Assembly (NCBI GenBank): GCA_964501925.1 | Contig: CAZCTM010000023.1 | Span: 1-24,000 of the forward strand | Length of the DNA: 24,000 nt | Origin: an uncultured Zetaproteobacteria bacterium | Lineage (GTDB): Bacteria; Pseudomonadota; Zetaproteobacteria; Mariprofundales; Mariprofundaceae | Direction of reading: 5' to 3' | Part shown: positions 1-24,000 of the stretch, piece by piece | Position numbering within the stretch: the first letter of the stretch is position 1 | Layout: the number at the start of each line of letters is the position of its first letter | Notes under the pieces: generated by a model | The model's input: the letters and a program-made list of their open reading frames with translations, nothing else | Databases searched by the model: none | What the model was told of the DNA's origin: nothing | Position numbers and translations under genes: made by a program

Positions 1-128
1 TCTCAACCGGACAACTCTCGTGCTACTACTTAGGACAGGTTATGTGTTACTGACAAGCCTATGAGTAATGTAGGGGTGTTTTTTGAATTTAGGGGCTACG
101 GACAAGGATCAGGGCCTGATCGTTGAAC

Positions 129-806
129 TCAACAGCGGTTGGTCTGAGCGCCCGGGCAAAGGGTGAGAAGAGGGCAGGCCGGACAGATCGGCCTGGCAAG
201 GCAGTGGCGTTTGGCGTGCTCGACAATCAGGGCGTGGTATTCATTGAACAGGGTGTGGTCTGCCGGCAGGTGACCATGGAAGAGGCGTTGCACGTCATCA
301 TAACGGCTGTCGGAGGTGAGGAAACCCAGACGGTGAAAGATGCGTTTCGTATAGGCATCAACGACAAAGACAGGTCTGTCAAAGGCGTAGAGCAATATGG
401 AGTCTGCCGTCTCGGGACCTACGCCATGCACCTTGAGGAGTCTGGAACGCAGCAAATCAGTGGGCAGGAGATGAAGTTTTTCCCACTGACCATGTTCAAG
501 GTAGAACGCGCAGAAGGCCCGCAACCGCTTCGTCTTGATGCGAAAATAGCCTGCCGGGCGGACCAGTTCGGCCAGCTCTTCATCGGGCATGGTCATCATC
601 GCTTGGGGTTCAAGCGCGTGGTTGCTGATCAGATTTGCAATGGCACGTTCCACGTTTCGCCATGACGTATTCTGGGTCAGGATGGCTCCGATCATGACCT
701 CAAACGGTGTCCTGGCAGGCCACCAGTGCTGGGGGCCGTAGGCGGAAAGAAGGGTTTCATACACGTGCACAAGATTTAATCTGTGAGTATTCATATGATA
801 TATCAA
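129..806 (-). CDS. Endonuclease III-related HhH-GPD DNA glycosylase family protein with Fe-S cluster loop
   Basis: 225-aa ORF. It has a helix-hairpin-helix/GPD-type region (LLKVHGVGPETADSILLYAFDRPVFVVDAYTKRI) and a C-terminal C-x6-C-x2-C-x5-C (CLARPICPACPLLTLC), as in the Nth/MutY superfamily. The start may be the internal Met at 794. Substrate cannot be inferred. Confidence 0.8.
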   Translation of the reverse strand: MIYHMNTHRLNLVHVYETLLSAYGPQHWWPARTPFEVMIGAILTQNTSWRNVERAIANLISNHALEPQAMMTMPDEELAELVRPAGYFRIKTKRLRAFCAFYLEHGQWEKLHLLPTDLLRSRLLKVHGVGPETADSILLYAFDRPVFVVDAYTKRIFHRLGFLTSDSRYDDVQRLFHGHLPADHTLFNEYHALIVEHAKRHCLARPICPACPLLTLCPGAQTNRC

Positions 807-828
807 TATGATACAGGTATTTATTAAT

Positions 829-1656
829 CTACTTTCTCAAAAGTTGCCTCAGCTGGCTTAATTCGGAGTCGCGCAGCCTGCGGTACTCGCCGGGAGCAAG
901 GTGATTCAAGTGAACAGGTCCGAACCGAATGCGAATCAGGCGGCGAACCAGATGTCCATGCGCAGCCAGTGTTCGGCGGATTTCCCGCCAGCGTCCCCGA
1001 CGGATGGTAATGGTCAGCCAGCTGTGTCCGCCTGTTTCTGAATCAATACTCACCTCCCAGGGATCACTGATCTCACCCTTGCCAATACCGGCGCCTCCTT
1101 CGCACAGCATCGTCAGGGTTTCGGGACTCAGGTGCCCGGTGATGCGGGCCCTGTAGGTTCGCGGCAGTGCCGTGGCCGGGTGCGTCAGGACCCGTGCAAG
1201 ATGTCCGTCATCTGTGAGCAAAAGCAGGCCCTCGGTATCCATGTCCAGGCGTCCTACCGACTGAACACTCGGGGAAACATCCAGATGATCATAAATTACC
1301 GGCCTTCCCTTGGGGTCCCTGCGGCTGCAAAGCTGGCCCCTCGGTTTATGATAAGCCAGGTAAGTGAAGGTGGTCAGCGGCTGGGTGGTCCTGCCATCCA
1401 CCTTGACCCTGTCCCCTTTTTTGACAACGGTTCCCAGTTTATCCACGGGGAGTCCATTGATCGTGACACGGCCGGCAAGAATCCAGCGTTCAGCCTCCCG
1501 TCGTGAACACAGACCACAGTTGGCCAGGTAACGGTTGATGCGTATGCCGTTACCTTTTGGCGGTGTTTCTGGCTTAATCTTCGATGGCCTGCGGGACATC
1601 ACGAATCCGTTCCGTCTCGTTCCCGACTTTCCCCCCCGTGATTTGCTGGATCTCAT
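829..1656 (-). CDS. rluB: 23S rRNA pseudouridine synthase, RsuA/RluB family
   Basis: S4 RNA-binding domain (IRINRYLANCGLCSRREAERWILAGRVTINGL) plus catalytic motif GRLDMDTEGLLLLTDDG, with a basic N-terminal tail. It lies directly downstream of scpA-scpB. The start at 1656 overlaps scpB by 83 nt; Met at 1599 is an alternative. Confidence 0.85.
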   Translation of the reverse strand: MRSSKSRGGKSGTRRNGFVMSRRPSKIKPETPPKGNGIRINRYLANCGLCSRREAERWILAGRVTINGLPVDKLGTVVKKGDRVKVDGRTTQPLTTFTYLAYHKPRGQLCSRRDPKGRPVIYDHLDVSPSVQSVGRLDMDTEGLLLLTDDGHLARVLTHPATALPRTYRARITGHLSPETLTMLCEGGAGIGKGEISDPWEVSIDSETGGHSWLTITIRRGRWREIRRTLAAHGHLVRRLIRIRFGPVHLNHLAPGEYRRLRDSELSQLRQLLRK

Positions 1657-2164
1657 CCTCGTCCAGGAGCTGATTCGGGTCAGGAAGGTCCTGCAGGGAA
1701 TTCAGGCCAAAGTCGATGAGGAACTTCTTGCCCGTTCCGTAAAGATGTGGCCGGCCCGGGACCTCCTTTCTGCCCAGAACCCGGATCCAGCCACGTTCCT
1801 GCAGTGTCAGGAGCATGCCACTGGAGATCCTTACCCCCCGTATGTCCTCAATTTCAGCGCGGGTGACGGGTTGGCGGTAGGCGATAATGGCCAGTGTTTC
1901 CAGCATGGATCTTGATAACCTGGGTGGTCTGGTTTCCCACAGTTGCCGGACCAGCTCACCGTATTCCGGTGCGGTCCGGAACTGCCAGCCACCATCAATG
2001 TTTTCGATACGGATACCCCGTCCATGATAATGCAGCTGAAGCTCGCTTAAGGCGATATCGATTTCCCTGCGGTCAGCATCCGGCAGCAGGTTGCGCAATT
2101 TGGTGATGCCCAGGGGTTCATCACTGGCGAGAAGCAGGGCCTCAATCTGATGAAGAAGGCTCAT
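1574..2164 (-). CDS. scpB: Segregation and condensation protein B
   Basis: Winged-helix ScpB signatures (MSLLHQIEALLLASDEPL; LETLAIIAYRQPVTRAEIEDIRGV). The track ORF runs to 2242, but Met at 2164 gives an ATGA start/stop overlap with scpA (2161-2164), so I trimmed the start. Confidence 0.9.
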   Translation of the reverse strand: MSLLHQIEALLLASDEPLGITKLRNLLPDADRREIDIALSELQLHYHGRGIRIENIDGGWQFRTAPEYGELVRQLWETRPPRLSRSMLETLAIIAYRQPVTRAEIEDIRGVRISSGMLLTLQERGWIRVLGRKEVPGRPHLYGTGKKFLIDFGLNSLQDLPDPNQLLDEDEIQQITGGKVGNETERIRDVPQAIED

Positions 2165-2919
2165 TTTCTGGCGCTGGTTGGCAACAGGTTGATGGGCCCA
2201 TAGCAGTTGCTCTGGACCAGGGTCAGCAATTGTTCCCGCCATAATTCCAGTATGGCCAGAAAAGTCGTCACCAGGGCTTCCCGGTCTGTCTGCTCCATGA
2301 TCAGATCGTCGAAACGTACACCCCCCCTTCTCAGACGCTCCAGAACCTTTCCCATCTGTTCACGCACGCTCATGGTGTCCATGAAGACACGATGCTCGAG
2401 CCTTCCTCCAATCCGCCTCAGCACCTGGCGGAAGGCCACCAGAAGGGCATCCAGATCAGCCTCGGGCGGGGGGCGCTCAATCATTTCCGCTTCCGGAAAT
2501 GAGGCGCGGAGAAATACATCACGGCCGATTCTTGGTCGTTTGCCAAGTTCTTCGGCAAGCATGCGGTATTGCTCGTATGCCAGGAGTTGCGCCACGAGTT
2601 CTGCACGGGGATCGATTTCCTCGCCCTGGCTGTCCAGCTCCGGACGCGGCAGAAGAAGCCTGCTTTTTAACTGCATCAGTGTGCTTGCCATCACCAGATA
2701 ATCACCGGCAATGTCCAGGTCAAGGTTGCGCTGATCCTGAAGCACCTTCAGATACTGGCCTGTCAGTTCAGCAATGGGGATATCAAAGATATCCATTTCC
2801 TGGCTTCGGATCAGATGGAGGAGCATGTCCAGCGGTCCTTCAAAGGCATCCAGACGTACCGGCGGCAGCGAACTGGAGCCAGGGAATGTTTCGGCGGCAT
2901 CCACTTCCGAGTGTGTCAC
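2161..2919 (-). CDS. scpA: Segregation and condensation protein A (kleisin)
   Basis: N-terminal ScpA motif FEGPLDMLLHLIRSQEMDIFDIPIAELTGQYL, a length of 252 aa, and translational coupling to scpB. Confidence 0.9.
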   Translation of the reverse strand: MTHSEVDAAETFPGSSSLPPVRLDAFEGPLDMLLHLIRSQEMDIFDIPIAELTGQYLKVLQDQRNLDLDIAGDYLVMASTLMQLKSRLLLPRPELDSQGEEIDPRAELVAQLLAYEQYRMLAEELGKRPRIGRDVFLRASFPEAEMIERPPPEADLDALLVAFRQVLRRIGGRLEHRVFMDTMSVREQMGKVLERLRRGGVRFDDLIMEQTDREALVTTFLAILELWREQLLTLVQSNCYGPINLLPTSARK

Positions 2920-2973
2920 GGGGGATTCATTTCCTCTTTCCTGTCATGTCATGTGTGCTCCGGAGTCGGGAAG

Positions 2974-3999
2974 CTATACACGGTATCCCATCTTGAGCGT
3001 TCGCCTCACTTTTTCCATGGTTCTTGATGCCTCACGTCTGGCCCGGGCGTTACCCGTACGGACGATGTCCCTCACATCATCCATGTGCCTGAGGATATCA
3101 TTCCGCCGCTCCCGGATGGGTTGGAGCTCGGCCTCCAGATGGGCAAGCAGCACCTGCTTGCAATCCAGACAGCCGATCCCCGCACTGGTGCATCCATCTT
3201 GAACCCAGTCCCTCTCTTCATCACTCGAATAGATTTTGTGAAATTCCCATACAGGGCACTTTTCCGGCGTGCCCGGGTCTGTACGTCTGATGCGTGCCGG
3301 ATCGGTTGGCATGGTACGCACCTTTTTCTCTGTCACCTTCCATTCTTCCGCCAGCTCAATGGTGTTTTTGTACGACTTGCTCATCTTCCGTCCATCCAGG
3401 CCAGGCAGCTTGCCTTCAGGCATGAGCAGTTCCTTCGGTTCGGGAAACAGGGGCTGATCCGGCTTGCGGTAGAGGAAATTGAAACGGCGCGCAACTTCAC
3501 GGGTCAGTTCCACGTGAGCGACCTGGTCGTCGCCGACAGGCACAAAATGGGCCTGGTAGATGAGGATGTCTGCTGCCTGAAGGAGTGGATAACCCAGGAA
3601 TCCGTAAGTTCCAAGATCCTTTTCGCGCAGTTGCTCGATCTGATCCTTGTATGTTGGCACACGCTCGAGCCAGGAGAGGGGGGTGATAAATGAAAACAGC
3701 AGGTGCAGTTCCGCGTGTTCCTGAATTTCGGACTGGATAAACAGCGTTGCCTTGTCTGGATCGATTCCCACTGCAAGCCAGTCCACCAACATGTCCCAGA
3801 TGGTTTTCGAGACAATCTCCGGTTCGGCATAATCCGTCGTTAGGGCATGCCAGTCCGCTGCAAAGAAAAAACACTCATACTCATCCTGTAATTTCAGCCA
3901 GTTCGTCAGCACCCCCCGATAGTGACCAAGGTGCAGCCGGCCGGTCGGGCGCATGCCTGAGAGGACACGCTTTGGCCTGGAAGAATGATCGTCTGGCAT
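2974..3999 (-). CDS. trpS: Tryptophan--tRNA ligase (variant with C-terminal four-Cys motif)
   Basis: Class I aaRS signatures: GMRPTGRLHLGHY (HIGH-type) and KMSKS, with TrpRS-like overall pattern and length (341 aa). Cys248/270/277/280 form C-x21-C-x6-C-x2-C. Confidence 0.95.
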   Translation of the reverse strand: MPDDHSSRPKRVLSGMRPTGRLHLGHYRGVLTNWLKLQDEYECFFFAADWHALTTDYAEPEIVSKTIWDMLVDWLAVGIDPDKATLFIQSEIQEHAELHLLFSFITPLSWLERVPTYKDQIEQLREKDLGTYGFLGYPLLQAADILIYQAHFVPVGDDQVAHVELTREVARRFNFLYRKPDQPLFPEPKELLMPEGKLPGLDGRKMSKSYKNTIELAEEWKVTEKKVRTMPTDPARIRRTDPGTPEKCPVWEFHKIYSSDEERDWVQDGCTSAGIGCLDCKQVLLAHLEAELQPIRERRNDILRHMDDVRDIVRTGNARARREASRTMEKVRRTLKMGYRV

Positions 4000-4099
4000 G
4001 GAATCCTAACCCCCTAATGGATGGTGAGATGCTGGCATACAGGACTTGGATTGCAACGAGTGATCCTTCTGGAAGATGCGGCCCGAATCCATTGACGAG

Positions 4100-5044
4100 T
4101 TATGACCCTCCGACATCCAGTGTGCCAACCAGCTCCGCATAGGAATCGAAACGGTGATCCGCGAGGTAGGTGTGAAATCCTGACAGGATCTTGCCCGGCA
4201 GGAGCGGATCATAGAAAAGCCCTGTTCCAAGGCCGATGGCATCACTGCCGGCAATGGCAAATTCGATGGCATCCTCCGCATCACTGATTCCTCCCTGTCC
4301 CAGGATGGAGATGCCGTGCTTCTCAGCCATATGACGGATCTGATGAATCTTCCAGAGTGCAACAGGCTTGATGGCGGGGCCGGACAGCCCACCGGAGACA
4401 TTGGCCAGGACCGGTTTTCGGGTCCGGATATCGATCGCCATGCCGGGCAAGGTGTTAATCAGGGAAAATCCATCCGTTCCGGCCTCAATGCAGGCCCTGG
4501 CGATCCGGCAGATATCGGCGTTGGCCGGCGACAGCTTGGTGATCAGAGGCTTGGACGTGACGGCACGTATGGCTTCAATCAAACGGGCGCTCATGTCGAC
4601 ATCATTTCCGAAGTGGATGCCACCGGCCTTGACATTTGGACAGGAGATATTGACTTCCATGGCCCTGACCGGTGAATCGTCAAACTGACGGGCCACTTCA
4701 ACATATTCTTCCACGCTGCTGCCATTGATGTTGGCCCAGAACTGGGTTTCATGATGAGGCAGTTTGGGAAGGACATGTGTGATGACATATGAGCAACCTG
4801 GATTTTGCAGGCCGATGGCATTAAGCATGCCGGAGGGTGTTTCAAACACACGGTGAGGCGGATTGCCCAGCCTGGGTTCAAGGGTGGTACCCTTGAGGAT
4901 GACCGCACCGATGTCCCTGTTCGAGAATCCCTCCACACGGGTGTATTCGTCACCGAAACCGACGCAGCCTGAAAGGAGGACCAGCGGACTTTGCAGGTGG
5001 AGGTTGCAGAACCGGATGGACAGATCGGGAGACTTGGGGGTCAT
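4100..5044 (-). CDS. pyrD: Dihydroorotate dehydrogenase, class 1 catalytic subunit
   Basis: 314 aa with a catalytic-Cys loop (EVNISCPNVKAGG), FMN-binding C-terminal region (GQGGISDAEDAIEFAIAGSDAIGLGT), and no N-terminal membrane anchor. Confidence 0.9.
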   Translation of the reverse strand: MTPKSPDLSIRFCNLHLQSPLVLLSGCVGFGDEYTRVEGFSNRDIGAVILKGTTLEPRLGNPPHRVFETPSGMLNAIGLQNPGCSYVITHVLPKLPHHETQFWANINGSSVEEYVEVARQFDDSPVRAMEVNISCPNVKAGGIHFGNDVDMSARLIEAIRAVTSKPLITKLSPANADICRIARACIEAGTDGFSLINTLPGMAIDIRTRKPVLANVSGGLSGPAIKPVALWKIHQIRHMAEKHGISILGQGGISDAEDAIEFAIAGSDAIGLGTGLFYDPLLPGKILSGFHTYLADHRFDSYAELVGTLDVGGS

Positions 5045-5149
5045 GCCGCAAGCATACCCGCAGCCTGCGTGGCTTAACAGCCACCTTCACCCGACAGGCA
5101 ACCAAAACTGCTACACTGGCCGTATTCGTAGTGTTCCAGGAGGTGAACA

Positions 5150-5827
5150 GTGAAGCATTTTGTGATGGCTTTCAGCCTGCTCGCGCTCGTTATGCCGGCA
5201 AAAAACACTCTAGCCGGCGAGGCCAAAAAAAAGGTCGAGGATGCGATTCAGGTCATTGAGGAAATCATGGCCATGCCGGAAAAAGGGATTCCCCGGGATT
5301 TGCTGCGTGAATCTGCGGCGGTGGCCATCTTCCCCGGTGTTATCAAGGCAGGTTTTGTTTTCGGGGGCAAATACGGACGCGGTGTTATTCTCAGGCACAA
5401 CGTCAAGGCAAACAGTTGGTCACCACCAGCCTTTTTTTCCATTGGTGCCGGTAGCGTGGGCTGGCAGATCGGGGCGCAATCAACGGATCTGGTATTGGTG
5501 ATTCGAAGCAGGCGGGGGCTCGAAGGATTGCTCAAGAGCGAGTTTACGCTGGGTGGTGATGCCTCTGTTGCCGCCGGGCCTGTTGGCAGAAAGGCTGCCG
5601 CGGGCGTGGATGTCAGCCTCAAAGCGGAAGTTTTGTCCTACTCAAGATCCCGGGGACTGTTTGCCGGCCTTGCACTTGAAGGAGCAAAGCTCAACAGCCT
5701 GGAGAAAATGAATCAGCAATATTATGGCAGGAAACTTTCAGCCCGGGACATACTTCTTGATGGCAAGGCGGATCCGCCCGATTCCGCTATCCGGTTGATT
5801 CGGGTCATGTCTTCCTACACCAAGTAA
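5150..5827 (+). CDS. Secreted SYLF (Ysc84/DUF500) domain protein
   Basis: GTG start 6 nt after AGGAGG, and an N-terminal signal peptide (MKHFVMAFSLLALVMPAKNTLAG). SYLF-like pattern: AVAIFPGVIKAGFVFGGKYGRGVIL ... GGDASVAAGPVGR ... SRGLFAGLALEG. Confidence 0.8.
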   Translation: MKHFVMAFSLLALVMPAKNTLAGEAKKKVEDAIQVIEEIMAMPEKGIPRDLLRESAAVAIFPGVIKAGFVFGGKYGRGVILRHNVKANSWSPPAFFSIGAGSVGWQIGAQSTDLVLVIRSRRGLEGLLKSEFTLGGDASVAAGPVGRKAAAGVDVSLKAEVLSYSRSRGLFAGLALEGAKLNSLEKMNQQYYGRKLSARDILLDGKADPPDSAIRLIRVMSSYTK

Positions 5828-5838
5828 GCTCATATGGC

Positions 5839-6678
5839 ATGACAGCGCATGAGGGAGGGTCAACCTTGAGCGGGCAGGTCTTGAGGCTCTTCCCCCGGCC
5901 TCATGGCTACTTTCCCCTTAAAGGCCTGTATCTTGACCTGGATCAGCTTCAGAATGTTCCTGTTGTCTATGGGAATTTCATCACCAGCCTGGATGGCCGG
6001 ATTGCGCTGACCGATCCGAACGACGGTGAATCGCAGGTTCCGCGGGAGCTTGCCAATCCCGCAGACTGGCGACTGTATCAGGAACTGGCGGCACAAGCGG
6101 ATGTGGTCATCACCAGCGCACGTTATTTCAGGCAATATGCGAGAAACAGGGCCCAGGATGTCCTGCCTCTTGGCAATGGGGGCGATGATGCCGATTTAAG
6201 GGACTGGCGTGATCGGCATGGCTTGAGTGCACAACCAGCCGTGGCCATTCTCAGCAAAGGTCTGGATATCCCGAGGGAGGCATTGGCAGCGTATGGTGAT
6301 CGGGAGATCTATGTCTTCACCGGCGGGGATGCCGATACCCGCCGCGTCGCCTTGTTGAGGGACATGGGAATCCAGGTGATCCTGGCCGGGGGGTCAGCGG
6401 TTGAAGGCAGAAGGCTGATCAGCGCCCTTGCGAATCTGGGTTTCGAAAAGATCTATGCCATCGCCGGCCCAAAAGTGTTTCATAGCCTGCTGGCGGCAGG
6501 CGTTGTTGACTACCTCTTTCTGACTCTTGGGCACCAGATCCTGGGGGGTGATTCTTTTCAAACCATGGTAGAGGGTCCGAGACTTGAATCACCAAGGGAT
6601 CTCCGGCTTGTTTCCCTCTACTACGATGACCAGCGGGAAGACCGGTCACAGTTCTTTACCTGCTTTTCCTTTTCCTAG
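5839..6678 (+). CDS. RibD C-terminal domain / DHFR-like reductase family protein
   Basis: Motifs GNFITSLDGRIAL, ADVVITSARY and IYAIAGPKVFHSLLAAGVVDYLFLT resemble pyrimidine-reductase (RibD-C) family proteins. No deaminase domain is present. The stop TAG (6676-6678) lies inside the CTAG that flanks the MITE-like element. Confidence 0.7.
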   Translation: MTAHEGGSTLSGQVLRLFPRPHGYFPLKGLYLDLDQLQNVPVVYGNFITSLDGRIALTDPNDGESQVPRELANPADWRLYQELAAQADVVITSARYFRQYARNRAQDVLPLGNGGDDADLRDWRDRHGLSAQPAVAILSKGLDIPREALAAYGDREIYVFTGGDADTRRVALLRDMGIQVILAGGSAVEGRRLISALANLGFEKIYAIAGPKVFHSLLAAGVVDYLFLTLGHQILGGDSFQTMVEGPRLESPRDLRLVSLYYDDQREDRSQFFTCFSFS

Positions 6679-6921
6679 CCCGGATTTTTCATAAGAACTG
6701 ACCTGGCAAGAAATAGAGGTAAATGATATCGGCAGGTTACATTGTTTTATACGCAAGTTTCCATATGACGGTTTGTCTTTTGCGGCATCTGGCTTGTCCA
6801 GCTGCACCAGATCGAAGCCTTCGGCTTCAAACCATAGCTACGGCTATGCTTTTTCATCTGAAAACTTCGCCTGGCACACCTGTGCTGCGCCATATATCCG
6901 CAATCTCATGAAAAATCCGGG
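6679..6921. mobile_element. MITE-like non-autonomous element (243 bp) with perfect terminal inverted repeats, flanked by CTAG
   Basis: 6675-6692 (ctagcccggatttttcat) is the exact reverse complement of 6908-6925 (atgaaaaatccgggctag). That gives 14-bp TIRs plus CTAG on each side. There is no credible coding capacity inside, and the element is AT-richer than its flanks. Copy number cannot be judged from one window. Confidence 0.5.
6814..6857 (+). terminator. Tandem hairpins followed by a T-run (terminator-like), inside the MITE-like element
   Basis: GAAGCC-ttc-GGCTTC (6814-6828) and CATAGC-tacg-GCTATG (6833-6848) are followed by cTTTTTca (6849-6857). The stems are short (6 bp), so strength is doubtful. 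Confidence 0.3.
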
Positions 6922-7194
6922 CTAGCATCTGCGCGCTTCAAGCCTTTGTTTGCGAATGTGGTAGGCGATCCATACATCCATGCCCAGGGCGAGCAGAAGA
7001 CAGACCTGCAGGGACCATGAAGGCAGCCCGGTAATCTCAGCGAGTATTTCGATGCCAGATCGCTTACCCCCCATGAACCACAGTTGATAGATCAGGACAC
7101 CATGCCCCCCAATCAGAATTGACAGGGCACTTCCAATCTGCAAACCACTGATCAACAGGCTCCAGATGGAGGATGTCCCGGGTTGTCTGGACAC
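6922..7194 (-). CDS. Small hydrophobic membrane protein, hypothetical
   Basis: 90-aa ORF with 2-3 hydrophobic segments (IWSLLISGLQIGSALSILIGG; LQVCLLLALGMDVWIAY). Its GTG start shares one base with the bamE stop (TAGTG at 7192-7196). I recognise no family. Confidence 0.5.
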   Translation of the reverse strand: MSRQPGTSSIWSLLISGLQIGSALSILIGGHGVLIYQLWFMGGKRSGIEILAEITGLPSWSLQVCLLLALGMDVWIAYHIRKQRLEARRC

Positions 7195-7514
7195 TAATCT
7201 TCAGGGTTGGCCTGTTTTTCAAACCCGAACAGTTTGATTTCTTTGACACGTCGGGCATTGTCATATTCGATAATCACCTTGCGCCGGTATTTTTCCCCCG
7301 TTGCCGGATCGGCGAAATCCTCGATATAAATCGCACGATGTGGATGAAGGGTATCGAGCAGCACGGGGCTCCCCAGGAGTTTCTCCACCCGGAATCGGGT
7401 GTCACCTTCCCGAATCTGGCCCACGATCTCAGGATCAAGATCGTTTCCCTGGTGAAGGGGGTGCTGGAGACAGGCCGAAAGCAGAAGAATGGATATCAGT
7501 AACAACCGTTTCAT
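7194..7514 (-). CDS. bamE: Outer membrane protein assembly factor BamE (SmpA/OmlA lipoprotein)
   Basis: Lipobox LLSAC after the signal peptide (MKRLLLISILLLSAC). BamE-like core: GNDLDPEIVGQIREGDTRFRVEKLLGSP. 106 aa. ATGA overlap with the hldD stop (7511-7514). Confidence 0.85.
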   Translation of the reverse strand: MKRLLLISILLLSACLQHPLHQGNDLDPEIVGQIREGDTRFRVEKLLGSPVLLDTLHPHRAIYIEDFADPATGEKYRRKVIIEYDNARRVKEIKLFGFEKQANPED

Positions 7515-8455
7515 GTCGTTTCTCCATGGTCAAGCAAGGCTTCTTTCTCCAGATTCCGGATGTAGTCATCCATTCCCTTCTCGAGGTTCCAGGCAGGTTT
7601 CCAGTCGAGAATGGATCTGGCCTCGCTCAGATCGGCCTCGGTGTGGTTCTGGTAGAAGGCATAAGGGTTGTCAATGTATTCCACTTCAAGTCTTTTACCC
7701 AGAATCTGGCCAAGGATGTCGATAATATCATTGAAACTTCTGGACGTGCCGGTCCCGATGTTACAGATACCCGATCTTGGTGCCTCAAGTGCAGCGATGT
7801 TGGCCTCGACGACGTCCCTGATATAGACGAAATCGCGTCTCTGTTGCCCAAACTTGAACAGGCGCGGACGTTTGCCGCTCAATACCTGCTGATAGAGTTG
7901 CAGGATCATTGAGGAGGTCTTGCCCTTGTGCCGCTCACCGGGTCCATACACGTTAAAATAACGAAGCCCGATGATGACCGATGAATGCCTTTCAAACCAT
8001 CGGCGGGCGACTCGATCCATGGCAAGTTTGGAGAAACCGTAAATGTTTTCCGGGACTTCTCCGCTGCCTATCCGGTTGGGTGCGGGGGAGTTGCCGTACA
8101 CCCCCGCAGAGGAGGCATAGACTACCCGGGTTCCGGAGGCGTGACTTGCCTTGAGAATGTCTGCAAAGGCATCGGTATTCACGGAGAGCATGTGACGCTG
8201 ATCCATGATGGTGGTATCCGTAATTGCTGCCTGGTGCAAAATGGCAGCGAACTCTCCGTTGGCAATCTCGTCAAGAAGTACGGGATCATTGGCCTCAATG
8301 GCCCTCAGTTCACAGTCGGTCCCGATCAGATTATGCCAGTCACCACTCTCAAAAGTATCTGCGATGACCACGTCATAATCCGGTCTGCCGGTAAGGGCGG
8401 CTGCCAGATTGGACCCGATAAATCCCGCTCCGCCGGTAATCAGAATGCGCTGCAA
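7511..8455 (-). CDS. hldD: ADP-L-glycero-D-manno-heptose 6-epimerase
   Basis: SDR Rossmann motif [13 protein letters not shown], catalytic YGFSK, and blocks closely matching E. coli HldD as I remember it: [20 protein letters not shown] vs [48 protein letters not shown]. Confidence 0.85.
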   Translation of the reverse strand: [314 protein letters not shown]

Positions 8456-8512
8456 GGTCTCAGTCGGCCAACGATGGGTTGAAGACAGTAGCTGGTGTGG
8501 ATCACCTGATTC

Positions 8513-9127
8513 CTAATCCACATACGCTGGTGGTCCGGCAATATAGGCACCCTTAAGTCCCCATTTTCCAATCTTGGTGCCGATCCGGATAGTCTTGCTC
8601 AGGTTTGCGCGTCGCAACCTTGCACCACGGAGGTCGGCATTGGAGAGGTTGGCACCTTCCAGGTTCGCTCCTCGAAGGTCCGCGCTCCGCAGGTCGGCAT
8701 TCTGAAGGTTGCACCCAGCCAGGTTTGCCTCCATTAGCTTGACCTCTGAGAGATCCCTGCCGGAAAGATCCTGTCCGGACAGATCAATGCCCATCAACGT
8801 CCAGCCGTTTCGCAAATAGACCATGATATTATCAAGATCTATTCGCATCCCCCTGATTTTTGCGCTCATCAGGAAGGTGTGTTCCATCGAGGCACCAACG
8901 AGGTTGGCTCCCTGAAGATTGGTCCTCGTAAGGTTGACGTGGTCAAGGTTTGCCCCTTCCAGGTTGGCGTTTTCGAGGTCGGTTTCCTTAAGATTGCATC
9001 CGGAAAGATTGGCGCGGGAGAGCTTGGCACAGGAAAGATCACACCCTGACAGGTCAAGTCCCGACAGATCTTCTCCGGACAGGTCCCGACCGTCACGTAC
9101 AGCTTGTACTACTTCCTCAGCATTCAT
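8513..9127 (-). CDS. Pentapeptide repeat protein
   Basis: 204 aa dominated by A(D/N)LxG-type pentapeptides (ANLEGANLDHVNLTRTNLQGANL; ADLRSADLRGANLEGANLSNADLRGARLRRANL). They form two blocks split by a roughly 23-aa non-repeat insert (aa 91-113). Confidence 0.9.
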   Translation of the reverse strand: MNAEEVVQAVRDGRDLSGEDLSGLDLSGCDLSCAKLSRANLSGCNLKETDLENANLEGANLDHVNLTRTNLQGANLVGASMEHTFLMSAKIRGMRIDLDNIMVYLRNGWTLMGIDLSGQDLSGRDLSEVKLMEANLAGCNLQNADLRSADLRGANLEGANLSNADLRGARLRRANLSKTIRIGTKIGKWGLKGAYIAGPPAYVD

Positions 9128-9184
9128 GGCCGCCTCCTTGGCGCAAGATAGTACGATCCTCTATTGCCAGTGCAAGTGACTGCT

Positions 9185-9213
9185 TTGCATTGTAAGGGAT
9201 TCGGGCATAATAC
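9185..9213 (+). promoter_or_regulatory. Candidate sigma70-type promoter for arsS-arsM
   Basis: TTGCAT (9185-9190), a 17-nt spacer, then TAATAC (9208-9213), about 50 nt upstream of the arsS ATG. Pattern match only. Confidence 0.3.
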
Positions 9214-9263
9214 GACCAGTAAGGCGGTAATCCCAACACATATTTTTATGCCTTGGAGTTCTC

Positions 9264-10238
9264 ATGCATGCGACCTTGCCACTGTTGACCGAAACCGATT
9301 TCCCGACCATTCGGCGAAACAGGCTTGAGACCTTGCAGGTGAATCTTGGTTATCTATGTAACCAAACCTGTGTCCATTGCCATGTTAATGCAGGCCCTCG
9401 CCGTCCCGAGTTGATGGATCAGAAGACAGCTGAGATGGTTCTTGAATTTCTGAGAAATTCCGCAGTGAAAACCCTGGATCTGACTGGCGGGGCACCGGAG
9501 ATGAATCCCCATTTCAGATATCTGGTGACTGAAGCGGGAAAGCTGGGTGTGAAGGTCATGGATCGGTGCAACCTTACCATTCTGGAAGAGGCGGATTATC
9601 AGGGGCTGGCTGAATTTCTGGCCAGCCAGCGTGTTGAGATCATTGCCTCCATGCCCTGTTATCTGGAGGAGAATGTGAATGCCCAACGGGGGATGTGGAC
9701 ATTCCAGGCAAGTATCCGTGCCCTCAGGCGGCTGAATGCCCTGGGCTATGGCCGGGAAGGTTCGGGTTTGGTCATGAATCTGGTGTATAACCCCCTTGGT
9801 CCAAGCCTGCCACCACCTCAGAACATTCTGAAAGAGACCTACAAAAAGGAGCTCAAATCCCGTTACGGGATTGTCTTCAATGATCTTTTTACCATCACCA
9901 ACATGCCTATCCAGCGTTTTGGCAGCATGCTTATTTCTCAGGGGAAGTTTGAGGAGTACATGCAATTGCTCAAGGATGCGTATCGAATGGAAAACCTGGA
10001 TGGTCTCATGTGTCGAAGCCTGATCAGTGTGGATTGGCGGGGGTATGTCTATGACTGCGATTTCAATCAGATGCTGGGGTTGCCGCTGGTGATGAATGGG
10101 AGGCCTCGCCACCACCTGAGCGATCTGATCGGTCGGAGTCTGGAGGGCAATCCCATTGTGGTGATGGACCACTGCTATGGCTGTACGGCCGGCCAGGGCT
10201 CCAGTTGCGGTGGGGCTCTGAACGACGAAATCTCTTGA
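9264..10238 (+). CDS. arsS: Radical SAM/Cys-rich domain protein, ArsS-type (arsenosugar biosynthesis)
   Basis: Radical SAM CxxxCxxC (CNQTCVHC) in LQVNLGYLCNQTCVHCHVNAGP, and a C-terminal Cys-rich tail (CYGCTAGQGSSCGG) typical of the ArsS family. It sits 9 nt upstream of arsM. Confidence 0.85.
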   Translation: MHATLPLLTETDFPTIRRNRLETLQVNLGYLCNQTCVHCHVNAGPRRPELMDQKTAEMVLEFLRNSAVKTLDLTGGAPEMNPHFRYLVTEAGKLGVKVMDRCNLTILEEADYQGLAEFLASQRVEIIASMPCYLEENVNAQRGMWTFQASIRALRRLNALGYGREGSGLVMNLVYNPLGPSLPPPQNILKETYKKELKSRYGIVFNDLFTITNMPIQRFGSMLISQGKFEEYMQLLKDAYRMENLDGLMCRSLISVDWRGYVYDCDFNQMLGLPLVMNGRPRHHLSDLIGRSLEGNPIVVMDHCYGCTAGQGSSCGGALNDEIS

Positions 10239-10247
10239 GAGGAGACA

Positions 10248-11075
10248 ATGCAAATGGAATTCAAGGCTGACGCTATCCGTCGGCAGGTGAGGGAAAGCTA
10301 TGCCGAGGTTGCAAAGTCCAGCAATGAGGGCAGCTGTTGCGGTGAAACAGCCGGCTGCTGCGGTGTGTCCGATGATGCCGCGATCAACGCCCTGATTTCT
10401 ACCCGTCTTGGGTATTCGGAGGATGATCTTGCCAGTGTGCCCGAGGGTGCCGACATGGGCCTGGGTTGTGGCAATCCACGTGCCATTGCAAGTCTCAGGG
10501 TTGGAGAGGTGGTTGTTGATCTTGGGAGTGGTGGTGGCTTCGATGCCTTTCTTGCCGCCCGCGAGGTGGGCGAAACGGGGCACGTGATCGGCATCGACAT
10601 GACGCCGGACATGTTGTCCAAGGCGCGTCGGAACGCAGAAAAAGGGAAATTCACGAATGTTGAGTTCCGGTTGGGTGAGATTGAGCATCTGCCGGTTGCC
10701 GATAACACTGTGGATGTGATCATGTCCAACTGCGTGATCAATCTTTCCCCGAACAAGCCTCAGGTCTTTCGGGAGGCCTTCCGCATCCTTAAACCCGGCG
10801 GAAGGCTGGCCATTTCCGATGTGGTGGCCACCCGTGAGATGCCCGATGAAATGAGAAACGATCCCGCCCTCTATGCCGGCTGCATGGCCGGGGCGTCCCT
10901 GATTGATGATCTTGAGGCGATGATGGCTGAGGCCGGTTTTACGGATGTCCGAATTGAGCCGAAGGATGAATCACGCGAGTTTATCCGCGACTGGGCGCCG
11001 GAGAGGGGAGTGGAAGACTATGTAGTCTCGGCCTACATCATGGCCAGGAAACCCGGGCGGGATTGCTGCAGCTAG
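10248..11075 (+). CDS. arsM: Arsenite S-adenosylmethionine methyltransferase
   Basis: N-terminal Cys pairs (CCGETAGCCG), GLGCGNP, SAM motif VVDLGSGGGFD, SNCVINL and YAGCMAGA match the conserved As(III)-binding Cys positions of ArsM. GAGGAG RBS before the ATG. Confidence 0.9.
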   Translation: MQMEFKADAIRRQVRESYAEVAKSSNEGSCCGETAGCCGVSDDAAINALISTRLGYSEDDLASVPEGADMGLGCGNPRAIASLRVGEVVVDLGSGGGFDAFLAAREVGETGHVIGIDMTPDMLSKARRNAEKGKFTNVEFRLGEIEHLPVADNTVDVIMSNCVINLSPNKPQVFREAFRILKPGGRLAISDVVATREMPDEMRNDPALYAGCMAGASLIDDLEAMMAEAGFTDVRIEPKDESREFIRDWAPERGVEDYVVSAYIMARKPGRDCCS

Positions 11076-11266
11076 TCTCCCACACTCGCCATTCTTTGAT
11101 AGCAGGTGAGCCACATGACCGAGCAGCTCGGAGGCGCCATTTATTCGTAAAGATTATTGAGCAACCGGAAACGACCTTTATGTTCACACTGCCTGAAGCC
11201 GGCACTTATCAGATACGTTGTGTGTTGCATGATGGTATGATCGCCACAATTCACGTCATCAGGTAA
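11063..11266 (+). pseudogene. Possible C-terminal remnant of a type-1 copper (cupredoxin) protein
   Basis: The ORF ends with TFMFTLPEAGTYQIRCVLHDGMIATIHVIR, a cupredoxin-like last two strands with C-x2-H-x2-M ligand spacing (amicyanin-like). It has no signal peptide or N-terminal half, and its 5' end overlaps the arsM 3' end. Confidence 0.35.
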
Positions 11267-11406
11267 GTCCTTCTGCGGAGCTGAAACACGTCGTCAGTGT
11301 GATCGGATTGGGCCCTGCGTAATAGAATCCTGACTTATGCGACTACTCGATTCGAGTTGCACCTGTTCAGAAGGTTCGGGTGCCTTTATCCGCAAAGGAG
11401 GTTTAG

Positions 11407-12018
11407 ATGAGAAAATCAGTGAACATATTTCTCGCAGTTCCGTTGCTTATGGGACTGACGATGTATTCGTTTTCAGCAGAGGCAGGCTCAAACCCCTGTA
11501 ATCCATGCAGTTCAAATCCCTGCAACCCGTGCAAGGTCCAGAAGAAGGTGAACCCATGCAATCCGTGTGGCTCGAATCCGTGCTCGACCAACCCCTGTTC
11601 CATGAAGAAAAAACAGAATCCCTGCTCGACGAAACCAGCCAATCCCTGCGCCATGAAAAGCAATCCGTGTTCAGCGGATGCCAATACGGCAACACGTCCG
11701 CATGCGTATGATAACTTCTGGCAGGCTGTGGCAGTGGGTCGCATGATGTGGAATGATGAGAATCTGGGCACGTCGGGTCTTGCGTGCATGTCCTGCCATG
11801 CGGGATACGAACAGTTGAATCTGGAGAAGCGCCAGAATTTTCCTCATTACGTAAAGATGGTCGGCGATGTTGTGACTCTTGACCAGATGATTAACTACTG
11901 CATGGTTAATCCCATGAAGGGAAAGCAGTTCGGAAAGAATTCCAGGGAGCTTACGGCGATGGCTGCCTACTATCGTGCCTACCGGATGCAGTATCTGAAG
12001 GAGAAGCGAGGCAAGTAA
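11407..12018 (+). CDS. Secreted mono-heme c-type cytochrome with N-terminal Asn-Pro-Cys (NPC) repeat region
   Basis: AAGGAGG RBS and a signal peptide ([26 protein letters not shown]). Eleven NPC tripeptides in aa 29-88. One CxxCH (CMSCH, nt 11785-11799) in a roughly 100-aa C-terminal domain. Confidence 0.85.
11491..11670 (+). repeat. Coding tandem-like repeat: 11 x AAY-CCN-TGY (Asn-Pro-Cys)
   Basis: [60 protein letters not shown], read directly from the sequence. Three C-N-P-C (CxxC) pairs. Confidence 0.9.
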
Positions 12019-12024
12019 CATCGG

Positions 12025-13218
12025 GTGTGCAAGCGGGACTGGATATGGATGGCGCTTGCAGTCGGTTTTTTGGCTGCGGGTGCCCATCTTCTTCTGGCGG
12101 AGGCGCATGACGGGGATCCGGGGTTGCCCGAATCCCATTGGAATCGCCCACTACCGGCGCAAGGGAGCCCGCCTTCAGGTTGGCCGGCGCTCTGGCACGA
12201 CCTGGATCCTCAGGCATGTGGCCAGTGTCATCAGAGGCAGTTTGATGACTGGCGGCAGAGCCTGCATGCCCATGCCTTCTCTGCCGGGCTGGTCGGTCAG
12301 TTCCCGGGTCTTGGAAAGCGTGAATCCAATCGCTGTCTCGATTGCCATGCCCCGCTGGCCGAACAGAAATTCGCTCACGAATCCCAGATCATGGAGGCTC
12401 TGGAGAAGCTTGGGCGCCCGTCTTCCCTGAAAAGGCTACCCCTGCGTCACGCCGGTGTCAGCTGCGCTTCCTGCCATGTCCGTAACTGGAGGCGCTACGG
12501 ACCGCCGCCACGCGACTCGGGCAGGGTCGGCCAGGTAGAAGCCTCGGCGCATGGCGGCTTTTATGCCACCCGGACTTTTGAACAGTCCAGGTTCTGTGCC
12601 GCCTGCCATCAGTTTCCCCAATCGGCAGCGGTCAATGGAAAACCCCTGGAGAACACCGTAGAGGAGTGGAGGCGGAGCCGTTTTGCCAAAGATGGCATTC
12701 AGTGCCAAACCTGTCACATGCCGGATCGACGGCATGAGTTCAAGGGCATTCACGATCCGGCCATGACCCGAAAGGGGCTGGAATTCGATGTGCACCGCGC
12801 CGGACATGGCGGTGAATTGATCATTCGCTCCACCTGGATCGGGCACGCCTTTCCCACCTACGTCACCCCCAGGGTCATTGTCATGGCCGAGGCCCTGGAT
12901 AAGGGTGGAAAAAGCCTGAGGAGCTGGTCATGGGAGATTGTGCGCGAGGTTGTCTTTGAAGGTCGCTGGCGGGAGATTAGGGATAGCAGGCTCATGCCCG
13001 GCCAGCGGCGGAGCTTCCAGCCCGGCCCCTTGCCGGCAGGCACACATGCCCTCGTGTTTCGGGTGAGGGTCTTGCCCGATGATTTTTACAAAGGGGTTTA
13101 CCGCAGCCTTTTGGCATCGAAGCTGAAACCCGCGGCGGCCAGGCAAATCAGGGCTGCACTGGATAGGGCCAGTGAAAACGACTATCTGCTCTTCGAACAG
13201 AGACTAGATCTTCCCTGA
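12025..13218 (+). CDS. Secreted penta-heme c-type cytochrome (cytochrome c554-like multiheme family)
   Basis: Five CxxCH motifs (CGQCH, CLDCH, CASCH, CAACH, CQTCH). N-terminal hydrophobic signal (MALAVGFLAAGAHLLLAEA). A first-heme context (CGQCHQRQFDDWRQSLHAHAF) typical of c554-type multiheme domains. A roughly 150-aa heme-free C-terminal domain. GTG start at 12025, or ATG at 12049. Confidence 0.85.
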   Translation: MCKRDWIWMALAVGFLAAGAHLLLAEAHDGDPGLPESHWNRPLPAQGSPPSGWPALWHDLDPQACGQCHQRQFDDWRQSLHAHAFSAGLVGQFPGLGKRESNRCLDCHAPLAEQKFAHESQIMEALEKLGRPSSLKRLPLRHAGVSCASCHVRNWRRYGPPPRDSGRVGQVEASAHGGFYATRTFEQSRFCAACHQFPQSAAVNGKPLENTVEEWRRSRFAKDGIQCQTCHMPDRRHEFKGIHDPAMTRKGLEFDVHRAGHGGELIIRSTWIGHAFPTYVTPRVIVMAEALDKGGKSLRSWSWEIVREVVFEGRWREIRDSRLMPGQRRSFQPGPLPAGTHALVFRVRVLPDDFYKGVYRSLLASKLKPAAARQIRAALDRASENDYLLFEQRLDLP

Positions 13219-13467
13219 CTCCTGAACTTTCCTCAAGGCCTCCCGGATTCTGTTGCAGTCTGATTCCGACAAGCGTGCTCCCGTGTCGGCGTCGCTTTGC
13301 TGGATGCGGTTCAATATCTCCTCCAGAATCCTGGCGTTGTGCTCATGGTCGCGACAAAAACTGCAGATCATGATATGGAAGCGGAGCCGAATACGTTCGA
13401 GGACGGTTAATTTGCGTTCGCATGAATCAGATAACAGACGGCTTGCTTCCCGGCAATAGTGCTTCAT
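13204..13467 (-). CDS. Small soluble zinc-binding (ZAS, zf-HC2) anti-sigma factor, RsrA-like
   Basis: From Met 13467: MKHYCREASRLL...RFHIMICSFC gives C5-x25-H31-x3-C35-x2-C38. No transmembrane segment. 87 aa. Its ATG overlaps the sigma-factor stop (ATGA, 13464-13467). The track ORF start at 13512 is probably too long. Confidence 0.8.
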   Translation of the reverse strand: MKHYCREASRLLSDSCERKLTVLERIRLRFHIMICSFCRDHEHNARILEEILNRIQQSDADTGARLSESDCNRIREALRKVQESGKI

Positions 13468-14051
13468 ATGCGCCCACCTTTCTTGCAACCAAACCAGTTT
13501 TGTTCGAGGCATTTCCGTAACAGTAAACGGGCGCGGTGCATGATCACGTGCATGTTGGTCGGAGATATATCACAGGCATTACATATGGTTTCCGTATCTT
13601 CACCATTGAGCTCCCTGAGCGAAAAAACGGTCTGCTGCTGTTCCGAGAGCCTTGAAATACATGATGCCAGGACCTTCATGAATTGCTGGTCATTCAGGAG
13701 TTCTTCCGGATTGGTGTTCCAGCGCACGGGGGCATCCTTCCAGTGCCCCTGGGAATCGAAGAATGTCGACGTTGGGTCCGCTTCAGCACGATTCATGATG
13801 TCGCGTTCCCGGATCTGCTTGCGGATATGGTCGGTGATTTTGTGCTTGAGAATCCCCACCAGCCAGGTCCGGACTGAAGATTCGGATCGAAAACCTTGCC
13901 GGGCCTTCCATGCTGCCAGCAAGGTTTCCTGGACCATCTCCCTGCTCAGCTCTTCATTTCTGAGGCGCAGGAGGGCATATCGATAAAGATAATCACCATG
14001 CTGGTTGAGCCAGCTTTCCGCCTCGTGCTGAGCGTGATTCTTTACGGACAT
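13464..14051 (-). CDS. ECF-type RNA polymerase sigma-70 family factor
   Basis: Region 2 (YLYRYALLRLRNEELSREMVQETLLAAWKA...VRTWLVGILKHKITDHIRKQ) and region 4 HTH (LSEQQQTVFSLRELNGEDTETICNACDISPTNMHVIMHRARLLLRKCL). The track ORF extends to 14195, but the extra N-terminus is non-sigma-like and would overlap the divergent gene. Met at 14051 or 14069 is the likely start. Confidence 0.85.
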   Translation of the reverse strand: MSVKNHAQHEAESWLNQHGDYLYRYALLRLRNEELSREMVQETLLAAWKARQGFRSESSVRTWLVGILKHKITDHIRKQIRERDIMNRAEADPTSTFFDSQGHWKDAPVRWNTNPEELLNDQQFMKVLASCISRLSEQQQTVFSLRELNGEDTETICNACDISPTNMHVIMHRARLLLRKCLEQNWFGCKKGGRI

Positions 14052-14180
14052 ACCATCATTCTGCCACATAACCACGAAAGCTCCACAGTGAGAGCATATC
14101 AGTCCCCGACCATGGGTTGTAATGTAGCGCCTTGCCTGCCGACAAAACAACAAAGACGGCATTATGTAAAGGAGTTTCAT

Positions 14181-14645
14181 ATGAAAGCATATCATCCTGT
14201 GAGCCGGTTTGCTTTTGCTGTCCTGGTCTTCCTGTTGACCGGGGCATCAGCGGCAATAGGCAAGCCCGTTGTCATCAAGCTCACCCAGACATCCTGCCAG
14301 TTTGTGGAAATCGAGGGTGTAGACCATGGCTTCAGGAGCAAAAGCGCTGAGGACTGTCGCAGGATCAACCGTGAGACAGGTGCGGAGAGGCTGGCCAAGG
14401 CCAGGGTGCTGGAACTGGAGCCGGGGGAGTACATCTTCCGTGTAAAAAACAAGAACGTTCCCTATGCGCTTGGTTTCTGGCTTCGAGGCAAGGCCCTGGG
14501 AAGACTGACCCTTCCAGGCGTGTCAGGTGGCGGCCTGAGGGCGGGAGAGTCCAGAGATTACCCTGTATCCCTGGTGGAAGGTGAATACCTTTATTCCTGC
14601 CCCTTGAATCCAACCCCGAATTACCTTCTTATTGTCCGACCGTGA
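14181..14645 (+). CDS. Secreted hypothetical protein with three Cys (possible cupredoxin-like beta-sandwich)
   Basis: AAGGAG RBS 6 nt before the ATG at 14181, and a signal peptide (MKAYHPVSRFAFAVLVFLLTGASAA). Strand-like segments (LELEPGEYIFRVKNKN; VEGEYLYSCPLNPTPNYLLIV) are reminiscent of cupredoxin-like domains, but no full copper ligand set is seen. The track ORF start at 13896 is rejected. Confidence 0.6.
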   Translation: MKAYHPVSRFAFAVLVFLLTGASAAIGKPVVIKLTQTSCQFVEIEGVDHGFRSKSAEDCRRINRETGAERLAKARVLELEPGEYIFRVKNKNVPYALGFWLRGKALGRLTLPGVSGGGLRAGESRDYPVSLVEGEYLYSCPLNPTPNYLLIVRP

Positions 14646-15382
14646 AGACATCCCGCCCTCAGGCAGCCATACTGTCTTTCAAGCGCCTGCTCCCTGTTGC
14701 CATCCTGATCGCAGGCCTGGTCGTCTTTTTCGCCTTTGATCTGGGGCGTTATCTGAGCTTTGCGACCCTGCAGGAGCATCGCGGGTTTCTTCTGAACTGG
14801 GTGAACACGCACCCCTGGCTGTCGTCGCTCAGTTACGTTGGCTTGTATATCCTCATTGTGGCTTTTTCCCTGCCTGGCGGGGCTGTCATGACGATCAGTG
14901 GCGGTTTTCTGTTTGGCACCCTCCTGGGAAGCCTGCTGGCGGTGGTTGGGGCCACCATTGGCGCGACAGCGCTCTTTCTGATTGCCAAAACATCTTTGGG
15001 AGATTATCTCCTGCAAAAGGCGGGACCTAGCATCAAGAAAATGCAGGCAGGTTTTTCCAGAAATGCCATGAATTATCTCTTTGTGCTTCGCCTGATTCCC
15101 ATCTTTCCCTTCTTTCTGGTCAACCTGGCGCCGGCATTTCTTGGCGTGAGCCTGCGCGTTTACGTGACAGCAACCTTCTTCGGCATTATGCCGGGCGCAT
15201 TGATCTATGCCATGGTTGGCGCGGGTCTGGGCAGCGTGTTTGATCGAGGTGAGTCGTTCTCAGCGGACTCGGTTCTTACACCGGAAATCATTGGGGGGCT
15301 GGCCGGACTGGCATTGCTCGCCCTTCTTCCTGTCATTTACAACAGGATCAGATCCGGAAAGCACATGCAAGAGGAGGCGTGA
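14642..15382 (+). CDS. TVP38/TMEM64 family (DedA-superfamily, SNARE-associated) inner membrane protein
   Basis: 246 aa with about 5-6 hydrophobic helices and a core pattern (FSLPGGAVMTISGGFLFGTLLGSLLAVVGATIGATALFLIAK ... LRLIPIFPFFLVNLAPAFLGV). Its GTG start overlaps the upstream stop (GTGA, 14642-14645). Confidence 0.8.
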   Translation: MKTSRPQAAILSFKRLLPVAILIAGLVVFFAFDLGRYLSFATLQEHRGFLLNWVNTHPWLSSLSYVGLYILIVAFSLPGGAVMTISGGFLFGTLLGSLLAVVGATIGATALFLIAKTSLGDYLLQKAGPSIKKMQAGFSRNAMNYLFVLRLIPIFPFFLVNLAPAFLGVSLRVYVTATFFGIMPGALIYAMVGAGLGSVFDRGESFSADSVLTPEIIGGLAGLALLALLPVIYNRIRSGKHMQEEA

Positions 15383-16800
15383 TGACCATGAACGTGGATA
15401 TATGCGTGATTGGCGCCGGCTCCGGCGGGCTGGCTGTTGCTGCAGGCGCTTCACAAATGGGGGCCACGGTTGCCCTCGTAGAAAAGGGTGAAATGGGGGG
15501 GGATTGCTTGAACACGGGATGTGTTCCATCCAAGTCCCTGCTTGCCGCGGCCCATGTCGCCCAGAGCGCACGTGAGGCCGGGAAATTTGGCCTGGATGTT
15601 TCTGAGCCGAAAACGCGCTGGGACGGCGTGCATGCGCATGTCCACGGGGTGATGGATGCCATCGCACCCAATGACTCTCAGGAGCGGTTCGAGAAGCTCG
15701 GCGTGAACGTCATTCGCGCCAGGGCCGAATTTATCGACCATCGGACCATCCGGGCAGGTGATCAGAGGGTACGCGCCAAATATTTCGTGCTGGCAACCGG
15801 GTCTTCACCGTTTGTTCCACCCATCGAGGGGCTGAAGGACGTTGCTTATTTGACCAATGAGACGATTTTTCACAACAAGGATGCCATCAAGCACCTGATC
15901 GTGATTGGAGGAGGGCCGATCGGGATGGAAATGGCCCAGGCGCATCGACGACTGGGTGCTGAGGTGACTGTCATGGAACTGGCCCGATTGCTGCCAAAGG
16001 ATGACCCCGACCTGAGCAGGATTGTTGTCCGGCGCATGTCCGATGAGGGTGTCCGGTTTTACGAGGGCGGCAGAAATCTGAAACTGGAGAAGAAGACAGA
16101 CGGGATTGTCGCCAGCTGTGAAACGGAGGAAGGGAGAAAACAGGTTCGGGGTTCGCATCTGTTGATCGCAACTGGCAGACGGGCGAATGTCACTGGTCTG
16201 AATCTTGAAGCCGCGGGTATCGTCTTTTCGGACAGGGGCGTGCAGGTGGATGCGCGTCTTCGGACAACCAATAAACGAATTTTTGCCGTGGGCGATGTTG
16301 TCGGTCCTTACCAGTTTACACATATGGCTGCTTATCAGGCAGGTATTGTTATCCGGAATATTCTGTTTCGTCTTCCCGCCAGGGTGGACTATTCGGCCGT
16401 CCCCTGGGTGACCTATACCGATCCGGAACTGGCCCATGTCGGCATGTCACAGGCGGAAGCAGAGGCAAAGGGGCTCGATGTCCGGGTCTTGCACTGGTCT
16501 TTTCGTAAAAACGATCGCGCCCAGGCGGAACGAAGAACAGAGGGGCAGGTCAAGGTCGTCACCACAAAGAGAGGGTTGATCCTGGGTGCCAGCATCGTTG
16601 GTTTGCATGCGGGTGAGCTGATTCAACCCTGGATCCTGGCGGTCAGTGAAAAAATGAAGATCGGCTCCATGGCAAACATGATTTCGCCGTATCCTACACT
16701 GGCAGAGGTCAACAAACGCATTGCAGGCAGCTATTACACGTCCACCCTGTTCGGTGAACGCATGCGGAAACTTGTACGTTTCCTGCTAAGACTCCCCTGA
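15379..16800 (+). CDS. FAD-dependent pyridine nucleotide-disulfide oxidoreductase (Lpd/MerA-like, class I)
   Basis: FAD GxGxxG (VIGAGSGG), redox-active disulfide (GGDCLNTGCVPSK), NAD(P)H site (VIGGGPIGMEMA), and a C-terminal dimerisation domain with SPYPTLAE. Start/stop overlap with the TVP38 gene (GTGA, 15379-15382). No NmerA domain and no C-terminal Cys pair. Confidence 0.9.
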   Translation: MMTMNVDICVIGAGSGGLAVAAGASQMGATVALVEKGEMGGDCLNTGCVPSKSLLAAAHVAQSAREAGKFGLDVSEPKTRWDGVHAHVHGVMDAIAPNDSQERFEKLGVNVIRARAEFIDHRTIRAGDQRVRAKYFVLATGSSPFVPPIEGLKDVAYLTNETIFHNKDAIKHLIVIGGGPIGMEMAQAHRRLGAEVTVMELARLLPKDDPDLSRIVVRRMSDEGVRFYEGGRNLKLEKKTDGIVASCETEEGRKQVRGSHLLIATGRRANVTGLNLEAAGIVFSDRGVQVDARLRTTNKRIFAVGDVVGPYQFTHMAAYQAGIVIRNILFRLPARVDYSAVPWVTYTDPELAHVGMSQAEAEAKGLDVRVLHWSFRKNDRAQAERRTEGQVKVVTTKRGLILGASIVGLHAGELIQPWILAVSEKMKIGSMANMISPYPTLAEVNKRIAGSYYTSTLFGERMRKLVRFLLRLP

Positions 16801-16810
16801 GGCAGCAGCG

Positions 16811-17578
16811 ATGAAAAAGGCCATGCCTACGGCCCTGGTGTTGGGCCTTGTTTTCCTGAAGGTTGGGGGTGTACTGGCTGCAGAACCTGACTGGAGCACC
16901 TATGCTGATCTGCTGCAGCAATATGTTCAGCCGGGTGAAATCGATGGCGTTCATCTGCAGGTTGTGGATTATGAGGCAATCCAGGCTGATCCCGACTGGC
17001 CGAAACTCACCGGTCAACTGGAAGCCTTCTCACCGGAGATGCTTGAAGGGAACAGGGAGAAGATGGCCTTTTACATCAATGCCTACAATATCCTGGCCAT
17101 CAAGGTGGTGCTTGATCACTGGCCCCTGAATGGCATTAAGGATGCTGGCAGTCTGTTTCGGAGCGTGTGGAAAATTCCGGCAGGAAGGATTGGTGGCAGG
17201 GTTGTTACGCTCGATGAAATCGAGCACGGAATCCTGCGTCCCATGAACGATCCAAGAATTCACATGGCCATCGTCTGCGCTTCCGTGAGTTGCCCGGACC
17301 TCCTGGGTGAGCCGTATACAGCCGCGAGACTCGATGAGCAACTGGACAGGCAAAGCATCCGTTTTCTCGAGAACCCCGGCAAGGGCCTGGATATGCGGGG
17401 AGATCATGTGGTTGTGTCAAGGATCTTTGATTGGTTTTCCGGTGATTTTGAGGTCAGCGGGGGTGTTGCGGCCTTTATCAAACGTTATCGCCGTGATCTG
17501 CCCATCGACAGACCCATCAGAGCAGAAATGCCGTACAACTGGGGGCTGAATGGAAAAGCCGGTCACGTTCATCGCTAA
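16811..17578 (+). CDS. Secreted DUF547 domain protein
   Basis: Signal peptide (MKKAMPTALVLGLVFLKVGGVLAA). DUF547-like blocks: AFYINAYNILAIKVVLDHWP, DPRIHMAIVCASVSCPDL, VSRIFDWFSGDF. Confidence 0.8.
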   Translation: MKKAMPTALVLGLVFLKVGGVLAAEPDWSTYADLLQQYVQPGEIDGVHLQVVDYEAIQADPDWPKLTGQLEAFSPEMLEGNREKMAFYINAYNILAIKVVLDHWPLNGIKDAGSLFRSVWKIPAGRIGGRVVTLDEIEHGILRPMNDPRIHMAIVCASVSCPDLLGEPYTAARLDEQLDRQSIRFLENPGKGLDMRGDHVVVSRIFDWFSGDFEVSGGVAAFIKRYRRDLPIDRPIRAEMPYNWGLNGKAGHVHR

Positions 17579-17698
17579 GGCAGCAGTCAACCTGCAAGGC
17601 ATTGGATCCGCATGACAGTAAAATCTTTATTGTGACTTCAACTTGAAACGGATGTGTCATTGCTCAACGATCTATGCAACTCCTCATCTTGGGCTTGA

Positions 17699-17710
17699 TT
17701 GATGCATCAA
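17699..17710. promoter_or_regulatory. Perfect 12-bp palindrome TTGATGCATCAA (candidate operator)
   Basis: Self-complementary sequence in the AT-rich 303-bp intergenic region, about 170 bp upstream of the lipase ATG. Function unknown. Confidence 0.2.
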
Positions 17711-17816
17711 CAACCACCTGCCTGTATTTCCGTAAAGTATTTCCCTGTCCAGCGGTCCTCCTTACCCCGGTCAAGTAATCAGATGTCACATTTTTCCGGA
17801 AGATGCCACTGAAGGC

Positions 17817-17845
17817 TTGCATGGTTACGCAATTAACGGTAATTT
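17817..17845 (+). promoter_or_regulatory. Candidate sigma70-type promoter for the lipase-fadL operon
   Basis: TTGCAT (17817-17822), a 17-nt spacer, then TAATTT (17840-17845), 36 nt upstream of the ATG. GGGGAGGGG RBS at 17871-17879. Pattern match only. Confidence 0.3.
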
Positions 17846-17881
17846 ATTTGTGGTTTAAAAATCATACTAGGGGAGGGGTCG

Positions 17882-19948
17882 ATGTCTGATCGCGTTCGGA
17901 CAGGAATCCTGGCTGGCCTGCTCTTGCTTGGTCTTGCTTCCTGTGATCAACCTGATAACGGGGCACAGGTTGTTGCTGCCAGCAACCCGCCTTTAATTGC
18001 CGAATTTGATCCCGGCAACAGCGTCATTCCGTTTCCAAGCAACCTTCTCTTTACGGGTACGCTGGATGGAACCCTTAACATTCCGTTCCCGCCCGGAACA
18101 ACGCCTGCCGATCCGGCCAATATGCCGATTGTGGCCATGAACACGCTGGATGGCTTTTCGACAATCGCACCGATCAGCACGAAATTTTCTGCTGCTCTGA
18201 ATTCCGCGACAATCCTGCCGGGTCAAACGGTTCGCTTGTTCGAGGTTACGACAAGTGTGCAGGGTGCAGTAACCGGGGTCGTCGCCGAGCTTATTCCGGG
18301 GCTGGATTATTTTGCCCTTGTTTCTCCGACTGATTCCACACAGAAGACACTTGTCATCAAGCCCTTAAGGCCATTGAACAGCAATGCCCAGTATATGGTC
18401 GTGTTGACCAGCGGGATTAAAAGCACGAGCGGGTTTAATGCATCACCATCCACCGTCTTTTCCCTCCTGAAAGGAACGACTCCTCTTGTTGATGTTGCGG
18501 GCAAAACAACGACACCACTGCTCACGGATGCAGAGGCCCAGCAACTTGAACCCTTGCGTCAGCTCACCCAGACCATGCTGCTGGCAGCGGCGGGGCAGGG
18601 GATTCCGCAGTCAAGTGTTGTTCTGACCTGGACGTTCAAGACACAAACACTTGGAACAGTGCTGGCAGCGATCCGGGCCAACAGCCTGTTACTGACTCCA
18701 CCTGCACCAACCGTTGTTGATGCCCCGCCTTCTCCGTTGACGGGGGGGCTGGGTCGCCTGGATATAGCTACGTTTGCGATTGCAAACGGCCTGGACCCTT
18801 TGTTGTTCCCAAATGTGGGTTCGGTTGTGATTGGCGCTGTCCCATTGCCATACTACCTGCAAGCTGCCGCCAATCCTCAGGACACCGCTCCCCTGACCGG
18901 ATTCTTCCAGTTTGCCCCCGGAAGCAGCGTTCCCACCGTCCAGTCTACCCAGACCGTTCCATTTCTTCTGACCACCCCCAACACCCCCGCGCCACCGGGT
19001 GGCTGGCCTGTGGTTATCTTTCAGCATGGCTTTACCGTGGATAAGTCAGTGGTGATGGGTATTGCCAACACCCTGGCGCAGGCGGGATTCGCCACGATTG
19101 CCATTGACAGTGTTCTGCACGGCGACCGGACATTTGGTCTGGATCTGGTGACCGAGATACTGGATCCGATTACCGGCGACTATATCGTGACAGCAGAGGT
19201 TCCCGACGGTGTACCCGATTCGTCGGGAAGACACTACCTTAATCTGGCCAGCTTTCTGACGTTCCGTGACAATATCCGCCAAAGCGTCGCGGACCTGATC
19301 CATCTTACCCGCATGCTTGAGGCCCAGGCAGTGATCGATGTGGTTAACAACACGACCGGTGCTCCTGGGGCGGATGGTTTGACTGACATCTGGAATGCCG
19401 GCTTCAAATTTGTTGGGCACTCCAACGGCGGGATTCTTGGAACCCTTTACATGGCTGTCGAACCATCCGTGACCACGGCTGTGCTGGCCAATCCGGGAGG
19501 AATCTATTCGGATATAGCAAGGAACTCCACGGAGATCAGCCCCCTGGTCCTGGCCGGTCTGGCCGCACAGGGCATTTTCCCCGGAAGCTCGGAATTTGAT
19601 GCATTTTTTGTTGCGGCTCAGACCGTTCTCGATGATGGTGATCCGATCAATTACGGTTCCGCATCGGTGGGAAAGAACATCCTGCTTCAGAAAACCACGC
19701 CGGATGCGGTTGTGCCTAATGCCTCAACGGACGCTCTCATTGGTGTGCTGGGATTGCCCCAGGTTGGTTTTGCCGCCGGGAATTCCCCGTTCCCGGGAAG
19801 CGGTTTTGTCAATCTGATTCAGGGTGATCACAGTTCATTCCTGAGCCCGGCGGCTTCCCTTGCAGCCACAACCGAAATGCAGACGGAGACGGCGATCTTT
19901 TTGACGACCGGTGTGATTCAGACAAATGACCCGCTGGTTGTGGAATAG
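17882..19948 (+). CDS. Lipoprotein lipase/esterase, VolA-like (bacterial virulence-factor lipase N-terminal domain plus alpha/beta hydrolase)
   Basis: Lipobox LLGLASC. The N-terminal block (IPFPSNLLFTGTLDGTLNIP...MNTLDGFSTIAPISTKFS) resembles the Lipase_bact_N family. Hydrolase core: VVIFQHGFTVDKS, with nucleophile elbow GHSNG. Confidence 0.8.
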   Translation: MSDRVRTGILAGLLLLGLASCDQPDNGAQVVAASNPPLIAEFDPGNSVIPFPSNLLFTGTLDGTLNIPFPPGTTPADPANMPIVAMNTLDGFSTIAPISTKFSAALNSATILPGQTVRLFEVTTSVQGAVTGVVAELIPGLDYFALVSPTDSTQKTLVIKPLRPLNSNAQYMVVLTSGIKSTSGFNASPSTVFSLLKGTTPLVDVAGKTTTPLLTDAEAQQLEPLRQLTQTMLLAAAGQGIPQSSVVLTWTFKTQTLGTVLAAIRANSLLLTPPAPTVVDAPPSPLTGGLGRLDIATFAIANGLDPLLFPNVGSVVIGAVPLPYYLQAAANPQDTAPLTGFFQFAPGSSVPTVQSTQTVPFLLTTPNTPAPPGGWPVVIFQHGFTVDKSVVMGIANTLAQAGFATIAIDSVLHGDRTFGLDLVTEILDPITGDYIVTAEVPDGVPDSSGRHYLNLASFLTFRDNIRQSVADLIHLTRMLEAQAVIDVVNNTTGAPGADGLTDIWNAGFKFVGHSNGGILGTLYMAVEPSVTTAVLANPGGIYSDIARNSTEISPLVLAGLAAQGIFPGSSEFDAFFVAAQTVLDDGDPINYGSASVGKNILLQKTTPDAVVPNASTDALIGVLGLPQVGFAAGNSPFPGSGFVNLIQGDHSSFLSPAASLAATTEMQTETAIFLTTGVIQTNDPLVVE

Positions 19949-19954
19949 GGGGAG

Positions 19955-21199
19955 ATGATGAAGCACTTTTTGTTGCGGGCTCTAGGTTTTCTGACGGTAC
20001 TGGTTCTGTTCCAGTCACAGGCCTTCTCGGCCGGCTTCCGGATTCCGGAAGTGGATACAGCCGCCTTTTCCATGTCCAATACCGGGGTGGCGGGTCTGAA
20101 CGATGCGGCGGCCGGCTTCTACAATCCGGCACTTCTGACTGACCTGGAGGGGACCCGGATCTCACTGGGGTCCGTCTTCATTCATCCATCAAACGATACC
20201 ACACCCATTGTCGGCGGGGTTCGCCTGCCGACTGTCAGCCAGAAGAGTCACTGGTTTTATCCCGTTCACGCCCACGTAACTCACCGCTACAATGACCAGT
20301 TTGCGGTTGGCGTTTCTATGACAAATCCGTTCGGTCTCGGTGTTGAATATCCAAACAACTGGGTCTATCGGGAGGACAACATCCTGGCCGATCTCAAGTC
20401 CTTCAACTTTGATCTTTCCATGGCTTTCAGGCCTACCGACAGTTTTTCCGTAGGGGTGGGGCTGGACTATATGCGCTCGACAATCAAGCTGATTCAGGGC
20501 CTGCCGGACCTGACGGCCATTGGTGGTGCTGCGGCACCATCCGTTTTCCTCAGTGGCCTGGGTAGCGGCTGGGGAGGTCGTGCCGGCTTTGCCTACAAGG
20601 TGAGTGAGGAGATCAGCATTGGCGCCACATATCGCTCAGCCATCAATGTGGACTACACGGGAACAGCCAATTTTATGGGGGCTCCCACCGCGCTGTTCCC
20701 GGATCAGGATGTAACGACAGCGATCAAGATGCCAGATATTGCCATGATTGGCATTGCCTGGGACAACGGGACCACGCGGCTTGAATTTGATGTCGACTGG
20801 ACCGGCTGGAGCACCTTTGATCAGCTGGTGATCAATTTCGCCATTGGCACACCGGAAGGGAAACAGAAGGTGAGTCTGAGAAACTGGTCGGATGTATGGG
20901 CATTCCGTCTCGGGGGCGAGCATCATTTTGACGGTTTTGTCCTGAGGGCAGGTGCCTATTATGACCAGACCCCGATTCCTGATACCACCCTGGATGCATT
21001 GCTGCCAGGCGCTGATCGTTACGGGGTTTCTGCCGGTATCGGTTTTGACCTGTTGGGAGGCAAATACGGCAAGGTGGATGTGGGTTACATGCATATCTTC
21101 TTCAAGAACAGGGCCACTTCCGTGAATGTCAATAATGTGAATGCGGATTATTCGAATTCCGCCGACCTTGTCGGAATCACTTACTCCTACGAAATGTGA
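19955..21199 (+). CDS. fadL: Outer membrane long-chain fatty acid/hydrophobic compound transporter, FadL/OMPP1/TodX family
   Basis: Signal peptide ending AFSA, an N-terminal hatch motif (GFRIPEVDTAAFSMSNTGVAGLNDAAAGFYNPALL), alternating beta-strand pattern, and 414 aa. It lies 6 nt downstream of the lipase stop. Confidence 0.85.
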   Translation: MMKHFLLRALGFLTVLVLFQSQAFSAGFRIPEVDTAAFSMSNTGVAGLNDAAAGFYNPALLTDLEGTRISLGSVFIHPSNDTTPIVGGVRLPTVSQKSHWFYPVHAHVTHRYNDQFAVGVSMTNPFGLGVEYPNNWVYREDNILADLKSFNFDLSMAFRPTDSFSVGVGLDYMRSTIKLIQGLPDLTAIGGAAAPSVFLSGLGSGWGGRAGFAYKVSEEISIGATYRSAINVDYTGTANFMGAPTALFPDQDVTTAIKMPDIAMIGIAWDNGTTRLEFDVDWTGWSTFDQLVINFAIGTPEGKQKVSLRNWSDVWAFRLGGEHHFDGFVLRAGAYYDQTPIPDTTLDALLPGADRYGVSAGIGFDLLGGKYGKVDVGYMHIFFKNRATSVNVNNVNADYSNSADLVGITYSYEM

Positions 21200-21213
21200 T
21201 CATTTTGTCCGAA

Positions 21214-21933
21214 TTATAGAAAGTCCTTCGCCTTGTGACTCCATGGACTGTTGGGGTAGTTATGGCGAAGAAGGATTGCTGTATCCCTTGCGTTGCGATC
21301 AAGCTCCAGGGCCTTGTAGGCGGCGGCCAGATAGTAGAGGGCCTCTTCGATGACGGCGGATGTCTGATAATCCTTTAGAACAGTCTGGAACCGATTGGCT
21401 GCCGCCACATACCTGCCACGCTCAAAATAGAATTTTCCGACCTGCAATTCATGCTTGGCCAGCAAGGCGTAAAGTCTCCGCAGGCGATTTCTTGCATCAC
21501 GGGCATATCTGGTATCCGGATATGTTGAAATCAGGTCCTTGAACGAGTCGATGGCTGCCAGGGTTTCTCCCTGATCCTTTTCCGCATCGGACACCTGTCG
21601 ATAATGGGACATGCCCAGCAGGTACTTTGCATAGGCGACATTGGGATGCCTTGGATGACGCTTGGTAAATTCTTCACACAGCGTAATGGCCATAATGTAC
21701 TGCTCAAGCTTGTAGGCCGTATAGGCATGAAGCAGTTCAGCCTGAACCGAGTACTGGCTGTAAGGGTACTTGGCGGGGAACTTTTCCAGGATAAGCGAGG
21801 CATCTTCATAGTAGGCCTTTTCAACCTTGTGTTTTGCCAGCTGGTAGTCCTTCTTGGGATCGCCGCTCAGTCCGCCCGTGCTGGCGCAGGCTGAAAGCAG
21901 TAAAACAAAGGGGATGAAAAGGTATCTGGTCAT
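21214..21933 (-). CDS. bamD: Outer membrane protein assembly factor BamD (YfiO/ComL lipoprotein)
   Basis: Lipobox LLSAC in MTRYLFIPFVLLLSACAS. TPR-like repeats (YARDARNRLRRLYALLAKHELQVGKFYFERGRYVAAANRFQTVLKDY). The track ORF start at 22002 was trimmed to Met at 21933. Confidence 0.85.
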   Translation of the reverse strand: MTRYLFIPFVLLLSACASTGGLSGDPKKDYQLAKHKVEKAYYEDASLILEKFPAKYPYSQYSVQAELLHAYTAYKLEQYIMAITLCEEFTKRHPRHPNVAYAKYLLGMSHYRQVSDAEKDQGETLAAIDSFKDLISTYPDTRYARDARNRLRRLYALLAKHELQVGKFYFERGRYVAAANRFQTVLKDYQTSAVIEEALYYLAAAYKALELDRNARDTAILLRHNYPNSPWSHKAKDFL

Positions 21934-21946
21934 CTGGTCCCCCATC

Positions 21947-22711
21947 CTATGCATCGGAAGGGCACCCGACAATGGCAAGGTGCCGTCCTGTACAACCGCC
22001 ATCCCGGCGGTATGAAAAGAAAAGCCCCGGCTGACAGTGTGTACACATATGAAATCGTTCCATGTGTTCCGAAATCACACCGGCTCTGGAAAGCTGGGTC
22101 ATGTTGATGGCAGCCAAATCGGCGGTATAAGGCCCAAGCTCATTTCCTTCCCTGGACCCACAAAGATGCTTCAATGACAGCCAGACATCCTTGCTGAGGG
22201 TGAAGCAGCACGGTCCGATGCTTGGTCCGAGAGATGCAAGGATGTTTTTTGCCCTTGCCCCCCGTTCGCACATTTCCTGCACGGCTCTTCCTGCCACGTT
22301 CTGGACAGTTCCCCGCCAGCCTGCATGGACTGCGGCCACAATGCCCGTTTCCGGATCAGCAAGCAGAATGGGTACGCAATCCGCAGTCCGGACAGCGACC
22401 GTACGGTTCAGCTCCGTGGAAAGCAGAATGTCCGCCTGTCTGCTGTGGTTCCTCCCGGCGCCACGGCAGATGAGGACGTCTGTGCCGTGCACCTGATCTG
22501 CCTGATGCGGTCGATCATGCAGGCCGGCCTGATCAATCAGGATGGAAAGATTTTTTTCGACATTTTCAGGTCGATCACCAAGATTCTGACCAAGGTTCAG
22601 GGTATCGAAAGGCGCGCTGCTGACACCTCCCGTACGAAGGCTGAACAGGCCCACGAAACCATGTGCCGACAGCAGCCTGCTTTTCCGGAAGATGGTTTCA
22701 GCCACAGGCAT
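21947..22711 (-). CDS. pgeF: Peptidoglycan editing factor PgeF / YfiH (DUF152 laccase-domain purine nucleoside phosphorylase family)
   Basis: Family motifs: GGVSSAPFDTLNLG, QVHGTDV, TADCVPILL, HAGWRGT, GPCCF. The start was trimmed to Met at 22711 (MPVAETIF...), which overlaps the rluD end by 14 nt. Confidence 0.85.
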   Translation of the reverse strand: MPVAETIFRKSRLLSAHGFVGLFSLRTGGVSSAPFDTLNLGQNLGDRPENVEKNLSILIDQAGLHDRPHQADQVHGTDVLICRGAGRNHSRQADILLSTELNRTVAVRTADCVPILLADPETGIVAAVHAGWRGTVQNVAGRAVQEMCERGARAKNILASLGPSIGPCCFTLSKDVWLSLKHLCGSREGNELGPYTADLAAINMTQLSRAGVISEHMERFHMCTHCQPGLFFSYRRDGGCTGRHLAIVGCPSDA

Positions 22712-23654
22712 CTTCAAGACTCTCCGAGAGCCTTTGCAAGTCATCGGGCAGGGGAGCCCTGCACAAGATGGACTGACTTGTGACGGGATGAGTGAACCCC
22801 AGAATTTCGGCATGCAGGGCCTGATGATCCAGGGCGATGATCGCCTCAGCCACCCTCGCGTTGATATGCTTGCCGGGTTTGTAGGCACGGCTGTAGGTCG
22901 GATCCCCCAGAATGGGGAGGTGAAGGTGGCTTAGATGGACGCGAATCTGATGTGTTCTTCCCGTATGCAGATTAAGACGAAGCCGGCTGAACTCCCCATA
23001 ACGCCGATCAACGTGAATGTCCGTGCAAGCTGCTTTTCCAGCGTTTCGGACACTCATTTTCTGGCGCAGGTGTGGGTGCCGGCCAATGGGCAAGTCAACC
23101 CGTTTCCGGTTCCATGGCGGAGAGCCGCGCACCCAGGCGATATACTGCCGCTCAATCCGGTGGTTCCGGAACATGTCAAGCAGTGCCTGATGGGCGACCA
23201 GGCTTTTTGCCACGACAAGGCTTCCCGATGTCCCCTTATCCAGCCTGTGAACAATGCCGGGTCTGTGAACACCGTTAATCACGGGAAGGTCCGGGCAGTG
23301 GTGGATCAGTGCATGCACCAGAGTGCCCGTACCGTGTCCATGCGAAGGATGCACGACCATCCCGGCGGGCTTGTTAAGGATGAGGAGATGATCGTCTTCG
23401 AACAGGATATCCAGGGGGATATTTTCAGGAGACAGGCTCAGGTCAGCTGTTTCCGGAATCTGGAGGATATAACGCTCCCCCAGCCGGGCCTTGGCGGACG
23501 GTTTGGACCTGCCCGGGATGTCACCGTGGATGCAATGCTGGCTGAAGAGCTGGTGCAGGCGGCTGCGGGAGAGGCCGGAAAGTTCAGCCAGGGCCTTGTC
23601 GAGACGTTGACCATGATGCTCATGATCAATGATGATTTCGATACGATGTTGCAG
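22698..23654 (-). CDS. rluD: 23S rRNA pseudouridine synthase RluD (RluA family) with S4 domain; non-canonical start
   Basis: Catalytic motif HRLDKGTSGSLVVAKS and RluD-like body. My manual translation upstream of the track start (Met 23360) continues in frame with an S4 domain (GQRLDKALAELSGLSRSRLHQLF...IPLDILFEDDHLLILNKPAGMVVHP) up to a TAG at 23658-23660. There is no ATG/GTG/TTG in that stretch. The 5' end is provisionally set at CTG 23654. Confidence 0.8.
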   Translation of the reverse strand: MQHRIEIIIDHEHHGQRLDKALAELSGLSRSRLHQLFSQHCIHGDIPGRSKPSAKARLGERYILQIPETADLSLSPENIPLDILFEDDHLLILNKPAGMVVHPSHGHGTGTLVHALIHHCPDLPVINGVHRPGIVHRLDKGTSGSLVVAKSLVAHQALLDMFRNHRIERQYIAWVRGSPPWNRKRVDLPIGRHPHLRQKMSVRNAGKAACTDIHVDRRYGEFSRLRLNLHTGRTHQIRVHLSHLHLPILGDPTYSRAYKPGKHINARVAEAIIALDHQALHAEILGFTHPVTSQSILCRAPLPDDLQRLSESLEDACG

Positions 23655-23657
23655 TGC

Positions 23658-24000
23658 CTATCCCTCTGGCGTTACGGTCTCTTCGGTTCGCTCCCTGTTA
23701 TTCGCATCCACCTGAGATGTCTCCATCTTTCTGCTTTGGGGACGTGCCCGCCTGGCACGATTCTGCTGGTTTGAACGCCTTTGCCCTGCCTGCTGTTTCC
23801 TTTGGCCTCTGTTTTCGGGTTGTTTGTTTCGGCTCTCGGAAGAGGCGGCCTGATTCGAACCGCCCTGTTCCGGGTTCCGGGTTTGCTGGCGCGATGCGGA
23901 TCGTGATCTGCGTGACCTGTTCGAGCGGTTATTGCGTCTGCGCTGCCTTTGGACCTCCTGCTTTGGAGCCTCGGTGACGATGACTTCAGGTTCGGGGGCC
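23658..24000 (-). CDS. Partial CDS (3' end): Arg/Gln/Asn-rich basic low-complexity C-terminal tail, possibly an RNA-binding enzyme (RNase E/G or DEAD-box helicase type)
   Basis: Stop-free reading frame from the window edge to TAG 23658-23660, manually translated: ...QRQRRRNNRSNRSRRSRSASRQQTRNPEQ...NRARRARPQSRKMETSQVDANNRERTEETVTPEG*. It is absent from the ORF track because the start lies outside the window. Identity is uncertain. Confidence 0.4.
   Translation of the reverse strand, partial: APEPEVIVTEAPKQEVQRQRRRNNRSNRSRRSRSASRQQTRNPEQGGSNQAASSESRNKQPENRGQRKQQAGQRRSNQQNRARRARPQSRKMETSQVDANNRERTEETVTPEG

What the first reader, a model, noticed from the sequence alone, without database searches (positions are those of the whole stretch)
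11407..13218. Secreted cytochrome c with an 11-fold Asn-Pro-Cys repeat, paired with a penta-heme cytochrome: an uncharacterised periplasmic Cys-rich redox module
Seen in sequence: after a signal peptide, aa 29-88 contain 11 NPC tripeptides, three of them doubled as NPCNPC to give C-N-P-C CxxC pairs, with basic spacers (KVQKKV, MKKKQ). A mono-heme domain follows with one CMSCH. Six nt downstream starts a secreted protein with five CxxCH motifs and a roughly 150-aa heme-free C-terminal domain. I know of no characterised function for an NPC-repeat module. Eleven periplasmic thiols tethered to a heme suggest soft metal/metalloid binding (As(III), Cu(I), Hg, Fe), a polysulfide/thiol relay, or a redox-switchable tether. 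Its position just downstream of arsS-arsM makes arsenic or sulfur chemistry an obvious but unproven link.
Basis: partly seen in the sequence, partly recalled or inferred. Interest (0 to 1): 0.65.

Follow-up and report, generated by a model that had tools for sequence, protein, structure and literature searches.

The report
Cysteine-repeat cytochrome paired with pentaheme cytochrome
Two adjacent genes in an iron-oxidising marine bacterium encode a secreted one-heme cytochrome with a floppy tail of eleven Asn-Pro-Cys units and a five-heme partner; this pairing, and free-standing Asn-Pro-Cys peptides, recur across several bacterial phyla, and I found no published description of them.

Summary
Gene A (11407-12018) encodes a signal peptide, 11 NPC tripeptides (aa 29-88) and one CMSCH heme motif. 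Gene B (12025-13218) has five CxxCH motifs and a heme-free beta-sandwich C-terminus.

The repeat is not chance and not a mere linker. NPC is kept through synonymous codon changes. The copy number varies from 4 to 19 in Zetaproteobacteria and reaches 35 in other phyla. Every tail cysteine sits in an NPC/xPC unit.

A's heme domain is SoxA/TsdA-type, and its invariant Cys165 aligns with SoxA's heme-ligating Cys114. B belongs to the pentaheme family of T. tepidum c552 and the polysulfide reductase MccSep/ExtKL, but lacks MccSep's catalytic Cys and Sec.

B follows A in 57 of 67 testable loci, in at least four other phyla as well as Zetaproteobacteria. About 30 loci add a stand-alone secreted NPC peptide. 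Elsewhere such peptides sit beside YeeE/YedE-type sulfur transporters, DUF302, rhodanese and a conserved 154-aa secreted protein that this window also encodes.

Best reading (about 0.4): a periplasmic poly-thiol carrier arm worked on by a His/Cys heme, wired by the pentaheme, acting on sulfur or another thiol-seeking species. Metal sponge and plain tether remain live rivals. The arsenic link is synteny confined to Zetaproteobacteria.

The parts
11407..12018 (+). Gene A: secreted NPC-tailed monoheme cytochrome c (203 aa)
   Evidence: ORF. It has 289 homologues, all named 'hypothetical' or 'cytochrome c', and the best are Mariprofundaceae/Zetaproteobacteria.
11407..11484 (+). Signal peptide of A (aa 1-26, ...FSAEA|GS)
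   Evidence: Read from the sequence. Hydrophobic N-termini ending in an AxA-like site are present in the homologues.
11491..11670 (+). NPC repeat tail (aa 29-88): 11 Asn-Pro-Cys units, predicted disordered
   Evidence: Unit positions and codons. N, P and C are at least 90% conserved in aligned units of 47 homologues. Copy number runs 4-17 in 120 homologues. AlphaFold2 gives pLDDT below 50 and no secondary structure for aa 16-87.
11737..11973 (+). SoxA/TsdA-type cytochrome c domain (aa 111-189)
   Evidence: Pfam PF21342, E 3.4e-13, 49.8 bits against a cut-off of 27. A PDB profile hit to SoxA 1h31_A residues 47-137, E 1.3e-11. The best fold matches are SoxA and TsdA.
11785..11799 (+). Heme-binding motif CMSCH (C127, C130, H131)
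   Evidence: Invariant in 47 homologues.
11899..11901 (+). Cys165 in the invariant DQMINYCM motif: the inferred distal heme ligand
   Evidence: Invariant. It aligns with C114 in 'MINACR' of R. sulfidophilum SoxA, with numbering checked against H80 of that protein's CxxCH. That C114 is the heme-1 ligand is from memory of the SoxAX structure paper.
12025..13218 (+). Gene B: secreted pentaheme cytochrome c (397 aa from the GTG; 389 aa from the ATG at 12049)
   Evidence: ORF. More than 2,400 homologues, and the best are Mariprofundaceae 'multiheme c-type cytochrome'. It lies directly downstream of A in 57 of 67 testable loci.
12202..12759 (+). Five-heme cap of B (aa about 60-245; CxxCH at aa 65, 104, 147, 191, 227)
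   Evidence: Motifs. Across 61 family members five further His are invariant or nearly so (H81, H176, H237, H243, H274), together with an NGKPLENTxxEW loop.
12778..13215 (+). Heme-free beta-sandwich (Ig-like) C-terminal domain of B
   Evidence: The AlphaFold2 model has confident strands from model residue 244 onward. The only full-length fold match is the T. tepidum pentaheme c552, 5ze8, E 1e-11, TM 0.53.
9264..11075 (+). Context: arsS and arsM directly upstream on the same strand
   Evidence: NCBIfam TIGR04167 (455 bits against a cut-off of 300) and NF008823 (373 against 263). This synteny is found only in Zetaproteobacterial loci.
13204..14051 (-). Context: soluble zf-HC2 (HxxxCxxC) anti-sigma factor and ECF sigma factor, convergent with B
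   Evidence: Pfam and NCBIfam hits. The same pair follows B in about 10 Zetaproteobacterial loci. The sigma start near 14051 is inferred from where the model alignment begins.
14181..14645 (+). Context: 'p155', a conserved 154-aa secreted protein that travels with NPC systems
   Evidence: No significant Pfam hit. It is 51-61% identical to proteins next to NPC genes in four unrelated lineages. In 38 metagenome loci of at least 6 kb it sits in two conserved neighbourhoods.
14642..16800 (+). Context: DedA/VTT membrane protein plus a MerA-like pyridine-nucleotide disulfide oxidoreductase, in one operon with p155
   Evidence: Pfam PF09335, PF07992 and PF02852. It scores below the MerA cut-off. The p155/oxidoreductase/DedA trio occurs in about 22 of 38 loci.

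Best explanation
Genes A and B are the core of a conserved periplasmic redox module. Often there are three genes: NPC peptide, A, then B.

Shown:
- A is exported.
- Its tail is a disordered, lysine-rich string of cysteines, each held in an Asn-Pro-Cys unit.
- Its heme domain is SoxA/TsdA-type and keeps a cysteine where SoxA has its axial heme ligand.
- B is a c552/MccSep-type pentaheme with an Ig-like domain.
- The two genes stay adjacent across phyla.

Inferred mechanism: the NPC tail, and the free NPC peptides, act as a multi-copy thiolate carrier arm. This is analogous to the single swinging cysteine of SoxY. The His/Cys heme of A makes or breaks S-S (or S-X) bonds on those cysteines, in cis or in trans. 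B carries the electrons to or from the respiratory chain. B may also offer a second reaction site for peptide-bound sulfur, with the peptide thiols standing in for the Cys and Sec that B has lost relative to MccSep.

The species handled is most likely sulfane sulfur, polysulfide or thiosulfate, or a related thiol-seeking chalcogen. In iron-oxidising Zetaproteobacteria the role would be protective or homeostatic rather than energy-yielding.
For: 1. Conservation points to function. Cysteines are conserved only inside NPC units, through synonymous change and large swings in copy number. Cys counts are even in 69 peptides and odd in 50, so a fixed disulfide-bonded fold is unlikely. Five residues (A, C, P, N, K) make up about 85% of the mature peptides.

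2. The heme is SoxA/TsdA-type. Pfam E 3.4e-13. SoxA 1h31 at E 1.3e-11, with C165 on SoxA C114. The nine best fold hits (prob 0.89-1.00) are all SoxA or TsdA, though every E-value is weak (0.03-0.2).

3. B's relatives do sulfur chemistry. B matches MccSep (E 9e-8) and c552 (E 1e-5) by sequence and c552 by fold. MccSep is a polysulfide and selenite reductase whose active site is a His/Cys heme plus Sec.

4. A and B are adjacent in 42 of 47 Zetaproteobacterial loci and 15 of 20 loci from other phyla.

5. Neighbours have a sulfur-trafficking flavour.
- Motiliproteus: a TlpA-like periplasmic redoxin, an NPC peptide, an A-like cytochrome, a B-like cytochrome, p155, a YeeE/YedE transporter and a class-V aminotransferase.
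- DUF302 plus a YeeE/YedE transporter, in one locus with rhodanese, lie next to NPC peptides in three other lineages.
- The order NPC-cytochrome, DUF6969, p155, DUF302, YeeE recurs in about 11 of 38 metagenome loci.
- DUF302 and YeeE/YedE sit inside sox clusters of Sulfitobacter.
Against: - There is no experiment on any member of the family.
- A aligns with the heme-1 domain of SoxA, which is not SoxA's catalytic heme. M161, M166, M170 and H147 are also conserved, so the real distal ligand is not settled.
- B has five invariant extra histidines (H176 in 98% of members), enough for five bis-His hemes. It could therefore be a pure electron carrier.
- Of the 150 nearest cluster representatives of A's heme domain, 70 have no NPC. 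Some carry Met-rich, His-rich, CGAC-rich or acidic tails instead, which fits metal binding or a generic linker.
- The Zetaproteobacterial tails are also rich in Met and His.
- From general knowledge, cultured Zetaproteobacteria do not grow on reduced sulfur.
- This window holds no sox, sulfur-transporter or rhodanese genes.
- The neighbourhood evidence comes from other phyla and mostly from loci that lack B.
Confidence: 0.4

Rival explanations
1. Periplasmic soft-metal or metalloid sponge. The NPC tail and peptides bind Cu(I), Zn, Cd, Hg, Fe or As(III) through thiolates, helped in Zetaproteobacteria by Met and His in the spacers. The cytochromes keep the thiols reduced or change the redox state of the bound metal.
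For: - The composition is metallothionein-like, with 15-18% Cys. Zetaproteobacterial spacers are Met/His-rich, such as SMKKHM or an HGH ending.
- Other members of A's family carry Met-rich or His-rich tails instead of NPC.
- Nearby genes are a zinc-finger anti-sigma/ECF sigma pair, a MerA-like flavoprotein, and an ArsR-type regulator in one locus.
- arsS and arsM lie upstream in many Zetaproteobacteria.
- Copy number is variable, as expected for a sponge.
Against: - No cop, cus, czc or mer genes lie in any of the eight sampled NPC-peptide neighbourhoods or in this window.
- The flavoprotein scores below the MerA cut-off and has no C-terminal Cys pair.
- Most NPC peptides outside Zetaproteobacteria have Ala/Lys spacers and almost no Met or His.
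- A sponge does not explain why the partner heme domain is specifically SoxA/TsdA-type with a ligand-position Cys.
Confidence: 0.25
2. Structural tether or cross-linker. The repeat is a flexible spacer that anchors or polymerises the cytochrome through intermolecular disulfides or surface binding. A and B are then ordinary periplasmic electron carriers, for example in the iron-oxidation chain.
For: - The tail is predicted to be disordered.
- It is polycationic.
- Its length is very variable.
- Some family members have non-Cys low-complexity tails such as GEAEAK repeats.
- A six-unit NPC repeat exists in the disulfide-rich self-assembling spore protein CdeC of C. difficile.
- Zetaproteobacteria express many periplasmic cytochromes of unknown role.
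Against: - Near-invariance of N, P and C within units, set against free variation of the spacers, is more than a spacer needs.
- Free-standing secreted NPC peptides have nothing to tether.
- The same repeat appears on two unrelated heme domains and at both ends of A homologues.
- A cysteine in the heme-ligand position is conserved, and from general knowledge His/Cys hemes have low potentials poorly suited to an Fe(II)-to-oxygen chain.
Confidence: 0.15
3. Arsenic-specific module. A and B work with ArsS/ArsM on arsenite or methylated or thiolated arsenicals bound to the tail thiols.
For: arsS-arsM-(NPC peptide)-A-B lie on one strand in the window and in at least 14 Zetaproteobacterial loci. The only promoter-like site found in the region lies upstream of arsS. 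From general chemistry, As(III) binds vicinal thiols strongly.
Against: - The synteny is present in only 11-13 of 33 Zetaproteobacterial loci with enough upstream sequence, and in 0 of 24 loci from other phyla where A-B is still conserved.
- No arsenic genes lie near NPC peptides in the other lineages.
- arsM or arsS turn up in only 1-3 of the 80 p155 loci.
- The promoter scan is no better than shuffled sequence.
Confidence: 0.1

Closest known systems
SoxAX / SoxYZ thiosulfate-oxidising system (SoxA, PDB 1h31, 2c1d)
   Same: A's heme domain is homologous to the SoxA cytochrome domain and keeps the cysteine at the axial-ligand position. From established knowledge, SoxAX joins a sulfur substrate to a cysteine on a flexible carrier arm. 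That is the working analogy for the NPC tail.
   Different: - A has one heme domain only and scores below the SoxA equivalog cut-off (44 against 110 bits).
- The window has no SoxX, SoxYZ or SoxB.
- The carrier would be 4-35 cysteines in NPC units fused to the cytochrome or on separate peptides, not one Cys in a GGCGG tail on an Ig-fold protein.
- The aligned SoxA domain is the heme-1 domain, not the catalytic one.
TsdA thiosulfate dehydrogenase (PDB 4wq7 and related entries)
   Same: Same Pfam domain family. It is the second-best fold match (prob 0.92-0.98). Its catalysis goes through a heme-ligating Cys (statement in the MccSep paper).
   Different: TsdA is a diheme protein without a Cys-rich tail. 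No sequence-level PDB hit to TsdA appeared at E up to 1.
MccSep / ExtKL pentaheme selenoprotein, a polysulfide reductase of Geobacter (PDB 9wt8, 9wt9; bioRxiv 10.1101/2025.11.18.688581)
   Same: Five CxxCH motifs in a helical cap plus a C-terminal Ig-like domain. Sequence match at E 9e-8 and a partial NCBIfam ExtKL hit at E 1.3e-16. Both are periplasmic.
   Different: B has Leu/Glu where MccSep has C239/C240, and it has no Cys or Sec in the C-terminal domain. Both catalytic residues that define the family are therefore missing. It scores 60 bits against a cut-off of 250.
Penta-heme cytochrome c552 of Thermochromatium tepidum (PDB 5ze8), within the proposed 'PHC' family
   Same: It is the only significant full-length fold match (E 1e-11, TM 0.53), with a sequence match at E 1e-5. 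It has the same cap-plus-beta-sandwich build and an unknown function that has been suggested to lie in sulfur metabolism.
   Different: Identity is 17%. In the alignment c552 has a Cys (PLCQT) where B has PLENT. c552 is not known to be paired with a SoxA-like cytochrome.
Cysteine-rich metal-binding proteins (metallothioneins, periplasmic copper-storage and Met/His-rich copper proteins)
   Same: High Cys content, no aromatic residues, and likely disorder without a ligand.
   Different: The unit is N-P-C rather than CxC/CxxC clusters. The proteins are Sec-exported and fused or adjacent to c-type cytochromes. No metal-resistance genes lie nearby.
C. difficile exosporium protein CdeC
   Same: It contains a run of six NPC units of unknown function in a cysteine-rich, self-assembling protein.
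   Different: It is a Gram-positive spore-coat protein in a quite different sequence context. This is a resemblance of motif only, with no evidence of homology.

Membership tests
SoxA/TsdA cytochrome c domain (Pfam PF21342) | Matches the family HMM above the gathering score | tested here: met
   49.8 bits against a cut-off of 27, E 3.4e-13, aa 111-189. All 120 listed homologues carry PF21342.
SoxA/TsdA cytochrome c domain (Pfam PF21342) | One CxxCH motif with a cysteine at the distal-ligand position | tested here: met
   CMSCH and C165 are invariant in 47 sequences. C165 aligns with SoxA C114. Actual His/Cys ligation cannot be tested here.
SoxA proper (NCBIfam TIGR04484 equivalog) | Full-length SoxA scoring above the equivalog cut-off | tested here: not met
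   44 bits against a cut-off of 110. Only model positions 5-87 of 212 are matched.
SoxA proper (NCBIfam TIGR04484 equivalog) | Partner SoxX and a sox operon context (soxYZ, soxB) | tested here: not met
   No such domains in any major ORF of the window or among the conserved neighbours in 80 loci.
MccSep / ExtKL pentaheme (seleno)protein (NF040886) | Five CxxCH motifs plus a C-terminal Ig-like domain | tested here: met
   Five motifs. Beta-sandwich in the model. Local alignment to 9wt8/9wt9.
MccSep / ExtKL pentaheme (seleno)protein (NF040886) | Cys ligand of heme 2 (C239), strictly conserved in the family | tested here: not met
   The aligned residues are L208/E209. The NGKPLENT loop has no Cys in 61 family members.
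MccSep / ExtKL pentaheme (seleno)protein (NF040886) | Sec or Cys at position 325 in the Ig-like domain | tested here: not met
   There is no Cys after the fifth CxxCH and no in-frame TGA, since the ORF is continuous. The family is defined.
MccSep / ExtKL pentaheme (seleno)protein (NF040886) | Scores above the NCBIfam cut-off | tested here: not met
   60.3 bits against a cut-off of 250.
Pentaheme 'PHC' family (T. tepidum c552, ExtKL, cable-bacteria sPHC) | Shared fold: five-heme cap plus beta-sandwich | tested here: met
   Foldseek match to 5ze8, E 1e-11, TM 0.53/0.54, the only hit below 1e-3. The model is of moderate quality (mean pLDDT 66.7). The family is described.
SoxY-type sulfur carrier | Ig-fold protein with a C-terminal GGCGG carrier cysteine, paired with SoxZ | tested here: not met
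   The tail is disordered, N-terminal and built of NPC units. There is no SoxY/Z domain hit. The resemblance is functional analogy only.
Metallothionein-like metal binder | Binds metal ions stoichiometrically through clustered thiolates | not testable with these tools
   Only composition can be shown: 15-18% Cys, with CxxC in the NPCNPC doublets.
Arsenic resistance/biotransformation operon member | Consistent co-occurrence with ars genes wherever the gene is found | tested here: not met
   arsM is adjacent in 11-13 of 33 Zetaproteobacterial loci with at least 2 kb upstream, and in 0 of 24 loci from other phyla.

The most novel reading that the evidence does not exclude
NPC peptides and NPC tails are a new class of periplasmic poly-cysteine carrier. 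The carrier is found free, on SoxA-like cytochromes and on a cytochrome P460. Together with a His/Cys heme cytochrome, a Cys/Sec-less MccSep-type pentaheme, the cupredoxin-like single-Cys protein p155, DUF6969, DUF302, a YeeE/YedE transporter and a DedA plus flavoprotein disulfide reductase, it would form an undescribed envelope-spanning pathway. That pathway would capture, redox-process and import or export a thiol-seeking species such as sulfane sulfur, polysulfide or selenium. In it, peptide thiolates would replace the enzyme's own catalytic Cys/Sec and might even ligate the partner's open heme.
Probability: 0.3. Interest if true: 0.85.

Novelty: new variant of a known kind. Interest (0 to 1): 0.62.

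Why it matters
If the model holds, it adds a new way for bacteria to handle reactive sulfur or other thiol-seeking species outside the cytoplasm. The carrier would be a disordered multi-cysteine arm serviced by a His/Cys heme, rather than a folded single-cysteine carrier such as SoxY.

It would assign a role to a cytochrome pair found in most sampled Zetaproteobacteria, whose many periplasmic cytochromes are largely unassigned. It would also give a role to hundreds of unannotated small secreted peptides in Alpha-, Gamma- and Zetaproteobacteria, Nitrospinota, Tectomicrobia, Thermodesulfobacteriota and others.

It offers a natural comparison for the newly described MccSep polysulfide reductase: a relative that has lost both catalytic residues yet stays tightly conserved.

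It also gives testable partners for several orphan families: DUF302, DUF6969, the DedA-flavoprotein pair and p155.

Even if the tail proves to be a metal sponge or a tether, the family deserves a name and a profile model.

Tried and rejected
- **Chance or low-complexity artefact: rejected.** 11 of the window's 12 NPC tripeptides lie in 60 aa, the codons differ synonymously, and only a weak 24-nt tandem repeat is seen.
- **B as a MccSep/ExtKL member: rejected.** Both defining residues are missing.
- **A as a true SoxA: rejected.** It is below the cut-off, has a single domain and has no sox partners.
- **RiPP precursor idea for NPC peptides: dropped.** They carry Sec-type signal peptides and no maturase is conserved. 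A KamA-like radical SAM gene appears in one lineage only.
- **Formylglycine-enzyme-like gene as a partner: dropped.** It lies after B in only about 9 of 80 loci, and I assigned it by eye. It is kept as a side note.
- **Alternative cytochrome partners in the 10 loci without B:** none found.
- **Promoter and terminator scan:** no better than shuffled sequence, so the operon structure is unresolved.
- **Literature:** text searches for NPCNPC, NPCAANPC, Asn-Pro-Cys and similar found nothing on bacterial periplasmic proteins, only CdeC. Zetaproteobacteria papers do not name this pair.
- **Structure of p155:** Only a weak plastocyanin sequence hit was obtained.
- **AlphaFold models:** A (pLDDT 57.7) and B (66.7) are mediocre because hemes are not modelled. 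No coordinates were available to check heme ligands.
- **One of my scripts used the wrong reading frame for p155.** Its result was discarded and the search repeated.
Full report
**1. Check of the observation**

The finding is accurate at the stated coordinates.

- ORF A (11407..12018, +, 203 aa) starts with a signal peptide ending AEA|GS.
- It carries NPC at aa 29, 32, 37, 40, 49, 52, 57, 62, 71, 79 and 86, with three NPCNPC doublets and basic spacers.
- It has one CMSCH at aa 127-131 and one further cysteine, C165.
- ORF B (12025..13218, GTG start) begins 6 nt after A's stop. An ATG at 12049 is the start used for the identical database protein P0121.
- B has five CxxCH motifs at aa 65-231, then 166 heme-free residues, and no other cysteine in the mature protein.
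- arsS and arsM lie upstream and pass NCBIfam cut-offs.

The repeat is far beyond chance. The six-frame translation of the whole window holds 12 NPC tripeptides, and 11 of them are here. The units use different synonymous codons for N, P and C, and Tandem Repeats Finder sees only a 24-nt unit repeated 1.9 times. The repeat is therefore maintained at the protein level.

**2. What the two proteins are**

*Protein A.*
- aa 111-189 match the Pfam SoxA/TsdA cytochrome c domain (E 3.4e-13, above the gathering score). The SoxA equivalog model is matched only in part and below its cut-off.
- A profile of 47 homologues hits the N-terminal heme domain of Rhodovulum sulfidophilum SoxA (1h31_A residues 47-137, E 1.3e-11).
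- Counting along that alignment puts A's H131 on SoxA H80 and A's C165, in the invariant DQMINYCM motif, on SoxA C114. From memory of the SoxAX structure, H80 and C114 are the axial ligands of SoxA heme 1.
- C127, C130, H131 and C165 are invariant in the family. So are R97, P146-H147 and several other residues. M161 is invariant, and M166 and M170 are at least 90% conserved. Another distal ligand or a ligand switch therefore cannot be excluded.
- The AlphaFold2 model is weak (pLDDT 57.7). Its nine best PDB matches (prob 0.89-1.00) are all SoxA or TsdA, and the tail (aa 16-87) is predicted to be unstructured.

*Protein B.*
- It gives weak hits to several multiheme Pfam models and a partial hit to NCBIfam 'ExtKL' (E 1.3e-16, far below the cut-off).
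- Its closest solved relatives by sequence are the Geobacter multiheme selenoprotein MccSep (9wt8/9wt9, E 9e-8) and the T. tepidum penta-heme c552 (5ze8, E 1e-5).
- Its model has a confident C-terminal beta-sandwich, and 5ze8 is its only significant full-length fold match (E 1e-11, TM 0.53).
- MccSep was recently shown to be a periplasmic polysulfide reductase, and more weakly a selenite reductase. Its heme 2 is ligated by His122 and Cys239, and Sec325 reaches in from the Ig-like domain. Both residues define the family.
- B has Leu/Glu at the C239/C240 position and no Cys or Sec in its C-terminal domain. It is a relative, not a member.
- Across 61 B-family proteins from several phyla the following are invariant or nearly so: the five CxxCH motifs; five further histidines (H81, H176, H237, H243, H274); M232; an NGKPLENTxxEW loop at the place of MccSep's Cys; and a GHxFPTYVTP motif at the start of the beta domain. 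B could therefore be all bis-His, which would make it a wire. The conservation of polar residues is nevertheless strong for a mere wire.

**3. Distribution and conservation**

A has 289 detectable homologues in the 5.8-billion-protein set. The best 120 are all from Zetaproteobacteria or unlabelled metagenomes and are named 'hypothetical protein' or 'cytochrome c'. Each has a signal peptide and 4-17 NPC units. In nearly all, every pre-heme cysteine lies in an NPC (occasionally xPC) unit.

A scan of one genome per GTDB species returned 80 loci:
- 56 from Zetaproteobacteria, including the isolates Mariprofundus micogutta ET2 and Mariprofundus sp. EBB-1;
- 24 from Tectomicrobia, Nitrospinota, Nitrospirae, Thermodesulfobacteriota/'Deltaproteobacteria' and unclassified bacteria.

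NPC units are present in all of these. Outside Zetaproteobacteria they often flank the heme domain on both sides, with up to 35 units.

B lies directly downstream on the same strand in 42 of 47 Zetaproteobacterial loci and 15 of 20 other loci that have at least 1.5 kb of downstream sequence. The loci without B show no substitute cytochrome.

An exhaustive HMMER search with A's heme domain alone found only 299 cluster representatives among 1.84 billion. Of the best 150:
- 66 carry at least 3 NPC, 14 carry one or two, and 70 carry none;
- some of the last group carry Met-rich, His-rich, CGAC-rich or acidic repeat tails instead.

**4. The repeat exists on its own and on other hemes**

In about 30 of the 80 loci a separate small gene lies next to A, usually just upstream. 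It encodes a signal peptide followed by nothing but NPC units and short spacers, 70-170 aa in all. This window lacks that gene. In its place, at 11063-11266, is an unconserved ORF that looks like the C-terminal stub of a cupredoxin.

A profile built from repeat segments alone retrieved 371 proteins. Nearly all are 65-116-aa secreted NPC peptides with no Pfam domain. They come from Alpha- and Gammaproteobacteria, Tectomicrobia, Methylomirabilales and others.

In these peptides:
- N is at position -2 in 86% of cysteines and P at position -1 in 88%;
- Cys-Cys spacings cluster at 3, 5 and 6;
- A, C, P, N and K make up about 85% of the mature chain;
- Cys counts are even in 69 peptides and odd in 50.

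In one lineage 25 NPC units are fused to a cytochrome P460 domain.

Full-text searches for the motif found no paper on such bacterial proteins. The only hit of any relevance is a six-unit NPC run of unknown function in the C. difficile spore protein CdeC.

**5. Neighbourhoods**

*Within Zetaproteobacteria.*
- arsS-arsM-(NPC peptide)-A-B lie on one strand in the window and at least 14 loci. That is 11-13 of the 33 loci with at least 2 kb upstream, and none of the 24 loci from other phyla.
- A soluble HxxxCxxC anti-sigma/ECF sigma pair follows B, convergently, in about 10 loci.
- In Thermodesulfobacteriota-type loci a gene that looks like a Crp/Fnr regulator precedes A. This assignment is by eye from the sequence.

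*Around free NPC peptides in other bacteria.*
- In Motiliproteus the order is: a membrane-anchored TlpA-like thioredoxin (WCSAC), an NPC peptide, an A-like cytochrome with 27 NPC units, a B-like pentaheme, a 158-aa secreted protein, a YeeE/YedE-type 'Sulf_transp' protein, and a class-V aminotransferase.
- In Denitrobaculum and two metagenome lineages, NPC peptides sit by DUF302, Sulf_transp, DUF6969 and, in one of these lineages, rhodanese.
- Two other neighbourhoods were uninformative.

*The small secreted protein p155.* The 158-aa Motiliproteus protein is 54% identical to an ORF in this window, here called p155 (14181..14645, 154 aa, no significant Pfam hit). Homologues lie next to NPC genes in four unrelated lineages.

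A metagenome scan with p155 gave more than 538 hits. In the 38 loci of at least 6 kb it sits in one of two arrangements:
- with a MerA-like flavoprotein disulfide reductase and a DedA/VTT membrane protein (about 22 loci; the window has exactly this at 14181-16800);
- in the order NPC-cytochrome, DUF6969, p155, DUF302, YeeE/YedE, with or without NPC peptides (about 11 loci).

DUF302 and YeeE/YedE genes are reported inside sox clusters of Sulfitobacter. DedA proteins of this subfamily are often fused to such flavoproteins, and their function is unknown.

The rest of the window is housekeeping and holds no sox, cop, cus, czc or mer genes.

**6. How it most likely works**

*Shown.*
- A is an exported, disordered, polycationic multi-cysteine arm attached to a SoxA/TsdA-type heme domain with a ligand-position cysteine.
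- It is stably linked to a pentaheme cytochrome of the c552/MccSep family.
- The same arm occurs free and on another reactive-heme domain.
- The wider gene set has a recurrent sulfur-trafficking flavour.

*Inferred.* The NPC cysteines are carrier or substrate thiolates. A's heme forms or cleaves S-S (or S-X) bonds on them, in the way SoxAX loads SoxY. B moves the electrons, or acts on peptide-bound sulfur with the peptide thiols replacing MccSep's lost Cys and Sec. I put this at about 0.4.

*Rivals.*
- Soft-metal or metalloid sponge: 0.25.
- Disulfide-forming tether on ordinary electron carriers: 0.15.
- Arsenic-specific role: 0.1.
- The remainder is unassigned.

The main weaknesses are these:
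- there are no experimental data;
- the alignment is to SoxA's non-catalytic heme domain;
- B may be all bis-His;
- many relatives have non-Cys tails;
- the sulfur-flavoured neighbourhoods come from other phyla and mostly lack B.

**7. Novelty and verdict**

Both heme domains belong to known families, so the pair is a new variant of a known kind. The following appear to be undescribed:
- the NPC repeat as a conserved, widely distributed periplasmic element;
- its fixed pairing with these two cytochromes;
- its link to p155, DUF6969, DUF302, YeeE and the DedA-flavoprotein pair.

Interest is 0.62.

Noticed in passing
window 14181-14645 (+): 'p155' is a 154-aa secreted protein with no significant Pfam hit. 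It has invariant C39, C59 and C140 (YSCPLNPTP) and a VSGGGL motif, and is 51-61% identical across phyla. It gives a weak plastocyanin hit (E 0.67) in which the copper-ligand Cys is kept but the first His ligand aligns with Tyr and no His or Met follows the Cys. It travels either with a DedA protein plus a flavoprotein or with NPC-cytochrome/DUF6969/DUF302/YeeE.
   Followed up: partly
window 14642-16800 (+); L049 13015-15195; L066 about 4500-6600: A DedA/VTT membrane protein and a MerA-like pyridine-nucleotide disulfide oxidoreductase overlap by 4 nt in the window. In two A-containing Zetaproteobacterial loci they are fused into one protein of about 726 aa. The enzyme is below the MerA cut-off and lacks a C-terminal Cys pair.
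   Followed up: partly
window 11063-11266 (+): A 67-aa ORF overlaps the end of arsM and ends in a type-1 copper-like motif (C-x2-H-x2-M: GTYQIRCVLHDGMIATIHV). It has only a weak plastocyanin hit and no counterpart in any related locus. It is probably a gene remnant, and it lies where relatives carry the free NPC-peptide gene.
   Followed up: partly
window 13204-13512 (-) and 13464-14195 (-): A 102-aa soluble anti-sigma factor with the HxxxCxxC zinc-finger motif and extra cysteines (the RsrA-like type is my own reading), together with its ECF sigma factor. The pair is convergent with B and conserved after B in about 10 Zetaproteobacterial loci. The sigma ORF as listed (243 aa) probably starts internally, near 14051.
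   Followed up: partly
L087 4850-5947: A 365-aa protein with 25 NPC units fused to a cytochrome P460 domain (Pfam E 1.9e-7). The repeat is therefore not tied to the SoxA-like domain.
   Followed up: partly
L055, L056, L063, L074, L081 6400-7365 and others: In A homologues outside Zetaproteobacteria, NPC units flank the heme domain on both the N- and C-terminal sides, with up to 35 units in one protein.
   Followed up: partly
L081 5112-5741: In Motiliproteus a membrane-anchored TlpA/ResA-like thioredoxin (WCSAC) is encoded directly upstream of the NPC-peptide, A-like and B-like genes. This hints that the NPC cysteines are kept reduced or undergo thiol-disulfide exchange.
   Followed up: no
L004, L007, L015, L017, L052, L053 (downstream of B); L029, L060, L072: A protein of about 290 aa that looks by eye like the formylglycine-generating-enzyme/sulfatase-modifying family lies near A-B in 9 loci. 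It was not checked against Pfam.
   Followed up: no
L056, L067, L071, L072, L074, L077: A gene of about 230 aa that looks by eye like a Crp/Fnr-type regulator lies next to A-B in six loci from other phyla. It is directly upstream of A in five and after B in L074.
   Followed up: no
P0373, P0415, P0488, P0458 and others: Relatives of A's heme domain that lack NPC carry other low-complexity tails: Met-rich (DMMKKDGMMSGDTMKKD), His-rich (RHHRRHHKAKGE), KCGAC repeats, GCGPS repeats or GEAEAK repeats.
   Followed up: no
L084 7340-9715: DUF6969, a cytoplasmic protein with a His-rich HAHRGGEHGHFH motif, recurs beside NPC and p155 genes. In one lineage it is followed by a 536-aa protein with a weak radical-SAM hit and a CxxxxCxxC motif.
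   Followed up: no
L005, L006, L011 (between arsS and arsM); L023, L059, L066: A cytoplasmic protein of about 215 aa with a CPFC motif, which looks by eye like an AhpC/redoxin family member, is inserted between arsS and arsM in several Zetaproteobacterial loci. The window lacks it.
   Followed up: no
L008, L046, L047, L068, L072, L079; P0248, P0253, P0263, P0265, P0306, P0311: Some free NPC peptides end in a basic stretch followed by Trp (for example GKGKW, KKW, SKW). Trp is the last residue in 6 of 119 peptides, while Lys and Asn endings dominate.
   Followed up: no
window 7511-9127 (-): An NAD-dependent epimerase and a pentapeptide-repeat protein lie upstream of arsS. The same pair precedes arsS in the closest related loci (L001, L038, L047).
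   Followed up: no

What the first reader, a model, noticed from the sequence alone, without database searches (positions are those of the whole stretch)
13204..17578. Candidate undescribed envelope-spanning redox system: RsrA-type ECF sigma/anti-sigma pair divergent from a coupled operon (secreted Cys protein, TVP38/DedA-like, MerA/Lpd-like flavoprotein, secreted DUF547)
Seen in sequence, part (a), the regulator pair. The 87-aa anti-sigma has no membrane segment and carries C5-x25-H31-x3-C35-x2-C38. This is the same ligand spacing as the zinc/thiol-redox sensor RsrA (C11, H37, C41, C44, from memory). Its ATG overlaps the ECF sigma stop (ATGA). Seen in sequence, part (b), the operon. About 129 bp away and divergent, four genes are packed with GTGA start/stop overlaps (14642-14645, 15379-15382) and one 10-nt gap. 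The genes encode a signal-peptide protein with three Cys, a TVP38/TMEM64 polytopic membrane protein, a cytoplasmic CxxxxC flavoprotein, and a signal-peptide DUF547 protein. The predicted topology therefore runs from NAD(P)H in the cytoplasm, through a membrane protein, to two periplasmic proteins. Established knowledge: TVP38/DedA-superfamily and DUF547 proteins have no settled biochemical function in bacteria. I also recall database entries in which TVP38/TMEM64 and FAD-dependent oxidoreductase domains are fused in one polypeptide, which would support a functional partnership. Inference: this is a thiol-oxidant- or metal/metalloid-responsive module that moves reducing power or a reduced substrate across the inner membrane. 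Control by the neighbouring sigma pair is only positional. Not all ZAS anti-sigmas are redox sensors.
Basis: partly seen in the sequence, partly recalled or inferred. Interest (0 to 1): 0.7.

Follow-up and report, generated by a model that had tools for sequence, protein, structure and literature searches.

The report
Conserved DedA-membrane/flavoprotein reductase operon with periplasmic partners
The four-gene operon is real and is built around a widely conserved but uncharacterised pair, a TVP38/DedA-type membrane protein and a dedicated mercuric-reductase-like flavoprotein, joined here by two optional secreted cysteine proteins; this gives a testable handle on what this class of bacterial DedA proteins does.

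Summary

New findings:
1. The conserved core is only the TVP38/VTT protein plus the flavoprotein. They are adjacent in 27 of 32 well-flanked loci, occur in two gene orders, and are reported in the literature as a domain fusion.
2. The "secreted Cys protein" belongs to a compact, highly conserved, unnamed family. It has a cupredoxin fold closest to the EfeO N-terminal domain, three invariant Cys and no Cu ligands. It sits next to the core in 18 of 55 loci.
3. DUF547 (invariant CxxxxC, secreted) is a second optional partner, found in 7 of 32 loci. It often occupies the slot of the cupredoxin-like gene.
4. The membrane protein has no cysteine, so it cannot relay electrons as DsbD does.
5. The flavoprotein has Tyr where Lpd and RclA have the catalytic His, as MerA does. 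It lacks MerA's C-terminal Cys pair.
6. The sigma/anti-sigma pair is ZAS-type by motif only, not an RsrA/SigR orthologue. Its link to the operon recurs in 2 of 8 sigma-centred loci.

The most likely mechanism is mer/rcl-like: a substrate is captured, moved across the membrane and reduced in the cytoplasm. This is inferred, not shown. The function remains unknown.

The parts
13204..13467 (-). Soluble 87-aa ZAS-type anti-sigma factor (C5-x25-H31-x3-C35-x2-C38).
   Evidence: PF13490 scores 24 bits against a cutoff of 22.2. NCBIfam antisigmaE scores 49.1 against a cutoff of 50. The C5/H31/C35/C38 ligands are conserved in homologues L167-L170, but C16 is not. There is no hydrophobic segment.
13464..14048 (-). 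ECF sigma factor of the TIGR02943 family. It may start at the upstream in-frame ATG at 14069.
   Evidence: TIGR02943 scores 186.1 bits against a cutoff of 162.2. Sigma70_r2 and r4_2 domains are present. The stop overlaps the anti-sigma ATG as ATGA.
14049..14180 (.). Divergent 132-bp intergenic region. It includes the AAGGAG ribosome-binding site of g1.
   Evidence: No sigma-70-like promoter and no convincing shared ECF motif were found.
14181..14645 (+). g1: a secreted 154-aa cupredoxin-fold protein resembling the EfeO Cup domain. It has invariant C39, C59 and C140 and the motif YSCPLNPTP. It lacks His/His/Met copper ligands.
   Evidence: - No Pfam or NCBIfam family.
- 1144 homologues at 55-70% identity.
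- Invariant residues listed.
- AF2 model with pLDDT 90.
- Foldseek best hit is EfeO 7wgu, E 2.5e-5.
- hhalign gives 85% probability to the E. coli EfeO N-terminus.
- Found in 572 species genomes.
- 369 clusters at 50% identity.
14642..15382 (+). TVP38/TMEM64-type DedA (VTT domain, COG0398-like) polytopic inner-membrane protein, with no cysteine.
   Evidence: PF09335 scores 74.7 bits. Homologues are 60-75% identical. No Cys appears among the invariant columns of 16 homologues, and the window protein has zero Cys.
15379..16800 (+). Cytoplasmic group-1 flavoprotein of the pyridine-nucleotide-disulfide-oxidoreductase family.
- C43xxxxC48 redox pair.
- Tyr in place of the catalytic His (PYPTLAE).
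- An Lpd/RclA-like Glu in the NAD-binding strand.
- No C-terminal Cys pair.
- A conserved basic C-terminal tail.
   Evidence: - Domain assignments.
- Best NCBIfam hit NF004991, 466 bits (cutoff 620). MerA TIGR02053 scores 374 (cutoff 454).
- The closest solved structure is MerA 5x1y, E 6e-76, with PYLTMAE aligned to PYPTLAE.
- Conservation measured over 69 homologues.
- Lpd and RclA have His at this position.
16811..17578 (+). Secreted DUF547 protein with invariant C156-A-S-x-x-C161-P, IEHxxLR, and conserved His, Asp and Trp residues.
   Evidence: PF04784 scores 90.3 bits. Alignment of nine operon-linked homologues. Adjacent to VTT in 7 of 32 well-flanked loci.
17882..21199 (+). Possible downstream extension: a secreted lipase-like alpha/beta hydrolase (17882-19948) and a FadL-type outer-membrane channel (19955-21199).
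   Evidence: Pfam and NCBIfam assignments. A FadL-like gene lies downstream of the VTT-flavoprotein (± g1) operon in L017, L023, L025, L041, L079, L089 and L133. The lipase also follows it in L079. Whether these genes belong to the module is uncertain.

Best explanation
**What it is.** The + strand genes are one translationally coupled operon built on an ancient two-gene core, to which this Zetaproteobacteria-like organism has added two secreted, cysteine-bearing accessory proteins.

The core:
- A cysteine-free TVP38/DedA (VTT) inner-membrane protein.
- A dedicated flavoprotein with a MerA-like active site (CxxxxC, Tyr instead of the acid-base His) and an Lpd/RclA-like Glu in its NAD-binding strand.

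The two accessory proteins:
- An EfeO-Cup-like cupredoxin-fold protein with three invariant Cys.
- A DUF547 protein with an invariant CxxxxC.

**Most likely working scheme (inferred; it follows mer and rcl logic).**
1. The periplasmic proteins capture a thiol-reactive species, either a soft metal or metalloid or an oxidant-derived compound.
2. The VTT protein moves the substrate, not electrons, to the cytoplasmic face.
3. The flavoprotein is docked there, possibly through its conserved basic C-terminal tail, and reduces the substrate with NAD(P)H.

**Regulators.** The divergent ECF sigma and soluble zinc-type anti-sigma are a genuine ZAS pair. They may switch the operon on under thiol or metal stress, but that link is only positional.

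**How sure.** That this is a real conserved module: about 0.85. The direction and chemistry proposed here: about 0.35.
For: **Shown**
- Overlapping stop and start codons.
- VTT and flavoprotein adjacent in 27 of 32 VTT-centred metagenome loci with at least 1.8 kb of flank. DUF547 is present in 7 and g1 in 4 of these.
- g1 is adjacent to VTT and flavoprotein in 18 of 55 g1-centred genome loci. Two gene orders occur: g1-VTT-flavo in Zetaproteobacteria and Entotheonella, and g1-flavo-VTT in Alphaproteobacteria and others.
- PF07992/PF02852 is the most common fusion partner of COG0398 DedA proteins (PMC10127716).
- VTT has no Cys.
- The flavoprotein family has invariant CxxxxC and P-Y-P-T. It has no conserved C-terminal Cys but a conserved tail AGSYYTxxLFSxRTRKxV.
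- MerA 5x1y is the closest solved relative and shares the Tyr. Lpd and RclA have His there.
- g1 has a cupredoxin fold nearest to the EfeO Cup domain, which belongs to a metal-uptake system. It has invariant Cys, Asp, His and Glu residues.
- DUF547 partners are all secreted or anchored and carry an invariant CxxxxC.
- DUF547 is fused to a glutaredoxin domain in plant class IV GRXs (PMC13621322).
- RclABC provides a precedent: a cytoplasmic flavoprotein reductase, an inner-membrane protein and a small periplasmic protein acting together (PMC12096828).
- Sigma-pair homologue L168 (68% identity) is again divergent from VTT-flavoprotein.
Against: - No substrate is identified, and no experiment exists.
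- The VTT-flavoprotein pair sits beside housekeeping genes (rnpA, yidD, yidC, engB, argB) in many marine alphaproteobacterial loci. COG0398 DedA proteins are reported essential in Caulobacter and Dinoroseobacter. This fits a housekeeping role better than a detoxification role.
- g1 is almost absent from plasmids, with one weak hit among 72,556 records.
- COG0398 proteins are thought to be lipid scramblases, not solute transporters.
- The flavoprotein lacks MerA's C-terminal Cys pair, which hands over the metal.
- g1 lacks classical metal ligands apart from Cys, and most g1 genes (37 of 55) are not next to the core.
- The sigma pair is not detected beside the other zetaproteobacterial operons. 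Only L017 has enough upstream flank to be informative.
Confidence: 0.35

Rival explanations
1. Outward reductant shuttle, which is the closest workable form of the reader's idea. The flavoprotein reduces a small disulfide such as a low-molecular-weight thiol or lipoate. VTT exports or flips the reduced form. g1 and DUF547 use it to keep periplasmic thiols reduced or to repair oxidised envelope proteins.
For: - Both periplasmic partners carry invariant Cys that would need a reductant in an oxidising periplasm.
- DUF547 is fused to glutaredoxin in plants.
- g1 lies directly after secreted MsrB and MsrA in L075.
- The regulator is a ZAS anti-sigma.
- The flavoprotein carries the same Glu in its NAD-binding strand as Lpd and RclA.
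Against: - The flavoprotein family invariably has Tyr where the disulfide reductase Lpd (and RclA) has the catalytic His.
- VTT has no Cys, so there is no DsbD or CcdA-type relay.
- No thioredoxin-fold partner is present in the operon.
Confidence: 0.2
2. Membrane-lipid housekeeping. VTT is a phospholipid or isoprenoid-lipid scramblase. The flavoprotein is a membrane-docked reductase acting on a lipid-soluble substrate such as a quinone, an oxidised lipid or a lipoyl-type compound. g1, DUF547, the lipase and FadL are lineage-specific additions for envelope lipid turnover.
For: - COG0398 DedAs resemble eukaryotic scramblases, associate with aerobic lifestyles, and are essential in two alphaproteobacteria.
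- The core pair lies next to yidC, rnpA and argB in many loci.
- FadL-like and lipase genes lie downstream of the operon in at least 7 loci.
- A Chalcone_3 (fatty-acid-binding-like) gene follows the flavoprotein in L168.
- Sigma homologues sit divergent from beta-oxidation genes in L171-L173.
- The flavoprotein has a conserved basic, amphipathic C-terminal tail.
Against: - This does not explain why the optional partners are secreted proteins with invariant cysteines.
- It does not explain the MerA-like Tyr substitution.
- FadL and lipase are found only in the zetaproteobacterial loci.
Confidence: 0.2
3. There is no joint system beyond the two-gene core. g1 and DUF547 are independent periplasmic proteins that merely share an operon here, and the sigma pair regulates other genes.
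For: - g1 occurs without the core in 37 of 55 loci, in many other contexts: two-component systems, cytochromes, YeeE and Msr.
- DUF547 is absent from 25 of 32 core loci.
- The neighbours of the sigma pair vary.
Against: - g1 joins the core in two different gene orders across distant phyla.
- DUF547 takes the position immediately upstream of VTT in 5-6 independent loci.
- Translational coupling is seen in the window.
Confidence: 0.08
4. An ordinary mercury-resistance reductase (MerA) with unusual transport partners.
For: MerA is the closest solved structure and the second-best NCBIfam hit. It shares the Tyr-for-His substitution.
Against: - Below the MerA cutoff (374 against 454 bits).
- No C-terminal Cys pair and no NmerA domain.
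- No merR, merT or merP.
- A Glu sits in the NAD-binding strand where MerA has Gln-Arg-Ser.
- g1 is nearly absent from plasmids.
Confidence: 0.02

Closest known systems
COG0398 (TVP38/TMEM64-type) DedA proteins fused to pyridine-nucleotide-disulfide oxidoreductase domains (Todor et al., mBio 2023, PMC10127716)
   Same: The same two families are paired. Here they are separate but translationally coupled genes, adjacent in 84% of well-flanked loci.
   Different: The literature records only the fusion, in one sentence, with no function. The periplasmic partners (the g1 cupredoxin-like family and DUF547), the Tyr-for-His active site and the regulators are not described there.
mer operon (MerP periplasmic, MerT membrane, MerA cytoplasmic reductase)
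   Same: Three-compartment layout. The flavoprotein's closest solved relative is MerA, with the same Tyr replacing the catalytic His. The periplasmic partner carries essential-looking Cys.
   Different: - No C-terminal Cys pair and no NmerA domain, and the score is below the MerA cutoff.
- The membrane protein belongs to an unrelated superfamily and has no Cys.
- The periplasmic protein has a cupredoxin fold, not the MerP ferredoxin-like fold.
- There is no MerR.
- The system is chromosomal and widespread, not mobile.
E. coli RclABC (RclA flavoprotein HOSCN/Cu(II) reductase, RclB periplasmic DUF1471, RclC inner-membrane DUF417)
   Same: A cytoplasmic group-1 flavoprotein reductase is co-operonic with an inner-membrane protein and a small periplasmic protein. 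All three are needed for one stress defence, by a mechanism still unknown (PMC12096828). The regulator is oxidant-sensing.
   Different: - All three proteins belong to different families: RclA scores 187 bits against a 740 cutoff.
- RclA keeps the catalytic His.
- RclB and RclC have no Cys, whereas g1 and DUF547 have invariant Cys.
EfeO N-terminal cupredoxin (Cup) domain of the EfeUOB iron-uptake system
   Same: It is the best fold match to g1 and aligns at profile level, including the Cys in GEYxxxC...P...Y/K...IV. It is periplasmic and part of a metal-handling system.
   Different: - g1 is a stand-alone protein with no M75/imelysin domain, and no efeU or efeB lies nearby.
- g1 has an extra invariant Cys pair region (C39, C59).
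- Sequence similarity is too low for HMMER to detect against the PDB.
RsrA-SigR and other ZAS anti-sigma/ECF pairs
   Same: The protein is small, soluble and translationally coupled to its sigma.
   Different: The sigma is a TIGR02943-family protein, not SigR. There is no detectable sequence similarity to solved ZAS proteins. Redox sensing is untested.

Membership tests
ZAS (zinc-binding anti-sigma, zf-HC2) | H-x3-C-x2-C motif in the anti-sigma domain, plus a fourth upstream ligand | tested here: met
   H31-x3-C35-x2-C38 and C5 are present. All four are conserved in homologues L167-L170. PF13490 scores 24 bits against a cutoff of 22.2.
ZAS (zinc-binding anti-sigma, zf-HC2) | Encoded directly downstream of, and co-transcribed with, an ECF sigma | tested here: met
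   ATGA stop/start overlap at 13464-13467. The same order is seen in 7 other loci.
RsrA-SigR orthologous group (thiol-redox switch) | Partner sigma belongs to the SigR/SigH group, and the anti-sigma is homologous to RsrA | tested here: not met
   The sigma's best family is TIGR02943, above its cutoff. The PDB sequence search with the sigma returns an entry named sigma-H (6in7_B, E 8.4e-6) only as a weak match on a par with RpoE, and returns no SigR. The search with the anti-sigma finds no RsrA, ChrR or RslA.
RsrA-SigR orthologous group (thiol-redox switch) | Oxidant-triggered disulfide formation, Zn release and sigma release | not testable with these tools
   Needs biochemistry.
Mercuric reductase MerA | Redox-active CxxxxC and Tyr in place of the catalytic His | tested here: met
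   C43/C48 and PYPTLAE are aligned to PYLTMAE of MerA 5x1y.
Mercuric reductase MerA | C-terminal Cys-Cys pair for Hg(II) hand-over, and a family-level score | tested here: not met
   There is no Cys after position 247, and none is conserved in 69 homologues. TIGR02053 scores 374 bits against a cutoff of 454.
Classical group-1 disulfide reductases (Lpd, Gor, mycothione reductase) | FAD and NAD domains, a dimerisation domain and CxxxxC | tested here: met
   PF07992, PF00070 and PF02852.
Classical group-1 disulfide reductases (Lpd, Gor, mycothione reductase) | His-Glu acid-base dyad (HPTxxE) in the C-terminal domain | tested here: not met
   Tyr is invariant at the His position, while Lpd and RclA have His. 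All equivalog models score below their cutoffs.
DedA superfamily, TVP38/TMEM64 (COG0398-like) branch | VTT domain, with named relatives | tested here: met
   PF09335 scores 74.7 bits against a cutoff of 33.9. Homologues are named TVP38/TMEM64 or YdjX by their sources. Assignment to the COG itself was not run.
DsbD/CcdA-type transmembrane electron conduit | Conserved membrane-embedded Cys pairs | tested here: not met
   The VTT protein has zero Cys, and no Cys column is conserved in 16 homologues.
Type-1 (blue) copper cupredoxins | Cupredoxin beta-sandwich fold | tested here: met
   An AF2 model with pLDDT 90 matches EfeO Cup, auracyanin, amicyanin and nitrosocyanin.
Type-1 (blue) copper cupredoxins | His...Cys...His...Met copper ligand set | tested here: not met
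   The loop is C140-PLNPTP-N/D-Y, with no His or Met. By motif comparison with the remote relative P0407, Tyr95 appears to occupy the upstream His position.
EfeO (EfeUOB iron uptake) | Cup domain plus a C-terminal M75/imelysin domain, with efeU and efeB neighbours | tested here: not met
   Only the Cup-like domain is present (154 aa). There is no efeU or efeB in the window or in related loci.
RclABC | RclA equivalog with DUF1471 (RclB) and DUF417 (RclC) | tested here: not met
   RclA model NF040477 scores 187 bits against a cutoff of 740. The partners belong to other families. The resemblance is in architecture only.
DUF547 (PF04784) | Pfam family score | tested here: met
   90.3 bits against a cutoff of 27.

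The most novel reading that the evidence does not exclude
Bacterial TVP38/COG0398 DedA proteins work as the membrane component of a dedicated reductase system. A cysteine-free DedA protein hands a periplasm- or membrane-derived substrate to a docked MerA-like flavoprotein. A previously unnamed cupredoxin-fold thiol protein family (g1) and DUF547 act as interchangeable periplasmic capture modules. This would be a new three-compartment metal(loid)/oxidant-reduction system. It would also be the first biochemical function for this DedA branch, for DUF547 and for the g1 family.
Probability: 0.3. Interest if true: 0.8.

Novelty: new variant of a known kind. Interest (0 to 1): 0.6.

Why it matters
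The function of COG0398/TVP38-type DedA proteins in bacteria is an open question. They are widespread in aerobes and reported essential in Caulobacter and Dinoroseobacter, yet their activity is unknown (PMC10127716).

This locus and its relatives show that one well-conserved branch is almost always paired with a specific flavoprotein that has a MerA-like active site. They also show that the pair recruits two families of secreted cysteine proteins with no known function.

That yields concrete experiments:
- A four-gene operon to delete.
- A soluble enzyme to assay.
- Two small periplasmic proteins to test for metal or thiol chemistry.

If the substrate turns out to be a metal, a metalloid or an oxidant, the system would be a new parallel to mer and rcl. 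If it is a lipid, it would tie DedA scramblases to redox chemistry.

Tried and rejected
- **DUF547 structure.** An AlphaFold run from the single sequence failed (pLDDT 32.5). No solved homologue was found by profile search.
- **g1 sequence profile against the PDB.** Nothing meaningful. Only the fold search and hhalign link g1 to EfeO.
- **Promoter analysis.**
  - No sigma-70-like site lies in the divergent region.
  - A dyad search over eight sigma upstream regions gave no ECF-type -35/-10 motif.
  - It found only a conserved TGGCAG(G/A)AT element about 15 nt before the start codon, which overlaps the ribosome-binding site.
  - Regulation therefore stays unresolved.
- **Rfam.** No RNA family in the window.
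- **Regulators in related loci.** LysR, TetR and BaeS-like two-component systems match no informative equivalog.
- **Arsenic link.** The ArsS and ArsM genes of the window recur only with the sigma pair (L167), not with g1/VTT/flavoprotein loci. An arsenic-specific role for the operon is therefore not supported.
- **Plasmids.** g1 is essentially absent, and the single hit was uninformative.
- **Literature.** No paper combines DUF547 with TVP38, or TVP38/SNARE-associated proteins with mercuric reductase, apart from the mBio 2023 fusion remark.
- **Domain fusions of g1.** Searched in 1.84 billion representatives. Only stand-alone, N-terminally extended or tandem-repeat forms were found.

Full report
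**1. Observation**

| Gene | Coordinates | Strand | Size |
|---|---|---|---|
| Anti-sigma | 13204-13467 | - | 87 aa |
| ECF sigma | 13464-14048 | - | 194 aa (201 if it starts at 14069) |
| Secreted protein g1 | 14181-14645 | + | 154 aa |
| VTT/TVP38 protein | 14642-15382 | + | 246 aa |
| Flavoprotein | 15379-16800 | + | 473 aa |
| DUF547 protein | 16811-17578 | + | 255 aa |

- The ATGA and the two GTGA overlaps, the 10-nt gap and a 132-bp divergent spacer were verified base by base.
- Pfam confirms zf-HC2, Sigma70_r2/r4_2, the VTT domain, Pyr_redox_2/Pyr_redox_dim and DUF547.
- The anti-sigma has C5, H31, C35 and C38 and no hydrophobic segment.
- The window is identical to JGI metagenome 3300038380 and SRR9849936 contigs. 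Its closest genome relatives are Zetaproteobacteria/Mariprofundaceae MAGs: g1 is 82% identical in L006 and VTT 74-75%.

**2. The conserved unit is a two-gene core with optional partners**

I searched outward from two genes.

*From g1.* A genome scan found the family in 572 species genomes. Among 55 loci with at least 2.6 kb on both sides, 18 carry VTT and the flavoprotein directly downstream. Two gene orders occur:
- g1-VTT-flavoprotein in Zetaproteobacteria and Entotheonella.
- g1-flavoprotein-VTT in Alphaproteobacteria, Arenicellales and others.

*From VTT.* In a metagenome scan, 32 loci had at least 1.8 kb on both sides:

| Neighbour of VTT | Loci (of 32) |
|---|---|
| Flavoprotein | 27 |
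| DUF547 | 7 |
| g1 | 4 |

- DUF547 often sits immediately upstream of VTT, in the slot g1 occupies in the window.
- All four genes together occur only in the window and three zetaproteobacterial loci (L006, L007, L017).
PF07992+PF02852 are the most common fusion partners of COG0398 DedA proteins, and their function is unknown (PMC10127716).
- No paper in the library links DUF547 or a cupredoxin-like protein to this pair.

**3. The four proteins**

*g1*
- It has no Pfam or NCBIfam family.
- It belongs to a compact family: 1144 sequences in the large database and 369 clusters at 50% identity among 1.84 billion representatives. Members stay 55-70% identical across phyla.
- Invariant features are C39, C59, C140, D48, E43, E45 and the motifs VPYxLGFWLRG, LPxVSGGG and YSCPLNPTP.
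- An AF2 model (pLDDT 90) is a cupredoxin sandwich.
- Its best PDB match is the N-terminal Cup domain of E. coli EfeO (E 2.5e-5). A profile alignment to that domain gives 85% probability and aligns C140 with the EfeO Cys.
- The His/His/Met copper ligands are absent.
- Remote relatives keep only the CPLNPTP Cys plus a His in a NDGIDHEVGF motif that lines up with g1's NKNVPYALGF, where g1 has Tyr.

*VTT*
- It is a highly conserved TVP38/YdjX-type DedA protein.
- It has no cysteine at all and none conserved in the family. This excludes a DsbD or CcdA-like thiol relay.

*Flavoprotein*
- It has invariant C43xxxxC48 and a conserved basic C-terminal tail. It has no C-terminal Cys pair.
- Its closest solved relative is MerA (5x1y, E 6e-76). 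Like MerA, it has Tyr (PYPTLAE) where Lpd (HAHPTLHE) and RclA (FTHPSMSE) have the catalytic His.
- Its NAD-binding strand carries the Glu seen in Lpd and RclA rather than MerA's Gln-Arg-Ser.
- It falls below every NCBIfam equivalog cutoff.

*DUF547*
- Homologues linked to VTT are all secreted or anchored.
- They share invariant C-A-S-x-x-C-P, IEHxxLR, and His, Asp and Trp residues.
- In plants DUF547 is fused to a glutaredoxin domain (PMC13621322).

**4. The regulator pair**

- The anti-sigma is a bona fide ZAS by motif. C5/H31/C35/C38 are conserved in four homologues at 38-60% identity, and C16 is not.
- It is not an RsrA orthologue:
  - The sigma is a TIGR02943-family ECF.
  - The anti-sigma finds no solved ZAS protein by sequence.
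  - The sigma's PDB matches are only weak general ECF hits. They include RpoE and one entry named sigma-H at E 8.4e-6, with no SigR.
- Synteny with the operon is weak. No sigma was detected beside the other zetaproteobacterial operons. L006 has no upstream flank and L007 only about 1.5 kb, so only L017 is informative.

| Locus | Sigma identity | Neighbours of the sigma pair |
|---|---|---|
| Window | 100% | Divergent from the operon; convergent with multihaem and SoxA-like cytochromes |
| L167 | 73% | Blue-copper protein; ArsM and ArsS |
| L168 | 68% | Divergent from VTT-flavoprotein; blue-copper protein |
| L170 | 63% | Convergent with multihaem and SoxA-like cytochromes |
| L171-L173 | 64% | Divergent from beta-oxidation genes |
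| L169 | 56% | Unrelated genes |

- In summary, 2 of the 8 sigma-centred loci adjoin VTT-flavoprotein.
- No ECF-type promoter motif could be extracted.
- Control of the operon by this sigma is possible but unproven.

**5. Mechanism**

*Shown*
- A conserved, translationally coupled module.
- A membrane partner that cannot carry electrons through cysteines.
- A reductase with a MerA-like rather than a disulfide-reductase-like catalytic residue.
- Two optional periplasmic partners with invariant cysteines.

*Inferred (confidence about 0.35)*
The system works like mer or rcl.
1. The periplasmic proteins capture a thiol-reactive species.
2. VTT brings it to the cytoplasmic face.
3. The docked flavoprotein reduces it with NAD(P)H.

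RclABC is the nearest functional precedent. It combines a flavoprotein HOSCN/Cu(II) reductase, the inner-membrane protein RclC and the periplasmic protein RclB. All three are required, and the mechanism is unknown (PMC12096828).

*Rivals*
- **Outward thiol shuttle (0.2).** It is favoured by the periplasmic Cys, by the DUF547-glutaredoxin fusion and by g1 lying next to secreted MsrB and MsrA in L075. It is weakened by the missing catalytic His.
- **Lipid-housekeeping role (0.2).** It is supported by several observations:
  - COG0398 proteins resemble scramblases and are essential in two alphaproteobacteria.
  - The core lies next to yidC, rnpA and argB in many loci.
  - FadL, lipase and Chalcone_3 genes are neighbours.
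- **Coincidental co-operonic genes (0.08).**
- **True MerA (0.02).**

**6. Comparison and novelty**

The locus is not a member of the mer, rcl, EfeUOB, DsbD or RsrA-SigR systems. At least one defining feature of each was tested and not met (see the membership table).

It is best described as a new variant of the three-compartment reductase-system theme. Its membrane component comes from the DedA superfamily, and it has two uncharacterised periplasmic families.

The VTT-flavoprotein association itself is already noted in the literature. The periplasmic partners, the active-site signature and the gene-order evidence appear to be new.

I score interest at 0.6. The substrate is unknown, but the finding gives a direct experimental route into the open question of what COG0398 DedA proteins do.

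Noticed in passing
window 9264-11075 (+): ArsS radical-SAM arsenosugar-type enzyme (TIGR04167, 455 bits, cutoff 300) and an arsenite methyltransferase (NF008823, 373 bits, cutoff 263) lie directly upstream, on the same strand as the two cytochrome genes. The same ArsS+ArsM pair (77% and 71% identity) sits beside the homologous sigma/anti-sigma pair in L167. It is not found in other g1/VTT loci.
   Followed up: partly
window 11407-12018 (+); also L066:5214-6594, L011:6116-6970, L080:6281-6880: A SoxA/TsdA-like mono-haem cytochrome c. Its N-terminus is a low-complexity run of about 12 'NPC' repeats (NPCNPC, NPCAAK). Relatives flanked by long NPCAAK repeat arrays lie next to g1 in three unrelated genomes, once with a YeeE/Sulf_transp gene. 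I know of no description of these cysteine repeats.
   Followed up: partly
window 12025-13218 (+): A five-CxxCH multihaem cytochrome (c554/MtrC-domain-like). Its 3' end overlaps the 3' end of the convergent anti-sigma gene by 15 bp (13204-13218). The same cytochrome pair (53% and 51% identity) is convergent with the sigma pair in L170.
   Followed up: partly
window 17882-21199 (+): A secreted lipase-like hydrolase (Lipase_bact_N, Big_5 and an alpha/beta hydrolase domain) and a FadL-type outer-membrane channel follow the operon. FadL-like genes lie downstream of the VTT-flavoprotein (± g1) operon in at least seven other loci, and the lipase in L079.
   Followed up: partly
window about 14055-14066 (- strand); L167-L169 and L171-L173 upstream of the sigma gene (partial CATGGC in L170): A conserved TGGCAG(G/A)AT element about 15 nt upstream of the annotated sigma start codon in 7 of 8 homologous loci. 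It is non-coding and partly overlaps the Shine-Dalgarno sequence. Two CTGCC(A/G)ACA(A/T)AAC-like direct repeats lie on the + strand of the window intergenic region (14059-14073 and 14133-14148). These were seen by eye only.
   Followed up: partly
L167:926-1180 and L168:4586-4843: A conserved 84-85-aa Gln/Asn/Ser-rich small ORF (MQ[FI]NT..SPSQ[MV]NNSQSSTS...ENTRLD[IV]F) lies divergent from the sigma gene in two loci. In L168 it lies between the sigma gene and VTT, where the window has g1.
   Followed up: no
L072 (three copies) and L056 (two copies) near position 8001; P0407: Tandem g1 paralogues at 39-41% identity occur in some alphaproteobacterial loci. A 322-aa protein made of three g1-like repeats lacks the N-terminal Cys pair but keeps FCPLNPTPKY and a His.
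   Followed up: no
L075:6797-8426: Secreted MsrB and MsrA genes directly precede g1 on the same strand in a Comamonadaceae MAG. A TIGR02943-like ECF sigma lies just downstream.
   Followed up: no
about 20 g1-centred loci, e.g. L044:6590-7789 and L062:5955-7758: When g1 stands alone it is often preceded by an OmpR-type response regulator and a BaeS-like histidine kinase with a short His-rich periplasmic loop.
   Followed up: partly
window 8513-9127 (-): A pentapeptide-repeat protein (Alr5209/HetL-like), unrelated to the finding.
   Followed up: no
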